DNA of 64,000 bases. Source: Phoronis australis (taxonomy: Eukaryota > Animalia > Phoronida). The translations under genes were made by a program, and so were the position numbers. This document shows positions 1-64,000 of the stretch, one piece after another. The stretch is taken from the NCBI GenBank assembly GCA_002633005.1, contig NMRA01000262.1, positions 161,208 to 225,207 of the forward strand, written 5' to 3'. The notes below the pieces were generated by a model. It made no database searches. It worked only from the letters and a program-made list of their open reading frames with translations, and had not been told where the DNA came from. How positions within the stretch are numbered: position 1 is the first letter of the stretch; each line of letters starts with the position of its first letter.

Positions 1-53
1 TAACTTCGGAAACTATGTAATACATAATTTCTTGAGGACCACTTCTGAATTCT

Positions 54-400
54 CCATGTGAACACGGTAGTACATCACAACTGAATTGTATCCATGTGAA
101 CACGGTAGTACATCACAACTGAATTGTATCCATGTGAACACGGTAGTACATCACAACTGAGTTGTATCCATGTGAACACGGTAGTACATCACAACTGAGT
201 TGTATCCATGTGAACACGGTAGTACATCACAACTGAGTTGTATCCATGTGAACACGGTAGTACATCACAACTGAATTGTATCCATTTGAACACGGTAGTA
301 CATCACAACTGAATTGTATCCATGTGAACACAGTAGTACATCACAACTGAATTGTATCCAAGTGAACACGGTAGTACATCACAACTGAATTGTATCCATG
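54..400. repeat. 38-bp minisatellite, ~9 copies
   Basis: Unit CCATGTGAACACGGTAGTACATCACAACTGA(A/G)TTGTAT repeated head-to-tail. Confidence 0.97.
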
Positions 401-529
401 ATAGTTTTCCACCGATTCACAACATCATTACACAACATCATTACACAACATTACATAACTATTGTCTGAGTGTGTAAACTGACTATCTTGACATAATCTA
501 CCAAACTGCATTTGTAAGGAGAACTCTTC

Positions 530-575
530 ATTATTGTTATTGTTATTATTATTGTTATGATTATTGTTATTATTA
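530..575. repeat. imperfect (ATT/GTT)n microsatellite
   Basis: attattgttattgttattattattgttatgattattgttattatta. Confidence 0.85.
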
Positions 576-1264
576 CGGTAAAAATTCTTCAATTTGGGGA
601 AAAAGTGATTGTTAAAATTGCCATGTTTCTATTTTTCAGAGGCTTACCACATTGTTGCAAATGCTCAAAGTTTTACAAATAAATGCTGTTTGGTGATAGC
701 TACACCATACAAAAAATGTTAAGCGTAAAGAAAATTTTTCTGCAATTTTTTGTTTAGAAATTTGACAAAATAAAATTTCACTTCTCTGCTATGTTATGCC
801 ACAAACTAAAGATTTTTTTGTTATCGCTATAAGTAATGTTAACACATGAACATTTTACTCACAGCAGTGATTTCTCAACAAAATTATAGTACTATGATCT
901 TCACTTAATATCAAATTTGATTGAACTTTGATACCAGAGCAAAATCTGTGTGTATAATCAGGAAGGTGACACCTAGGGGCCTGTTACACCCAGTTACTTC
1001 TCATTGTGTTCTCATTTGTGTTGACACAGTAGGCTAAGACTGCTAGAAATGTGGTAAATGTTGAGTAATGAAAATACTTGTTCAGTACAATCTTAGAAAC
1101 AACTCCATGGACGGTGTCTCGTTCATTGCATGTTTTGGCCAAAGTTGCCCGTTACAGTGACACGTATAACATGGCCCTAACCACATAAGAAGTGTCCCCT
1201 TAAGCTGGCCAAAATTGATTTTAGTACCATTTCTCAGGATTTCTGCACCGTTCTTTTCCAACAG

Positions 1265-1297
1265 TGTCAGTTTCATATACTGCTGCACCAACAAACG
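1265..1297 (+). CDS. 33-nt phase 1-1 microexon, receptor stalk (VSVSYTAAPTN)
   Basis: ttcttttccaacAG acceptor, G|GTGAGT donor, length 3n, open in the phase matching the TM exon. Confidence 0.65.
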
Positions 1298-1729
1298 GTG
1301 AGTAAATTGCACAATGCTTAGCACTGAATAAACCTTCATCAATTAATATAAAAATGCCAGATTTAAGCAATCTTTTACAAATGAACTGATTAAATTTGCA
1401 TGCATTTAGAAATATGTCATCAACATTCAAAGTAACATTTTCAATACATTTCGCCGAAAGACTAAGTATAATCATAAGAAATGTATCTTCAACGTTAAAA
1501 GTGTCATCTTAAATGCAATTTCTGCGGAAATTCACATGACTGTGTACATAAGAAAGCTGTGACCATGATCATTCTTGTGACATTTTCAATTCAATTTCTC
1601 TAGATCACACTATGTAACTGTAACGCGGAGTTTAACGGGAACATTCAAAGTGGCGTTATTAATACAGGAATATTTTATGAAACCATGAGAATAATAGTAT
1701 TATAAGCATTTCTGCAACATTGTTTTCAG

Positions 1730-1762
1730 TGTAGGTTTTCTGCACTGTTGCGCCCACTGGTG
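1730..1762 (+). pseudogene. 33-nt microexon copy with in-frame TAG (dead or poison exon)
   Basis: tgttttcAG|TG TAG GTT...GGTG|GTAAAT; same length and position within the repeat unit as the intact copies. Confidence 0.5.
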
Positions 1763-2193
1763 GTAAATGAACCAAATAATGATGCAAATTTCAGCATTCA
1801 ATAAACTTGAATTAGTAGGATAAAGTCAAATTCAAAGTTGTAAGATATTTGAATTACATGGTGAGTTTACCAATCTTTATCAAATGCATGAAGGTAGCAA
1901 GTATCCATAAGATAGGTATATCTTAAGCATCACTAGATTACCGTATACAATTTGTTATGAATATCGCATGTAACATTAAGAAAGGTATCTACATAAGCGT
2001 TCAAAGTGGTACCTTCAAATTCAATGCTATTTTTACTAAGATTTCTGCACCTTTGTTTTCCGTACACCAGGTTTCATATTCAGTTATGCTCACAGTAAAC
2101 ATCAAAATTACGTCATTGTCAGCACTGAATGAAGTTAGTTAATTATTAGGATAATGCTCAATTCAAAACTGAAATGGAATTGAATTACATTAA

Positions 2194-3756
2194 AGGAGTA
2201 TGCCACCCAAAAAACAACCCATTTTGTATCAATTTAGAACGAGTAGTTCTACTCGATAACGGCACGTTCGGTTGCATTACCTGACACCTGACGATAGATG
2301 GAGGTGTTGAAATTATCCAATGACATAATTGGTTTCACACGCAGTCTGCTCAGTAGTTCACAACACGGGTTGCTGGCGTCATGTTATCTCTTGAATTCAT
2401 CGTTTAACACCAATAAATAATCGAACTTTGATGTAAAATCCTTAAAAATACATCGAGTTCTTATAAAAACATGTTGTTTTATTTCGCTGTTACGGATTTA
2501 TTGGTATTTGGACACACCGTAACCTACAAATGTCCGCAGGACAATTTACCAAGGTCCATAGCAGGAGTTTGGGGTCTGTTCAGAGATAAATTCGAAGTAT
2601 TCTTCCGTGAAATACAGACAGGAGAACCAAGAACTGTGTTGTTTAGACTTATAATTTTTTGAGTTCTAAACACACAAAACGCTTGTTATCCCAACCAGGG
2701 CTCGGAATCCGATCAGGCCTGTCGCGGCCGGACTGACTCGTTATCCCGGCCATTGGCTCGGAACCTGATCAGGCCCGTCGCGGCTGCCCTGACTGGCACG
2801 AACATAAACCAGCTTGAGTTGGCAACTAAACCTCCAGTCAGGAAAAGACTATATTAGTGAGCCAAAGAAATAATGGGAATTAGCAACGAAACTGAAAATC
2901 TACTTACTGTCGGGGGCCGCAAAGTTGGGTTCCCCTTCCACAGACCGTCAGGGCAAAGGTTGTACAGTATCAATGATTTGAATAATGTATTTGTATTTCT
3001 GAATAAAGATTCCCCTAACATGTGACCATAAGGGCATCTCAACATTTGCACTCACAAATACTGCAAAGGCATTACAAATTGTATCTAATGAGACAGACTA
3101 AGTTTCAGTTTTATATAAGCATTGGTTAGGATGAGAATAATTCATTTTGAAACAGAATGCAGAATAACAAACATCTACTTGACAACTCGCCCGGCGCCAA
3201 TCCCAAGTTAGTCAGGAGCTCATCTGATGAAGACTGCACGGATCCAATCTGTAGATTTCACAATCTATCAATTCGAACCGGGATACACTGATCAAGAAAT
3301 ACTAAAGAGGCACCGTGAACATGAACAGGCAACGGAACGTATGGTTAGTTCTTTGGTAAGCCGGAATTCGCCACAGAAATCACTGTCGATGAAATGCCGG
3401 CCACAGACACGGAGATGTTTCACGGCCTCATACTTGCTATTAACAGAGTACCTTTCATTCTTCACTACCACGAGCCACTTCCTAAGCATTTTGGGCTCTC
3501 GAGGAAGTCGAAAAAACGATATACCCGCTTTCTTCACAGCTTCATAGTTCGCACAAGCAGGTACGATGCACCGCGATATTGCATAGCGGCATTCATTCTG
3601 CAGACGAACCAATGACGTTGCTGCGTCGTTTTTCACCTTCCTTATAGGTTAACGCGACACCTCTCGGCAAGGTGAGGTCGACCGTATAAGAAGCGATGTG
3701 TATATAGACCGATTAAGACTGTAAAAAAGACTAATTAAATCGGGTGGCATTCTCCT
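2194..3756 (-). mobile_element. Kolobok-like non-autonomous DNA transposon carrying a THAP-domain remnant
   Basis: TIRs AGGAGTATGCCACCC (2194-2208) / GGGTGGCATTCTCCT (3742-3756), 1 mismatch; flanked by TTAA (2190-2193) and TTAG (3757-3760). TTAA TSD, RR termini and THAP are Kolobok hallmarks. Confidence 0.75.
3292..3636 (-). pseudogene. THAP zinc-finger (C2CH) domain, transposase N-terminal remnant
   Basis: CIVPAC...FFRLP...W...VCGRHF; no in-frame ATG at the domain start (ATA TCG CGG TGC), no catalytic domain follows. Confidence 0.85.
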
Positions 3757-3963
3757 TTAGCTAGTTTAGTAATGAAGATCACATGCGACCATAAGAAAGT
3801 CATCTTGTTCTTTGACATTCAAAGTAACATCTCAGGAAAGTCAAGCATGTGATTATGAGTGTCAACATTCAAAGTGGTGTCTTCAATGCAAGTTTTGAGG
3901 ATGTTTGCATGATGTGACATGACATATATCAACTTATTAAGATTTGTGCACCATTGCTTTCAG

Positions 3964-3996
3964 TGGCAGTTTCAACCCATATCGTGCCTACTACTA
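3964..3996 (+). CDS. 33-nt phase 1-1 microexon (VAVSTHIVPTT)
   Basis: ttgctttcAG acceptor, A|GTAAGT donor, 3n, open frame. Confidence 0.65.
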
Positions 3997-4379
3997 GTAA
4001 GTAAATAAATTATGGCATGTTCAGCACTGCATACTTTGTAGGGTAATGTCAAATTCAAAATTGTGACACTTTAATTTAATGTGGGGAGTTTACTAATTCT
4101 TAAACAAATGCACAAAGAGCGCCTGTAACCATAGGAAAGGTATTGTGTCTGAAGCATTTTTAATACAATTTCTTTGGGGGACCACTAACTTGTATTATCA
4201 CAAGCCATCAATGTGGTGTTTTCAGTGTCACTTCTCTAGAGCTTGTACCATAGAAAGGTATCCACATACCAGTGAATATTCAAATTGGTATCTTTGATCT
4301 TAAATACAATTTCAGAGAATGTTTCCATGAAAGTGTAAGAAAGTTATCATTTTATGCATTTCTAAACTATTGTTTTCAG

Positions 4380-4412
4380 TGCCTGTTTTATACACTGGTG
4401 TGTCCACAGGGG
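4380..4412 (+). CDS. 33-nt phase 1-1 microexon (xPVLYTGVSTG)
   Basis: tgttttcAG acceptor, G|GTAAGT donor, 3n, open frame. Confidence 0.65.
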
Positions 4413-4637
4413 GTAAGTGAGTTAACAAAATCATGTCATTTTCAGCACTGCATTGACTTGCATTGGGATAATGATGAATTCAAAATTGTAACAGACTCAA
4501 ATTACATGGAGAGTTAAGCAATCTTTAACGAACATATAAAGATCAAATGTAACCAGACGAAAATATCAACCTATGGTAAGCATTCAAACTGGTGTCTTCA
4601 ACGCAATTTCCTGGCATTTCTACACTATTCTTTTCAG

Positions 4638-4670
4638 TGCGAGTTTCACACACTATTGTGCCCACTGGTG
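4638..4670 (+). CDS. 33-nt phase 1-1 microexon (VRVSHTIVPTG)
   Basis: ttcttttcAG acceptor, G|GTAAGT donor, 3n, open frame. Confidence 0.65.
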
Positions 4671-4901
4671 GTAAGTAAACGAAACAAAAGATGATTTTCA
4701 GCTCTGAACTTTACTCTCCTGGGGAAGCAATTTTTTAAATAAATGCATGAAAATTGCGCGTTACCCTGAGGATCATAAAGTTTTAAAAGAAGTACCTTAA
4801 TACAATTTCTCTGGAGGATAACCTGTAACCATAAGAAAGGTATAACAAAATAAAACTGGTATCTTCAATGCAACTTTGGATTTCAACACCATTCTTTTCA
4901 G

Positions 4902-4928
4902 TGTGGATACCATTCACATCCACGCGTG
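4902..4928 (+). CDS. 27-nt phase 1-1 microexon (VWIPFTSTR)
   Basis: attcttttcAG acceptor, G|GTAAGT donor; 6 nt shorter than its siblings but still 3n. Confidence 0.6.
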
Positions 4929-6957
4929 GTAAGTAAACAAAACTCTACCATTTTCAGCTCTGAATGAACGTTTACCAATTCAGAGAAAATAGCAACTTGA
5001 TTAGGTGTTAGAATCTATCTGGCCACTCTGAATGAGCCATACCATGGGTATATAAATAGAGCCACAAACCAGATATTTTTACATTTATTGCCACTTTGTT
5101 TTGTGTGGAAATTGAGGAACAGAGCACTGGCTGACTTGGCTTTTGCACCCACCTTTTGAAACCTTAAAACAATATTGTTCAGTACTTACGGACACTAAAT
5201 ATAGAACCACCTGATAGGAGGTAAAATATTAAATAGACATACTTGGATCCTTATAACAAACTTTTTATCAGTTGCATTGTTCGGAAATGATATTAAATGA
5301 ATTGTTTTTAATCAGGTTTCTTTGGACCAATGTGTAAATAGTCTAATAATTAGTGTTTAAATAGGTGAAGCTCATCGGGCAGTATTTTAACAGGTTCCGT
5401 TAAGTTACATAGTGAATTAACAATATTAACAGATCCACAAACTTCTCTGAAATTTTCCCAAATTGCTTTTTCTTTACATGCTCCCTACTGAAGCATATTT
5501 GTATACAGTTGAGAAATCATCAAATTCATGTTCTTTCGTTCCCCGATATTTCTCCACTTCAATTAAATCAAATGGATTATGGTCTTTCTTCGTATCTGAA
5601 GCCGTACATTTCATACTTTTGGGTGTTCTAGGTATTTACAAGTTTCTAGAGTTTTGTAGGTCCTTGCCTGAGCAGTTTTGAAATTAATTGCTTCCTTTCT
5701 TTCACACTGCTCTCGTCTGCATCCAAAATAAACATCCTTCCACGCTATGGTACAGCTTCATTGCTTTCTTACATTGTCCATGCTATTTTGGCTATAACTT
5801 ATGTCCATATACAGTGACTCATCTCGGGGAAGTTCTTGGCTATGTCTGAGAATCATACATTTCTCTTTGAACTTTTTTGTTCATTGAGATATGAATTGAT
5901 TTGTTAATTATGCTTGTCTTTGTTGCTCTTTATTTTGAATTTATCTTTTAGTGAAAATAAGGTAGTTTGTCATTTCTTCCCACGGTGATGACAATTAGTC
6001 TTGTTGTCAATTTCAGTTTCAAATACCCATGATTTAGGTCATTTTTCATGAATTGCAGACTGGTTGTCTTGGATTTTTCCCCCATTTTAGGTTATTTGAA
6101 TCCATGTCTTTCTCTTCAAATCCAAGGAAAATGTTATTGCGGCGACATAGCCATTTTTTGAATTAATTAAATTTGCTTCTATTTTTGTCACCATGCTGTT
6201 ACTCAGTGGGGTGCGACAGGTGTAGAAACAGCCCTCCTTGTTTGACAAAAGACGTCTGCTCAAGGAATCATTCATGACCAGCTCAATTTATTTTCTTATT
6301 GATTTTGAAGTGTTTACGAAGCATCACGGCCCACGAACTAGATTGTTGATAAGACCCTGGGGACTTTAAAAGTAAGTCGCAGTTTCACACCTGCCTGTTG
6401 CAATGCTTTGCCATAGAAATTATCAAAGAAACTAAAACTTGGTTTAGATCATTATGAAACTGTTTCAGATGAGAAGTGGTCGTTATTACTTGAGATCATG
6501 CTTATAGGTCACAAAGGAGGTCATAAAGTGATCTGCCATATTGTAGAGCTGGGTGTTAAGAAGTGATGGATTGTCATTTTTTTCCAGCCATGAAATCATG
6601 GTTAACAATTTCAGACCATTTTTTACCAGTGAGTGGTCTAAATAAAAAGCTGCATAGTTATGTGACAAAAGGTGGATTGATTTGTTGCCACATTCTCTTC
6701 TGTGGTGGTGGTAAGTGATTCCGTTTGTGTTTTGAAATAATCCTTTCAAGTTTTTCAGTAGTCCGAATCAACAAGTTTGTTTTGTTCGCTATATCTTTCA
6801 ATATTCTGTGTTCTGAAAGTCAGTTCCAACGTTTTAGACGTCATCTGTCTTGTCTATATGTAATTCTTGTTACAAAGTTGGAAATCCTGGAAAATGGGGA
6901 ATGCTTCCATTCATAGAAGTCTATTTGAAACTGATGAGTATAAGAGCCGTGTAGTGT

Positions 6958-7094
6958 TGTAGGAATCAGAAACACACAATTATAAGCGAATAAAATACTA
7001 TATTGAAGCAGACACTTGATGTTGGTATATTGACAAAAATGAGACTAAACTACAGTGATTTCACAAATCGTTATAACTGATAGGTGGCACCACA
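6958..7094 (-). repeat. 3' LTR (TG...CA)
   Basis: Direct repeat of 10305-10441; immediately preceded on the - strand by polypurine tract GGAGGGGGG-TAC (7095-7106). Confidence 0.95.
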
Positions 7095-7144
7095 GTACCC
7101 CCCTCCAAGCGGAGGACTAAGGCAAATCCGAAGTGGGTGAAGAA

Positions 7145-9433
7145 TCACGAAAACGCACGGGCAAGCGCGAAACGGTCAATGATCGTGAAGAGATAGGTCA
7201 TGCCTTGGCTCGCTGGTAGTGGGCCAACAAGATCCACATGGAGACTGCGAAACCTGGCAGCCGGAGAGGGACGCTTTACCAAAGGTGCCCGTGTGTGTCG
7301 ATGTATCTTGGAAGCTTGACAAGCATGACACTCTTTGCACCACCGCCGTATATCACGTTTCATACCTCGCCAGACAAAGCGCTGAGTGAGAGCCTGCTGA
7401 GTAGGGCGAACGCCAGCGTGGGAAAGCCCATGAATACGATCAAAAACAGCACGGGCCCATGTAGAGGGCAAGACAGGTTGGGGCGTGTCAGTGGACGTGT
7501 CACAAAGCAGAGTCGAGTCGCCAAACGGAATATCTTGTAGAGCAAGGCCCGTTGTAGCGGTTCGATATTCCGCCATTTCAGGAGACTGGCCTTGGTCATG
7601 AGCCAGCTCGCGGAAGTCACCAACAGAAAAGATGCTATGGTCACTGGATATGCCATTGATGTCGAAACGGGATAGTGCGTCAGCCACCACGTTAAACTTG
7701 CCTTTAAGGTATCGGATGTCGGTAGTAAACTCAGCTATAAAAGCAAGGTGCCGTGCCTGACGTGGGGAACGCTCACTGCCACTGTGCAATGCTGACACTA
7801 ACGGCTTGTGGTCAGTGTATAACGCAAAAGGTCCGCCCTCTAAAAAATGCCTGAAGTGCTTAACTGCGTTATAGGCCGCCAGGAGTTCACGGTCGAAAGC
7901 ACTGTACTTATGCTCTGTTTCGGAAAGCTTGCGTGAGAAGAAAGCAAGAGGAACCCAAGTACCGTCCTGAAGTTGCGTCAGCTGAACACCGATGGCCTTG
8001 TTAGACGCATCGACCGTAACGCTTGTAGGCGAGGTCGGATGAGGGTGACGCAAGAGCACAGCTTTTTTAAGGGCGTCTTTGGCCTTTTCGAAAGCAGTTT
8101 GGCAGGCAGCTGACCAGGTAATAGCTTGGCCTTTACCACTAGCTTGCGCATGGAGTGGAGTCAGGGCATCAGCGACGTGTGGAATAAAACAGTGATAGTA
8201 GTTCATCAATCCCAGAAATCGTTGCAGCTCAGCACGATTGGTTGGGGGAGCACAATCTTGAATAGAGGCTATGCGATCGGGGAGCGGAAGGATCCCACGG
8301 GCTGTGACGTGGTGTCCAAGGAAAGCCAATTCGGCAGCACCAAAAATGCACTTGGGCTTATTGATGACGAGACCGTTGGAGGACAGTACCATAAAGATCT
8401 GACGAAGATGTTCCAGATGTTCGGCATGCGAGCGGCTGGCCACCAAGATGTCATCGAGGTAGACAAAAGCGAACGAAACGTCCCTGAAAATGCCTTCTAT
8501 AAGGCGTTGGAAAGCCTGGGCAGCGTTCTTGAGGCCAAAGGACATGCGAAGAAATTCCCACAATCCAAAAGGTGTGATTATTGCAGTCTTGGGCACAGAA
8601 GATGGCGCAACCGGAATCTGATGATAGCCCCGAACCAGATCAATTTTGGAGAAAACTTGGCATCCGGTCAGATGGTTGTTGAAATCATGGATATGCGGCA
8701 ACGGGTAGCGGTCATCCGTGGTAGAAGCATTAAGTTGTCTGTAGTCACCACAAGGGCGCCATAGACCACCAGGCTTGGGGACGACATGGAGCAGTGAAGA
8801 CCACGGTGAATTGGAACGGCGAATTATACCCATCTTTTCCATTCGCAGAAATTCATCTTTAGCCGCCGCCAGTCGTTCAGGATTCAAACATTGGGCACAT
8901 GCGTGGACAGGTGGTCCCTGGGTTATGATATGGTGTTCAACACCATGTTTATTCGCCATGGAATCAAAACACGGAGTAAACAGCTCTGAAAACTGTTGTA
9001 ACAAATGTGAGTACTCGTCGTGGGCATGAAAGGAGAGACCCGCAAGGGTCAGTGAAATCGTGTTATGTCGCAGAAGTACAGAGGGATTATCGATAGACAA
9101 AAGGCGCTTGCCCTTGAGATCAATAACTAGGTCGTGGGCAATAAAAAAATCAGCTCCCAGAATCGGGCGAGTAACATCGGCAAGATAAAATTCATGAGCG
9201 TACCGCTGCTTAGGGCTGACCACCACCGAGAGGGTACGGGTGCCCCATTTGTTTATGGAAGTTCCGTTAGCAGCGGAGAGAGGTGCAGAAGGTGGATTGG
9301 TCTTGCGGTCTGTTGCAGAGGCAGGATAAACAGAAACGTCGGCGCCAGTGTCAATTAAAAAATATCTACCAGTGTGTTGGTCAACAATGGAGAACGTGTT
9401 GGAGGTGGAGATGCCGGCCGCTACCACGTTCAA
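7145..9433 (-). CDS. pol: Gypsy pol (protease, RT, RNase H, truncated integrase), accessed by -1 frameshift
   Basis: LIDTGAD protease; [27 protein letters not shown]; VDAS, DRELLA, TDHKPL, ADALSR RNase H; HHCC zinc finger and [12 protein letters not shown], then abrupt stop. Confidence 0.95.
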
Positions 9434-9454
9434 CGGCCGGCTGTGGCGTTTCCC
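9392..9454 (-). promoter_or_regulatory. -1 ribosomal frameshift signal: G GGA AAC slippery site + H-type pseudoknot
   Basis: GGGAAAC (9454-9448) in gag frame, 6-nt spacer, stem GCCGGCCG/CGGCCGGC, loop GAACGTG complementary to downstream CACGTTC (9398-9392). Confidence 0.8.
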
Positions 9455-10275
9455 TGGTTATTTGTCTTGGGTATCGGTGATGCAAACTTGCAGCCAGGCG
9501 GGCATCGACGAGCCTCGGGCCCAAACTTCATGTGGTAGAAGCATACGGTGGAGGAACCCATAAGGGGGCTGGCGTCACCCTGCTGGGAACGGGAACGGCG
9601 TCGGAAACGCTTATCGGCAGAAACCACGTCCACCGAAGCGGACGTGGACTTGGCATTGTCATCATAAAAACCCGAAAACGTTGTCGGACTGGTGGTAGGC
9701 ATAGAGACATGTTGCACTCCGGCAGTACGTGCCTCCCAGATACGGTCAGCGGTCGTAGCAAGGTCCTCTATGCTATTAATGCTGTGGCCCGCCAGGATAG
9801 TGCGAACGTCGGAAGGCAGGTTCGTTAGGAATAAAGCACGTTTTAAAGTCTGGGGGTCATCATTGAGAGCGTTGATACGTCTCATCAGAGCGGTGGGACG
9901 TTTGTCACCCAGGCCATTGAGGTTCAAAAGCTCAGAGTCCTTCTGCGCCTGGGACTTTCCAAAAGCGTTGATGAGCGCGGACTTCAATGCGTTATACTTG
10001 TTTGTGAGTGGTGGGTGGAGGAGTATAGCCTGAACCTCGTCGGCTGTGGTGACATCAAGGGCACTCACCACATAATCATATTTTGTCTGATCTTGCACAA
10101 TCCCTTTCGTTCCAAACTGAGCCTCGACTTTGGCAAACCAAACTTCGGGCGATTTTGTCCAAAAGTCTGGCAACCTGATGGATACCGCGTTTACCTGAGT
10201 TGTTTGCATTGCAAGCGTCTGGAGAGTTGAGGCGAGGTCAGTAACAAGCTTTGTATCACTATGTCCCTCAGCCAT
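9430..10275 (-). CDS. gag: Gypsy gag-like protein
   Basis: 281 aa; RLPDFW..PEVWF..VEAQF N-terminus and C-terminal CFYH..FG.EA.RC...C motif typical of this Gypsy group. Confidence 0.92.
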
Positions 10276-10291
10276 TTTAAGTGTTCACTGT

Positions 10292-10303
10292 TCGAGGTCA
10301 CCA
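10292..10303 (-). promoter_or_regulatory. primer-binding site, tRNA-Trp-like
   Basis: TGGTGACCTCGA 1 nt after the 5' LTR; matches the canonical Trp PBS TGGTGACCCCGA with one G:U pair. Confidence 0.7.
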
Positions 10304-10304
10304 A

Positions 10305-10441
10305 TATAGGGATCAGAAACACACAATTATAAGCGAATAAAATACTATATTGAAGCAGACACTTGATGTTGGTATATTGACAAAAATGAGACTAAACTAC
10401 AGTGATTTAACAAATCGTTATAACTGATAGGTGGCACCACA
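10305..10441 (-). repeat. 5' LTR
   Basis: Direct repeat of 6958-7094; ends TATA instead of TACA on the - strand. Confidence 0.95.
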
Positions 10442-10849
10442 GTGTCATCAAGGGGAATACTTAACACACATTTTGTAAATCATGTCACAAATTCATGAAC
10501 TCAGTTATTTCTAATCATTAGTAAGAATTGCGACATATCTACTTTTTGAAAGAAACATAATTTGTAGAAACGGATGTTCTGAAAAATTGTGTAAACCAAA
10601 ATACAATCTGCATGGGAATTCATTGGTGGACATTTTGCTGGATGTGTATGGTAGTCAAGGTTGTGAACTTGTGAACCACTAGCCTTTCACTGGCATGATC
10701 TTGCATAATCTCACCAAACCAGCACGCAGTTATCATCGCAGAATGCACTGTATTACCACCACATATCAAGGCTTTGCCTGCTTACTTTGACCAATGCATC
10801 AAATTTAATGTAAAAATTTAAATTAAAAGTTTCTGGAATTTATGGAAGT

Positions 10850-11744
10850 TTTTAAATGTCCATATATTTTTATATGTGGGCACATTATGCCACCATCTTT
10901 GTCCGTCCATCCGGCATGTGCTGTTGTATTTCCAAAACCCCTTGATCTGTGTTGATGAAATTTTACAGATATGGTCCTATCATGGCTGAAACGGCATGAG
11001 CAAATTGACGGACGAATCCGAGAACTGTTGTGCAATTTTAATTTTGTTTACTTTTGCCTTTGCTGTTCGTTAATGGATTCTCATGAAACTTGGCAAATAG
11101 ACATCTATTAGGGAGATGATGCCACCTTCATGTTTGCAAATGGATTCAACGTATTTTGCAGCAGCTAGTACCCATTGTTACTGTTTTCAAGTGTTTTTGA
11201 AAATTTGTGATTGTGTTCTTACTGGGAAGAGCATGGTTGACGATTTTTAGACAGTTTGGACTACTGTGGCATCCCCTAGTGGCAGTTTGTGTTTTCACAT
11301 CTACAGCTATTTCTTCTTGTAGGTTCATTGATAAATTTGGCAAGTGTATTTCTATGAAGGTACAAAAGGTGACAATGTTAGATGTACCTGACTACCACTG
11401 TGCCCGCTTATTTTAATATTTTTACGATCTTGGCAGGTATACCATTGAGGAGAGCATTACTAACATGCTTAGCAATTTCTAGAGGCTATTTTATGTTTAC
11501 TGGCATTGCTGCATTTTGTGGTCGACAATAAATGATACCCACAACATGAACTACAATAACTTTAATAACTCTTAGAGATTTTAAAAACGTCTGATGTGTC
11601 GTGAAACAGAGAGAGATTTTATCAGCAAATATGCAAATTATACTGGCGCGGAATGCTTCAAATAATAATCATCCCTTGTATCTGCGCCATATGCAATGCA
11701 TACGCCTGTATGGGCACATAGCAACGCTCCACGTTGCTCTTGTT
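10850..11744 (+). mobile_element. HINE/DINE-1-like non-autonomous Helentron, family 1, copy A
   Basis: 5' subterminal IR (ATATGTGGGCACAT), GTCC microsatellite, internal repeats, 3' TGGGCACAT + GCAACG..CGTTGC palindrome + CTTGTT. Confidence 0.75.
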
Positions 11745-11850
11745 TTATGTCTAATTATTTGCGTCAAGTACTCGACCTAGATGTATGATAAAGGCCGTCA
11801 TATAATACATGTTAAATGGCTGACATAAAGTTGCATTGCTTTCCTTCCAG

Positions 11851-11947
11851 CTTCAGATGTTGGCTTGGCTGTGGGAGCAGCGTTGGGCGCAGTATTTGTT
11901 GTTGCTGTTATCGTCTTGCTCATTGTCTTCAGAAAGGAGATTTACAG
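11851..11947 (+). CDS. transmembrane exon of single-pass receptor (SDVGLAVGAALGAVFVVAVIVLLIVFRKEIYR)
   Basis: ttccttccAG acceptor (phase 1), hydrophobic run followed by RK stop-transfer, AG|GTATG donor (phase 2) compatible with the exon at 19604. Confidence 0.85.
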
Positions 11948-12604
11948 GTATGAATTGTATTACAGACTTTACAGTGTGTATTCTTTTGTCACAAGATGTC
12001 ATTTGTTTTTCCAATTTTGGTCCTTAAGGGGACTTGAATTATTTTATGTTCATCGCTGATTTATAGTCAAGAGTCCAGGGTTAATGGACTTTTCTAAATG
12101 TATTCTTTGACTTATATTGACACTTGCATACTTCATCCTATAAATGGTTGCCATTGATGCCTAAAATCTATGATGATGAACCAAAACTGTGTACTTAAAT
12201 ATTGTATTCATGTATGTGCAGTTTATGTAACTAACTCTCCTAATCTCATCTGTTGTCACTCCTCTCACAGCACTTTAATTAGTCTCCACTTATTCTGCTC
12301 AAAAATAATTACTAAATGTTATTTTCCATTTTGTTTTAAAAGCTGATAACCTTTCTGGAAATAAAAGAAACTTTATCAAATATTAGGTTAAGCAAAATCA
12401 ACTTACTCAGAGACTGAAGATTTAAGAGTTCGAAAGTTTTGGATTGTATTCTAGTGTCCTTTATCAATGAAAGGTGAAGGGACATCCTGGTTTCCCGCCA
12501 TTCTGTTCTCTGGAAGTAGTATGATATAAGAGATAGGTGGAAGCTGCAATCCCTGATCTCGATCCATACCTTCACCGAGACTAGGAAAAACCTTTCTTCA
12601 ATCT

Positions 12605-13824
12605 TTTTATGCATATTTATATGTGGACGCATTATGCCGTCATCTCCGTCCGTACGGGCGGCGTCCGTCCGGCGTCTGGCGTCCGGCGTCCGCTGCTCCA
12701 AAACCCTTTGACATATGTTCATGAAATTTGGCACATATGTTCCACTCATGAATGGGACGGCATGTGCGAACTTTCGGACGGATCCGACTACCGGTGTGCC
12801 CCCTAGTGGCAATTTTAGTTTTTTACGCTTACCTTTGTATCTTCAAAAGTCCTGAACGGATTTTCATGAAATTTGGTATGTAGGCACTTATTAGTGAGAT
12901 GACGCCATCCTCCCGTTTTCAGATGGAATCGACATAGTTTGCGCCACCTAGTGGCCATTTTTAGTGTTTTCGAGTGTGTTTTTGTGCGTCAACCCCTCTA
13001 TCAACCAAACCGCTCAAAGGATGATTGTGAAAATTGGCATGTATATGATTACTATGTAGAAGACGGTTGACGATGATTTTCCGACGATTTCGACTACTGT
13101 GGCGCCTCCTAGTGGCAGTTATGTTTTTTTTCGCCTGTGGCTGTATCTCCTAAATCGTTCGCAGGATTTTTACAAAATTGTGTAAGTATATATATATGAT
13201 GTTAACAACAGAACATGACGACTTTCGGACGGATTTGACTACCGGTGTGCCCCCTAGTGGCAATTTTAGTTTTTTTACGCTTACCTTTGTATCTTCAAAA
13301 GTCCTGAACGGATTTTCATGAAATTTGGTTTGTAGGTACCTATTGGTGAGATGACGCTATCCTCCCGTTTTCAGATGGATTCGACATAGTTTGCGCCACC
13401 TAGTGGCCATTTTTAGTGTTTTCGAGTCTGTTTTTGTGCGTCCACCCCTCTATCAACCAAACCGCTCAAAGGATGATTGTGAAAATTGGCATGTATATGC
13501 TTACTATGTAGAGGATGGTTGACGATGATTTTCCGACGATTTCGACTACTGTNTTTTTTTTTTTTTTTTGCACCTATGGCTGTATCTCCTAAACCGTTCG
13601 CAGGATCTTTACGAAATTTAATAAGTGTAATTATATGATGTTAACAACAGACGATGACCTAGCCTATTGAGGAGACAATGACCATGCCTTTCCATTTTGC
13701 AAAGTACAACAAACTACATATATGTCCTCTACTGGCCACTTTATGGTACCAATAAACAACCCTAGAAGGATACCGTATACGGTGCAATTGTGGGCGCATT
13801 TCAACGCTCTGCGTTGCTCTTGTT
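12605..13824 (+). mobile_element. HINE family 1, copy B (best preserved; ~450-bp higher-order repeat of three ~150-bp subunits)
   Basis: ATATGTGGACGCATTATGCCGTC..(GTCC)n start; block at 12771 repeated at 13222; end GTGGGCGCATTTCAACGCTCTGCGTTGCTCTTGTT. Confidence 0.85.
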
Positions 13825-13990
13825 CAAATTTTGTTTCATGAAATCTACACAGTACAAACCATATTAATAGTGAACTAAAATTTTCTTCATCTTTATTTCA
13901 TGTGTCATCCATATTGTGTGCTAAATTAGTGATGAACTACTGTACATTGCTGAATGGGAATGTTGTTGTCAGCAATGCAAGTCATTGAAA

Positions 13991-14387
13991 CTGGGCTTGG
14001 AATTTTCCGCGGAAACGCGGATTTCCGCTTTTTTCAAATGTTCTGTCCGCGCATTTTATTATATTTCCGCGTAAAAAAAATCGGATTAGATATAAAATTT
14101 CTGCGGCAAATTCCTTTCTTACCGCGGCATTGCAGACGACGTTCACCTCGAAAAGCGAAGTTGCTCTTTATGTTTCGGAGGAACGTGAATTGTCAACATT
14201 GCAGGGGCATGTGGGATAGCGTGGTGGGATTTTCAATGGCATTGCTACTGATGGCGGTTACGTTTTTTTTGTCCTCCCGATTTTTGTCGGGGAAAAGTTC
14301 ACATGGACCATTTCAAGGCTGGGTAGCGCGCATGATTTGGGCCGTAAAAGTTTCCGCGTTTTTTGTCATTGGTCATTCCAAGCCCTG
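13991..14387. mobile_element. hAT-like MITE with 6-bp TSD
   Basis: TIRs C(T/A)GGGCTTGGAAT / ATTCCAAGCCCTG, subterminal TTCCGC repeats, TTGAAA on both sides (13985-13990, 14388-14393). Confidence 0.75.
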
Positions 14388-15018
14388 TTGAAAGAGTGCC
14401 ACCTCTTTTTTTATGGCAACATTTCCTTCAGGAAAAATGATATTTCCGAAGAATCCGTGGGGGCAAAAATCGTCAGCAGAAATAAATGTTGAATGCAGAG
14501 CATAACTGCATACATTGTACATAAATATTGAATACAGAGCATAACTGCTTGCATTATACATAAATGGGTTGAGAAAGTTTGCTACACTGCTGATTTCGTT
14601 CCTGTGCAAAGAAAACTGGTTTGATTTGAATCTCTAGTAGATAATGGTTGTGTCTCTTTCCATGAAACTAGAACAAGGAACAAATGTTGCTTAGTAAATG
14701 AAACACTGATATGGGATATCAAATAGCACTTGTAAGTGTATATAGTTGAGTAGATGAGATATCATGTTCATAGTCACCAGTCTCAAACTATGAAGTTATG
14801 TTGAGTACTTCCTCTTTCCATGAACAACAGTTGATGAAGAAGTCATGTGGTTGACATAGATTTTGATCATATATTCACCTTTCCCTTTATACATCATGCT
14901 GGTTCTTGTACATTTGTGAATAAGGATTGCACCTTGAAACATGTCAGCAATATGAAGCTGAGCACTAATTGGCTTTTTACTTGGCTTTTTACTTTACGTT
15001 GCTCTTCCATCAAGTTTG

Positions 15019-18000
15019 TTATTTGGCAGAATTCCGAAAATACCGCCAAGTATGTTGGTCTGACATCAAGTTTTTTTTGTTGTGTTTGTTCACTCTCTAC
15101 AGGTCACAATTTTCATCCGATTTTCTCGAAATTTGCACACAACGTCCTGTTTTCGTGTAATTTCGCCAAGTGTCGCTCCTCCGAGTGCTCTCGCACTGTT
15201 GCCAGTTTACCGGGTGCGTGAATAAGACTGCAGAGTATTTCTTTCTGATTTGTTGGCTAGTCACATGAAAGTCATCATGTTGTTCATAATCTCCGCCTTC
15301 ATCGTCGTCGTAGTCGTCCTCCCCATCGTCCTGTTTTCGTGTAATTTCGCCAAGTGTTGCTCCTCCGAGCGCTNTGTGTTTGTTCACTCTCTACAGGTCA
15401 CAATTTTCATCCGATTTTCTCGAAATTTGCACACAACGTCCTGTTTTCGTGTAATTTCGCCAAGTGTTGCTCCTCCGAGCGCTCTCGCACTGTTGCCAGT
15501 TTACCGGGTGCGTGAACAAGACTGCAGGCTATTTCTTATTGATTTGTTTGCTAGTCACATAAATGGTATCGTGTTGTTCATAATCTCCGCCTTCATCGTC
15601 ATGATCGTCGTCGTCGTCCTCCCCATCGTCCTGTTTTCGCGTAATTTTGCCAAGAGTCGCTCCTCCGAGCACTCTCGTTTTTTTTGTTTGTTTGCACGAT
15701 ACAAGTTGCAATTTTCGTCAGATCGTCACGAAATTTACACATAACACGTAGCTGTGGAAGTACTGGAAGCCTATCGTTTTTTGTCATAATGGGATCCAAG
15801 ATGGCGGCTGTGGTGGCCATTTTGTTTTCATTTTAAGATTCAAATGCTTCTGGAGGGTACAATTTTTACGTACAAAGCTGAAAATCGGCGCAATCATTGA
15901 ACAGGACGTGCGCTGCATGTATACTGTAAATTACTTATTTCTGGTTAAAGAAGGCGGAAATATCGGCACTTGCGCATGTGCACCTCGATTTCAGGAACAA
16001 AAACGTTTTCTACTGTAGAGGGTGCATTATAGGACCAATTGCTTCGACATTTTTCAGGTATTAGTTTCTTGTGACATGCTTATTATTCAGAATTGAAAAA
16101 CCGGAAGTTGCTTTCAAGATGGCGGATCTAGCGCATGTTGACCCATTTTCAGTCGTGCTGGAGTGCCATTTTAAACGGGAAGAGAAAAAAACCTGATTTT
16201 TTGCATGTGGATTCTCTGAGGTATACTCTTTCAAATGACCAACAATTTTTTTCTCAGACTTGCCGTTTTCGAGTTATTTGACTTAGAATTTCAAAAAAAT
16301 GCAAAATTTGATTTTTTTCAAAAAATTTATGGAATTAGGCAATACCACTAGTTTAGATAGAGTTTTGAACAGGCTTTCAGAAGATGTTTTCCATTTTTTG
16401 CTAGGACGTTTACTTTTCGAATTATTCGAGATTTTCTGATAGGGCTGTTCCTTTGTTGAACGCTCTTGCTGCATTGATGTTGGTTTAGCTTCTAGAGTGT
16501 AGCCTATTTCTTGCTAATTTATGATATCTAAATGCTTCGTATGAATGTTATGATGTTGTTCAGCATATGATCACCATCGTCATCATATTTGTCATCTTCG
16601 TCATCATCTCCGTCGTCGTCTTTTCAGTTAATTTCGCCAAGTATCGTTCAAGACTGTAGCCTATACTTCTGATGTCTGGCCTCTACGTTCGTCTTGTGAA
16701 TGTTTTCATTACTTGAATTGTTCATCATCGCCACCATCATGGTCATATTCATCATCTTCGTCATCATCTCTATCGTCGTCTTTTCTGTTAATTTCGCCAA
16801 GTGTTGCTCCTGGGAGCGCTTTCATTTTTTTGTTTGTTCGCACGATACAGGTCGCAATTTTCGTCACACAAGTTGTACATCTATGAGTACAGGAACCCTA
16901 TTGTTTTTTGACATAAATGGATCCAAGATGGCGGATATAGCGGCCATTTTGTTTCCAATTTCAGATTCAATTGCTCATAGAAGCCGTACAGGGCTGAAAA
17001 TCGGTAGAAATATTGAACTATCCAGGTATTACAAATCCACAAGAAATTATTCAGTTCCTATCAAAGATGGCGGAAATATCAGCCATGGCGCATGCGCACT
17101 TCGATTTTATTCAAAAAACGTTTTCTCCAGTAGAGGGCGCATTATTGCACCAATTTCTTCGAAATTTTTCACGTATTTTTTACTACTAGCTATTATTCTA
17201 TTTAAAAAACCAAAAGTTGTTTCCAAGATGGCAGATCTGGCGCATGTTGACCCATTTTTAGTCGTGCTGGCGTGCCATTTTAAACGGGAAGAGAAAATGA
17301 CTTGAATTTTTGCATGTGGATTCTCTGAGGCATACTCTTTCAAATGGCCTGTAACAATTTTTTTTTCAGACGTACCGTTTTTGAATTATTTTACTTTGAA
17401 TTAAAAAAAATGCAAAATTTCATTTTTTCGAAAAATTTACGGAAAGTTGAGAAACCATCAATTTAGATAGAGTTTTGAACGGGCTTTCAGAATATGCTTT
17501 CCATTTTTCGCTAGGACGTTTACTTTTTTAATTACCGTATTCACCGTAATCGCCCATGCCCCTATATGCACCCCCCCACACGTTTTCAGACTTGCTGAAA
17601 TAAGCACCCAGTCTATGAACGTGTACATGCGAGCAATAACGTACCTACAGTCCTAAAACTCGGTTACAGTAACCTCTTCAGTTTATCAAAAAAAATTTTG
17701 CACGGGTCTTCTAGACCACCAGTGGCACTGCTACGTTTGCATTTAGCCGTGACTATACACTTGAAAGTAACGCAGCGCTTCAAAAAGAACGCAACGGCAT
17801 TGCTACTCTCGTGACGACCGTGTCCCACTATGGTCTGACCTTTCAGTAAAGACACATCGACTGTCTCATGAATAAAAATAACTCGGTGTTAAACACACGT
17901 GGCCAGGAAGCGCGCGCTACATAAATCACATATATGAACCTGTCATCAAAGACATTAGTCAGTAACTATCCATTCATGAAACGGGTAGCATAGCATCGGT

Positions 18001-19225
18001 AAGAAATGAATATTGGCACTAATTTCCGACAATTTCTTATACTATAAAACATGTTTGCATTATTTTTGAGATGGATTGTTTGATTAACCATAATTGGTGT
18101 TTTTAAGCCGAATATCTGATAGAATGACAACTGACAATGAATGCTTACACACCCTTACACCAAAAAATAACTGTCAGATAGTTATGTACGCATCCAGCTA
18201 TACGGCGACTAATGTGGGCCTTACCGAGACAAAAGTCTAACGTTTTTAGCACGAGACCGGCAAGTGCTGAATGAAACACGCTCTGGTTTAGGCCTACTGC
18301 TTGTGCAAATTTCTTTAGACACATTGCACATCTAGATCGTTAGATTGCGTGACTCTGGCCAAAAGACGGTCTCTGCTTTGGCAAATGAACTCTGGTGACA
18401 CGCATGCGCTCGCTCACTCACAAACACAGACAAACTTCAAAACAAACGTCACGTGACAACAATGTGTGTTCGTCCAGACATTTTTCTCGTCGTGTTGCCG
18501 ATCATACATGTAGATGGCACGATGTTGCACAGATTTGTACTTAAACCTGCCGTCAATCCAGACGCCACGGGAAATTAAAATAAAATCTTAGGGACGCTTC
18601 TTAGAAAACTTAATGAGGATTTCAGGTAATTTGCTTGAGTCAAAACTATTTTTATTAAAGCATATCGAAGTCGGCGATTTCAAGGCAGTCAGTCGGCGAG
18701 TTTTCGCCCTTGGATTTTAGTACAATTTTCTGTAAAATGATCGTAATTTAGCAGCAATGTTTGATAGCAATGCACCACAGTTTTGTTGAAAGTCTTTCAT
18801 AGATTACATATACGTCTCAGAGCGTAAATTTGATGAATCTTAGTTTCCGATTTCACCCGTTTCGGAGACCGGGGTTCAACCGCCTTAGGTTATAATAAGC
18901 GCCCCCCTTGAACCGAACTTTTCTAAGTGCCCTGGGCGGTTATTACGGCGAATACAGTATTCGTAATTTTCTGATAGCGCTGTTCCTTTGTTTAGCGGTC
19001 TTGCTGCTTTGATGTTGGTTAAGCTTCTATTGAACAAGACTGTAGCCTTTTTGTTACTGATTTATGACATCTAAGTTCGTCATATGAATGTTATGATGTT
19101 GTTCATCTTCATCACCATCGTCATCATATTTGTTATTATAAGTTTGACTGTGCTTCCACTCCAAGTTGGAGTGAGTGTCCACTCCAAGTTTCCAAGTTTG
19201 GGCAACAGGGAGTTGCATTTATTTT
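15019..19225 (+). mobile_element. HINE/DINE-like element, family 2, with ~1.1-kb internal duplication and nested MITE
   Basis: 5' TTGGC..GCCAAG inverted repeat; repeated AATTTCGCCAAGTG / CATCGTC / CAAGATGGCGG blocks (15797 vs 16924, 16115 vs 17224); 3' CCAAGT + GCAAC..GTTGC hairpin in a T-rich site. Confidence 0.6.
17535..18957. mobile_element. Tc1/mariner-type non-autonomous DNA transposon, copy 1
   Basis: TIRs CCGTATTCACCGTAAT / ATTACGGCGAATACAG, TA TSD; inverted homolog at 59034-60429. Confidence 0.85.
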
Positions 19226-19603
19226 GAGTTGAATGCTTGTGAGTTCAGTGACACCCAATGTCTGCACTATAAGCATTTATGAAGATATTACCGTATTTTA
19301 AGAAACTAAAAGTTCCCATTGTATGAATGAAGGTTGGTCTTGTAATCAAATATGGACATTAAAAAATGAAAATACCGAAAAGTAGGGAATGGGCATTAGA
19401 CAGTCGAACATTAGCTTTACCTACCAAGCAAGATGTCACTGTGTCCACACAAATGAACATCTGTCTGTTTTATTTTAGTTTCTACAGGCATTTTAGTTAT
19501 CAGTGGTGGTGCTCAGTTAAAACAGCTGTGGCTTGTATTTTCAGTTTCTGTATCCCTTAATTTGTCTTCACAATCTGACAAGTGTTGGTTTGCTTGTTCC
19601 CAG

Positions 19604-20150
19604 GAAATTGTGTGGTGCACCTATATCGCGACCAAAGTCAGCAATTTCTGAAGCCGAGCTTGAAGACAATCCACTGTACGAACAAGAACTTGAGGCTAGC
19701 AATGGCTGTAAAAGCCACAAACAGGACTCCCCCTATGAGAACATAGGCAAGTCCAAATCCAGCTGCAAGAACAGTGGTAAGACGTACGAGGAAATTGCCG
19801 ATGGTGGGAGATTGGGTCATGAACAAATCAGAAAGAGTCAGGAAGGAATTCTGGGACATTTTTATGATGAGATTCCTGGTGAAAAAAAGAAAACAAATCA
19901 AACTCCTGCCGCTTCATGCGGGGACTTATCATCAGTCATAGAACAATTTTATGCTGCTGTGGGTGATGACAATGAACAATCCGTCCCTGCGCCACCTGTT
20001 GTTTTAGATGATAAAGAGACTAGTGATGGTAATGATAATGATGATGATGATGATGATGAACCAGTGGAATATGCTGTGGTGGACCTGGAGAGAAAGAGAC
20101 AGGAGAGAGAAAGAAAGAAAACCGATGTTTGTGAGAATCCCAAGGCATAG
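19604..20150 (+). CDS. terminal exon: cytoplasmic tail with multiple tyrosine signalling motifs
   Basis: ttgttcccAG acceptor completes AG|G Arg from the TM exon; NPLY, PYENI, TYEEI, FYDEI, FYAAV, VEYAVV; stop TAG at 20148-20150. Confidence 0.85.
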
Positions 20151-22338
20151 ATACATGCAAGTAAGGACTTTTTATCCTCAAAATCTCATCAAAGTTGTCA
20201 GTTTGGTTGAATGCTGCACCAAAATGTCAGTATTAAAGCTAAATAGCTTCAGTTTGTCTACAAACAAATGTTAGTACTAGTTACATGAGGTTACCCTTAG
20301 TAAGTTTAGTGAGACATTTAAGTGATGAAATATTTTTACCATTTTTGCCTGCTACTCATATTTCACCAAAGACTTTTCAAAGTGGAAGTGTCACAAATCA
20401 GTGCATTTTTACTTTGAATTAAAATACGGTCGGTGTATTGCTAATCATGTCAGCGATTATACTGAAACATTAGTTAGGGCGAGTCGATGTACAAGTTCAC
20501 ACCTCACGAGCCAATTTTATCAAAGATTGGATTTCTAGATGTAACTGAAATCATCGCGTGGATGAAGATAATAGTCAAAACTGCATTGGGGTATGCTTGG
20601 TCTACTTTGTTGCTAGTGAGGAGTTTTTGTATGAATATTGACTTGCCTGCATATATTATAAATGTGTATTCTGTAATCTGTCTCAGCTTAAATAATTGTT
20701 CCTTTATGTTTTTGCTCAGCTTGTGTTTTGTTGTATTTTTTCATGGACATTTGATGTCTTGTATTTTGAAAAAAGTCTTCAAAATCCTTCCAACATTTTG
20801 TTGGGGGAGTCACTGGTTTGCATGTACTGGTTGGGTGAGGGTGTCACTTTTTATTTTTCAAAAGTTCAAGTTATTGCAGCAGTCAAGTTTCACCAATCTA
20901 GAACACCACATGGTGAACAGGTGAAATTTTATTTCCTCATTTTTGTCAAAAGATCTGTAGCACCAAGTGCTTATTCACCTTGTTTAAGTTCTGTACCATA
21001 ACTCCAGTTGCACAAAGATTTGAAAAATCACAATTATTAGCAATTTTGTTAGAAGAGCTTGAATGAAAAAGGACAATTTTGGCAATTGTTTTTTAACCAA
21101 ATTTGTGAGATTGTGGGAAAATAGTCGTTGACAGACTTGCACCACTGTCCACTGATTGTTCTTGTTCCCTAGGCTGCATTGTGTTTATTCTCACACATTG
21201 TGTTCATTCTCACACATTTTTGAAATCAACCATCAATCTCAAAAGTTATGTGACCCGGAGATGTAGTGTTTTAGTTGTTGTGGAGAAATGAATTTGCTGT
21301 ACAAACCTGTGTGTCCAACCCTGCATGGTTATTAACCATGTTCTCAACTTTCTTCACAGACTGCTCTTCCAAAGCAACAGTAAAATTAGTCGGATTATTT
21401 GAAAAACAGTTTCCAACAGATATAGTGGTGAATTAGTAAATGAATGAATCAAGGCATTGAGATCATATAAGCAAGAATTGTTAGTCTTCATCTATGGAGT
21501 GGGTATTAAGACTTTTAAAAACACTTAGTTATAAGTATATGAATGTTTAATTTAGTTATGTGTAGCGCTGTGATATACGCAAAATAGCTTGTTGCTGACT
21601 AAAAACAGCAGCTTTGCCATTACTGTGATTTTCTATTTGCTACCAACAAAATGTGTGTCTCTGAAATTCCACAGACAATAGTCACATGGGTCCTGCATTT
21701 TGAGAACCAGTTTATTGTCTGTTTTTCAGTGGAGAAAACGGGTTCTCAAAATGCAAGTCCCTGTAAGGGACTATTACTATTTGGAGCATTACCCCCAATG
21801 TAGTAAGCCTTGAAATTTTACTACTATTTTGTTCAGACTGTAGAATTTTTACTGTTCTCTGTACAAGAATAGCAATCATCCTATACTGTACTGCAGTTGT
21901 TGAGATATTTGGAAATGACCAGTTAGTCATTAAGAATGAAAAATGACTTATCATGACTTATCACGGAGAAAGGGTCTTTAGACCTTTTAGCATGTTACTC
22001 TTTCTTTATCTTTCTCTGATGTATACTTACTATTCCTATTGTTATAAACTGGGACCAAAATAGATCCATTTGTTGATTATTTTGAGAGAAAGAATCCAAA
22101 TGGTATTTTTTTATTATTTTGTTTGAATTCTGATTTAGTAAAGTGAAGATATCTTTTTTAACTTGCATTAAAGTGCTGAGTTTTTTAGCTATTTTTTAGT
22201 TTCATATGTTAAGTTAAATCTTTTTGTGCTTCTGTGACCTCTGTTAGCAAATGTATTTACATAAGGCAGATCTGTATCTGAAAATATATCTGGGACTGAC
22301 ACCTGTTTTATAAAAGATCCAAATCTGATCATAGGCAG

Positions 22339-24405
22339 TTATGTGTGCCCACATATTTATATGTGAGTGCGTTATGCCGTCTTCCCTGTCCATCCATTCA
22401 TTGGTCTGTCCGGCTTCCCCTGCTATATTTCCAAAACAGCTTGATGTATGTTCATGAAATTTTGCACATATGTTCCTTTTAGGGATGAGATGGCATGAGC
22501 AAACTTTCGGACAGATCCGACTGCCGGTGAGCCCCCTAGTGGAAATGTAATTTTTACGTTTACTTCTGTATCATCAAAGATCCTCAATGTATTTTCATAG
22601 AAATTGCCAAATAGGCATCTATTAGTGAGATGACGCTATCCTCTTGTTTTCTAATGGATTTGAGGTATTTTGTGCCACCTAGTGGCCATTTTTACTGTTT
22701 TCTAGTCTGTGACTATGATTTTCCCACGACTTTGACTACTGGGGCAGCTCCTAGTGGCAGTTTTGTTTTCTTTTTGCACCCACATGGCTGTATCTCCTAG
22801 ACCCTCTGCAGGATCTATTGAATTTTGCAAGTGTATTTATATGAAGTTGACAACGAATGACGTCTACTTTCGGACAGATTCGACGAACGCTGTGCCCCCT
22901 AGTGGCAATTTCATTTTTTCTGTTTTCCTTTTTTCTCTGAAGTTCCTTGGCGGATTTTTTGTGAAATTTAGTAAATAGCTTCCTATTAAAAATGATGACA
23001 TATTCTTATTTTTGGATGCATTCAACATATTTTTCGCAATCTAGTGGTAACTTTTTTCTGTTTTCTAGTTTGTTTTTGGGGTCTGTCTCTTTATCACTCT
23101 AAGGAAGATTGTTTTCCAGTTTGTTTTGGGGGTCTGCCTCTTTATCACTCTAAGGACGATTTTGAAAATTAGTGGTTATGTTTCTACTGTGATGGGGACT
23201 GCTGATGATGATTTGTTGACCACTCATACTACTGTGGCGCCTCCTGTTGGCAGTTTTTGCGTCCATGGCTCAGTATCTCCCAAACCCTCTGCAAGATCTT
23301 TATTAAATTAGGCATGTTTATTGATATGAAGTTGACAACGAACAGTGACAACATTGGACAGATCCGACAATTGCTGTGCCCCCCCCCATAGTGGCAATTT
23401 TTTGGCTGTCCTCTTTATCTTTGAAACTTCTTGATTTTTATGAAGTTTATTAAATAGGTTTCTATTAAAGAGTTGTCAGGTTTTTAGATAGATTGGATAT
23501 AGCAGCCATTTTTAATGCCATGAAATTTTGCAAATAGGTTTCTAGTTAGGAGATGACGATGCCTTCTCATTTTCAGGCGGATTTGACCTATTCTGCGCCA
23601 CCAGGTGCTCATTTCAAACATTTTGTTTGGCCCCTAGTGGCAATTTTATTTTTTGGCATCCACGACTGTATCATCCTTTATTCTTTGCAAGGTGTGTTCC
23701 TACGGCAACAGAGGTTATGAGTTTCAGACCAATCCAACTACAGCTGTGCTCCTTAGTGGCAATTTTAATTTTCACGTTTGCCTCTGTAATTTACTAGAGT
23801 TCCTTGGTGCGTTTTCATAAAATTTGGCAAACATGTTTATTGTGAAGATAGCACTTTTCCTTTTTATGATGGATTCAATACATTCGGCTCCAACTATTGG
23901 CCATTTTAATTATTTTTCAATCTGTTTTTGTCGTCTGATTTTGTATCTGCCAAACCGTACAGAGAATCATTATGAAAACTGGGAGATGTGTTCCTACTGA
24001 CAAGAGCTTGACTGACGTGGGTTTTCAAACGGGTTCAATTACTGTTGTGCCCCCTAGTGACACTTTTTCGCATTTACGGTTGTATATCCTAAAACCTTAG
24101 CAAGATGTTTTTGAAATTTTGAAGTTGTTTAATCTGATCATCGTGACAGCAGATGGACGGATTACGTCAGTGGTTCCTAATGGCAGTTTTTTTACGTTTG
24201 CCTTTGTATCTTTGGAGTTCTTTTACAGATTTCCATGAAATTTTTCGAATTGTTCTGAGGAGCCACGGTACCTTGCCATATTTGGATGGGTTCAATGTAT
24301 TCTGTGCCAGCTAATGGCCTTTTATGATTCAAGCAAACACCCCTAGAAGCAGACTGTTTGCGGTGCAGTCATGGGCGCATTTCAACCCTCAGCGTTGCTC
24401 TTGTT
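22339..24405 (+). mobile_element. HINE family 1, copy C (long, diverged array)
   Basis: TGTGCCCACATATTTATATGTGAGTGCG start, repeated CCCCTAGTGG / ATGAAATTT subunits, end TGGGCGCATTTCAACCCTCAGCGTTGCTCTTGTT. Confidence 0.85.
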
Positions 24406-25509
24406 AGAAGAAGGTTTATGTTGCACCTGGCGTAAATTAAAAAATTTGATATCCAAACTTAATGACCGCCTTCAGGAACCGCTTTAAGAAGTATGTGTAA
24501 GTCAGAATTGGCTGCAAAGACCGGACTTTTGACCTTTGATAAAACTGGTCCCTAATGTTCGTTTTCCTTACACATTTTTTGTTACCGATTTTCATTGGAC
24601 TGAGACATTTACATTCACCGTTCTCGGGTTCAGTGAAAATGAAACATTTTCTTTCTGTTTCAGTTTGTCTGCTTTTCACCGCTCGCGTGAAATGGCTAGC
24701 TGCAACATGTTTGTTTGGCTCTCATTTGATAGCGTGACGTCAACCTTTTCAGTTTTACTTTCTTAGTTCACAAGAATTCAGTGAAAACGGCATTTTTAAA
24801 AAATACACTGAAGAACGTTTTCAAAAAGTTGCGTTTGGTGTTCTATGACCACTGAATATTCGGTCGTGTGGACAGAGATGTTCAAATAAAGGAAATGTTA
24901 CGTCTTCAAATGAAACCATTATGGGCGTGTGAACGCATCCTTGTTCTTCTGCTGAATGTAGAGCCATAGTGTCGTTATGGAAGTGAAATCGACGTGTGAC
25001 GTTGCCACTGTTTTTTTTTGCGCTGACATACCGGTAAAAACATTGAAGCATTTAAAATGGCGAAAGTCAATTAGAGAGTCTATTTTTATATTGTATTCGT
25101 GTAATGTTTCAATAAACTTCTTTATAGTGAATGCATTGTTTTTGATTGTTCCTGTTCCTGCCCCCCCCCNCCCCCCCTCCTCAGTCCCCCTATTGACTGT
25201 GTTCGTGTTTGAGTGGTCTTGCCGATTTACTATCAATTAAGCCATTAACCTTGTGCTGTAGTTCTTCTACACAAGTATAGAGTTTCGTTTACTTAGCTCG
25301 ATTCTGATATTGCTGTTAAGCAAAGTTTATTTTGTGTTTTCAGTAACGCCAAAATCAATATTTAATCAATTAATAGTCCCATTTAAATTCAGTGTAAATG
25401 GTTCAATACACGCAGTCTAGTTGTTCGCAAATTGCTGGCGTAGAATATGGTTCCCGGCTTCGTGCCAAAGCGGAGAAAATTCAAGTCACAAGTTTTCTAT
25501 TTAAGAATA

Positions 25510-26170
25510 AACTCTCTGCAGGATCAACAGCTGTACACAAAACCAGAATTTAGCACAGCAGGGCGTACAATTTTTCATGTCAGGACCGAAAATTTATTAC
25601 GCCAAGACCGAAATTTTAACTTTTGAGGACATAATTTATCATGCCAGAACATAAAATGCCATGCTAAGACAAAATTTCATCCCAGGAGACCACGTGGCCC
25701 TCTGCAACCGCGAGTAAGATTAACGGGAGCGTCTGTTGTGACACGTGGAAAAAACAAATTCAACCTCGTCACGATAATGCAAATGTCCTCGGCGATACAT
25801 TGTTGAATCTTAGCCTTTGTGTACTTAGTACTGACGTCATTTCTTTGAGGGGTAACGTGATTGTGGGTGGCCACTTGACCTCCTGGCATGAAATTTTGTC
25901 CTAGCATGAAGTTTTATGTCATGGCGTGTTAAATTATGTCCTCGAGTGATAAATTGTTGGTCCTAACATCATAAATTGTAAATGCTGGCGTGATAAATTG
26001 TGGGCCCTGGCGTGATCAATTGTGGGCCCTAGAGTGTTATCAATTTTGGGTCCTGGCCGAACTTTGTTCTTGAATTGTTTTTAGTCTTACAGGTTTTAGA
26101 CTATTTTTATTTCTTGAGTAAGTGAAAATTCTAGTTTTGAGCTCTTTTTGTTGGTCCTGCAGGGTAAAAA
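25510..26170. mobile_element. foldback-type MITE with long imperfect TIRs built from ~21-bp subrepeats
   Basis: 25559-25710 is the reverse complement of ~25857-26031 (e.g. GACAAAATTTCAT / ATGAAATTTTGTC); outer CTGCAGGA(T/C)CAACA match at ~25516 / 26147-26162. Confidence 0.65.
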
Positions 26171-27495
26171 GTAATGTTTTGAAATTTTCTTCAGTGATAG
26201 TGATGAAATATAATGAACACAAATGTTCCTTTTGGAATTAACAACACATATTCATCTACAAAACCTAATTTTGATTCTAGTGAAATACATCATATTCTGT
26301 CAAGTTTGGGGGGGGGCGCTTTATAATGTATTTCTGCTTTTGTGAATATTTCAAACCAGTATTATCTCACAGAAAATAGCAAGTTTGATAGATTTAGAAA
26401 TTGATTGGGTTAAAATTTGCTAATGTTATTGAAATTTTTAAATTAAGCGACCATCGAGTGAGTGTGTACGTGTCTGTGTAATTGTAATTTACATTGTAAT
26501 ATTACTTATAGATAATAAATATATACTAAAGTAATAATAATGTTTTGATCTGTTTTTAATTATTGAATAGAAAATTTCGTGTCCTGTAATTTTTTCCGCT
26601 TCGGCTTTCTATAACTAAGATAATGAGAATTCTGCATTGGGAGTCACAGTTATTTCACACGCTGCACGTTGGTCACACACTGCCCGTTAGGCTGTTATAA
26701 CATATTGTCGCATCCGATATGTGTTTGTCGAGCTGTGCTGACCATTTTCTGCCTTCGTCGCCATGTAGGCCAAACTAAACTCCTTGGCATGCGCAAAACA
26801 TTTTTAGGGTTGTAAGATATGATTTCGTTTGAACTAATCTGGCTGTGAAAACACAGAGCTCGTTTTGTGAAAGATCACAGAATATCGTGATCCACACAGG
26901 CATGTGGTTGTTGACGCGTCGCTGTTTTGAGAGGAACATTAGATGATGACAGTGTGTTGTGCAGAGGTCAGTTTTTAAAAAAATCTAAAATACAGCAGTT
27001 TAAGCAGGCACGCTTGGGTGTGCGACTTTTGATAGAACGGGCCCCTAATGCATCGAAGTAATGATTTAGGTACAACATTTTATTTCGATCGTTAACTTGA
27101 TTATGTTTTGCTATTAACTTAAAATATTGTTGTGAAAGCTGAGGTGTCTGATATTCACACTCACGGCTTAGAACGAGCAACAGATTTTCAAACATGGTCA
27201 TTGATCTAGTGTTAGAGAATTTGTTCCGGCTGTCGACAGCAGTTTCTCTACAAGTACATTCGCTTTCCTCGTTTTACAATTCGGATCCTAACCTAACAAT
27301 AGATTTAGAAATCAAGAACGCGTCTTATCCTCTTGAGACGAGGATGTCGCAAATCACAACAAATTTCAAAAGAACTATGACTTCGTGTGTAGGCCTATAC
27401 CATAAAACAAATTGATTAACAAATTAAATCTTAGGTCCCCGACATTGGATACTAAGAATATTGCATGATTCCAAATTTATTGGACATATATTAGC

Positions 27496-28593
27496 TTACT
27501 TATAGTCGTGTCTTATTCTTAGATATCGGCAATCCTTCATGTCTTCCCAATCCGCGTCATTCAGTGTTGCATGAGCGCTCATCTCTTCAGGTGGAAATTC
27601 ACGATCTAACTGATATTCGTGCAGCCGCCGAAAAACGCTCCTGATCACCCGTTGAAATTTGATGGACGCCTGCTTTCTGGCAAACTGAGTTGATACTTCG
27701 TCAGCAGATGAACCAAATATACACTTAGGGTTCAATTCCGATTCGCAGAGCATTGATGACAAGCCGTCTCCCAACGCATCGAGTTTCGATCGACGGTGTT
27801 TCTCTACTAGTTGCCTAGCTACAGAGCTTGCTGCTGTCTTTTCGTGTTGCGACTCCTCATGATCCGAATTATATTTCTTTAAATTTAAATCAGATTCTGC
27901 AAATTCCAATCCACTCACAGAGTCATTTTTCTTGTTTTCCACTGCGGAATCTCCCACGCTATCGTCATTTTTTTCGTTAAGATCGTCTGCCAATACGCCC
28001 TTCATGCCATTCTTAGTGTCTGTGTCAGATTTTCCCGCCATTTGTTCTTTGTCGCCACAGATACCTTGACATTTGTCAGGAATTTCGTCCAAACTATCGG
28101 CAAATGTCACTCGTTTTCCTGGTGATTTTGAACAGATATCAACAGATAATCTCGGTAATGTGTTACTTCGAAGTAAACTTTTTGTCGGTTTTAGTACAAC
28201 TTGACTGCGCGATCTCTTCAACTTTTTCTCATGAGCAGATGATTTGTTCGTCTGCTTCATCGACTCTCCATCTTCCTGTCGAGGAGCAATTGGTGTCAAC
28301 TTTTCTCTTCTAAGCGTCCTCGGTGAATAGACGGAATTGTTATCTCCAACTTCAAAACTTGAACTTTTTGACGACGGAATTCCACAGCGCGGGGAGAACC
28401 CATGGTCGTGGTTTTTATCAACGACAATGGGAGGTAGATGTGCTGCGTACTTTTTTTCAAATTTCGCCTGAGATTTGCTTAAATTATCTAGCGCAGTATT
28501 AGATTGGTTTGACAGTCTCGTCAAAGTGTTCTGCAACACCCGGTCCTCTTGTGTATTTTGCACACGTAATCTCCTGAGTCTCGGAGAATCCAT
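27496..28593 (-). CDS. intronless 365-aa coiled-coil protein, CCDC190-like architecture
   Basis: ATG at 28593 (MDSPRLRRL..), N-terminal helix N..E...L...L..L...Q, low-complexity middle with KRVTF, C-terminal MKDCRYLRIRH; family assignment from recalled motif pattern only. Confidence 0.75.
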   Translation of the reverse strand: MDSPRLRRLRVQNTQEDRVLQNTLTRLSNQSNTALDNLSKSQAKFEKKYAAHLPPIVVDKNHDHGFSPRCGIPSSKSSSFEVGDNNSVYSPRTLRREKLTPIAPRQEDGESMKQTNKSSAHEKKLKRSRSQVVLKPTKSLLRSNTLPRLSVDICSKSPGKRVTFADSLDEIPDKCQGICGDKEQMAGKSDTDTKNGMKGVLADDLNEKNDDSVGDSAVENKKNDSVSGLEFAESDLNLKKYNSDHEESQHEKTAASSVARQLVEKHRRSKLDALGDGLSSMLCESELNPKCIFGSSADEVSTQFARKQASIKFQRVIRSVFRRLHEYQLDREFPPEEMSAHATLNDADWEDMKDCRYLRIRHDYK

Positions 28594-30940
28594 CACACGA
28601 AATCTGTATTCCACATCTTCACACAAATTTGTAAACGAAAAAATGTTACCAAGGAATCTCTTCGTGGAATATTTGTTCTCGAAATTCTCGTCGTTTCTCA
28701 CTGAGAGACCAGCTACAGCGCTACCTCATTTTGTTCAGCGAGTTGTCTATTAACAACGGCTTCTTATCTGAATTCTGTACTAATCGTTTTAGCTTCAAAT
28801 CCTAAGTCGATTAATTTATGTCCAAACACCTGTGACGAAACCATTGCTTTACGTAACAAAAATAAACTCTTGACCGAGATGGCTACAAGCATTTGAGTTC
28901 CTCCCTAAGGTCGACGATTCGTCAGTGTCCGGTCCGTCGTCAGGTCAACTGAGGTTCAACTAAAGTCAGTTTGCCCTACGGTATTGCCCGCCCACAGTCT
29001 ACCAAACATTTTCTGTACCTGACCTTGAGAAGCGCGGCGAACTTTAATGAGCAATAACAAGAAAACAATAACTCACGCACGTTGTTAGCTTGCTCGCATT
29101 CAAGTTTCCGGAGCAAGGCATGCGGGCTTTACTTGGAACAATGAAACTTGTTCAGTTGTTTGGATCTAATTAATTTTCATAAAAAAACTGAGTCAACCAT
29201 CACATTAACGCTGTTTTAGCGATATTCCTTCACTTCACCGTCGATTGATCATTAAATCTTATGAGATTTCAATAAATGAAGTGCCACAGATGAATGCGAG
29301 CGCGCGTGGTTTGAAGATTTACGGAAAATTGTTGACTGTTTTGGCCATTCAAGAAATGACGTCATTGAAAAATAGTAGATAGAAAGAATTGCACATTAAA
29401 TCGCTAAACAAACGCGGTGTTCTGACTTGGTGACAGCGATATATTTCGGCGTATTTTAGGCCCTATTTACGAAACTTAGACTTAATACTAAAGAGTGGTG
29501 ATTTCCTGATATACCAGATGTGTCAACTACAGTAACGAAAGAAGTAAGCATACCTTTGGTTGTGACTCAAGGAGTTAAAATTCATACATACATGGTTCGA
29601 TTAGGAAATGTCTGGTATTGCTACACATCTGAGTTCTTTTTTGTTTTTTTGACTTACGGTGAAAGATGAATGTAAGACAAAATATTGTCAAAAAGAGAAC
29701 TTCACAAAACAGATTATTTAAGTAGTCGTCCTGACTTTCAGAAAGATGGCTTTATGTTTGAATGTCGTAGTTCGGTACCACTGACGATTTACATTAAAAC
29801 AGCGAATATCTCAAATTTGTCTCTGCAAAGTTAATCTTGTCAGGACAGCTTTTAACGAAAAATGAAGTCACGACATCTATTAGAAGCGAGCAGCCCAATT
29901 TTGTATGCGTTGGCCAACTTCGTGCCAAGGTATGGCCTTTTGACATTCTATCTACTTCCAGACTTCGTAAAATGGTAGGTTTAGGAATAGAAATATTTTT
30001 TATTGTGGTGTGAAGTGAACAGGTTAGATTGTAAGAGGCATGAATACAAAGGTAAGCCCCTTTATAGTAAAACACAGCCATTTAAAACTAATGCTGATTA
30101 AATGTTTATATAAAAACTCACATCTACGTGATCTATTGATGGGCTCCCTAAACAATCGAGATAACATTTCACACTTTGTAAGGCAGTAGGCCTACGTCAG
30201 GCTACACTGCTAAAACCACTCATTTTGTTGCATTTATTTTGACTAGTGTTTTTCTTTTTTAAGTCAGACCGAATTTTCTGTCACCATAGTAATCTATGAA
30301 CTTGTCAGGAAGTTATGAGTGAATTATTGATAAAACAGTGACTGAAGACACACAGACACCTTTACCCCTTTCCAGTTTTCGTAACCTGTCTTGCATTTCA
30401 GCAAGAGTGAAATGGCTCAGAATGCAAGACCGAATAAAACTTGTGTGTTCATCTGTTAGTGTACAGCTCTTGGTGTGTAATGGCTCAAAACGTTCCATTA
30501 CTTGCATACGGCTTTTGACGGAGTGAAGAAAACATGCGCGCACCCAGCCTAAAAAATGGGGGGCTTAAATTTTTGAGAATTTGGACCTTTTACTAAGATT
30601 CGGCAGGGGGTACCTTTAAAGCTACGAACGGTGCATTCGTCGATTTTTGGTAGTTCCTGGCTCTTTAGTGGACTTTGGTCTCGTCCTCTATTTTCTTCTG
30701 AGTTTTTGTTTCTCTGAGGGGGACCTTTTTGCCCACTTCGCCAAATGGGGAGCTCGTTCGAGTTCCCCTCCCCCCTCCCCCCAGGTACGATAAGGTACTC
30801 CTTAAAATGTATTTAATAATTATATGTTTCCATAGCTTGCTTTACAAATTTCTCTACTGTGAGAAGCACTGATGATTCGAAATTCTATAACCTTTCTTAA
30901 CCTTTGACTTCAAAACTCGAGTTCACAAATCGATTTCACT

Positions 30941-31760
30941 TTTATTCGCTCAATCGCATATAGTATGTACGTGGGCCTCTCCGATCGTCTGCCTGTCCGT
31001 CAGTCTGGTGTCTGCTGCTGTATACCTATGCTAAAACCCATTGATGGATATTCGTAAATCGCAGACATGCTGCTGCACTGACGAGCAAACTATTTTCTAA
31101 TGGATTCGACTTCCACTGTCTCCCGCTAGTAACGTTTTTACGTTTGCTTTCTGTTTCTACTGAGTTCCTTGGCGGATTTTCATGAAATTTGGCAAATAGT
31201 TAAGTTCTGTTATGGCGAACACACCATCTTGCCATTTCTCGCGGATACATTCTGTGCCCAAGTGGTCGTTCTTGTTATTCTCACATTTTTTTGGAGTTCA
31301 ACTCACCACTCGTACGATCCGCCTAAAGCATGAAAGATCATCTACAGCAGTTTTGATATGTATGGTCTTAATTGTTGACGACGAAAGTACGGCTGACAGA
31401 TCGTCCATCCTTTTGGCTAAGAGTCTCAGTGACTACTTTGGCATTCCCTAATGGCAGTTTCTCTTTACTTTAGGTATATACCCTTCAATAGATGTTCATG
31501 AAATTTGGCAAATATACCTTACTTTGAGGAGACGATGGTACCTTTCCCGTTTCCCACCCGGGACGTTTTAGACAAGTTTGGCCTAGGCTACGACCCCGTT
31601 CCCTAAAGAATCATTATGAAAGGTATCGAATATGTTTCTGCTGTGGAGCGGCATGACTGAGGACGTCGATTTTCACTGAAGTGCTGTACCGCCCTCGAAA
31701 GACAATTCTAATTTCCTTTGCGTCAGCTTCAATATTTACCAATTTCTTAGATGCATTTTC
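30941..31760 (+). mobile_element. HINE family 1, degraded copy D
   Basis: GTCTGCCTGTCCGTC head, CATGAAATTTGGCAAATA and CCCTA(A/G)TGGCAG subunits. Confidence 0.6.
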
Positions 31761-31901
31761 AAAAATATTGTTTGTCAATTAACCTACGACTCTCAACTGC
31801 GTAACAGAGGCAGAATTACTTAACAGTGAGCTTGAGCCTGGCTCTGGACCCCATGCACTGATGCCACCGTCTGTCGTCACAAGTTTTTGCCCAGCCCCAT
31901 A

Positions 31902-32048
31902 TCATGGGCGGCGCAGCACTAAAAAAGTGTGGAGCTAGGTCTATAGCCCCCGCCCCCCTGTGGTACACGCCCATAGACCATGGGCGCCGGGAGCACTGAA
32001 AAAAGTGGCTTGACTATAGCCCAGCCCCCTATGGTGCGCCGCTCATGC
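31902..32048. repeat. two tandem ~75-bp mini inverted-repeat units
   Basis: CATGGGCG..AGCACT(A/G)AAAAAGTG..CTATAGCCC..GCCC(A/TCA)T repeated twice. Confidence 0.5.
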
Positions 32049-33660
32049 ATGCAGTTTGTGTTACTCCCAGGGGTAGCCTCCCACATCGCTCTGCCCTCCG
32101 TCACGCCCCCCCCCCACGGGCCGTTTGTGCTGTCTTTCTTCCCGTCGTCCCATCAGTCGCGACCGGTTCGCCCTCTCTGCATCCTCTGTCGACGTCACTT
32201 TGAATCGTTCGTATCAAGTTATCAAAAGGGCGATTCGGTGATCAAATTGACTAAAGTAAACAATCATTGAATCCACATGTCAACATGTGCGGCAATATTA
32301 GTGGACAAATGCGCGAAACTGGTGTTTGAGGTCACACCATAGAAACAGGATTAAAACAGAACAACATCGATGTGGTAACATTAAATCCGACGGTTGCTAT
32401 CGTAAACCAGCCGAGAATCAACGGTATCCAACAATTTCCTCGAAACAGGCAACCTCAAACTATTATGCAATAAAAGACAACATTAGTTCGGAATTAGGAT
32501 CCGTTGTAATTTCTGAACACTGATGATCGGAACTAATGACTAAATATTACGTAATACTAAATATTACGTAATACTAAGCAAACAGAAGATGCAGATCAAT
32601 TTGCATGTAACACGCGAACACGTACGTAATTAAAGAGACCTCATAATACCAGGAACTTCTAGACGGACAGACCCGACTGACATGATCCCATGTACTTTTT
32701 TGGGATAGAGTCAGAAAGTTGGTGGTGGCGGATGAATGAGCAGTGAAGCAATTAGTAACAAGAATTGAAGCAGTCTTTCATCAAAATCAAGTAGTTTATA
32801 TTCGACACCTGAACTAACGTTCTCCTGACTAACGATAGGTGGCTCTCTCTCCTAACAAATCTTTCAATGAACAAGATTAGCATCCGAAATCCTATAGACA
32901 CTCTCGTGGAGAATTTTGACATAAAAGGCACCCCTTTGGTAGAGAATGTGGAGCGAAGAGTTGTCGAGCGCATGTCTAAGCGTATATTTCTTCTATCGGT
33001 GTACTCCCGTGTCCACTATGGTCGTGTAAATCACATTTCTAGCCGTGCTTGACTGCTTTTAGGCGGCGCTCGAAAACGTACTGGTATCTTATTTTCCGCA
33101 GCCTTATTCTAAGCAACGACCTCCATACACAAATTTGTACTCGTTTTTGTTGAGTAGGTCACTGCGAGTAACTGTATGAATGGACCAAGAGAAGTGACAA
33201 TGAATCATAATTTCTTGCGTGATAAACCACTAATGCTCAAAATACGGATGTTCGTTTTTCGCAATAAAGTTCAGTGAGCCGATGTATTCGACGAAACGGC
33301 AAATTCGGGGACAAAAATAAATCAAAGCCCACGTGACCCGAATACTTGGTAGTTGGCGCTCAAGTGGAAAATTTTCGAGACATTCGATTGACGCCAAAAA
33401 TATCACATTTGAGAACTGCGGTTTTAAAGTTGTAAGAGAGTTTGCAATGAGCTTTTGTGAGGCGCGTGGAATTTTTCCCGTCAGAACACGCGCATATGTA
33501 GAAAAATGTGTTTTACATAATGCCGCAGGCACACAAAGTTCACTTACAGGTTCACTTGACAACCATTCTTACATTACTCCAATCTCATTTAAAATGAAGA
33601 GTTGAATAGAATACACATCAAGATGCACCATGTATTTTGCAACTCAAACTATTTTTCTTA

Positions 33661-33758
33661 AAGTGTGTCACATATAGGCACATAGAAGTGTGTCACATAC
33701 AGGCGCATACACGTGTGTCACATACAGGCGCATACAAGTGTGTCACATATAGGCGCAT
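33661..33758. repeat. 25-bp minisatellite, ~4 copies
   Basis: AAGTGTGTCACATA(C/T)AGGCGCATAC. Confidence 0.9.
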
Positions 33759-35064
33759 TTGGTTAAAAGAGCATGGGCGCAAACAGATCAGAAAAACATA
33801 AAATACTTTAATTGACAACCACCATTAATCAAATTGAAATTAATTTTAATTTTAGAGGCCTGGATGCTTCAGCAATCATTTTGTCTGAATTTTGAAGTAG
33901 CATGTCAACGGGAAGGCCTTTTTATCATCTTCTTGCAATACATCCCTTTTTGAGTTCTCATTTCAGGTAATCTAAACAAATCTATATAAAAAGGCATCAA
34001 CTTATTTTATTTCACCAACAAAAAGTCAACAAATCACAATTAATTCCATAAATTAACATAAACCACATAATGTAACATACTTGTAATAAGCAGTATTAAC
34101 AGATTATTAAACAATTTCTGAACAAAAATACCACAGCGCCTCTCTTGATTCTGAAACATTTACCCACAATGCTATGCACAAATAAGGCACTACACTCTTT
34201 CACAGTGCTAGGAAAGGTAGCACTGTTGTATGTTGTTTAACATGGCTTCTCATTGGTTCAAGTAATGAAACCAACGCCATAACATTCAGTCATTTCCATT
34301 GAACGAAATCAGTAACTCTGTTTCAGTTTACTGTTTCCAAGTAAGGTGACCACCTTAGACTTGAATAGTTGTAATTTATTAAAGGGGGCAGTGATCGGAT
34401 CCACCGGCTTTGGTCCAAACAGGAACAGTGCACAGAGATGTGTGCAAGTGTTGGCAATGTGATCGGTATACTTCCGACATGCGCACTGATGACCACACAC
34501 TCAATTCTGTATGTCATTCATCATGTTTCCACAAGGCCACTTTTCAGTATACTAGGTGGCGCTGTGTCAGAGGGTAATAGGGCACTTGACACACAGTTGT
34601 ACATTTTTGCCATCGTAATACATAATTATTTCATATTAAAACTACTTTCCCATTCATCATTCAGCAAAGTTTTAACTCTGCAGTGGGTTGAAATGCTCAC
34701 AACAAAAAATTGACAAGAATTAAACAGAAAATCTAATCTCATAAACAATTAGCTGCAAAACTTTTGAAAACTGGATCAATCACTTCAAGCAATGTGTTTT
34801 TCTACCTCCATTAGAGGAGAGATGAAGTTGAGACGTGGCTTTTGTCTTACATATAACAATATTTCCTGTATCCCTAGAACCAGAAACAAAGTATCTCTTC
34901 CTATGTTGTGAGGACAGTAGAACCAGAAATATCAAGTATGTAAATGAAGAGATGCTAGAATAGGAGACAAAAGTAATCGGACAAAATGACATTTCCCCAT
35001 CATGATGAGAAATTATAGTTCTAATGGCAAAAATGGTTGATAATGACTAATACGCCGCTGGCAA

Positions 35065-35771
35065 ACTTTCTTGTCAGTTGTCCTTCAATGTCAGTCACAA
35101 GACTATTAACTTTTCCTGTCAATTGCCCTTCATTGTCAGTCACAAGACTATTAACTTTGTTGTCAATTGCCCTTCATTGTCAGTCACAAGACTATTAACT
35201 TTCTTGTCAATTGCCCTTCATTGTCAGTCACAAGACTATTAACTTTCTTGTCAATTGCCCTTCATTGTCAGTCACAAGACTATTAACTTTCCTGTCAATT
35301 GCCCTTCATTGTCAGTCACAAGACTATTAACTTTGTTGTCAATTGCCCTTCATTGTCAGTCACAAGACTATTAACTTTCCTGTCAATTGCCCTTCATTGT
35401 CAGTCACAAGACTATTAACTTTCTTGTCAATTGCCCTTCATTGTCAGTCACAAGACTATTAACTTTCTTGTCAATTGCCCTTCATTGTCAGTCACAAGAC
35501 TATTAACTTTCTTGTCAATTGCCCTTCATTGTCAGTTACAAGACTATTAACTTTCCTGTCAATTGCCCTTCATTGTCAGCCACAAGGCTATTAACTTTGT
35601 TGTCAATTGCCCTTCATTGTCAGTCACAAGACTATTAACTTTCTTGTCAGTTGTCATTCACTGTCAGCCACAAGACTACTAACTTTGTTGTCAATTGCCC
35701 TTCATTGTCAGTCACAAGAAGACTATTAACTTTCTTGTCAATTGCCCTTCATTGTCAGTCACAAGACTATT
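35065..35771. repeat. 44-bp minisatellite, ~16 copies
   Basis: TTCTTGTCAATTGCCCTTCATTGTCAGTCACAAGACTATTAACT. Confidence 0.97.
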
Positions 35772-36619
35772 CCGAAATTCAGCTGTCAATTGTCATGATG
35801 GTGGAATTCAAAGTCATTTTGAATGAATATTTGACTTGTACTGTATAACATCTGCGTCACTTTCAAATTGTTGTTTGACTGCTGGACAACCCCTAACTAC
35901 ACATAAATGAAATATTTTAATTGATAACCAATCACTTCTCTAAAAACCACTGCACCAGGTGTTAGTCATTCTTGAGCTGTAGTCACAAAATGATATAACA
36001 TTCCTGTCAAACATTGCGCATTAAACACCTTGTAATCTTTATTCAAACATTTTTCATATTTGTTACTACAATAACTAAAAAGATCACCGTAGGTGTACTT
36101 TGCACTATCTGCATGCTTAATCCAACTAGTCAAACTGCCTGCTACAACTAGTAAAATTTGTCCTAAGCAAGCAAAGTAGCTGGTAGTAGTCAAAACATGA
36201 TTCAGTAATGCATGTAATCCATAAGACTGCATTGTCATTTGAGACATAGTCCAACTGTGCAGTATCAGATGAAATTTCATTGTTTGCATTTCTCATTTAC
36301 TTTATTGCCACCTATTGGAAACCACAAAAAGCTTGTGCAGTTGGGGGACCAAACTAAACTTCAAATGATACAGAAAAAAGTTAAGTAGTAGAAAATTCAC
36401 AAGCCAATACCCGGCTCTGGAATTCTTTGAGTTTTTCTCTGTGATTATGATGAAAGCTATTATGTGCACAAGCCAAATCAAGGTATTGTTTGACTATACA
36501 TCAAATAGTGCTGTCACTAACAGTTCTCAAATAAAGGAACACGTCACAAAAAGAAATGTGTGGTTTGTGCTGTTCTCATCGATACCATGGATTGTGGTAT
36601 CACATTGAGGTGGACAATA

Positions 36620-38100
36620 CAAAAATAGTAAAAACCGCTATTAGGTGGCGCAGAATATGCCAAATCTATTGTAAAGTGGAAAGATACTATCGCCATCATT
36701 GCAGCAGTTTGTTTGTCGATTTCCATTAAAAGCTAATAAGGAACTCTGATAATACAGAGGCAAATGTAAACACTAAACAAGCCACTAGGGGGTACAGTGG
36801 CTATCGTCATATTTATAATACCGGTAAAGCATTTGCAAAACTATAAAAGATCCTTCATTGCGGTAAGGATATACAACCAAGGACGCAAAAAAGACAAAAC
36901 CACCACCAAGAGGTGCCAGAGTTATCACACATGTCCAAAAATCAAAATCAGCCAGGGTCTTCTCACCAGGAACACATCTGTTTTTTAAATGATCTTTTAA
37001 GCAGTTGGACAGATAAAGTGTCAAATGCCATCAGGTGGTGTGCATTGAGTCAATAGGGTAGACTATTGTCACCTCCTTAATACAAACCTGTATGCAAAAT
37101 TTCACAAATATCCATCGATGAACTCCCAAGACACAAACGCAAACACTAAAATTACCATTAGAGGCCTCAGCAGTAGTCCGGTGAGTCTGAAGCTCATCAT
37201 AATTCCTTGTCAGCTCCATAGGAACAAATTTCACAGAACTCTTGCTAAGGGTTAAGGAGACACAGTCATAGACGACTACAATAGAACTGACAATAGGGGA
37301 TGCCAAAGTAGTCAAACCCGTCTGAATATCATCAGAAACACATCTGCAAACTTTCACAATCATCCTTGAAGAAGTTTGGTGGCAAATGCCAAAGAGACAA
37401 AACTTTTAAAAGTCACCACTAGGAGGCGCACAATAGGTCAAATCTGTTCGAAAATGAGATACCACTGTTGACTCTGCAATAGAAACCTATTAGTGAAATT
37501 TCATAAAAGTCTATCTTTGAACTTCGAAGATACACAGGAAAACGTAAAGAAATAAAATGGCGACTAAAGGGCACACCATCTCCACAGGAACACATATGCC
37601 AAACTTCACAAATTTCTTGCAAAGTGTTAAGGAGATATGAAAAACAAAATGCCCACTAGGGGCGCCAGAGTACTCAACATTAGGAACACGCATGCCAATT
37701 ACCATAGTAATTCTTCAAGTGGTTTGAATGATAGAAAAAAAACAAACTCAAAACTTTAAAAATGGCCACTAGAGGACGCAGAATCATCAAAGCCATACGA
37801 AAACAAAAAGGTGATGTCATCTCCTTAATAGAAACCTATTTGCTAAATTTCATGAAAATCCCACAACAAACTCCAAAGATGCAAAGGCAAATGTAAAAAA
37901 CGAAAACAGGCAGAAGAGGGCACAGCGGTAACAAGATCAGTTCAGACTTCATCCCCATCTGTCGTCAGCCTCATAGGAACACATCTGCCAAATCTCATTA
38001 CGATATTGCAAGGGGTTTAAGATATACAGCAGCAGATGCCTGACACCCATACAGATATGATGGCAATATACACCCACATATTAATGTGCGGGTGCATAAA
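36620..38100 (-). mobile_element. HINE family 1, copy E (reverse orientation)
   Basis: CACCCACATATTAATGTGCGGGTGCATAAA terminal hairpin at 38071-38100; CCACTAGG subunits. Confidence 0.8.
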
Positions 38101-38345
38101 GTTATCTCCCCTGTTCATGATCTTGAATTTGTATCCACAAACTACAACTACATATGCTATAACAACAACCCTTATGTAACCATTAAGTGGCTACTGAAAC
38201 ACCAGCACTTTAAGAACTGTGGCTTGGTTATTTTGTAGCATGACTTTGACTGACAACTTCAGTCTTTGAGAGTTCCTTCAGTCTCAAAGAGTTCTTTGTC
38301 TCATCATCCCGACATGTCAATGATAGATGTAGTCACTAGTGCCAC

Positions 38346-38411
38346 CTAGCTGCCCTTTTGTTCATTTGATTCCTCTGGCAGAGACTTCAAGTGGTTTACC
38401 AGCCAGTCAGT
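38346..38411 (-). CDS. HINT3: HINT3 exon 5 (TDWLVNHLKSLPEESNEQKGS*)
   Basis: tgtttttAG acceptor, phase 0, stop TAG; corresponds to HINT3 C-terminal helix. Confidence 0.85.
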   Translation of the reverse strand, partial: TDWLVNHLKSLPEESNEQKGS

Positions 38412-38863
38412 CTAAAAACAGTCAAAAATCCATCATTAAAAAGTTGAATTTAAAAGTGTCATTTAATTTATCATAAACCTAATGCAAGACTTATAAATTT
38501 ATTATTGGACACAATCTGAGTCTGAGAAAACAAAGAAAATTTGCCATTTGTATACTTTGAGTGTCACCTGAAGTTATAGGAGATGTTGTATGAGCTGTGG
38601 ATTATGGGAAATTATTCCTTCAAAGCAGATGAAACAAATACACACACTGAGATGTTGAGAAGAAAGATATCCCATAGATATTGCTGGATGTACACATATC
38701 AGTTTTCATCTATTAGCAGAAAGATCCATGGTATGTCAGTTCTTATTCACAAAGTTATCAATAGAACAACCAAACAGTCTTGTCTACATGCAATAGACCA
38801 GTGGCGTTACCATTAAAAAGAAAAATGATTATTTAATGAAACATCTTCATTTGAAACACGTAC

Positions 38864-38990
38864 AGTTGAAAACCAGAAGGAGTTAGGTCTGAATAGCAAT
38901 CGTGAGAAGAACCCCATCTGTGATGCAGGGGAGATAACGTGAATGTGGAAGTGACTGACCAAGACTGCAGGGGGCCAATGTGCACCCAAC
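38864..38990 (-). CDS. HINT3: HINT3 exon 4 with HIT motif (RLGAHWPPAVLVSHFHIHVISPASQMGFFSRLLFRPNSFWFST)
   Basis: HxHxH triad SHFHIHVI; GxHxPP and NSxWF are HINT3-type motifs; canonical splice sites, phase 2-0. Confidence 0.95.
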
Positions 38991-39874
38991 CTGTGGAACA
39001 AAATAAAACATAACAAACCATTTCATGTTGATCAGACGCAAAATGGGACCTGTATCATGAAAATATGAAAAAATTATAAAAGTGCAGTCAATAAAAGAAT
39101 AAGTCTTCTGGTCAGTAAATCACAACTATTTCAAGAATGGCAAGTCGGAGTGAGAAATAAGGTTCATAACATAGATGGCGCTTGATGACATCTATCCAGA
39201 TAGCTAGGGTGATTTTGTTCATGATGGATTACGTGTAATTGTTGACAAATCAACCAAGACTTCAGATTTTGTTCTCCTAAGGATCTGTGATTATGTGTAC
39301 TAAACAAAATGTATGATGAGTATACCTCACACAATATGGCAGACGAGTAGAACTTTCTTTTCATTGCCAAAGCTCTAAGAAAAATAATGACGAATCTAAG
39401 ACAATGGTAACTTCATCACTAACATGGTAACTTTGTGCTCTGGAGGTTTCATGAAACAAAACCAGAGTTGAGAAATGTCATACCACCCTTTGAAGAGTGA
39501 GAAATGGACAAGATTGATGATACAAATACAGTGGTTAATTGAACCATTATCATTCACTGAGCCTATTACAATATCAGTGCTAATTTGGATGAAATTATGG
39601 CACGTCAACTTCTTTCCTTTTCAGTAAAGCACCTGAAATAAATTTAATGTAATAAGGCTCTAAGTTGTTAAAATTTACTATCAATAACAAACCACTTCAT
39701 AACTGCCCATTAACTCAGTCACTACCTATGACTGATTATAGCTAAGCAACTTTAAGTTGAGATGCATATAGGTTTGTGAGGTGCTTAAAAATGCATCAAA
39801 AAGACAAAATTTAATGACAAAGACTCCAATGCAAACGTGACTAGAATGTAACTTAGAGCAATTATTGCCTTTAC

Positions 39875-39941
39875 CTGATGTCTTCAACCAAACCTCCCTG
39901 TTCTTCTATCACTTGTTTGCCAACAGCTACCATTTTCTCAA
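39875..39941 (-). CDS. HINT3: HINT3 exon 3 (VEKMVAVGKQVIEEQGGLVEDIR)
   Basis: ttgtttcAG / AG|GTAA, phase 1-2. Confidence 0.92.
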
Positions 39942-39987
39942 CTGAAACAAGCAGCAATATGAAAAAATCTGCGATCGCCCATGATGC

Positions 39988-40172
39988 ATGATAAGAGAGG
40001 AGGGACAGGGCCCAAATACTCTGGAGGAAGATAGGAGAGGAGGGGCAGGACCCAAGTACACTGGGGGAAGATAGGACAGGAGGAACAGGGCAAAACTACA
40101 GCAGGGAAAGATAGGGGAAGACGGTCAGGGGTCAAATACACTGGAGGAAAACAGGGGAATAGGGACAGGGTC
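39988..40172. repeat. degenerate ~41-bp purine-rich tandem repeat, 4-5 copies
   Basis: GATAGGAGAGGAGGG..CAGG.CCCAA.TACACTGG.G.A units. Confidence 0.7.
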
Positions 40173-40229
40173 TGCCAAATAGATTGTATTTTATGTCACA
40201 TGCTCAGCACTGTAGGATGACATTTGACT

Positions 40230-41068
40230 TTGCACAATAATCAACTGCTGGCTTATGACCCTTCCTAATTGGGCCATTATGTTGCACAATAATCAACTGC
40301 TGGCTTATGACCCTTCCTAATTGGGCCATTATGTTGCACAATAATCAACTGCTGGCTTATGACCCTTCCTAATTGGGCCATTATGTTGCACAATAATCAA
40401 CTGCTGGCTTATGACCCTTCCTAATTGGGCCATTATGTTGCACAATAATCAACTGCTGGCTTATGACCCTTCCTAATTGGGCCATTATGTTGCACAATAA
40501 TCAACTGCTGGCTTATGACCCTTCCTAATTGGGCCATTATGTTGCACAATAATCAACTGCTGGCTTATGACCCTTCCTAATTGGGCCATTATGTTGCACA
40601 ATAATCAACTGCTGGCTTATGACCCTTCCTAATTGGGCCATTATGTTGCACAATAATCAACTGCTGGCTTATGACCCTTCCTAATTGGGCCATTATGTTG
40701 CACAATAATCAACTGCTGGCTTATGACCCTTCCTAATTGGGCCATTATGTTGCACAATAATCAACTGCTGGCTTATGACCCTTCCTAATTGGGCCATTAT
40801 GTTGCACAATAATCAACTGCTGGCTTATGACCCTTCCTAATTGGGCCATTATGTTGCACAATAATCAACTGCTGGCTTATGACCCTTCCTAATTGGGCCA
40901 TTATGTTGCACAATAATCAACTGCTGGCTTATGACCCTTCCTAATTGGGCCATTATGTTGCACAATAATCAACTGCTGGCTTATGACCCTTCCTAATTGG
41001 GCCATTATGTTGCACAATAATCAACTGCTGGCTTATGACCCTTCCTAATTGGGCCATTATGTTGCACA
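40230..41068. repeat. 52-bp minisatellite, ~16 apparently identical copies (HINT3 intron 2)
   Basis: TTGCACAATAATCAACTGCTGGCTTATGACCCTTCCTAATTGGGCCATTATG. Confidence 0.98.
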
Positions 41069-41347
41069 GCCAGCAGAGTTAATGAAGCACAATATTGACT
41101 GTTATAAGAGGCACATTTCTTGACCCCATTTTCAAAATTGAAATACTTGACCACGTGTACATTGTACAAACTATTCAAATACACTGTTTTAAAAACTTTC
41201 TAAATGAAAACACTATTAGCACCGTCAGTGTTTACAAACATGTTCATGATGGTCCACATTGTGGTTGATTACCCAAGTTAATCTCCAGAGAACAGTAACA
41301 TCTGTTGACACTGGGTGGTTTCTTTGAAGAAAGCGGTGAATTTTAAG

Positions 41348-41568
41348 GTCATGGATCTGATCCAGTTGTCATGGATCTGATCCAGTTGTCATAGATCTGA
41401 TCCAGTTGTCATGGATCTGATCCAGTTGTCATGGATCTGATCCAGTTGTCATGGATCTGATCCAGTTGTCATAGATCTGATCCAGTTGTCATAGATCTGA
41501 TCCAGTTGTCATGGATCTGATCCAGTTGTCATGGATCTGATCCAGTTGTCATGGATCTGATCCAGTTG
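41348..41568. repeat. 20-bp minisatellite, ~11 copies
   Basis: GTCAT(G/A)GATCTGATCCAGTT; unit contains the TGGATC-T-GATCCA inverted repeat. Confidence 0.97.
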
Positions 41569-43136
41569 GGTGAAGTGTCAGCGTAGGATTCTTTTCATGA
41601 TGAAGTTAATTATCCAAATCTGTAACTATCATACAGATCATCAACAGAATTTCCCCAGGCCAAAGCACTAGACAGGACTATTACTAGCTTTACAACATAA
41701 CTACTAATTGTGAATGGATTTGTTTGACTTAAAGACCATTGGTAACTAGCATTTTATGCTGGCGACGAACCTGACACCATCTTCCAATGCTATGTGGTTT
41801 CATGAACGTGCTTCTCCATTCAAATTTCACTGCATTTTATGACGTCTTTAGATTCCTCTCATAACCCATGGTGTATACAAGACAAGTAGTCACATTATAT
41901 TGCTCCTGCAATTGGCACTGTAATCAAGACAAAGGAACAGCAGTTGCAATACGCTATTTCTCTTGTAGTAATAGTATAGTAATAGAATTTCCTCGTGTAG
42001 TAAAACGATTTTTGCCATTCAAATAATGAAAAGTTTAATTTTCAATGGCAGATTAGTTTTTATAGTTTACAGTGCCATAATTGCCGGTCATACAATGTAG
42101 CGCCTAAAGGTTGAGTTGTGTAACAACACCACGTCCAAATCATCAGTGATGCAGCTTGCAAGCCATGGTGAGTTTGGCAGAATTGTTCATGAAAGCACCA
42201 ACATTACAGTACAGATCACAACCACCCCACTATCAACATTTATTGTGAAGTAGTCATTTCGAGTTTGTTGGCAACGTGCTGTTGAAAATGGTGATAATTC
42301 TGGATGATGCCTGTAGAGTTTACCATTGTTGTATCTCCATAATGGACTCATTCTGAAGCCCTGGATACTCACTGTATATAAACATCTCTACATACACTGG
42401 AAATGACAATAGCATTTTTTAAAATTTTTATTTTGAAAATTTTAAAAAGTATATTTGAATAGTTTGTGAAAAGTACACGTGATTAAGTTTTTAAAGTTTG
42501 AAAATCGGACAAGAAATGTGACTTTTGCAACCTAAACTAAAACATTTTACACAATGCAGTGTTTGAAAAATGAAGAATGACAATTATAGCCAAAAATTTT
42601 GTTCATATTTCAAGAAACAAATAAAAGTCAAAACATTAACATCAAAACATTCCATTTGTGACGCGTGCCATTTGTTTGTTTGTTTGATAGAGCAACATCT
42701 TTCACGAGACAACTTCACTGAAGGAATATTTGTTCTTTCCATTTGCAGGTTGCAAAGTACACACAACTTCTAACAATGTACTAAACAATTCTCGTAACTT
42801 CTTTAAAACTGTGCGCAAACTTGTGTAAAAAACAGTGGATTAAAGAATCATAGAAACATAAATTGGCCAACAGATGTCACATAATCTATTACATGGTGAT
42901 CAAAGCTGCCACATATGGTTACCCCAACACTTAACTACAGAATAACACATTAACAATATTTTTATCAATCTGGTAACCAAATTAGTTTAGAAAAGGAAGG
43001 TGTGTAGTTTTTAATGGCATTCATTTTGTGTCCAATGTTATTTCACCAGGTTTTCCCACATCAATCTAAAGCTATTTTGCATTTTCAGCTTTGCAGCAAG
43101 ACTATAGACTTTCCAGTTCAGATCAATAGCTCATAC

Positions 43137-43254
43137 CAACAGCAACATGGTGGCGCTGCAAATACCCCGCATTCTTGATATGAGTCTTTGTAATGACCAA
43201 ATAGTGATGGTCAGTGGCTGGACGGTGGTCAGGGAACACAACCAAGTCATCATC
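43137..43254 (-). CDS. HINT3: HINT3 exon 2 (DDDLVVFPDHRPATDHHYLVITKTHIKNAGYLQRHHVAV)
   Basis: HIT-family F.D..P....H.LV..K.H motif; catcAG / G|GTATGA, phase 0-1. Confidence 0.95.
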
Positions 43255-43839
43255 CTGATGAGAAAAATCACATGCTCAATAACAAATATACAGAGTCTGA
43301 AGACTGGCAAACCCAGTAAAGGTTTGATAGACTACGATTTCCTTATGAGACTTTGTAATTAAAGAAACTGTAATTTCTTCTCAAGTCAAGCAACCACACT
43401 CAACATCATTTATGTCCATTTTCTACTGAAACAGTTCACGAACTACAGTTGACTATCATTACTATAGATATAAGTAGACACTAGTATAATGAGTCACCGA
43501 ACCATTAAACCTAAAATGGTCCATCCACACTGCACTCTTGCATAGCTGTATTTAAGTGACCAGCTGGTAGGTGCTACTAAACTGAATGATATCAAGTGAT
43601 AAATAAGTGGTTTCCCAAAATAATCAACAATTAAAAATATATACGTGATTATCAGTAGCCATGTTTATTCTGTTTTAGCTAGCGATAGTTAGTTACAGTT
43701 GAAAACTTATGCTTCATCAGTCACAGTGTTTTACTGTCAAAAGCAGCCGAGCAGTCTGGCAGGTCAAGGAATCGTCAATTTTTAATTTTCACAATCAATC
43801 TTATACTCTCCAGCAGCATCTACGATTTTGAGATGAGGA

Positions 43840-45100
43840 ACAAGTATGTTGACCCTACCGTCCAGAAGGGAGGAATTCAAGCGTTTTCAGGATGTTTGGA
43901 GATAGCAAAGGAGTCCAAGAACGAGTTGGATCTGGCCCTGGTTTGCCTGGAACTAGCCACCATGGATGGTTCAGAGCCACATACTTTGACGTTTAAGGCT
44001 CGACGTTTATGATTCGTGACGCTAATCGCAAAGTATTTCAGAGGTATCAAGTTTAGGCTCATCACCAAGCACTTTTCCATGACATTTCAAAATTTGCATA
44101 AAGGCATTCTCAGCGGTGCACTATTTCAGTCGTCCTGTTCATGTTAGCAGTGATCCTAGTGGTGAAACGTGCATCCAAAGAATGCAGAGGATGTCATTGT
44201 GCCAAGCCTTTCTTGATGATTTGACCATATCTGCAAACTTTGCTAGGATCTCCGGTTGGATGCTAAGAAATCTTGAAGAACTAAAAGGCTGGACAAGGAT
44301 GAAATTTAAAGTGGAAAAGTCCAGGAGTCTAGTTATTGGAAATTTAAACCTACATCATGTTTTCAAGCTGGGTGGTGAGAAGATTTCCTCAGTTGCGAGA
44401 AGTATTACGTGTTTGGCCTAGATATGTGACAGATCAATGAAAGACCAGAATAATATAAGAAACAGTCAGAATGCTGAAAGAAAGTATTCAAAGAATTCAC
44501 AAATCTGATATTCCAGCAAAATACAAGGCATGGTGCTAACAGTTCGTGTTCTTACCAAAGATAGAATGGCTTTTATCTGTGTATGACTTTCCTGTCTACA
44601 TTGGAGTGTCTATGTAATTCATTCATCAGGAAATGGTTAAGTTCCGCATAGTTTCTCCTCTGTAAGGGTTTTTCAAGGTTTGCCGCAGTCAGCATTCCTT
44701 TATTCTCTTTAGTAGAGGATTTTAAGGTCTCAAAAGTCAGCAACATGCTCACTCTCAGGGAACCCAAAGGCAAGTTGATCAAGACTATTGATGGCGAGAC
44801 GGAAATGGACGGCACAGGATGCTGAAGAAACAGCAGGTTAAGACTCAAAGACATCGTCGGTCCAGTTTGCAGAGGTGGACAAGGTCTAGGCACAGACCCT
44901 TTTAAGAGGCAGTCATCAGCCAGGGGAAAAGACAAGAGAGACATGGTGTCAGCAGAGGTTCGTAACGAGGAAGAAGAAGCAAGATACACCTGAGCTGCTG
45001 GTTTGAGAAAACAAAGAGGCTTGGACATTATGGGAAGAGGTTCTTAACAGAAAGATTTCATTGACAGATCTTAGATCCTTGGAGCAGCACCGTTTATTTT
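43840..45100 (+). mobile_element. decayed RLE-type (NeSL/HERO-like) non-LTR retrotransposon fragment
   Basis: Frameshifted RT remnants: DLALVCLELA..GSEPH (~WLDLANAYGSVPH), AFLDDLTI, RMKFKVEKSRSL, KYKAWC, SLVEDFKVSK, LRLKDIVG..GQGLG. Confidence 0.8.
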
Positions 45101-45819
45101 TTTAAAGAACATAAACTATTTAATTATTTTTACCGGATTCAACTCTCACAGATTTCATGAAAACAAATTAATTATGCCAAATGTAGATAGCAAATCGATC
45201 ATTTATTGGGACAGTGCCCTTACAAAGTCTTCAGCTAGGGACACCGAAAGCTCTTCAAGAAAAGATCCCCTGATGCCCCTGAGTAAGTGGAAGAGGAAAA
45301 TTATGTGACTGGTACAACTAGACCATCAGCTTGCAAACTCAAAGTTCAGGATAAATTTTTAATGGTCTTGATGAAACTGAGAATGAGATTGTCAAACATT
45401 GACCTTTATGTGGTGTGGTTTTAAACAATTTAAGACACAATTTTTTGGAAAGTATCCAAATAACATTAAAATTAATGATGCGTCCGAGTTATGAATACAG
45501 GTTCCCAGTTCTTTGCAAAAGCATAACCAAAGTTAAAGTACATATACATTGGAGCGTCTATGTCACACACAACATTCAAGAGTCTTGATACGTGTTGACT
45601 CCAATGGAAGTGTTTGTTTTTCAATGAAACAACTGCAGGAAGTTTCCAAGACTAAGTTTTTGTAGCAACATGACGAAGAGCTAGGAAACTTCATATTGCA
45701 ATGCACATGAGCCTCAATTCGGCAAACTTTTAAATACCCAATTCAAATCATATGACACATTAGCCAATGTTGTCTATTCCATTTGATAACACGAACATGT
45801 CATCGTTTCTGTAATAAAA

Positions 45820-46956
45820 AACTTACTTACCAAATTTCATAACAATCCATCAAGAAACTTCAGAGAAACAGAGGTAAACGCAAAAAAATTGTATTGCCTC
45901 TAGGGGGTACAGCGTTTGTCGTATCCGTCTGAAAGTCGTCATCGTCCTCAGTCAACTTCATGTAAATAAACTTGGTAATTTTAAAAAATATCTTGTAGAG
46001 GATTTAGGATATATAGCCATGAGCATAAAATAAAACAAAACTACCACTAGGAGGCACCACAGTAGTTGAAGTCGTAGGCAAATCATCATTAGCCATTCTC
46101 TTCATAGTAGGAACATACATGCCAATGTTTACAATCATCCTTGGAGATGTTTGTTTGATAGAGCAGCGGATACCAAAAACAGACTCGAAAACAAATGGCC
46201 ACTAGGTGACGCAAAATACCTCGAATCCATCCAAAAATGTTTGTTAAATTTTGTGAAAATCTGTCGAGGACCTTTGAAGATACAGGGGCAAATGTAAAAA
46301 AACTAAAATTGCAACTAGGGGGCACACCAGTAGTCTGATCCGTCTGAAAATCATGGTTGTTTCTTGTCAACTTCATATAAATACACTAGCTAAATTTAAT
46401 AAAGATCCAGTAGAGCGTTTACGAGAAACAGCTATGGGTGCAAAAACAAACAAAACCGTCACCAGGAGGCACCACAGTAATTGAAGTAGTCGGAAAATTA
46501 TCGTCAGCTGCCCTCTTCACAATGAACACATATACCAATTTTCAATATCATCCTCAGAGTGATATGGTTGGTAACGGGGCACACACCAAAAACAGACTCA
46601 AAAACAGTAAAAATGGCAACTAGGTGGTGCAAAGTACCTCCGCAAATCCACCCGAAAATGGGAAGATAGCGTCATATCACTAATAAATGCCTATCTATCA
46701 AATATTATGAAAATCCAATGAGGACTTCCGAAGATGCAGAGATAAACATAAAATACTAAAAATACCACTTGGGGGAATACCGGCTTTCAGATAGGGCTGA
46801 AATTCGTCGACATCCGTCATCACTTTCCTAGGGAACACATCTGCCAAATCAAATCAAGATCATGACGGTATTAAGAAGATACAGCTGTAGATGCCGGATG
46901 ACAGACAGAGATGACGGGAATATGCACCCGCATATAAATATGTGGGTGCATAAAAA
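45820..46956 (-). mobile_element. HINE family 1, copy F (reverse orientation, HINT3 intron 1)
   Basis: Terminal hairpin TATGCACCCGCATAT-AA-ATATGTGGGTGCATA (46921-46952), GACAGACA microsatellite, CCACTAGG subunits. Confidence 0.85.
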
Positions 46957-48668
46957 GATCGATTCAATATGGCCAACGAGCAGGCGAGTTTTTGCTTATT
47001 AAAATTAGTGGGACACTTAAAAATATGCTTCAAATTGTTTATTACAGGTATCAATGCTCAATGTATTGTTCATTAAGAGAAGACACAACCATTAAAGACA
47101 AATCAAACTATCTGATACAGGCAATACACCTCTAATTCCACAATGTACTCACCGATTAATGACAGGCACCGCAAGATCACGCTCTCATGCTCTTGAACTT
47201 CACACCAAGTGAAAATGACACAGTTGGTGAATGGTTAAAAGTTTTGTGCCATTCATTTGGGAGAGGCGCGAGTCCGAGAGGAGTTGTAATCAAGCACAGA
47301 GTTTTATTTCGGTTGGTTAGCTATGGCGTGGCACAAAAATGACTTCTCATACTTTTTTATATAAAAAAGAGCATATTCGCTCGAGTCAAATGAAAACATA
47401 GAAAATGGATGGACAGTCATGTGTATGTTGTAATGCATACTCGTTCCTAGAATATTGATAAGCTAATATTTACTTTTATAACCCTTGCCAAGATGTATCA
47501 CCGCTTACGTTGTTATTTTGATTTGAAATCGAGTACGTGTATTAGAAGCGCAATCTGTAGTTCCCATCATTAATCATTGAGTGAGATTTCGAATTTGCGG
47601 CATATTGCCTAAATCAGGTAGTTCCATTTGGAATTCTCTACCAGACACATTGGGGAGAGTCAATAAAGAGAAACGTGTGCGATTTATGGTAGTCTGGATA
47701 TAAAGTGTCTCGTTTCTTTGCTTGCTTCGGATATGAGCCAATTATTTTTAATTGTCAGTGATGATAGCTACCGGCTAATGTTTTATGATACTCTGAAAAC
47801 TGAGTATAAAGAATAAAAGCAAATTACCCTTGTATACTTTCTATATTCTCCTATGTTTTTGATTTGCTTTATGTGTTCGAGTGTGCTGGCACTTCCAACT
47901 CTTAAGTTATTTTATGGTACTTCTGACTTTAATAACCAATGTGCATTATTCTCTGTTTCTAGGGGAACTGTCCTAATGTCTGACTAACACTCTGAAGTTT
48001 CTTCATAGGAAAGGGGGTATGGTTACATTTTTGGGGTATTTTTTATAATTGGCAATAATGTTGATTCACGGGTGCGTCCCACGCTTTTTTGGGAGGAGGA
48101 GAATGTTGTGCTGGTCAACATCATTGGCCCATCGCTTTTTTTTTCTGAGGCATCTTATGTTCTCTGTATAAACTGGATATAAAAGAGGTGGCACCAGTGA
48201 TCGAACTTCTCTTCTACAAACCAGAACGCATCGTTGATGTTGAATTCCTGCATTTGTGTGCCGCTAGATTGAACCAAATGTTTTAATCATTAAGTACTCT
48301 TAGAAACCTAACCAGTGAACCTGTGTAATAATACAACCATAGTACATAACAGTGAGCGGCTGATGAGATAGGCAGTGACCACCGTCTCTAGCTGGCCCCA
48401 ATAGAGACGGTGAAGCTCCTACAGCAGCAGCTGGACAGGTGCGCATGCAGTGTCAAAAATGGCCAGTTGCCAATTTGGGCAATTAAACGAAGGACTCCTT
48501 GAAGACAAAGTTTGATTACGTAAGTATTTGTTTGAGTTAGAAGGAATTAAAGACATCGACGGATTCCTAAGGCTAAGTTGTCCCTCTATGCGCAAAAGAT
48601 ACTCATAACTTCATGTTTTTGTTGTAATCGTCAACATCATGTGTCCTTCATCTTTGTAGTACTAACCA

Positions 48669-48744
48669 AGATTACCCAACCCGCGAATTGAACCAGCGAC
48701 CCCCATAAAACCGGCGAGTGTGTTAACCATTCAGCTAGTAATCT
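48669..48744 (-). other. tRNA-derived (SINE-head-like) sequence
   Basis: A box TAGCTGAATGG, B box GGTTCAATTC, terminal pairing AGATTAC/GTAATCT; arms too degenerate for a functional tRNA. Confidence 0.55.
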
Positions 48745-49127
48745 AGGCAATTGCCCGTTAGCGAGTAACACAGTAATCATTGAGACCTGTTTCATCTTGT
48801 CACGAACCAGCACTTCATTTTATCGCTATTTTTCACAGTTACGTGTACCTCAGTTTTATACTAACAATGCGCCAACAAGTAAGGATCGATATCACAATCG
48901 TTTGTTGTATTTGGGAAGAAGATTAAGAAGAAGGTTCATATTCACCAGAACCACATATATATACAACATCTTTCTGTGGTGTCTTAAGATTTGTCAGTTT
49001 TATGGTTGCCGGGGCTGCTGACAATGTTTCAGCATGCAATCAGACCGTCTGGAACGAGCACACTTATGGGATCATATTCAAGCTTGAGTAGCTGACGTGT
49101 TTTAACTGGTGAGTACTTCTAGAGGCC

Positions 49128-49417
49128 TAGGCAATGACCATCGCCTATAGGCGCTCTGTACGCTGGAAGCTTTTCGGCGAATTATGCCTCACACCGACTA
49201 AACCATCAAAGTCACGTTGTTATAAATACCTTTTGCGCATAGAGGAACACCTTAGGAGGTTGTCGATGTGTTTAAGTCCTTCCAACTCGAACAAATACTC
49301 CCGTTATGAAACTTTTTCTTNGAGGCATAATTCGCCGAAAAGCTTCTGGCGTACAGAGCGCCTATAGCCTCTAAATCGCCTCTGCTTCGGGCCAACAGAG
49401 GCAATGGTCATTGCCTA
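49128..49417. mobile_element. AcademH-like MITE (inner, nested)
   Basis: TIR TAGGCAATGACCATCGCCT / AGGCAATGGTCATTGCCTA, internal ~45-bp inverted repeat, perfect 9-bp TSD CTAGAGGCC (49119-49127 / 49418-49426). Confidence 0.8.
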
Positions 49418-50072
49418 CTAGAGGCCAAGCTAGTGAACATGTAGGAATACAACACTTTGATCAGTGTTAGGCATAATTCGTTGAAAAGCTTCCAGCTTTC
49501 ACTGTCTCTAATCGGACCAGTTAGAGATGGTGGTCACTGTCTACTGAAGAGAGTGCCTGTTTATACCGTCGGAGGTCCTTAAGTCGTGAGTGCCCTAAAG
49601 TCGTGATATTCACAACATGATAATAAACAGTGAGTGAGTGGCTTCTTTTTTCAAATGTATCTTAAAAACACCATATTTCACTAATCCACTTTTTGTGCAT
49701 TTTCAGAATATATTTTTGAAAATATACATCGTTCAGATTTGCTCAAACACGCGCTCCAGGGGTAGCTTGAACAATGTATCAAAATGTCCCAGGGTTGATC
49801 AACTTTTGTAACGCCAAAGCAATAAAATACAGAGAGATAATTGAAACTGGGTTCTTAACCTTTTACGTAAACATCCTCATTGAAAACGTCTGTGCACATC
49901 GGAATTGGGTGCAGAACACCCAATATTATATTATAGTTTATTTCACTGGAGTCTACTTGCAAAACGTCAATGAGTAGTGACTGAGACACCCTAGAATAGA
50001 TAGACAGCTAATGGAAAACAAATTGAAAGTGCACACCAACATGTGATATTTAACTAAATCCTGTGTCAGTAC

Positions 50073-50153
50073 CTGGTACAAAATCACCGTATTGGAATCC
50101 TTGCCTTGGGCAATTTTGCAGAAAATGCAACCATTTTTTTGCTGAAGATCCAT
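50073..50153 (-). CDS. HINT3: HINT3 exon 1 (MDLQQKNGCIFCKIAQGKDSNTVILYQ)
   Basis: CIFCKI HIT-family N-terminus, CAG|GTACTG donor, phase 0; spliced product is 152 aa. Confidence 0.95.
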
Positions 50154-50160
50154 CTGAACA

Positions 50161-50452
50161 ACTTCCGCGTTTTACACATTTGAACGCTTGGTGTCGCTAA
50201 ATTATTATAATCTCTACAGAAAAGTTGAACATGTAATGCATGATTCATAATGATAATATTAAAAAAAATAGGGACAAAATGTTCACCTAAATATTTTTAA
50301 AATATCTCTGTATGAATTTAATGTTTCGTAACTTGGTGTAAATGAATATAAGCACTACATTTATAGCCTCTAAACAGCGGTTAGTCGCCATATTTCTTTG
50401 GTAAGAGCAGTCGATTGTTAACCTTAGCTTGTTTACTGAATTACTTCTTTTT
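50161..50452. promoter_or_regulatory. candidate bidirectional promoter (HINT3 / divergent + strand gene)
   Basis: ETS-type GCGGAAGT (-, 50161-50168), YY1-like CGCCAT (~50386), TCT/5'TOP motif TTCTTTTT (50445-50452). Confidence 0.5.
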
Positions 50453-50559
50453 GTGCAGTGCAACCATCGACTACTATTTCTGTGTTAATGGGTAAGTTTC
50501 TCTTACCTTTACATACTCTAATTTTCTCTTCGCTCATTGCCTTGAAATTCATTTGGGGC

Positions 50560-50721
50560 GCCCGTATCACCTGTTCCTATCTGGCTGTTGGCTGTTGTTC
50601 GTGCCAGACATCACGCTGTGAGAGCTGGGGACCATGAATCTGGTAGCTATTGTTGTGTTTTCAGATGCTGCCATAAATTTTAAGACTGTTTTCTCGTCCC
50701 AGCTGCGACAGAAGCACAAAA
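50560..50721 (+). ncRNA. candidate intronic H/ACA-type RNA 1
   Basis: TCTGGC/GCCAGA hairpin, H box ACATCA (50608-50613), long hairpin AGCTGGGG/TCCCAGCT with TGGTAGC/GCTGCCA, ACA at 50716-50718. Confidence 0.35.
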
Positions 50722-51550
50722 ATTTCTTAAACTCTAGACAGTGCCATCATCTCTACTGAGCAGTAGAGACCGTTGTATTTCCATATTTAAAGGATCCTGC
50801 CCACTTGCCGGCTGTCAAGGAATCTCTCAATGAAAGGTGACTGAATGATAGTCAATGTCTTTAATTCCTTCCAACTTGAATAAATATTCCTGTTGTCATT
50901 TTTATTTGAGCTGAATGACTGCTCTAAAAAGTTTGGTTTGATTACGAGACTATTTGTTCGATTTGGAAAGAAATAGAGACACTGACAGCCTCCTAAGGTT
51001 TTCTCTCTGCGTGTAAACCTCTGGGCGGCCCGCCACTCTCCTTTTTGGCCCCACCACTCGTAAATCATGCCCAAATTGACAGCTACACACCTAATCGCGA
51101 TGGGGAAAACTTCAATGCCATGCAAATATTGCTGATAAAATTATCGCTAGTAAAATGATTGCTAATAAAAATGACTGCTACTAAAAATGATCACTAGTAA
51201 CAATGAGTAAGCACAAGTTACACGACACTTTTTGCCATTTGTGGACCGAACAGGAAAAACAATAATTTTATAATGGGATCTTGAATTGTGCTCCCGTTTA
51301 ACACAATCATTTAACCTCCTTTTGTACCTCGTCTCTGCCTGGTTCTCCGACAATGCACAGAAACTGAATACAACGTGGTACCAGGCAAAGACCTCGATAC
51401 GAATTTTTCTAAAATGAGAAAGCGCCAGTGGAGTGGATTGAGAAATGGTAAGCTTTCTTTTTTATTATTTTATTGTGTCCGAGTTTACAAAAGATATTGT
51501 AGAGCAATGTGAACTATATTGCAATGCGTGACATTCAAAGGTTTAATCAA

Positions 51551-51684
51551 CCATGTCCCTGCGCCAAAATGTTAATATTGAATGGAAACCAGTCTCAGAT
51601 TTGTCTGCATGGACTGGAGTACATCGTCTGCTATGCCGGCCAACGCCGATCCACTGTAACTGATTTATGTTGAGCAAGACAATA
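51551..51684 (+). ncRNA. candidate intronic H/ACA-type RNA 2
   Basis: ~134 nt: hairpin CCATGTCC/GGACTGG, non-canonical hinge AGTACA, hairpin GTCTGCT..CAACG/TGTTG..AGCAAGAC, ACA at 51679-51681. Confidence 0.35.
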
Positions 51685-52527
51685 CCAACGGAAGTTTCGT
51701 TATACGAATTAGTTTATTACGTCTTAAAAGTTCAAATATTTTTTGTTCTACGTTCGTCACATCATAGATAACTGAATTTAACATGGTTTTTATTTTTCAG
51801 ACCAACTGTAGCAGAAGAGGACACCAATATATGTTAAAATACTAAAACGTGGTTTAGTATCGACACTGGCCACAGTATTTAGGGCGGCTGCATTTTTGGT
51901 ATTGTAAAGTTTGTATAAAAATGTCATAGCGAAGCTGTATACATTATTCCAAGTTTATTGATCTGATATGGAAAGTTTTCAAAACTTGCTCAATTTCATT
52001 TACTAACCTTGAAACTAATCACATGAAAATTGCATTTGAGATAGGGGATACTTACCTGGAAACTTGTTTTGTTTCTTGGACTATAAAGTTTGATGAATTA
52101 TTTTTATTGTACACTGTTGTCGTGGGTCAGCTGAGCTTATTATTAGGATTTCTTTTATTTTTTTTTAGTTCAGAGCTCGGTACGAAATTATGTGACCCCT
52201 TCCTTTCATTTTATTTCAAAGTTTCGTTTTCATGCAGATGGGTTAAAATGGTGATGATACTTTCTGAACTTCAGAAACAGGCGTTACTGAATAATTTATT
52301 TAAGAGATATTATGTATATCACTACAAGGTAACATCATATTGTTTAAAATGTTTTTGTTATGAAGGGGATATTTTCTCTCTGTCAACCAACCAGATTCTT
52401 TGACAATGGTCACATGATTAGCAGCCTCAAGTATGACACCAGGTGAGGTACTCAACTGCCTCTACATCTGTGTCTATTTTGTGGCTTCATGGTCTGTAAT
52501 TTGGAGCTGATTTGACATCACCTGAGT

Positions 52528-52660
52528 TGTAACATGCCTATGTAACATGCCTATGTAACATGCCTATGTAACATGCCTATGTAACATGCCTATGTAACAT
52601 GCCTATGTAACATGCCTATGTAACATGCCTATGTAACATGCCTATGTAACATGCCTATGT
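52528..52660. repeat. 13-bp minisatellite running into an assembly gap
   Basis: (TGTAACATGCCTA)n, ~10 copies before the N run. Confidence 0.95.
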
Positions 52661-52829
52661 NNNNNNNNNNNNNNNNNNNNNNNNNNNNNNNNNNNNNNNN
52701 NNNNNNNNNNNNNNNNNNNNNNNNNNNNNNNNNNNNNNNNNNNNNNNNNNNNNNNNNNNNNNNNNNNNNNNNNNNNNNNNNNNNNNNNNNNNNNNNNNNN
52801 NNNNNNNNNNNNNNNNNNNNNNNNNNNNN
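52661..52829. other. assembly gap
   Basis: Run of N. Confidence 1.
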
Positions 52830-53380
52830 TTTTTTTGCGCCCATGGCTGTATCTCCCAAACCGTTTGCAGGATCTTTACTAAATTTAGCTAGTGTATTTA
52901 TGTGATGTTGACAACGGACGATGACGACTTTAGGATGATTCTGACTACCGGTATTCCTCTAGTGGCAATTTTAGTATTTGCCTCTAGTGGCAATTTTAGT
53001 ATTTTACATTGACCTCTGTATTTTCTTCAGGTGTGTACTTTGTGTTACTTCGTGACTATGAAGGAAACGTTCCAAGTAGAAATTTGTTTCTGGCATTCTA
53101 ATGCTGTGCTAATCTCGTATGTTGGTAAATTTGTTTTTAATTCTATGTTTCTGTGGTGCTTTAAGCAACTTGTATATAGGATGTGCTTGTATTATGAAGA
53201 TTACTCACATTTTGCCCCTAGCCTATTGAGACAAGGACCATGCCTTTCCATTTTGCAAAGTACAACATACTACATATATGCCCTCTACTGGCCACTTTAT
53301 GGTACCAATAAACAACCCTAGAAGGATACCGTATGCGGTGCAATTGTGGGCGCATTTCAACGCTCTGCGTTGCTCTTGTT
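52830..53380 (+). mobile_element. HINE family 1, 3' part (copy G)
   Basis: Nearly identical to the 3' end of copy B, incl. GTGGGCGCATTTCAACGCTCTGCGTTGCTCTTGTT. Confidence 0.85.
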
Positions 53381-53714
53381 GTGAATGTTTTTTACCTGGG
53401 TGAGACTCATTAAACTCACAGGTGATTGACTTGTTGTGAAACTCTTGATGCTATCTAGATTCTTTTTGACAAGTCTTTGTATTTCCAAAATTGTAGATTT
53501 TGATTCTGAAAAAGTAAATTTAGTCTGAAATTTGAAAGCCTTTAGAATTTGATGTCTGAATTCTTTACTAATCTTCTGTTAATTTTTCGTAAAAATTATC
53601 AAAAAAGAACAGTACATTGTTGTTGAAACGTTGAGAACAATAAGACGACCAATTTTGTGCGGTAAAAGTGTTCAAGATGAAAACTTAGAAATGCTGTTAC
53701 GTGTTATCATTTCT

Positions 53715-53913
53715 TTTTTGTTATGTGGACGCATTATGCCGTCATCTCTGTCCGTCCGGCCGGCGTCCCGTCTGACGTCCGTTTGCCATCCGCTGCTCTA
53801 TCTCCAAAACGCTTTGACGTACGTTCATGGAATTTTGCACATATGTTCCTATCATGGATGGGACAGCATGAGCGAACTTTCGGACGGATCCGACTTCCAG
53901 TGTGCCCCCTAGT
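53715..53913 (+). mobile_element. HINE family 1, 5' part (copy H), broken by a hAT-like insertion
   Basis: Matches 12620-12807 and stops within GTGCCCCCTAGT. Confidence 0.85.
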
Positions 53914-54115
53914 CAAGGCTTGGAATTTTCCGCGGATACCGGATTTCCGCTTTTTTCTTTTATTCCCTCTGCGTATTTTCGTAATACTTCCGTGGAAAAA
54001 AAATCGGATATGCCATAAAATTATCGCGGCAAATTGGTTTCTCACTGCAGCGTTGCCGACGGCTCGAAAAGCGGAAACTGCTTTTTATGTTTCGGAAGAA
54101 CGAAAATTGTAATTG
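53914..54115 (+). mobile_element. left end of hAT-like element related to 13991-14387
   Basis: CAAGGCTTGGAATTTTCCGCGG...; ~200 bp similar to the 13991 copy; right TIR not located. Confidence 0.7.
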
Positions 54116-56182
54116 TGGAACACAGGCGCTATACTTTCCGATGACTCGTAACCATATACAAGAAACATGCTTTCTTGGTAGCGAGTAGCGAGGCAATCGA
54201 GGAATGGATAAATTGAAGCGTCTGTGTCTGGGATAACGTGGTTCATCATGGTGTCTGCATTTGGTATAAATTCACGGCGACAAAATAGTGCGATTCCTGC
54301 AGTCAAAAATACGTGGAGTAGACAGAATATTTCGTGGAAAAGTGGATAAATGAAACGGTCAATGTCTTCACAAACAACATAAGTCAAGGTTTGTGCTCTG
54401 TAAACTTTGAGAGAGGAACAAGTACGGAGTGCGTGGGCGAGTCGTCTCAGACTAAGTTGGAGTCAGAGGACCGACTGAAAACGATGAAACACTAGAAATA
54501 ACAATGCTTCCTGAAATGAAATTCAACCGTAACTGGTTATTTGTTGGATTAGAATCGTGGGATGCGAGTGATGTATGAAATTCTTTTGTTTGATCCCACA
54601 TGCACGCCCGTTGCCGTTGCCTGCTTGCCGTTGCCTGCTAAGCCCTAAGCCTAAGGCCTGACCGCTGGAGTACGATTTTCTACGTGTCGCCGAAATGGGA
54701 TACTAAGGGCTATTTTCGTTACTGCCAATGTGTTTTGAATTGCCTTTTATGTATTTCAATTTATTTTGACATTTTTTGTGTTCTATTTTGCAGTTTTGGA
54801 GAAGTGATCACGTGCCATTGTTTACAAATTCTGCCAGACTATTTTCAGTATCCTCGCTGATAGTTATTTCTTATATCACATAGTTTCTTCTCCACCAGCG
54901 TGGCTTATGAACAATAAACTCCTGTAATTACTGTTTGGCCAACTTAGGATTGTGATTGATGCATTCTATAAACTATGTTGTTTTTGACTTTCATTTTTCC
55001 ATGCTAACAGTTGGGGTATGAGTCACAGGTTTTCGTCTTGACTTTTTTCCATTTGCGTTGGAATTTTTTGTTGGAATTAAGTGTGTATGTATTTCAGGCT
55101 TTCTAGATAATCTATGGATCGATTTTCATTTTTTGTGTAATTTTGTATCGTAATTATAAGAATTGAAAATAATTCTATTGATCTCCCTTAGTGCAGCAAA
55201 TCAAGAATAAGCTCCTGCCACTCAGACTGCAAATATTTCATCATTATCGTTATTATTTTAATTTTAAAAACATTTTTGTTGCATCTAATCCTTCGCAACT
55301 CCTCAGTCTTGGCAATGTTGACTGGCTCGTGACTGTTATTATCTCGACAAAAATTGTCAGTAAAAGCCAAAGTGAAGGATTGAAAACTTTATTATGAACA
55401 TCAGGGAAAATGCACATTAATTACCAAAAATACGTAGCATTTTGGTGCTACGCCGTGGCACTACAGAAACAGCAAGCACGTACTGAGTAAATATGCAGTG
55501 CCTGTATTAGTGGTTGACATGTATGTAGTATATGGTAGTATATAAGTATATAACTCAGATATAAAACAGCAGATTCATAGGTAACATTTCGCAGTTGGCA
55601 AGTGTGCTTTGTTTAGTCTGTCTTCGGACGTCATAATCACGGTCACCACTAACTACTGACCGGGTTAGGCTGGTGTTGCGTCATCAAAATCACTACCTTT
55701 GAAATGTTAATTTGAACGGTTACAGTGGGACTCCGAATTTCGACTTGTTGCGTGTGTCTGTCATGGCGCTGGCTTGACCATCTGCGATCACTGGCCACAA
55801 AATTCTTGGCTAAACTGTTACAGTTACAGCTCAGTAGGTGTCTTGATCCCCTAAATATTTTAGTAAAACGTTCGTTATGCTTTGAGAGAAGAATTGTTAT
55901 TCATTAGGGATTTTTACTATTATTTTTAACCACATTCGTGCAGTTTTTGTCGACGCTGATGTCAACTCTATGAGGCTCGTAGGATTTGCGTTGACTTCTG
56001 AAACATCTGCGGGCGGTTTACATGTCAGGTGTCCTCGACGTAAATCTTCGCCCCGTTCCCGTTGGAACCTTTTCTGAAGGCTCTTGCCTTTTGTCTTTGT
56101 CATGGGGAGATTCATAGGGAAAATAGTGTTCGCCAAAGTCTGCGTGAATATAAGTTAGCACACCGGTCTTGCTTGACGAAGC

Positions 56183-56280
56183 CATTCTCTGATGTCAGAC
56201 TTCCGCATCACGTGATGTCATAGGCGAAGCGATCTTCTGCTGGCATCTGTGCTTGGTCTTGCAAAGGATTGGGGTAAATA
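56183..56280. promoter_or_regulatory. candidate promoter element cluster
   Basis: GCGGAAGT (-, 56199-56206) abutting the 12-bp palindrome CATCACGTGATG (56206-56217); - strand ATG at 56185 and + strand G|GTAAAT at 56274. Confidence 0.35.
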
Positions 56281-59033
56281 GTCACAGAAATTCACTACAA
56301 GCTCAATAGGTGGCTCTGCTGTATGTACAGCCTAACCTTTTTAATTGACTGTCCACAAAATGAAATCCATCTCTGCTGAACTAATTTATAGAAAGCCTTG
56401 GGTTTAATTTGTAAACATTTTTCTTCAGTTCTGTAAGCTATCAAGGATCTCTTGATTAATTAAAACTTGTGCATAACTCATTGACAAATTTACCTATTCT
56501 TCTTAACTCTTAGTATTTTTAAAATAAAATAGTGAAATACAGATCTTTCCCTTTGTTATTGCTTGGGTATGCATTTATGTAATCTGGACCAATTGTTGGA
56601 CAAGCTTCATTTTGAAGGTACTTTAAACTTAACCAAGTTCGTTCATCATTTCTTACACTTGATTAGCTGACAGTCTCTTTTCACCAATAGTTTGGTGTTG
56701 AACAATTTTCCAACCCATGTCTAATCCAGTTTTAATTGACAGAAGTGTAAAAAATTGCCTCAGGCTTGTCATTAACGCCATTAGTGATGGTTTGTCAGGT
56801 TGTGATCTTAAAGTTTGTCGTCAACTTAGTGTGCTTTATCTACAGGAAATGTCTTGGATCTGCTGGCTAGCGATTCGTTGTCTTATAATTTCCCAAACAT
56901 AAAATTAACAACAGAGAGGATGTAGATTTCATTTTTCTTCAATTATACAGCCTGTGGTTGTCTGATCCCGAATACTTTCGGAATAGTTTTCATTAGATTT
57001 CTTGTGGCTGTTGAGTGTTGTTTTATTACATGCTTTCGATGTATGTTTTTGGGCATTAAGTCGACGGCTGTTTCTTCTTATATCCACTCATACCCATTTG
57101 ATACCTATGTTTGTCGTCTAAGACAATGGAAAAGATCAAACGACGGAGTCTACAGTTCGTATGTAATTTAATGTTATTTATTTTTAGGAAATGAGAAAAT
57201 TCTGAGCCACTAGGCCTTTTAACTCTGGTATGAGCCTTGCGTCCATGTAAATTGCGAAGTTAATTAAACTGTTCATACCAGCTTCGGTAGTTAATGTCAT
57301 CGAAGTAAACGGTAGATGATGCAAGGTATGCACTAAGATTTTTAATAATGTGACAATTTGAGAGCATTTTCATGTGGTTGACATAAAACTTATTTCTAAT
57401 TCAATTGGTGATTATTCAATCAAAATATAAGCAACTATTAGTGACGACACTATCCTTTAATTGTTGACGATAGCAGTAGCCTCTGGCGATAACTTTGATG
57501 ACACTAAAGGTAATCGTTCATACTGCACCACAGCGTCGATGCTCCGCTGTTAAATCCACCGGTGTAGTGCGAAATTAACTGGCACTGTTAACTTTGATCA
57601 AGGACTGAAGGCATCTCCCCGAAACATTGACGTGTCAACATTCAGTAGTACAAAAGGGCCTACAGTTGTACCCATTTGTGAGTATTCCATAAGTGATACA
57701 CAGAAATCTGTTGTGAGATCATTACACTAAAGTGTCACCATCACTCTCATTAACATGGTTTGTTCTCATGTATCTTCCTCTACAGTAGTTTTGTAAAAAT
57801 TACTTATACACACTATAAGTTATTTTTGGGAATTTAACACTTGTATGACTACTATGAACTACTTGTGCTATTCATGATGCCATAGCAGGTTTGGAAGACA
57901 TATTAGTTGCCATATTTGCATACTGAGTTATGAGCTCTGAGTGAACGAAAACTCACATCATTTAATTGTCAGGGGTAGACAGCTCACCTCCTAGCTCTCT
58001 GTCAGCATTTGATTCATGAACTAACACTACATGAAGGTGCATGGGACGTAGCTCTCTGTCTGCGAGGCACTAAGGAATGGGCTCAACTGAACTAATTGCG
58101 TGACTGCCACCAAATCATGCGAGTTGTCCTAAGGTTGTGCTCGTTTTCAACATCATCAATATCAAAAGAGGATTTGTATCAAATTAGAAGAGTATCTTGT
58201 GTCAGTATCCAAGGAGTGCTGGTGTCATCTGGTGTCAGTATCCAAGGAGTGCTGGTGTCCAGTGAACAGTATTTGTATCATTCTTATTTTGAAACACAGG
58301 CACCCAACCTTGACATTGAAACCTGTCTCAATGCTGCCTTACATAGTAACTCCGTACTATTGATCAATGCCTGAGTAATTATGCACACATGTGAGGAACA
58401 AAATCCATTTTCAGTGACAGTTTCAAGGTTTAATCACTAAACTCTGCTGCAAGTATATCCAATTAATCAGAAATCATTTAGTAGTAGTTCAATGGCGAGT
58501 GTCAGTCATTCCCTAATGAAGTGTATACCGGAAAATTTAGAAATGTACATTAGACTCATTTGGAGAAATTTCAGTTTCACTTCCTTGAGGTCCAGGTGGT
58601 TTGGACTTGTCTGACCCCTAGTGGTGATGGCTGATTTTGAGACCAGCAACGAAATGTTGCCAGCAAAACTAATGTGTAGTTTCACCAGATACAGTCAGAT
58701 CTCTTTAACAACTTAACCTGTTTAGAAGACTATTTAACAACCAATTTTTGAGACCCAATTTTACCTAGTGTACAGCAAACCCTCATTAATTTTGGATAAA
58801 TTTAATTGGCAAATTTGCTCTTATCTTATTTTATGTCTTAAACCCTTGTAGGGTGTTGATGACATTTGGTAGATGAGTTCCTATGGAGCTGATGACAAAT
58901 GATGATGACCCAAGTACTAGTATGTTTGCCTCCCTATCTTCAGTGTTTCTTAGCGGGATTTCATAAAATTAAGCTAGTAGGCTTCTATTTGAGATACGAT
59001 GATGCCTTCCCGTTTTCCGATAGGTTTGACTTA

Positions 59034-60429
59034 CCATATTCGCCGTAATAACCGCCCAGGGCGCTTAGAAAAGTTCGGTTCAGGGGGGCGCTTATTATAA
59101 CCCAAGGCGGTTGAAACCCGGTCTCCGAAACGGGTGAAATCGGAAGCTAAGATTCATCAAATTGACGCTCTGTGACGTATATGTAATCTATGAAAGACTT
59201 TCAACTAAACTGTGGTGCATTGCTATCAAACTTTGCTGCTAAATTACGATCATGTTACAGAAAATTGTGCTGAAATCCCAGGGCAAAAACTCGCCGAATG
59301 ACTGCCTCAAAATCGCTGTCTTCGATATGGCGACGTCAATGCTTGAATAAAAATTTTTTCTACTCAAGCAAATTACCTGAAATCCTCATTAAGTTTTATA
59401 AGTAGTGTCTCCAAGATTTTTTAAGTTCCCGCGAAGTCTGGATTAACGGCAGGTTTAAGTTCAAATCTGTGCAACATTGTGCCATCTACATGTATGATTG
59501 GCAACACGGCGTGAAAAATGTCTGGACGAACACACGTTGTTGTCATGTGACGTTTGTTTTGAAGTTCGTTTGCGAATAAGCAAGCGCGTTCGTGTCACAG
59601 AGTTCATTTGCCAAAGCAGAGACCGTCTTTTGGCCAGAGCCACACAATCTAACTAGCTTGATGTGTCTAAAGAAATTTGCACAAGCAGTAGGCTTAAACC
59701 AGAGCGTGTTTCATTCAGCACTTGCCGGTCGTATGCTAAAAACTTTCGACATTTGTCTCGGTAAGGCCATATTAGTTGCTGTGTAGCTGGATGTAACTAT
59801 CTGACAGTTATTTTTCGGTGTAAGGGTGTGTAAGCATTCACTATCAGTTGTCATTTTATCGGATATTCGTCTTAAAAACACCAATTATGGTTAATCAAAC
59901 AATCCACCTCAAAAATAATGCAAACATGCTTTATAGTATCAGAAATTGTCGGAAATTAGTGCCAATATTCATTTCTTATCGATGCTATGCTACCCGTTTC
60001 ATGAATGGATAGTTCCCGACTAATGTCTTTGATGACAGGTTCATGGATGTAGCGCGTGCTTCCTGGCCACGTGCGTTTAACACCGAGTTATTTTTATTCA
60101 TGAGACAGTCGATGTGTCTACTGAAAGGTCAGTGGGACGCGGTCGTCGCGAGAGCGTAGCAACGCTGTTGCGTTCTTTTTGAAGCGCTGCGTTACTTTGA
60201 AGTGTAAAGTCTTGGCTAAATACAAACGTAGCAGTGCCGCTGGTGGTCTAGAAGACCCGTGCAAAAAATTTTTGATAAATTGAAGACGTTACTGTAGGCG
60301 AGTTTTAGGACTGTAGGTACGTCATTGTTCGCATGTACACGTTCATGGACTGGGCGCTTATTTCAGCAAAGTCTGAAAACGTGTGGGGGGCGCTTATAGG
60401 GGCATGGGCAGTTATTACGGCGAATACGG
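59034..60429. mobile_element. Tc1/mariner-type non-autonomous DNA transposon, copy 2 (inverted relative to copy 1)
   Basis: TIRs CCATATTCGCCGTAATAA / TTATTACGGCGAATACGG, TA TSD; inserted in a HINE family 1 remnant (58845-59033, 60430-60510). Confidence 0.88.
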
Positions 60430-60511
60430 TATTCTGTTACCTAGCGGCCTTTTAATGATACTAATAAACACTCCTATAAGCATATCATTTGTTGTGCAGT
60501 TGTGGCTGTGA

Positions 60512-60675
60512 GAGATTCTTATTAATATCCACAATAAATATGGATGGCTATGGAGATTCTTATTAATATCCACAATAAATATGGATGGCTATGGAGATTC
60601 TTATTAATATCCACAATAAATATGGATGGCTATGGAGATTCTTATTAATATCCACAATTTCTATGGATGGCTATG
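60512..60675. repeat. 41-bp minisatellite, ~4 copies
   Basis: GAGATTCTTATTAATATCCACAATAAATATGGATGGCTATG. Confidence 0.92.
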
Positions 60676-61431
60676 CTACATAATGTATTAGTGGTAGTAT
60701 TTGTTGGGCAACTATTATTGTATGTTTTATGAAAAGAAAATTTTACCACACTACATTCAGTGTTGGAAGTGCACAAAAGTATTATAATTGTTGCAATTAT
60801 TATAATTATTAATTATTATAATTATTTTAACTGATAATACATGGGGACATGCAGACTTTGATGTAAGACAAAAACAAGAAGTCTAGAATTTTACTCAAAC
60901 ATGTACACAGTTTGTATCCTTTACTGTGTGGTTGAAGCATAGATAAATTGAGCTGTTACAATATTTGTTTTCAATTCAAAAGGGTATTGTTTATTTAGCT
61001 CTTCCTTNTCTTATTAATATCCACAATAAATATGGATGGCTATGGAGATTCTTATTAATATCCACAATTTCTATGGATGGCTATGCTACAGAATGTATTA
61101 GTGGTAGTATTTGTTGGGCAACTATTATTGTATGTTTTATGAAAAGAAAATTTTACCACACTACATTCAGTGTTGGTGAAATTGTCTAGGAAGTGCACAA
61201 AAGTATTATAATTGTTGCAATTATTATAATTATTAATTATTATAATTATTTTAACTGATAATACATGGGGACATGCAGACTTTGATGTAAGACAAAAACA
61301 AGAAGTCTAGAATTTTACTCAAACATGTACACAGTTTGTATCCTTTACTGTGTGGTTGAAGCATAGATAAATTGAGCTGTTACAATATTTGTTTTCAATT
61401 CAAAAGGGTATTGTTTATTTAGCTCTTCCTT
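60599..61431. repeat. ~410-bp direct duplication across a single N (probable haplotype/contig overlap)
   Basis: 60599-61007 repeated at 61009-61431 with a SNP and a small indel; N at 61008. Confidence 0.85.
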
Positions 61432-63743
61432 ACAACATACCACACCACACCACACTCCCCTAATGTGTACCTATTGGCTACTCTGTGTTGAAAATTAGGT
61501 TAGCTGGCAGTGTATTATTCTAATTAGATGTGTTGACTAACTGCTCTCTCTGTCAATCATTGGTGCTGCTTGCACTTCATCTGGCAACTGACCCCGATAC
61601 TTCAGATGGTAAAACTGACCAGTAAGTGTAGCCAGTGGACTGACCAGGATTGACTCATAGGATATAATCTCATTCACTGCTGGTGTTCTGGCTGAGCGTG
61701 CAACTATTAACATATTGCTTCTATACTGATGATGTCACTAGTGAGCCAGGCATCCATTGTCTATCTGTGACAGCCATCTGGGAGCTGGTGTGCAGTGCAG
61801 GTCTGCCGGGATTTTCCTGGTGTAACCAGACAATAGCGGGATGTGGTGAAGCTTGATTCATGTTGTATGATGGCGCTGGTGTCCCTCAGCATATGACTGC
61901 TGTCCTCTGTATGTGAGGTTGATTTAGATTATTACAATCAGAATGGTAAGTAGGCATGTATGAGTTAGTACATTGAGTTGAAATATTTTACGGTTTGGTT
62001 TTGGATTATAGCGATTATTTTATCTGGTGATGGTCACTTCTGGTATGAGACCTGTACAAAGTAACTGAATCTATATTTGAACAAATTGTGTTTTCGCTCA
62101 AACCCAGGCTGAACCATGTTCTGGTGTTAATATGTGAACTTTCTTCATAGGCATAATTACTCTTCCAAATCAACGCCATTGCAATTCTTATCCTTCATTT
62201 AAATTGACATTAGTTACAATAATTTGTTGTGAAGTCGACTGCCTTGCCAAGTGAAATGGTGGATAAGCAAGTTAATGATTTTCTACTAAAGTAATATTCA
62301 ACGATCAGTTCCTTTCAACCCTTGACATCATTTCTAATCTGAGTAAAGAACAAGATCACATGGATTGTATAAGAGTTTAAGTGACCTAAATCAAAAACTG
62401 AAGGCTCTGTAGCTGTGAGTGTTAAATAAGGTTTTATGCACACTGCATTTCCCATGGTTGAGTTGTGTAGTCAACACTGGTGTGTAAGAGTTAACATTGA
62501 TTGTTCAAGTTCTGACAATGCCTAGTGGTGGCTGGCATTCTTGCCTGCAAGCCCTGTTAGAAGGTGTTGAAATGGGAGTCTGGTGATCTCTCTGATTTCA
62601 CAAATATTTGAGTCCTATTTCAGTATGCAGCAACCACTAAACTGTGTTGTAACACTACCAGCATGTTGACTTATTTTGTGCCTGGCATGAGATGGACGAA
62701 TTTCACCAGGCATGTGAATGGTTGGCAAATAAGGGGAATGAATTTGCACACATTATTCAAGGGTAGTGGTGTTGATTTAGATTCTCTAAAAGACCTCTTG
62801 TCATGGTCCACATAATGTCTTTAAAAGTTGAAACAACTTTATTGCAGTCTGAGAACTGGTATATAGAAAAAATCATCAGTAAAAGAATATGGCCGCATCA
62901 GGGCCTCATCTTAATAGATATTAATACCCAATAGGGGACATTTCATATTGGTGCTCTCTAAAGTTGTATGAAGAAGAAAATGGCTTCTGATTGATCCCCA
63001 CAAAAATTTGGTCGACAGAAATTCAATTACTACATAGTGGTTCATTAATTTAAAAGCAGAGGAATAAATTCCACTGTCAGTTCCTCCCATTGTTTGATTA
63101 GTTTAAGTTCATTAATTTGTTTTAGCATTTTGACTCTGTCTGGATTTGAATTTCTCACGCTTTATCTTGCGCAGCCACTGGATTTGTGGTGGAGGCAGGC
63201 ACTTCTATTTATACCAGTATGTTGAAACCCCTGTCCGCTTTACATGGGATCTCTGGGTGGCAACTGAATGCCTGTCCACCAAATTCTTGACTGAGGTCTG
63301 ATTAGTGAATTTCACTATGGCTTTACTATTCCGAAATTCAGCTGTTGTATTTTGTCTCATGACTGATTTCTTAAATGTTAGAGGAAAGGACGCTGCTTAA
63401 GTTTTACTGGTATGAAGCAATCACATGTATCTAAGATCAATGCCATTGGATTATGCTGAAGTCAAATCTCATGACCAGTATATTAGAGCCTTATTTCATC
63501 TCTATGGAAACAAATTTCTAGTTGTAGTCTCACATGCTATAATGTCCAAAATGCCGGGGGGGGGGGGGGNNNNGGATACTGCTGTCTAGGTATGGTTACT
63601 TACAGAGTATGAAAATCGTCACTGTTCAAGGCTGTGTGTGACAAATTATGTGTGAAAGAGGAGCTGCTGCCAAATTATAAGTAGATGTCTGTAACAATCA
63701 CTGTAGAGTGACTATGGTCATAGTGTTGGCTCAGTGGTATATA

Positions 63744-64000
63744 CCGTAATCGTTCGGGTTAACGCCCTGGGCGGTTAAATTGGCGAATCCGAAAAATTGG
63801 GGGAGGGCGGTTAACCGAGCAGTGGGCGGTTAAATCGAAAATCCACCTAAAGTAGGGGATGGGCGGTTAACCGAACATGGGCGCTTATTACGACAGACAA
63901 CCGCCCTGGGCGGTTAATCTTACCTGGCGATCTAAATCCCGACACGACAATCATACTCGGAACGCGTAGCCCTTTTCAAAGAGCTTTATCGTCACGTCGC
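63744..64000. mobile_element. left end of another CCGTA-terminal, TA-preceded DNA transposon
   Basis: TA|CCGTAATCG.. followed by repeated GGGCGGTTAA / GCCCTGGGCGGTTA motifs resembling the ends of the 17535 element. Confidence 0.6.

Follow-up and report, generated by a model that had tools for sequence, protein, structure and literature searches.

The 64-kb stretch of DNA analysed here (the window) contains, between 1.2 and 5.0 kb, a series of related segments on the strand of a putative membrane-protein gene, and the question it raises is whether these are repetitive DNA that happens to carry splice signals or a set of very small exons that vary the gene's product. The preliminary description had treated positions 1200 to 4990 as one array of duplicated symmetric exons encoding a receptor stalk. 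We identified seven homologous exon-plus-intron units in this interval, in keeping with its view that exon and intron were duplicated together; the part from 2194 to 3756, in contrast, is a transposable element inserted into the array and not part of it.

Unit 1: 1265..1297, plus strand, 33-nt phase-1 microexon encoding VSVSYTAAPTN
Unit 2: 1730..1762, plus strand, 33 nt, both splice sites kept, with a weaker GTAAAT donor
Unit 3: 2033..2134 (start and end approximate), plus strand, decayed copy matching the family profile at E=2e-11
Terminal inverted repeat (TIR) element: 2194..3756, no strand assigned, dispersed, with TTAA/TTAG flanks, which we take to be Kolobok-like
Unit 4: 3964..3996, plus strand, 33-nt microexon encoding VAVSTHIVPTT
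Unit 5: 4380..4412, plus strand, 33-nt microexon encoding V/MPVLYTGVSTG
Unit 6: 4638..4670, plus strand, 33-nt microexon encoding VRVSHTIVPTG
Unit 7: 4902..4928, plus strand, 27-nt microexon encoding VWIPFTSTR, 6 nt shorter and in frame

Six of the units (1, 2 and 4 to 7) keep a pyrimidine tract with a CAG acceptor and a GTGAGT, GTAAAT or GTAAGT donor. The earlier claims that six of about seven units retain AG and GT sites around lengths divisible by three (33 nt five times, 27 nt once), and that five of them are open in phase 1 with the peptides given above, were confirmed in coordinates, sites and translation; serine, threonine and proline make up 42% of the five open units. Unit 1 has an internal CAG at 1268-1270 and thus a possible in-frame 27-nt form. 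The remaining two units are broken: unit 2 reads V*VFCTVAPTG in phase 1, with an in-frame TAG, and is either a pseudoexon or a stop-introducing exon, and in unit 3 the CAG acceptor of the family has become CCG and the 3' end is shortened. Any subset of the units keeps the frame, every one of them being phase 1-1. The introns between units measure 225-432 nt (2201 nt where the insertion sits), which is long enough for units to be chained.

A profile built from the six units scored, beyond unit 3, no better than E=0.37 elsewhere in the 64 kb; there are no copies in the window other than these seven, all of which sit on the gene's strand. A strict microexon pattern found 6 distinct loci within the 3.8-kb array, where about 0.2 were expected, and 7 matches, from 6 distinct loci, across the remaining ~124 kb (both strands); as the units are duplicates, this enrichment rules out chance and is not proof of function. 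The idea that splice sites and frame are kept while the rest of the unit drifts holds for length, with 52 of 60 pairwise flank indels not a multiple of three whereas all six exons are, but fails for sequence, the exon interiors being less alike between units (61% identity) than the flanks (69%). Core splice-site columns (-3..-1 and +1..+6) are invariant in 7 of 9 cases versus 18-28% in the flanks (binomial 0.003, for units that had been picked for having sites). No purifying signal was found on the unit peptides (pooled pN 0.40 vs pS 0.47), and no codon-position pattern was seen in the unit exons. Each unit also carries a conserved AGCACTGAA-like motif 21-30 nt downstream of the donor. A silencing hairpin was considered and not adopted: in most units the splice sites are base-paired in the local folds, predicted with no shuffle control, but the folds share no common structure.

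The 5' part of the gene lies outside the window; downstream of the array the gene continues across an intron that holds a retrotransposon.

LTR retrotransposon: 6960..10443, minus strand, in the intron preceding the transmembrane (TM) exon, with 137-nt LTRs that are 98.5% alike and gag-like and RT/RNaseH/integrase-Zn ORFs
TM exon: 11851..11947, plus strand, entering in phase 1 and leaving in phase 2, SDVGLAVGAALGAVFVVAVIVLLIVFRKEIYR
Last coding exon: 19604..20150, plus strand, encoding a 181-aa cytoplasmic tail

For RNA evidence, we placed three raw-read runs with the same species label (X6, X7 and X8) and a set of contigs (X9) on the window; the junction counts rest on about 19% of the X6-X8 reads, and the figures given are the reads listed. 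A DNA run labelled as another organism (X5, with a small share of 0.11) is not counted as evidence. The splice from the TM exon to the last exon at 19604 is carried by 35 reads and one contig, sense-strand depth at the TM exon is limited to the exon itself, and the two allelic differences within it are both silent. The gene's product spans the membrane once and has a tyrosine-rich tail, in which six tyrosines and the motifs NPLY, YENI, YEEI, YDEI, YAAV and VEYAVV are found; judged by these motifs, it may signal through SH2-binding or ITIM-like tyrosines. Three protein searches retrieved no homologue of the tail apart from one spurious match, to a repetitive cuticle-type protein (P0003), which we rejected. 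Pfam returned only one below-cutoff match, Rfam gave no match over window positions 1-21000, and a neighbouring 409-aa ORF has neither a Pfam match nor a homologue.

The dominant 5' partner of the TM exon, present in 17 of the 22 listed junction reads and in one X9 contig, is a Ser/Thr-rich piece with the peptide …MSTATEMDI that is absent from the window (its end differs from everything in the window at 11 or more of 30 positions), and these transcripts therefore skip all seven units. Upstream of this partner, which we think is another microexon located 5' of the window, the reads show two different 5-letter ends, which may be chained microexons or alleles. The other five junction reads, all from run X7, carry a unit-family end instead: eight X7 reads span the 5' boundary of the TM exon, five with the unit-family end and three with the dominant partner, while the 14 junction reads of run X8 all have the dominant partner and list no unit-family end. 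The proposed in-frame join of the units to a phase-1 TM exon at 11851 is thus upheld in that this exon is real, is in phase 1 and has unit-family sequence spliced directly onto it, the joined sequence being assignable to the family and not to particular copies.

Support for the unit family comes to only five reads from one run and one 30-letter consensus, with mates possibly counted twice. The agreement among the five reads is 0.78, which makes them heterogeneous. Their consensus lies 5 of 30 mismatches from unit 1, the closest sequence in the window, with the first 16 letters identical, whereas in 200 shuffles the best window match had at least 9 mismatches. The five differences all fall within the 14 letters nearest the junction (p=0.014, tested post hoc). 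Mixing unit 1 and unit 7 with one of units 2, 5 and 6 can account for the consensus: among 31,500 five-read blends of window units, 45 fit it uncontradicted, with agreement up to 0.75, and unit 7 was needed in all of the 25 best blends listed. Random five-change variants of unit 1, changes that were not family-like, were fitted by blends in 0 and 1 of 1000 trials. This points to the window's own units 1, 7 and 2, 5 or 6 as candidate sources of the minor reads. A sister unit beyond the window fits equally, with three such reads and two unit-7 reads giving agreement up to 0.83, and a near-identical paralogous TM exon elsewhere may also be a source of reads.

Within the array itself, no sense depth was found over unit 1 or unit 5 in runs X6 and X8, the X9 contigs do not cover units 1, 5, 6 or 7, and in several other unit bins the depth equals whole 151-nt intronic reads. 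The TIR element, with an RNA-run depth of ~60-175 and loose ends at 2190 and 3759, dominates the joints between 600 and 12050, of which 15 of 30 were listed along with 24 of 852 loose ends, such that unit junctions of three or four reads could be hidden; among the 15 joints listed, none connects one unit to another.

Together, these results make it probable, in our judgement, that the array is a set of tandemly duplicated, frame-preserving microexons in a membrane-protein gene, mostly skipped whole and in a minority of transcripts spliced to the TM exon, likely as optional inserts of 9-11 residues. Most transcripts bypass all of the units, and in a minority the TM exon receives a unit-family exon; in this way the array would likely vary a Ser/Thr/Pro-rich segment beside the membrane. 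Inclusion of unit 2 would place a stop ahead of the TM segment, and the inserts may be O-glycosylated. The alternative splicing foreseen in the preliminary description is borne out to the extent that the TM exon takes two or more different upstream exons, but the additive 33-nt ladder was not seen. Nor do transcripts uniformly lack these segments, as five reads carry a unit-like exon.

A stricter version, in which exactly one array exon per transcript serves as the last ectodomain exon in a mutually exclusive manner, strikes us as unlikely. In their most natural reading, the X7 junction reads show different units joined straight to the TM exon, with unit 1 skipping the later ones; the listed joints contain no unit-to-unit splice; the exons diverge faster than their flanks, and the motif behind each donor is conserved. 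However, half of the joints fall outside those listed. Nor was a docking site found: the intron that precedes the TM exon holds no reverse complement of the motif within three mismatches, and the duplexes were no more stable than with shuffled sequence. The introns exceed the length at which steric exclusion would act, and the two ends preceding the dominant partner may mean chaining (or alleles). Equally doubtful is an extension in which fast-diversifying microexons form a cassette, used one at a time (or specific to an individual or a cell), that swaps a glycosylatable tag of 9-11 residues by the membrane of an orphan ITIM-like receptor, with the stop unit as a soluble-form switch and the whole as a Dscam-like recognition code.

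Just as improbable, in our view, is that the window copies are decaying pseudoexons included at noise level, the expressed member lying in a paralogue or beyond the upstream edge of the window. The two broken units, the two transposons inserted nearby, the pN/pS near 1, the two runs without depth over either unit 1 or unit 5 and the X7 consensus that matches no window unit exactly are all consistent with such a relic. Nevertheless, with flank divergence of ~30% and frequent indels that are not multiples of three, six units still keep both sites and a length divisible by three and five remain open, and the blends favour units 1 and 7.

A constitutive or mostly additive stalk, with all open units chained as a mucin-like segment and only occasionally skipped, would suit the shared phase and the Ser/Thr/Pro content, but the dominance of skipping and the stop in unit 2 already contradict it for the samples seen; it is the strong form of the stalk in the preliminary description, whose chaining of units is so far unsupported. 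It could survive in unsampled tissues only, and we hold it highly improbable. Least credible of all is a neutral satellite or dispersed repeat with AG and GT inherited by descent. In its favour are flanks conserved as much as the exons or more, with a copy count that covers 64 kb only; against it are seven copies on one strand, family sequence spliced to the TM exon and, unlike for the TIR element inside the array, no read pile-up at 90% likeness.

In comparison with known systems, Dscam1 has tandemly duplicated, diverged and mutually exclusive exons in a receptor ectodomain, selected by pairing between a docking site and selector RNAs. The present array likewise has tandem, diverged alternative exons in a receptor ectodomain, but they encode 9-11 codons of low-complexity stalk and not Ig half-domains, and a search for docking/selector pairing, made between the motif behind the donor and the intron that precedes the TM exon, gave none; exclusivity of that type is to be judged on direct TM joins known only as a consensus and on 15 of 30 joints. 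The transmembrane adaptors PAG and LIME have a very short ectodomain, and to our knowledge a variable microexon ectodomain is not among the features of PAG or LIME1. The tail resembles theirs (Pfam PF15347 and PF15332) as a disordered multi-tyrosine region, with language-model feature scores of 0.76-0.79, below 0.9 and of low recognition value, which we treat as a lead only; it has no Pfam match to PAG or LIME1. Among the papers listed in searches for microexon arrays in invertebrate receptor stalks, none dealt with such a gene.

CD44 is described as having optional exons in the glycosylated stem next to the membrane, and a standard form built of constant exons only (PMC9351704). Similarly, 17 of the 22 listed junction reads here skip all window units, but each optional exon is a 27-33-nt copy from the tandem duplication of a single unit. 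CD44 also has an N-terminal hyaluronan-binding domain and a short tail, whereas the tail here is 181 aa long with six tyrosines; no sequence homology was found, and the N-terminus lies outside the window. The SmPoMuc account reports a 27-bp exon tandemly repeated with its flanking introns and encoding mucin-type repeats, in ~1-kb units with >94% intron identity, separated by microsatellites and with few exon types (PMC2576457). Here too a microexon is repeated with its flanking introns; in contrast, the units are 0.25-0.45 kb with flanks 69% alike and no microsatellite found between them, and every exon is different, mostly skipped and part of a membrane protein with a signalling-type tail.

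The micro-exon genes (MEGs) of parasitic flatworms are described as having runs of symmetric micro-exons divisible by three, exon-skipping variants and high non-synonymous divergence, and their products as mostly small and secreted, with a membrane anchor in three; MEGs are reported to be restricted to platyhelminths (PMC4350168, PMC7653826, PMC4015677). One operational definition asks for four or more exons in a row, each <70 nt and with a length divisible by three, in a gene of at least seven exons of which micro-exons make up at least half (PMC7653826). Units 4 to 7 form such a run of four at the DNA level only, and the tally stands at five open units, the TM exon and the last exon in the window plus at least one off-window exon, with the 5' part of the gene outside the window. 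As in MEG families, there are skipping variants, the TM exon having two or more upstream partners; unlike in MEGs, the TM exon is followed by a 181-aa tail in one large exon, and the product is not a small, mostly secreted one made of micro-exons. Protein searches gave no MEG-family homology for the tail, the microexon peptides being too short as queries.

Exons of this kind are invisible to ORF finders and lost in ordinary read mapping. If the difference between samples is real (in X7, 5 of the 8 junction reads have unit-family ends; in X8 none is listed), the array would be a small system in which germline-encoded receptor diversification could be tested. The principle is already known from CD44, MEGs and SmPoMucs. 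Here RNA supports an instance of it in which tandemly duplicated microexons are optional parts of the ectodomain of an orphan membrane protein with tyrosine motifs, the product of a gene without a homologue in three protein searches.

The window is repeat-rich eukaryotic DNA (GC about 38%), probably animal, with GT-AG introns confirmed by RNA. Self-BLAST and alignment showed that six short segments within it are repeats of a single exon-plus-intron unit; their longer matches span about 90-270 nt at 66-77% identity. The preliminary description of these units (six segments with splice motifs, five of them open in phase 1) proved accurate. The segments, and a TTCAGCACTGAA-like intronic motif conserved 21-30 nt behind each donor, are as follows:

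1265-1297, 1730-1762, 3964-3996, 4380-4412 and 4638-4670: 33-nt segments, each preceded by a pyrimidine tract and CAG and followed by a GTRAGT/GTAAAT donor
4902-4928: 27-nt segment, likewise preceded by a pyrimidine tract and CAG and followed by a GTRAGT/GTAAAT donor
1314-1329, 1787-1802, 4017-4032, 4438-4453, 4694-4709 and 4950-4965: TTCAGCACTGAA-like motif behind the unit donors

The motif is similar to a decoy acceptor and shows partial complementarity to the CAGTG acceptor of its own unit. With a profile built from the six units, the only further match in the 64 kb (E=2e-11) was a decayed copy, at 2033-2134. Read in phase 1, the five open units are 42% Ser/Thr/Pro, and unit 2 contains a TAG. 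A dispersed TIR element accounts for the gap in the array at 2194-3756; it looks non-autonomous and has 15-nt inverted ends, TTAA/TTAG flanks and an internal tandem repeat of 56 nt; a joint from 3753 to 2193, seen in 17 RNA reads, may reflect tandem copies or circles elsewhere. An isolated 33-nt AG/GTAAGT segment at 50459-50491 (+), open in phase 1 (VQPSTTISVLM), has no homology to the array profile and is possibly a microexon of another gene.

Three RNA read sets (X6, X7 and X8, each used at about 19%) were mapped to 11770-12060 together with one contig set (X9), and depth was limited to 11850-11948, almost wholly on the sense strand. This is the transmembrane (TM) exon, which has two allelic differences, both silent. 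On its 3' side, each of the 35 reads listed continues at 19605 and beyond (0 mismatches), as does the contig. The exon there codes for a 181-aa tail that contains six tyrosines, and two of these (SPYENI, VEYAVV) fit an ITIM-like pattern. Searches with this tail found no homologue and no Pfam family, and its Atlas score against PAG/LIME1 adaptors (0.76-0.79) offers a likeness that serves as a lead only. Other elements of the window include:

6960-10443 (-): LTR retrotransposon within the intron that precedes the TM exon
53-400, 35064-35771, 40230-41068, 41348-41568 and 52528-52660: near-perfect minisatellites with periods of 38, 44, 52, 20 and 13, respectively

The retrotransposon is young (LTRs 98.5% alike), and its pol ORF stops early within integrase. 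Immediately downstream of the receptor gene and on the opposite strand, a single 409-codon open frame at 27496-28725 (-) matched no Pfam family and no homologue. An exon of a HIT-family gene lies at 43126-43260 (-; DcpS_C E=8e-9, HIT E=6e-4), with its other exons probably between 38 and 47 kb.

On the 5' side of the TM exon, four groups of loose ends were listed from the RNA reads and the contig, a listing that omits three or so reads of X6 and about four of X8 as below threshold. The dominant end, shared by X8 (14 reads, agreement 0.99), X7 (3 reads) and the X9 contig, is a Ser/Thr-rich, phase-1 piece ending …MSTATEMDI, which is absent from both strands of the window (best match 11/30 mismatches). 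If this piece lies 5' of the window, as gene order implies, transcripts carrying it include none of the seven units. X7 has other first letters in this piece than X8/X9, reflecting either an allelic difference or another exon ahead of it.

The fourth group comes from X7 (5 reads, agreement 0.78). Its phase-1 translation is SVSYTVTPTS, and its sequence has 5/30 mismatches to unit 1, versus at least 9 for shuffles; it starts with the same 16 letters as unit 1, and at each of the five differing positions it carries the letter of unit 7, in register. When five-read mixtures of window units were compared with this consensus, 45 of 31,500 gave it without contradiction, and the best (agreement 0.75, five ties) took two reads each from units 1 and 7 and one from unit 2 or 6. 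As a control, random five-change variants of unit 1 were compared in the same way, and mixtures matched them in 0 and 1 of 1000 trials. An unseen sister unit together with other reads also fits. Either way, array-family exons are spliced straight onto the TM exon, and the position is an alternative one.

The array is probably one of optional inserts, built from duplicated symmetric phase-1 exons, that varies the membrane-adjacent segment. Unequal duplication of such an exon with its flanks would have produced it. It is well established that short exons have weak definition and that skipping is their default. A fraction of transcripts would take one or a few array exons, and in a putative tyrosine-signalling protein this would alter the length of the membrane-adjacent segment and likely its O-glycan pattern; inclusion of unit 2 would truncate the protein ahead of the TM segment. 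A strict choose-one cassette is unlikely; no docking site turned up in the intron preceding the TM exon. Similarly improbable is an ITIM-like receptor with a code of microexons from which one is chosen.

Pairwise identity between units is lower in the exons (61%) than in the flanks (69% both upstream and downstream). Most pairwise indels in the unit flanks (52/60) are not multiples of three, and the exons are of equal length except for unit 7, which is 6 nt shorter. Of nine core splice-site columns, seven are invariant, versus 18-28% of flank columns free of gaps (p about 0.003, a value biased by the units having been picked for having sites). The four open 33-nt units have a pN of 0.40 and a pS of 0.47, and a codon-position pattern sought in them was absent. 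Length, phase and splice sites of the units thus appear to be under constraint, whereas the peptide sequence does not; a low-complexity stalk, diversifying selection or partial decay would each agree with this. A relic array with active copies elsewhere is unlikely.

As for how optional inserts would be used, a constitutive or additive stalk is very improbable: in X6 and X8, wide mapping gave no sense depth over the bins of units 1 and 5, versus about 21-fold X8 depth over the TM exon. In several other unit bins, depth equals whole intronic reads. No unit-to-unit joint appeared among the 15 of 30 joints listed from the wide mapping; alignment of 30-33-letter pieces is confirmed for contigs at the TM exon and the same sensitivity is unconfirmed for raw reads, so these missing joints are suggestive rather than conclusive evidence against a chained stalk. 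A neutral repeat is hardly credible.

Among known systems, the array behaves like the stem of CD44, whose standard form contains constant exons only (PMC9351704). SmPoMuc resembles the array in anatomy, with a 27-bp exon and its flanking introns tandemly repeated, but its repeats are over 94% identical (PMC2576457). At the DNA level the array shares the run of four used as a criterion for micro-exon genes, but its gene lacks their small secreted build (PMC7653826, PMC4350168, PMC4015677). The array's gene belongs to none of these three, and no paper on a microexon array in an invertebrate tyrosine-motif receptor was among those listed by literature searches. The array is a real feature, and this case adds junction evidence that it is optional and mostly skipped.

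Follow-up and report, generated by a model that had tools for sequence, protein, structure and literature searches.

Among the closest described systems, the CED-1/Draper/MEGF10 receptors have an EMI domain and EGF-like repeats on the outside and a tail with an NPxY motif followed by SH2 motifs; in Draper at least five tyrosines are phosphorylated, and the ITIM isoform Draper-II binds Corkscrew, the SHP2 ortholog (excerpts of PMC8092387 and PMC9388098). In the Fester family of Botryllus, 26 of 38 genes skip one to three stalk exons in a genotype-specific manner, the skipped exons coming after the last domain and before the membrane segment, and the FcoR tails carry ITIM and YxxI/L/V core motifs (excerpts of PMC12582321). 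The Alr proteins of Hydractinia have an Ig ectodomain and ITAMs and are encoded in a cluster of 41 loci (excerpts of PMC9546547). Short stalk exons are described for CADM1/SynCAM1, where the 33-bp exon 9, encoding 11 residues, sets shedding (excerpts of PMC5385562), and for CD46, whose STP exons are short, rich in Ser, Thr and Pro, optional and placed before the membrane exon (excerpts of PMC2118878). Flatworm MEGs are defined by a run of at least four consecutive exons shorter than 70 nt and divisible by three, together with micro-exons amounting to half of all exons (excerpts of PMC7653826).

The locus reported here lies in a 64-kb window of Phoronis australis (the whole stretch of 64,000 nucleotides analysed) and is compared with each of these systems as far as the cited excerpts describe them. 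Its product resembles CED-1/Draper/MEGF10 in being single-pass and without a catalytic domain, and in having a cytoplasmic NPxY with downstream SH2-type tyrosines; it differs in having no canonical ITAM and no detectable homology of the tail. Activating-type and SHP2-type sites are placed in one constant exon, unlike in Draper, where they are on alternative tails. With the invertebrate type I receptors of Botryllus it shares stalk exon skipping (Fester) and a tyrosine tail (FcoR); in Botryllus, however, two paired genes are described, Fester with the variable stalk but without tyrosine motifs and FcoR with the tyrosine tail, whereas here one gene has both. It also differs from the Botryllus pair in having no hemITAM; no second tyrosine-motif tail was found in the 64-kb window, and contigs of RNA sample X1 diverge from the window by ~1.4%. 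As in Hydractinia Alr, a single-pass invertebrate receptor has a tail too divergent to align, with ITIM-type motifs, but the tail has no ITAM and is the only tyrosine-motif tail in the window. Short optional exons rich in Ser and Thr (and Pro) adjoin the membrane exon as in CD46 and in CADM1 (exons 8, 9 and 10), whose exon 9 is also 33 bp long; CADM1 has three optional stalk exons, whereas seven visibly duplicated units, two of them dead, are found here; there is no homology to either protein, and glycosylation and shedding are predicted. The succession of short exons, each a multiple of three in length, and the variants that arise through skipping recall the flatworm MEGs, but here the micro-exon run is a cassette within a signalling receptor.

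Gene structure and expression

The part of the gene that encodes the membrane segment and the tail has the following features:

11851-11947, plus strand: membrane (TM) exon, 97 nt, phase 1/2
11948-19603, plus strand: intron of 7.66 kb, full of repeats
19604-20150, plus strand: cytoplasmic tail exon, acceptor TCCCAG, 181 codons past the junction codon, TAG stop at 20148-20150
20151 to at least 20900, plus strand: 3' UTR

The membrane exon (acceptor AG at 11849-11850, donor GTATGA) has a mean hydropathy of 3.1 over its best 19 residues and encodes GxxxG-type glycines as well as a basic stop-transfer end. The original prediction had taken this exon and the exon at 19604 to be phase-compatible, which was borne out by a single open frame running through both, and it depended on reads across the 11947-19604 junction. 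RNA was available as contigs (X1) and as three raw runs (X2, X3 and X4), of which 18-19% of the reads were examined, and the junction was present in 35 raw reads from the three runs and in one contig. The sequence past 11948 was equal to window positions 19605-19634 at 30 of 30 letters in 4 reads of X2, 10 of X3 and 21 of X4, and in one X1 contig 29 of 30 letters past the membrane exon were equal to the same positions. An Ile-to-Lys change close to the start of the tail was seen in one X1 contig. According to the junction reads the intron is absent from the mRNA, and coverage inside it is repeat-derived.

RNA reads cover the membrane exon in all four runs, and both of the read variants listed for it (11882 and 11909) are synonymous. 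In the tail-exon bin, first mates on the minus strand reached depths of 5.0, 7.0 and 20.3, against 0, 0 and 0.27 on the plus strand; minus-strand first mates represent plus-strand RNA in most stranded libraries. The bin 20269-20900 in the 3' UTR had depths of 4.7, 4.8 and 19, the same as the coding part of the exon. This is almost certainly a real, expressed and spliced gene, and the data support a product that crosses the membrane once and has a non-catalytic tail.

Tyrosine motifs of the tail

The tail contains six tyrosines, each given by the position of its codon:

19677, plus strand: NPLY (NPxY), near the membrane
19734, plus strand: SPYENI
19785, plus strand: YEEI
19863, plus strand: YDEI
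19950, plus strand: YAAV
20070, plus strand: VEYAVVDL, after a poly-Asp run and before the basic end

The six motifs originally claimed (NPLY, YENI, YEEI, YDEI, YAAV and VEYAVV) were all found at their positions. Every tail tyrosine sits in a motif, five having Ile or Val at +3 (YxxI/V) and the sixth being the NPxY. When the 181-residue tail was shuffled 200,000 times, at least five YxxI/L/V motifs arose with P=2.1e-4 and all six tyrosines fell in a motif with P=1.5e-5, values that are generous since the motif list was picked after the sequence was seen. The motif content of the tail is non-random. We know of no counterpart of the six-tyrosine tail in CADM1 and CD46.

A strict ITIM (I/L/V rule) is present at one of the six tyrosines and is not rare, as 11% of shuffles give one (P=0.11), while the rule [I/L/V/S]xYxx[I/V/L], as worded in excerpts of PMC9546547, fits two of the six, SPYENI and VEYAVV. 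VEYAVVDL, with hydrophobic residues at -2, +1, +3 and +5 and Asp at +4, agrees with the six-position SHP2 N-SH2 consensus at five positions (excerpts of PMC8007070), and a regular expression written for this consensus gave a shuffle P of 0.0037. For the YEEI sequence, binding of pYEEI to the c-Src SH2 domain has been measured, with a KD of 160 nM (excerpts of PMC10065799). The Tyr-to-Tyr gaps are 19, 17, 26, 29 and 40, and the NPxY tyrosine is located ~31 residues past the membrane segment. Searches with the ITAM rule Yxx[I/L]x(6-9)Yxx[L/I] and the hemITAM rule [E/D][E/D][E/D]xYxxL gave neither in the tail; YxxI motifs are at least 13 residues apart, an acidic triplet is nowhere followed by YxxL, and both readings are ruled out by motif spacing. 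The gene product is probably a tyrosine-docking receptor.

Searches for relatives

A search of 1.84 billion representative proteins with the tail exon gave one match (E 2.4e-06). This match was rejected as a relative, being a 1065-aa repeat protein with a score summed over short matches of 26-44% in which the motif spacing is not kept. Proteins of 318-2000 aa yielded 847 candidates, none of which reached E<=1, which is weak evidence, and no match to the tail exon was obtained in metagenome contigs, PDB sequences or Pfam above the cut-offs. The orphan status given to the receptor in the original prediction thus holds for the databases searched (representative proteins, metagenome contigs, PDB and Pfam), and so does the claim of a tail without catalytic domain, which had no Pfam family above cut-off and no PDB sequence match. 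The ~180-residue tail is probably disordered, as had been proposed; the single-sequence AlphaFold model has a pTM of 0.17, which is weak when taken alone and too poor for fold comparison.

These results bear on whether the gene is a diverged CED-1/Draper/MEGF10/PEAR1 engulfment receptor whose EGF-like repeats would be encoded before the window starts, a reading that we consider unlikely. The membrane-near NPxY, the several SH2-type sites after it and the distal SHP2-type site are arranged as in Draper, but there is no ITAM (a spacer of 13 against the 6-9 required), the tail has no sequence similarity to any protein in the searches above, and the exons seen beside the membrane exon are Ser/Thr-rich, the five intact stalk units described below being without cysteine. 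Since such receptor tails diverge fast, the missing tail similarity lowers membership of the Draper class only modestly.

A duplicated micro-exon array

Upstream of the membrane exon, seven tandem-duplicated micro-exon units of 27-33 nt, five intact and two broken, were identified at 1265-4928:

1265-1297, plus strand: m1, 33 nt, phase 1/1, intact, Ser/Thr/Pro-rich, open frame between AG and GTGAGT
1730-1762, plus strand: m2, 33 nt, broken, with TAG in frame and a weaker donor
2063-2095 (limits approximate), plus strand: m3, broken, acceptor AG lost, placed by alignment
3964-3996, plus strand: m4, 33 nt, phase 1/1, intact, absent from the joints listed
4380-4412, plus strand: m5, 33 nt, phase 1/1, intact, absent from the joints listed
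4638-4670, plus strand: m6, 33 nt, phase 1/1, spliced onto the membrane exon
4902-4928, plus strand: m7, 27 nt (6 nt shorter, in frame), intact, skipped among the junctions listed

The first reading of this DNA had placed the ectodomain upstream of the window, which is partly correct, but stalk micro-exons are located at 1265-4928 and at least one of them is spliced to the membrane exon. All seven units are homologous with conserved splice flanks, and each of the five intact ones is in phase 1/1 and has a length that is a multiple of three; as the units arose by duplication they are not independent, and these frame-keeping lengths are not counted as a (1/3)^6 chance. Ser, Thr and Pro make up 22 of the 48 residues encoded by the intact units, and cysteine is absent from all five. 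Where measured, identity between units is 47-70% in the exons and 62-83% in the upstream flanks; diversifying selection as a reading of this difference was set aside, the flanks being constrained pyrimidine tracts. Differences among four units (six pairs) number 23, 26 and 20 by codon position, an even distribution that does not point to purifying selection acting on the micro-exon peptides. Units m4-m7 form four consecutive intact candidate micro-exons in the DNA, with m6 alone seen spliced. A 123-nt candidate exon in phase 1/1 (6588-6710) was not counted, as it had no joint among those listed. No comparable micro-exon stalk was found in the literature searched, which included few subscription papers, so that absence from print is not implied.

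Splicing onto the membrane exon

Three upstream partners of the membrane exon were observed in the reads, all in frame: m6, an m1-like exon and an exon outside the window. The GT..AG joint 4670>11851 from m6 was seen in three X3 reads with three different starts and in none from X1, X2 or X4. The m1-like partner was seen in four X3 reads, with 27 of 30 letters equal to m1 (agreement 0.83, mixed), and is either a divergent allele of m1 or a paralogous unit upstream. Micro-exon use was thus seen in seven reads, from X3 only, among the loose ends listed, with a mapped joint for m6 only; in X3, micro-exon junctions constitute ~7 of 9 reads at the 5' part of the membrane exon. The third partner, which skips the array, was found in 14 X4 reads and one X1 contig, the contig having 138 further letters upstream within the skipping transcript. 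About 30 letters of this outside exon are visible, and its last 10 residues are Ser/Thr-rich by hand translation. Short Ser/Thr/Pro-rich optional exons are therefore positioned directly before the membrane exon, with both inclusion (7 reads) and skipping (14 reads and 1 contig) observed. Partner use differs between samples and between two genotypes, with a Fisher P of 9e-6 to 0.048 by the allocation of reads beyond those listed; at two sites the genotype of X4 is not that of X2 and X3, which makes tissue and genotype effects on splicing inseparable. The splice-variable micro-exon stalk, overlooked in the original prediction, is a more unusual feature than the tail.

The array may nevertheless be neutral in a real receptor, representing a tandemly duplicated intron segment with a small symmetric exon whose inclusion does no harm in an unstructured stalk. 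The two dead units of seven, the substitutions spread evenly over codon positions, and inclusion reads that number only seven and all come from X3, while X4, the run with the best coverage, has 14 reads without the array, fit such an array, which we nonetheless regard as rather doubtful: the ~7 of 9 X3 reads are more than a trace, five units retain open frames, strong donors and Ser/Thr/Pro content despite their 47-70% exon identity, and the sole length change among the intact units (m7) is in frame.

The composition of the stalk also raises the possibility of a transmembrane mucin or adaptor, for which MUC1, CD43 and LAT/PAG are the comparison systems. The outside would then be a glycosylated rod lacking any folded domain for binding, and the protein would serve as a tyrosine scaffold or be anti-adhesive. 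All extracellular pieces seen are Ser/Thr-rich, the 10 residues that end the outside exon among them, and the juxtamembrane part of the tail has a Cys, a possible palmitoylation site; on the other hand, the outside exon is visible for ~30 letters only, and the 138 further upstream letters of the X1 contig are, if coding, too long for a LAT-type stub. This reading is improbable.

The difference in isoform use between the two genotypes would suit a gene from one of the polymorphic families of self/non-self receptors, such as Botryllus FcoR or Hydractinia Alr. In the excerpts cited above, these families are heavily alternatively spliced, and their tails cannot be aligned but contain ITIM and YxxI/L/V core motifs. 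However, no second tyrosine-motif tail was found in the 64-kb window, and the X1 contigs (three pieces) diverge from it at just 12 of 871 exon and UTR letters (~1.4%), and we hold membership of such a family to be quite improbable.

Other features of the window

The intron preceding the membrane exon contains a bystander:

6958-10441, minus strand: recent LTR retrotransposon of Ty3/gypsy type

Pfam matches to RT, RNase H and integrase zinc-finger were found in this element, whose LTRs show 3 mismatches over 138 positions and which is flanked by GTGT on both sides. The neighbouring ORF 27496-28725 had no relatives in the searches, and the window gave no Rfam match. A HIT-family exon was also found.

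Proposed function and significance

We favour, with somewhat better than even confidence, a kinase-less PTB/SH2-docking receptor, likely a recognition receptor, with a stalk that varies as duplicated micro-exons of 27-33 nt are spliced in or left out. Its outside would function in the manner of CADM1, CD46 or Botryllus Fester, and its inside in that of Draper or FcoR. Ligand binding by outer domains, presumed to be encoded upstream, would cluster the receptor, and a Src-family kinase would phosphorylate the tail tyrosines in their acidic context. The membrane-near NPLY may then bind a PTB adaptor of GULP/CED-6, Dok or Shc type, the YENI, YEEI and YDEI sites may bind SH2 domains of Grb2, Src or Nck type, and the distal VEYAVVDL may recruit a phosphatase of SHP2/Corkscrew type, giving a single tail the on and off arms that are found across Draper isoforms. 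The Ser/Thr/Pro-rich micro-exon peptides are predicted to be O-glycosylated, and could alter stalk height or susceptibility to shedding, as do stalk exons in CADM1, CD46 and Botryllus Fester. An immune or engulfment role has slightly less than an even chance, and that the stalk variation is functional is a tentative proposal.

Receptors with kinase-less tyrosine-motif tails are common in invertebrates, and the tail alone is thus ordinary. What is added to the known systems is one gene joining a tyrosine-motif tail to a duplicated micro-exon stalk of seven units, with evidence of sample-dependent splicing. Exons of 27-33 nt are missed by gene finders, and cassettes of this kind may therefore be common in genomes without having been counted. 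At its most speculative, and with little probability, the locus would represent a new invertebrate receptor family in which a growing and decaying array of 11-codon exons, chosen singly or combined per individual, writes a code of stalk glycosylation and shedding above a tail with both activating and inhibitory tyrosines. If true, this would be a Dscam-like system in miniature, diversifying receptor geometry instead of the binding site. If micro-exon inclusion alters shedding or reach, as the excerpts cited above describe for shedding and the 33-bp exon of CADM1, it would be a simple invertebrate way of tuning a recognition receptor by individual or tissue.

Gene structure and transcription

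The window is animal-type DNA with a GC content of 34-51% and long introns full of repeats. The exons encoding the membrane segment and the cytoplasmic tail of the receptor share a single continuous frame (phase 2 to 2), bearing out their proposed phase compatibility.

11851-11947, plus strand: membrane exon (acceptor AG, donor GTATGA)
19604-20150, plus strand: tail exon, starting after a pyrimidine tract, with its stop codon at 20148-20150

The membrane segment reaches a 19-residue mean hydropathy of 3.1. The tail exon encodes 181 residues, 36% of them charged, with a mean hydropathy of -1.16, and it contains no further hydrophobic stretch. A Pfam search gave no family at cut-off and a PDB sequence search no match, in agreement with the original prediction of a tail of ~180 residues lacking a catalytic domain. 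An AlphaFold single-sequence model, on its own weak evidence, had a pTM of 0.17.

RNA data with the same species label comprised one contig set (X1) and three raw runs (X2-X4), 18-19% of each raw run being used. In the bin 19608-20268, depth in the three raw runs was 5.0, 7.0, and 20.3 for minus-strand first mates and 0, 0, and 0.27 for plus-strand ones; minus-strand first mates represent plus-strand RNA in most stranded libraries, so the tail exon is most likely transcribed on the plus strand. Read depth was level as far as 20900, and the 3' UTR is thus at least 750 nt. Junctions were searched by comparing the RNA with 3800-12330 at 93% likeness. Loose ends 3' of the membrane exon, that is, the parts of reads running past the mapped segment, were identical to 19605-19634 (30/30 letters) in 4 reads of X2, 10 of X3, and 21 of X4, and one X1 contig matched at 29/30 letters, the single difference changing Ile to Lys. 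The membrane-to-tail junction, whose absence from reads had been named as refuting the receptor, is therefore real.

Both variants listed in the membrane exon are synonymous. Variant 11882 was carried by 13/21 reads of X4 (0/3 in X2, 0/9 in X3) and variant 11909 by 19/20 (0/4 and 0/13), and since neither occurs in X2 or X3, X4 represents another genotype.

Tyrosine motifs of the tail

The six predicted tyrosine motifs were all recovered: one of the six tyrosines belongs to NPLY, and each of the other five is followed at +3 by Ile or Val. With a motif set picked after the fact, 200,000 tail shuffles gave P=2.1e-4 for at least five YxxI/L/V and P=1.5e-5 for all six tyrosines lying in a motif; in the six-frame background, 994 of 4295 have a hydrophobic +3. 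Grb2 prefers YxN. By measurement, pYEEI is a ligand of the c-Src SH2 domain (PMC10065799). Two tail sites match the ITIM rule as quoted in PMC9546547; a stricter rule leaves one, a result that 11% of shuffles also produce by chance. A better case is the distal site: its residues (Val -2, Ala +1, Val +3, Asp +4, Leu +5) satisfy the SHP2 N-SH2 consensus given in PMC8007070 at five of six positions, and an SHP2-type pattern written for this analysis had a shuffle P of 0.0037. Successive tyrosines are 19, 17, 26, 29, and 40 residues apart, a spacing that rules out both an ITAM (spacer of 13 vs the required 6-9) and a hemITAM.

Relatives and neighboring sequences

No relatives of the tail were found among 1,835,955,588 representatives, in a word-indexed search of longer proteins, or in a metagenome scan; the sole match among the representatives was rejected, being a repeat protein whose score was summed over short stretches. 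The 64-kb window holds no second tyrosine-motif tail. A neighboring ORF (27496-28725, minus strand) of 409 codons in a single open frame, with a CRYLR motif close to its end, likewise had no relatives and no Pfam family above cut-off. This hints at sparse database coverage of the group to which the organism belongs, and 'orphan' therefore tells little about novelty.

Other features were observed in the window:

50-400: minisatellite array at the window start, 38-nt unit
6958-10441, minus strand: LTR retrotransposon of the Ty3/gypsy type, young, in the interval that separates the micro-exon array from the membrane exon
12337-14320: intronic repeat
38867-38992 and ~39874-39943, minus strand: a histidine-triad gene, represented by two exons
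44000-45100: broken-up reading frames resembling, by eye, a decayed reverse-transcriptase-type element
35080-35770, 40170-41070, 41350-41570, and 52530-52660: further minisatellite arrays, by eye

The LTRs of the retrotransposon differ at 3/138 positions, its target-site repeat is GTGT, its pol frame stops shortly past the integrase zinc finger, and reads with other flanks reveal copies elsewhere. RNA coverage of the intronic repeat was very high (450-1600) and one-sided (first mates minus) in each of X2-X4; its probable source is copies within many transcripts, and look-alikes recur by eye elsewhere in the window. The exon at 38867-38992 scored 26.6 bits against Pfam DcpS_C (cut-off 24), and we take the gene to be HINT3-like.

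A duplicated micro-exon array

The original prediction overlooked a micro-exon array at 1200-5000, where an intron-exon-intron unit is present in seven copies (m1-m7) coding for pieces of the outer stalk.

1265-1297: m1, 33 nt, phase 1/1, intact
m2: broken by an in-frame stop
m3: broken, acceptor lost
3964-3996: m4, 33 nt, phase 1/1, intact
4380-4412: m5, 33 nt, phase 1/1, intact
4638-4670: m6, 33 nt, phase 1/1, intact
4902-4928: m7, 27 nt, phase 1/1, intact

The five intact units encode 48 whole residues (17 Ser/Thr, 22 Ser/Thr/Pro, no Cys). Differences among four units are spread evenly over the codon positions (23, 26, and 20), and purifying selection on the unit peptides is thus not visible.

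In RNA reads the membrane exon has three upstream partners. The first is m6, through a GT..AG joint in three X3 reads with three starts, seen in X3 only. The second, in four X3 reads, is a sequence sharing 27/30 letters with m1 (agreement 0.83), with two synonymous changes and one Ala-to-Thr by hand translation. This divergence exceeds the background of X1 against the window (12/871 letters in three contig pieces; P=0.008), so the sequence is either a diverged allele or an additional, eighth unit located upstream. The third, in 14 reads of X4 plus a single X1 contig, is an in-frame Ser/Thr-rich exon end; as it has no match anywhere in the window with up to three mismatches allowed, its exon most likely lies upstream of the window, the whole array being skipped. 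Partner use differed between X3 and X4, with a Fisher P of 9e-6 to 0.048 depending on assumptions about 12 further loose-end rows; tissue and genotype are confounded in this comparison. Among the joints listed for X1-X4, m4, m5, and m7 were not used. The stalk intron also holds a candidate exon of 123 nt (6588-6710, plus strand), open and of phase 1/1, with strong splice signals; it is not Ser/Thr-rich and is likewise absent among the joints listed.

Proposed mechanism and comparison with known systems

Structure, expression, junctions, and motif content were observed. The protein would be a type I surface receptor with outer domains, unseen here, carried on an O-glycosylated stalk. Clustering may lead to phosphorylation of the tail by a Src-family kinase, and NPLY could bind a PTB adaptor, which in CED-1 binds NPxY independently of phosphorylation (PMC9388098). 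The middle tyrosine sites may serve as docking points for adaptors or kinases with SH2 domains; a phosphatase of the SHP2 type may be recruited by the distal site. One extra unit of 9-11 residues beside the membrane might change the height of the stalk, its cover of glycans, or its accessibility to proteases. There are direct precedents: CADM1 exon 9 (33 bp) is necessary and sufficient for shedding (PMC5385562); in CD46 the STP segment is varied through splicing (PMC2118878), and in the Botryllus Fester family 26 of 38 genes skip one to three stalk exons in genotype-specific patterns (PMC12582321).

In its way of working the inner part would resemble Draper/CED-1/MEGF10 (PMC8092387) or the FcoR and Alr tails, and the outer part the stalks of CADM1, CD46, or Fester. 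The gene cannot be assigned to any of these families, because tests for an ITAM and for homology were both negative and its outer domains are unseen. The flatworm MEG definition, as given in PMC7653826, applies solely to m4-m7 as a run in DNA, and no match for tandem micro-exon stalks was found in a literature search mostly outside subscription journals. The gene is real, expressed, and receptor-type, without database relatives, and its tail is a good yet ordinary specimen of its kind. On read counts that are thin, the part worth following is the micro-exon stalk, which is duplicated, partly decayed, and variable between samples.

Follow-up and report, generated by a model that had tools for sequence, protein, structure and literature searches.

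A HINE-type element and its relatives in the window

The window, a stretch of 64,000 nucleotides of Phoronis australis DNA, contains a non-autonomous Helentron-type element, copy B, and further copies of the same family (Table 1). Copy B consists of a left flank, a microsatellite-like stretch, a tandem array and a right flank. Its 5' end is approximate and its 3' end is exact at 13824. Loose ends of RNA reads mark the termini of the family at 12612 (preceding letters ..TTTTTATGCGCCCA) and 13823/13824, and the termini obtained from alignments of copy ends agree with them. The array is a 452-bp higher-order repeat of three subunits that is present twice, and the three subunit types (A, B and C) are 61-77% alike outside the box described below.

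Non-autonomous Helentrons of the HINE type are recognized here by the criteria given in the available text of PMC4067079 and PMC7492417, namely subterminal inverted repeats (subTIRs) of about 11-15 bp, a short inverted repeat adjoining the 5' subTIR, a stem-loop about 8-35 bp from the 3' end, and a microsatellite with central tandem repeats and no coding capacity. In the present family, the 5' and 3' subTIR arms are complementary at 11/11 positions. The 5' subTIR, ATGCGCCCACA(T), was recovered from the RNA-read loose ends at 12612 and has copies at 46940-46951 and 22343-22354; the short inverted repeat ATGTGGACGCAT adjoins it, and both are intact at 46922-46951 (pair 46922-46933 / 46940-46951, 6 nt apart). 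Copy B itself is without about 6 bp of the 5' subTIR, and it is because of this deletion in its 5' arm that a search for terminal inverted repeats in copy B alone found none. The 3' hairpin is conserved at 4/4 of the 3' ends found in the window (11722, 13802, 24383 and 53358). The element ends in ..CTCTTGTT, TTTTT precedes the 5' end of the family, and the flanks derived from reads are AT- and T-rich. The element is without coding capacity, and the sole open reading frame (ORF) of more than 110 aa that overlaps it, on the minus strand at 12336-12842, matches no Pfam family. The element that hosts the boxes is a genuine HINE-type non-autonomous Helentron, as the first-pass annotation had proposed, with subTIRs, 5' inverted repeat, (CCGT)n microsatellite, tandem array and a 3' hairpin near a T-rich end.

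Within the 64-kb window there is no Rep/helicase/endonuclease ORF of an autonomous Helentron partner. ARAGORN predicts 0 tRNA genes and Rfam gives no match at E<=0.01 (single match E=0.89); an origin from a tRNA, a SINE or a pol III unit was rejected on these grounds and on the T-runs 3' of the box on the plus strand. Elsewhere in the window, the ORF at 27496-28725 has no Pfam family and no homologue, and the named proteins closest to the neighbouring Ty3/Gypsy pol come from gastropods.

The family occupies nine loci in the window, which gives the right order of magnitude to the earlier count of about eight copies. The subunits were defined by nhmmer as 60 matches, and these cover 6,251 bases (9.8% of the window).

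Table 1. Copy B, its CTCF-type boxes and other copies of the family in the window
Feature	Position	Strand	Basis or remarks
HINE copy B, non-autonomous Helentron-type element	12600..13824	+	RNA-read loose ends, copy-end alignments
5' inverted repeat ATGTGGACGCAT	12621..12632	+	complementary to family 5' subTIR ATGCGCCCACAT
(CCGT/CCGG)n microsatellite-like stretch	12646..12692	+	between left flank and array; (ACGG)n on opposite strand
Tandem array, 7 subunits	12690..13658	+	partial 12690-12759, A 12770-12904, B 12917-13065, C 13076-13209, A' 13221-13356, B' 13369-13516, C' 13529-13648
CTCF-type core CCACTAGGGGGCAC, subunit A	12796..12809	-	exact match
CTCF-type core CCACTAGGTGGCGC, subunit B	12941..12954	-	exact match
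CTCF-type core CCACTAGGAGGCGC, subunit C	13102..13115	-	1 mismatch: A at K position
CTCF-type core CCACTAGGGGGCAC, subunit A'	13247..13260	-	exact match
CTCF-type core CCACTAGGTGGCGC, subunit B'	13393..13406	-	exact match
N then T-run at expected box of subunit C'	13553	.	sequence uncertain
Right flank	13658..13824	+	holds 3' subTIR TTGTGGGCGCAT 13788-13799, hairpin, T-rich end
Weak CTCF-like word CCAGTAGAGGACAT, right flank	13722-13735	-	consensus scan allowing mismatches
3' hairpin CAACGC-TCT-GCGTTG	13802-13816	+	8 nt from element end
T-rich end CTCTTGTT	13817-13824	+	3' terminus, copy B
Older copy, same family	10866..11744	+	4 subunit matches; 3' hairpin end 11722-11744
Long copy or copies	22343..24405	+	17 subunit matches; 3' end 24405; exact boxes 22672, 22892
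Decayed fragment	31008..31765	+	5 subunit matches
Inverted copy	36607..38080	-	12 subunit matches; boxes on plus strand
Inverted copy, strand control for RNA	45771..46955	-	8 subunit matches; intact 5' subTIR and inverted repeat 46922-46951
3' part of copy	52830..53380	+	subunits, ~190-bp extra internal segment, right flank 96% identical to that of copy B
5' part of copy	53715..54004	+	left flank and 2 subunits
Fragment	58837..59000	+	2 partial subunit matches; without box columns

CTCF-type boxes in the array

The boxes were scored against the core consensus CCASYAGRKGGCRS, a 14-nt IUPAC string with 64 allowed words that was used instead of a position weight matrix and that is the human ChIP consensus quoted in PMC6746451. 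Five boxes lie on the minus strand of copy B at the positions previously annotated, and the start-to-start spacings of 145, 161, 145 and 146 bp were reproduced. The first-pass annotation had all five boxes matching the consensus; four do so exactly, but the box at 13102 is a match with one mismatch (A for K). Similarly, it had placed a box in every ~150-bp subunit, which is true for 5/7 subunits of copy B but not for the first, which ends before the box, or the last, which has an N and a T-run. The spacing had also been called nucleosome-like, a description that falls away, as 145-161 bp merely reflects how long one monomer of the array is; the central repeats of oyster HINEs usually measure 140-180 bp in the available text of PMC7492417, and the present length falls inside or close to this range.

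The core of subunit A is identical at 14/14 positions to the first 14 nt of CCACTAGGGGGCACTA, which the available part of PMC5694663 gives as the reference site of a quantitative in-vitro study of binding by CTCF (not the CTCF of this species). Subunits B and C carry what is described as the canonical GGCGC variant of the CTCF core. The CTCF used with the reference site is reportedly human. The box is an excellent CTCF-type core and, judged by its letters, is predicted to bind host CTCF.

Matches to the consensus are greatly enriched in the window as a whole. Exact matches number seven, against an average of 0.00 over 100 shuffles that preserve dinucleotides, and there are 50 matches with at most two mismatches against 4.28 expected. 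Inside the subunits fall 30/50 of the latter, all of them in the subunits' own orientation. Relative to the element, all boxes share one orientation, copies on the opposite strand included, and the co-orientation claimed at first pass stands. The family's subunits contain only six exact contiguous matches, four of which are in copy B; the boxes that had been noted in diverged copies (22.5-24.1, 36.6-37.9, 45.9-46.6 and 53.9 kb) do exist there and differ from the consensus at 0-2 positions. The box equals the canonical CTCF core in types A, B and C alike, type C having A at the K position.

Conservation of the box among copies

Divergence was measured in 37 subunits outside copy B, each compared with its nearest subunit type. 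The box differs at 96/515 positions (18.6%) versus 1114/3563 (31.3%) outside it (Fisher p = 1.3e-9), and at G/C positions the values are 20.7% versus 41.5% (p = 6e-14), although these p-values overstate the certainty because the subunits are related and non-independent and their alignment is profile-guided. In G/C columns the frequency of the top base is 0.786 in the box and 0.627 outside. The expectation that the motif would stand out from the flanking subunit sequence is upheld in part: the box is less diverged than the average flank, but it is not uniquely conserved, its 14-column window ranking 10th of 119. The nine windows with higher scores each include part of the box's first half or of the A-run next to it. 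The conservation of this A-run, which lies just upstream of the box, and of a second box (ATTTCATGAAAT-like, columns 31-45) equals that of the box itself. Variation between the subunit types is found mainly at consensus positions 9 (G 23, T 12, A 8) and 13 (A 22, G 22), both of which are degenerate in CCASYAGRKGGCRS.

RNA reads provide evidence that is independent of the profile. On the old copy at 45.8-46.9 kb, reads that derive from other members of the family are placed mostly as box-centred stretches of 35-53 nt, and they replace the A of this copy by C at 46313 (1603/1655) and 46618 (1069/1146) and by G at 46209 (463/542) and 46056 (463/646). All four read-majority changes restore the canonical core. 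Over copy B itself, 0 of 40 variant positions in the reads, out of 126 in all, lie within the five boxes, but only about two would be expected there, so that this count is not informative.

Among gap-free aligned boxes, 24/41 have two or more mismatches. Since old copies lose the box, it is likely to be maintained by selection on the transposon lineage, that is on master copies, and not on individual insertions, and the loss argues against maintenance at the level of the host. In the copies, decay at CpG sites exceeds that elsewhere by a factor of only about 1.4 (137/326 versus 977/3237), and this slight excess makes heavy germline methylation of the kind that would block CTCF binding unlikely.

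Transcription of the family

Over copy B, RNA-seq depth peaks at about 1000; coverage is limited to 12612-13824 and falls to near 0 in the flanks. First mates map to the minus strand at about 71:1 over copy B and to the plus strand at about 30:1 over the inverted copy that serves as strand control (the library type is unstated, so the RNA strand is left unassigned), and the RNA of the family comes almost wholly from one strand of the element. The loose ends at the termini agree at a low level only (0.39-0.66), which points to many loci, and joints in the reads show that the number of subunits differs between copies. Such strong one-strand RNA from a non-coding Helentron derivative is noteworthy in itself.

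We give about even odds to the reading that copy B is a young representative of a non-coding, transcribed family of high copy number whose ~150-bp subunits each carry a conserved box predicted to bind host CTCF.

Relation to known elements

The family has much in common with Cg_HINE, pearl, DTC84 and DINE-1-type elements as these are described in the available portions of PMC7492417, PMC3879986 and PMC4067079. The common features are a non-coding sequence, a 5' subTIR with an adjacent inverted repeat, an ACGG/CCGT microsatellite, a central tandem array of ~145-160-bp units, a 3' subTIR, a 3' hairpin and T-rich ends, and also many dispersed copies with variable subunit number and conserved boxes in the core repeats. 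In particular, CvG, DTC84 and Cg_HINE elements have a (CCGT)n-type microsatellite module according to the parts available of PMC7492417 and PMC3879986. Copy B differs from Cg_HINE, pearl and DTC84 in that its array is a three-subunit higher-order repeat and in that its box is a CTCF core. The word 'CTCF' has 0 occurrences in PMC7492417, and in the available text of that source, PMC3879986 and PMC4067079 it is not mentioned.

Across 7,151 oyster HINE arrays (PMC7492417), the first 400 nt of each contain 0 occurrences of 16 CTCF-core 12-mers and 0 occurrences of two words from the second box; by word search, the family is not among the oyster clusters CL1-13, the 13 largest. The absence of the box from these arrays suggests that the CTCF-type box is a trait of this family and not a general property of HINEs. 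A metagenome scan with a second, box-independent word, CCAAATTTCATRAAAATCC, returned at least 107 loci, at which the subunit profile gave five weak matches at the word and no homologous subunit among them.

In mammals, CTCF sites borne by transposable elements (TEs) are known from the rodent B2 SINE. According to the available part of PMC8627837, putative CTCF sites have been spread by retrotransposition. The present family resembles these mammalian cases in that a strong CTCF core forms part of its consensus and potential sites are thereby spread across the genome. However, the mammalian elements are retrotransposons with one site per copy, binding has been shown for them, and vertebrate CTCF blocks loop extrusion, whereas the family of copy B is a rolling-circle DNA element in a protostome with 3 to at least 8 co-oriented predicted sites per copy. 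Rolling-circle tandem repeats are also linked to insulation and protection from silencing in Caenorhabditis elegans, where the available text of a preprint describes PATC insulators derived from Helitron minisatellites (bioRxiv 10.64898/2026.08.08.743475). As described there, these act by protein-independent DNA mechanics with a 10-bp periodicity in a nematode without CTCF, in contrast to the discrete protein-type motif found here once per ~150 bp. In a vertebrate, Xenopus tropicalis, Helitron-marked sperm chromatin loops were reportedly described by Shi et al. in 2023 (Cell Rep), and this case likewise ties rolling-circle transposons to features of 3D chromatin.

The closest parallel to the box itself is in the core repeats of DTC84, pearl CvA and PERI, which in the available text of PMC3879986 carry a short, conserved, part-palindromic box near the repeat end that is read as a possible protein-binding site. 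Those boxes differ in sequence and are proposed there with no identified binder, whereas here the candidate binder is named. Conserved boxes in the core repeats of pearl, DTC84, HINE and derived bivalve satellites have long been noted, in the literature as far as it is available, with no candidate binder; the box described here gives one such conserved segment a precise, testable candidate, CTCF. Literature searches found no earlier description of CTCF-site arrays in invertebrate HINEs, in line with the novelty supposed at first pass. New, then, are TE-borne CTCF-type sites in the form of co-oriented arrays in a HINE, an observation that is real and a function that is predicted.

Other readings of the box

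The box could instead be a cis element of the transposon whose likeness to CTCF sites is coincidental, for example a site for the Rep/helicase/endonuclease, a structure formed by single-stranded DNA in rolling-circle transposition, or a point at which recombination adds or removes subunits. This is unlikely but carries real weight. Segments of reduced variability are known from related core repeats, such as a 12-nt palindrome near the repeat end of DTC84 (described in the available text of PMC3879986), and the oyster clusters CL1, 2, 10, 13 and CL4 have only two conserved segments in common (available text of PMC7492417). The present box lies near the subunit end in a constant orientation relative to the (ACGG)n microsatellite, is imperfectly palindromic (GCCAC-TAG-GTGGC in type B) and is accompanied by a second palindromic box; its conservation in the lineage with decay in old copies would fit a transposition signal, and the variable number of subunits at read joints is consistent with recombination. 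On the other hand, a 14/14 match to a consensus of only 64 words is very unlikely by chance, given the 0.00 in 100 window shuffles, the box is unrelated to the true 3' terminus and the subTIRs, and it is absent from the oyster HINE arrays examined. A hairpin model of the box was rejected for lack of support from covariation: the central pair of this putative structure is complementary in no more than 12/43 subunits, and there are almost no compensatory changes. The idea that the subunit mimics a Helitron 3' end (hairpin and CTAG) was also dropped: the real 3' end is without CTAG, and the upstream hairpin occurs only in type A.

A box with no function at all is quite unlikely. Its apparent conservation would then come from the youth of the family, shared descent and the profile-guided alignment, and its likeness to CTCF sites from chance. 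The loss of the box in old copies, the nine other 14-column windows that score higher and the reliance of the statistics on non-independent sequences from one 64-kb window are all compatible with this, and by our own estimate roughly one chance match to the consensus is conceivable across the repeat library of a whole genome. [quoted passage not shown] The least probable of the readings considered here is that another sequence-specific factor binds the box, or that it belongs to an internal promoter or enhancer responsible for the one-strand transcription, with no part played by CTCF. The abundant transcription, the 30-70:1 bias that tracks orientation at two opposed copies and the many loci suggest signals borne by the element, and two or three conserved blocks per subunit could form a composite regulatory module. 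However, neither a tRNA-like sequence nor any other Rfam family is present, the plus-strand T-runs 3' of the box argue against pol III, and CTCF is the simplest candidate, given that the core is identical to a validated CTCF site.

Possible role of CTCF recruitment and its implications

Binding by host CTCF, the reading we prefer, would be in keeping with what is reported of CTCF in related animals. A review of the Spiralia reports CTCF orthologues in molluscs (available text of PMC10658182), and a 'similar binding motif' of CTCF is stated, in a source available in part, to be common to bilaterians. Among motifs in annelid open chromatin, a CTCF motif ranks first in abundance and is found mainly at promoters, and TAD boundaries in squid are enriched in a CCCTC-like motif. 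If Phoronis australis has a CTCF orthologue of conserved specificity, as we infer, each insertion would present 3 to at least 8 co-oriented sites about 150 bp apart. The likeliest benefit to the element would be open or shielded chromatin that permits transcription, and this benefit is favoured because promoters and open chromatin are what CTCF motifs mark in a spiralian. A vertebrate-type role as a loop anchor is less likely: according to the available text of a 2026 preprint, motif-defined CTCF sites in protostomes are at baseline for Hi-C insulation and looping, which weakens an architectural reading.

A bolder proposal, which we regard as a tentative possibility, is that this rolling-circle family maintains high-affinity CTCF arrays for its own life cycle, recruiting host CTCF so that its copies stay open, are protected against silencing and yield RNA from one strand, and thereby scattering clusters of co-oriented sites throughout the genome.

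The many near-identical predicted sites would amount to a natural experiment on CTCF beyond vertebrates and flies, in a spiralian, in which copies of differing age and insertion polymorphism would be used to follow CTCF binding, chromatin opening and insulation. Annotation of CTCF sites by motif scanning, as in the FIMO-based panels of the 2026 preprint, would count these repeats many times, and the repeated counting of co-oriented boxes spaced by ~150 bp could distort statistics of orientation and spacing. If the proposal is true, the family is a large hidden component of motif-based CTCF maps in such genomes, and its clusters of sites would be raw material for spiralian promoters or boundaries.

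Structure and copies of the HINE-type element

Copy B, a non-autonomous Helentron element of the HINE type (about 12600-13824, plus strand), ends at 13824 when copy ends are aligned (...TTGTGGGCGCAT TT CAACGC-TCT-GCGTTG CTCTTGTT), with a hairpin 8 nt before the T-rich 3' end that is kept at all four 3' ends of the window. A search of copy B by itself found no terminal inverted repeats; this was settled by RNA-seq reads of the same species, which run off the element at 12612 and 13823/13824. Since these reads supply the letters preceding 12612 (consensus ..TTTTTATGCGCCCA), the family 5' end can be given as ATGCGCCCACAT-ATTTAT-ATGTGG(G/A)CGCAT, a subterminal inverted repeat (subTIR) with an adjoining inverted repeat; ATGCGCCCACA at this end is exactly complementary to the 3' word TGTGGGCGCAT at 13789-13799. 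Both repeats are complete in the copy at 46922-46951, and the 5' arm of copy B is short by about six bases. The element has no coding capacity. Its features fit the HINE/DINE-1 definition as excerpted from Thomas et al. (PMC4067079), and passages on Cg_HINE, pearl and DTC84 (PMC7492417, PMC3879986) describe the same combination of microsatellite, tandem array and non-coding sequence.

The array (see table) is built from three diverged subunit types, A (145 bp), B (161 bp) and C (145 bp), which are mutually 61-77% alike over short aligned stretches and combine into a 452-bp higher-order unit that occurs twice in copy B, at about 90-96% identity. Family subunits were defined by an iterated nhmmer profile made from the copy B subunits, which gave 60 hits at nine loci in the whole window, two of them in opposite orientation; the first-pass annotation had put the number at about eight copies. 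In the copy at 52.8-53.4 kb, a non-repeat segment of about 190 bp (53025-53216) separates the subunits from the right flank. The right flank of the family carries a weaker CTCF-like word, CCAGTAGAGGRCAT, with one or two mismatches and oriented like the subunit boxes.

Coordinates of the repeat features and CTCF-type words in the window
Feature	Position	Strand	Remark
Tandem array, seven subunits	12690-13658		copy B
(CCGT)n-type microsatellite	12646-12692		copy B
Family subunit loci	10.9-11.4, 12.7-13.65, 22.4-24.3, 31.0-31.8, 36.6-38.0, 45.8-46.9, 52.8-53.0, 53.8-54.0, 58.8-59.0 kb		nhmmer profile
Core CCACTAGGGGGCAC	12796 and 13247	minus	exact consensus match
Core CCACTAGGTGGCGC	12941 and 13393	minus	exact consensus match
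Core CCACTAGGAGGCGC	13102	minus	1 mismatch (A at K position)
CCAGTAGAGGRCAT	13722-13735 and 53278-53291	minus	right flank
Ty3/Gypsy-type LTR retrotransposon	7145-10284	minus	long open frames
Minisatellite, 38-bp unit x9	53-400
Minisatellite, 44-bp unit x16	35064-35771
Minisatellite, 52-bp unit x16	40230-41068		100% identity
Minisatellite, 20-bp unit x11	41348-41568

CTCF-type cores in the subunits

The consensus searched, CCASYAGRKGGCRS, is an IUPAC-type CTCF core used in the first-pass annotation and corresponds to the human ChIP-chip consensus quoted in PMC6746451. The five minus-strand words which that annotation had listed in copy B all lie where it placed them, at its spacings of 145, 161, 145 and 146 bp, although only four match the consensus exactly. 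Its statement that each subunit contains a core holds for five of the seven: the first subunit ends short of the 14-column core (hereafter the box), and the last has an N and a T-run at the box site. Exact matches number seven in the window, compared with an average of 0.00 when it was shuffled 100 times with dinucleotides preserved, and matches with up to two mismatches number 50 against 4.28 expected. Family subunits make up 9.8% of the window and contain thirty of these 50, every one in the orientation of its subunit, as the claim of co-oriented cores had implied. The sole exact match outside the family, CCAGTAGAGGGCGC (17127-17140, plus strand), sits in a segment of about 500 bp whose duplicate at 15773-16288 (77% identity) has no consensus match within two mismatches.

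The subunit A core is identical to the first 14 letters of CCACTAGGGGGCACTA, the CpG-free reference site of a quantitative in vitro study (passages of PMC5694663), in which CCACTAGGGGGCGCTA is termed a canonical CTCF site; types B and C bear the GGCGC form. The least fixed box positions among 41-46 aligned subunits are 9 (G 23, T 12, A 8) and 13 (A 22, G 22), at both of which the CTCF consensus is itself degenerate; CpG decay would likewise produce the G/A split seen at position 13.

Conservation and decay of the box

Averaged over its 14 columns, the box holds 1.11 bits of information in the profile alignment, compared with 0.90 over all columns. It ranks tenth among 119 sliding windows; each of the nine that rank higher overlaps the A-run just upstream or the box's own first half. 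Also strongly kept is a second box, which is ATTTCATGAAAT-like. At columns with a G/C consensus, the top base is retained at 0.786 in the box (10 columns) and 0.627 outside it (41 columns). In a further comparison, every subunit hit outside copy B (53 in all) was set against whichever of the A, B and C types of that copy it most resembled; 37 were counted, and 13 without box columns and three too short for typing were left out. The box diverges less than the rest of the subunit (96/515, 18.6%, versus 1114/3563, 31.3%; p = 1.3e-9), most clearly at G/C positions (20.7% versus 41.5%; p = 6e-14), with p-values that are generous because the sequences are related and profile-aligned. The first-pass annotation had called the motif one of the most recognisable parts of diverged copies; it is better kept than the average flank, but not uniquely so.

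An independent check came from RNA reads aligned at 90% likeness to an old inverted copy (45.8-46.9 kb), which 97% of them match only partially, over box-centred stretches of 35-53 nt (46032-46066, 46193-46237, 46297-46349 and 46588-46633). The reads restore the canonical base at decayed positions 46313 (A to C, 1603/1655), 46618 (A to C, 1069/1146), 46209 (A to G, 463/542) and 46056 (A to G, 463/646; all run X11), and in the family majority, therefore, the cores of types A, B and C are all intact. The best-surviving part of the subunit is the A-run plus the box plus about 20 nt. Among 41 gap-free aligned boxes, the number with zero to five mismatches is 7, 10, 13, 5, 5 and 1, one of the seven perfect boxes being an alignment artefact across an indel; contiguous exact matches in family subunits number only six, four of them in copy B. 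Because the family majority is intact while old insertions lose the box, we read the constraint as acting on the transposing lineage and not on individual insertions.

Transcription of the family

In a fifth of each of three RNA-seq runs carrying the same species label, depth reaches about 1000 strictly within 12612-13824 and is near zero in unique flanks. Summed bin depths favour first-mate-on-minus by about 71:1 in copy B (run X11) and first-mate-on-plus by about 30:1 in the inverted copy (45797-47003), the library type being unstated; the bias flips with the orientation of the element, so the RNA strand follows the element and not the locus. One-strand RNA may reflect transcription from an own promoter or strongly orientation-biased read-through. 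Loose read ends at the termini agree poorly (0.39-0.66) and pass into many different flanks, which indicates that many loci contribute RNA, and read joints reveal copies with fewer or more subunits. The commonest right-flank junction is that of the 53.2-kb copy with its extra segment of about 190 bp (agreement 0.93-0.96; about 500-590 reads per run); copy B is therefore a minority structural variant.

Neighbouring repeats

A second, unrelated-looking repeat family with units of about 240-260 bp (1450-2200 and 3860-4965) carries the box CCACCAGTGGGCRC at 1750 and 4658, one mismatch from the CTCF consensus. The context 3' of this box is loosely similar (..CA.YAGTG..GAAA), the boxes of the other units are decayed, and the two families' boxes may be homologous. 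The two-mismatch word CATGTAGATGGCAC stands at 18507-18520 (plus) and 59479-59492 (minus), distant and on opposite strands, and may point to an additional repeat family bearing such a CTCF-like word. Copy B is followed directly by another repeat (13993-14387), which has an RNA depth of about 100-140, mostly first-mate-on-minus; low loose-end agreement at both borders suggests a further transcribed dispersed element. The Ty3/Gypsy-type element includes RT, RNase H, an integrase zinc-binding domain and a DUF7041 gag-like part, and the nearest named relatives of its pol frame are gastropod (Batillaria, 72%; also Plakobranchus and Elysia); by this relationship the host would probably be a marine mollusc. 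The complete identity of the 52-bp units points either to a very young array or to an effect of assembly.

Discussion

To the following reading we give roughly even odds: the subunits of a HINE family hold a high-quality CTCF-type site that the transposing lineage maintains, and through these sites each insertion would bind host CTCF at several points, all in the same orientation. Alternatively, the box could be a cis element intrinsic to the transposon whose likeness to CTCF is coincidental, by analogy with the conserved palindrome of the DTC84 core repeats. We consider this rather unlikely, as coincidence sits poorly with seven exact matches against none in shuffles, and a search for covariation in a putative hairpin of the box found none. 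That the box is functionless is improbable, and its use by another factor or as an internal promoter module is about as improbable.

The relevance of a vertebrate-type motif in spiralians rests on published papers. CTCF orthologues are reported in molluscs (passages of the review PMC10658182), an abstract-level statement gives CTCF a 'similar binding motif' across bilaterians, squid TAD boundaries show a CCCTC-like motif (PMC9023564), and in an annelid a CTCF motif, the most abundant one in open chromatin, sits mostly at promoters. According to a 2026 preprint, motif-defined protostome CTCF sites are without insulation or looping signal in Hi-C. Under CTCF binding, the subunit boxes, as predicted sites, would recruit the host protein at several co-oriented points per insertion, and this putative binding would serve to keep the element's chromatin open or shielded. 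Such a state is more likely than vertebrate-style loop anchoring, because of the annelid motif positions and the transcription of the family on the one hand and the missing insulation signal on the other.

HINEs in general do not share the box, since 16 CTCF-core 12-mers had no occurrence in the first 400 nt of 7,151 oyster arrays. In agreement with the first-pass annotation, full-text literature searches found no description of CTCF-type arrays in HINEs or other invertebrate rolling-circle elements, and the Cg_HINE paper (PMC7492417) does not mention CTCF.

Transposon-borne CTCF sites are well known in mammals. The abstract of PMC8627837 likewise attributes the spread of putative CTCF sites to retrotransposition. 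What is new here is the occurrence of CTCF-type arrays in a HINE element, whose functional role is a prediction.
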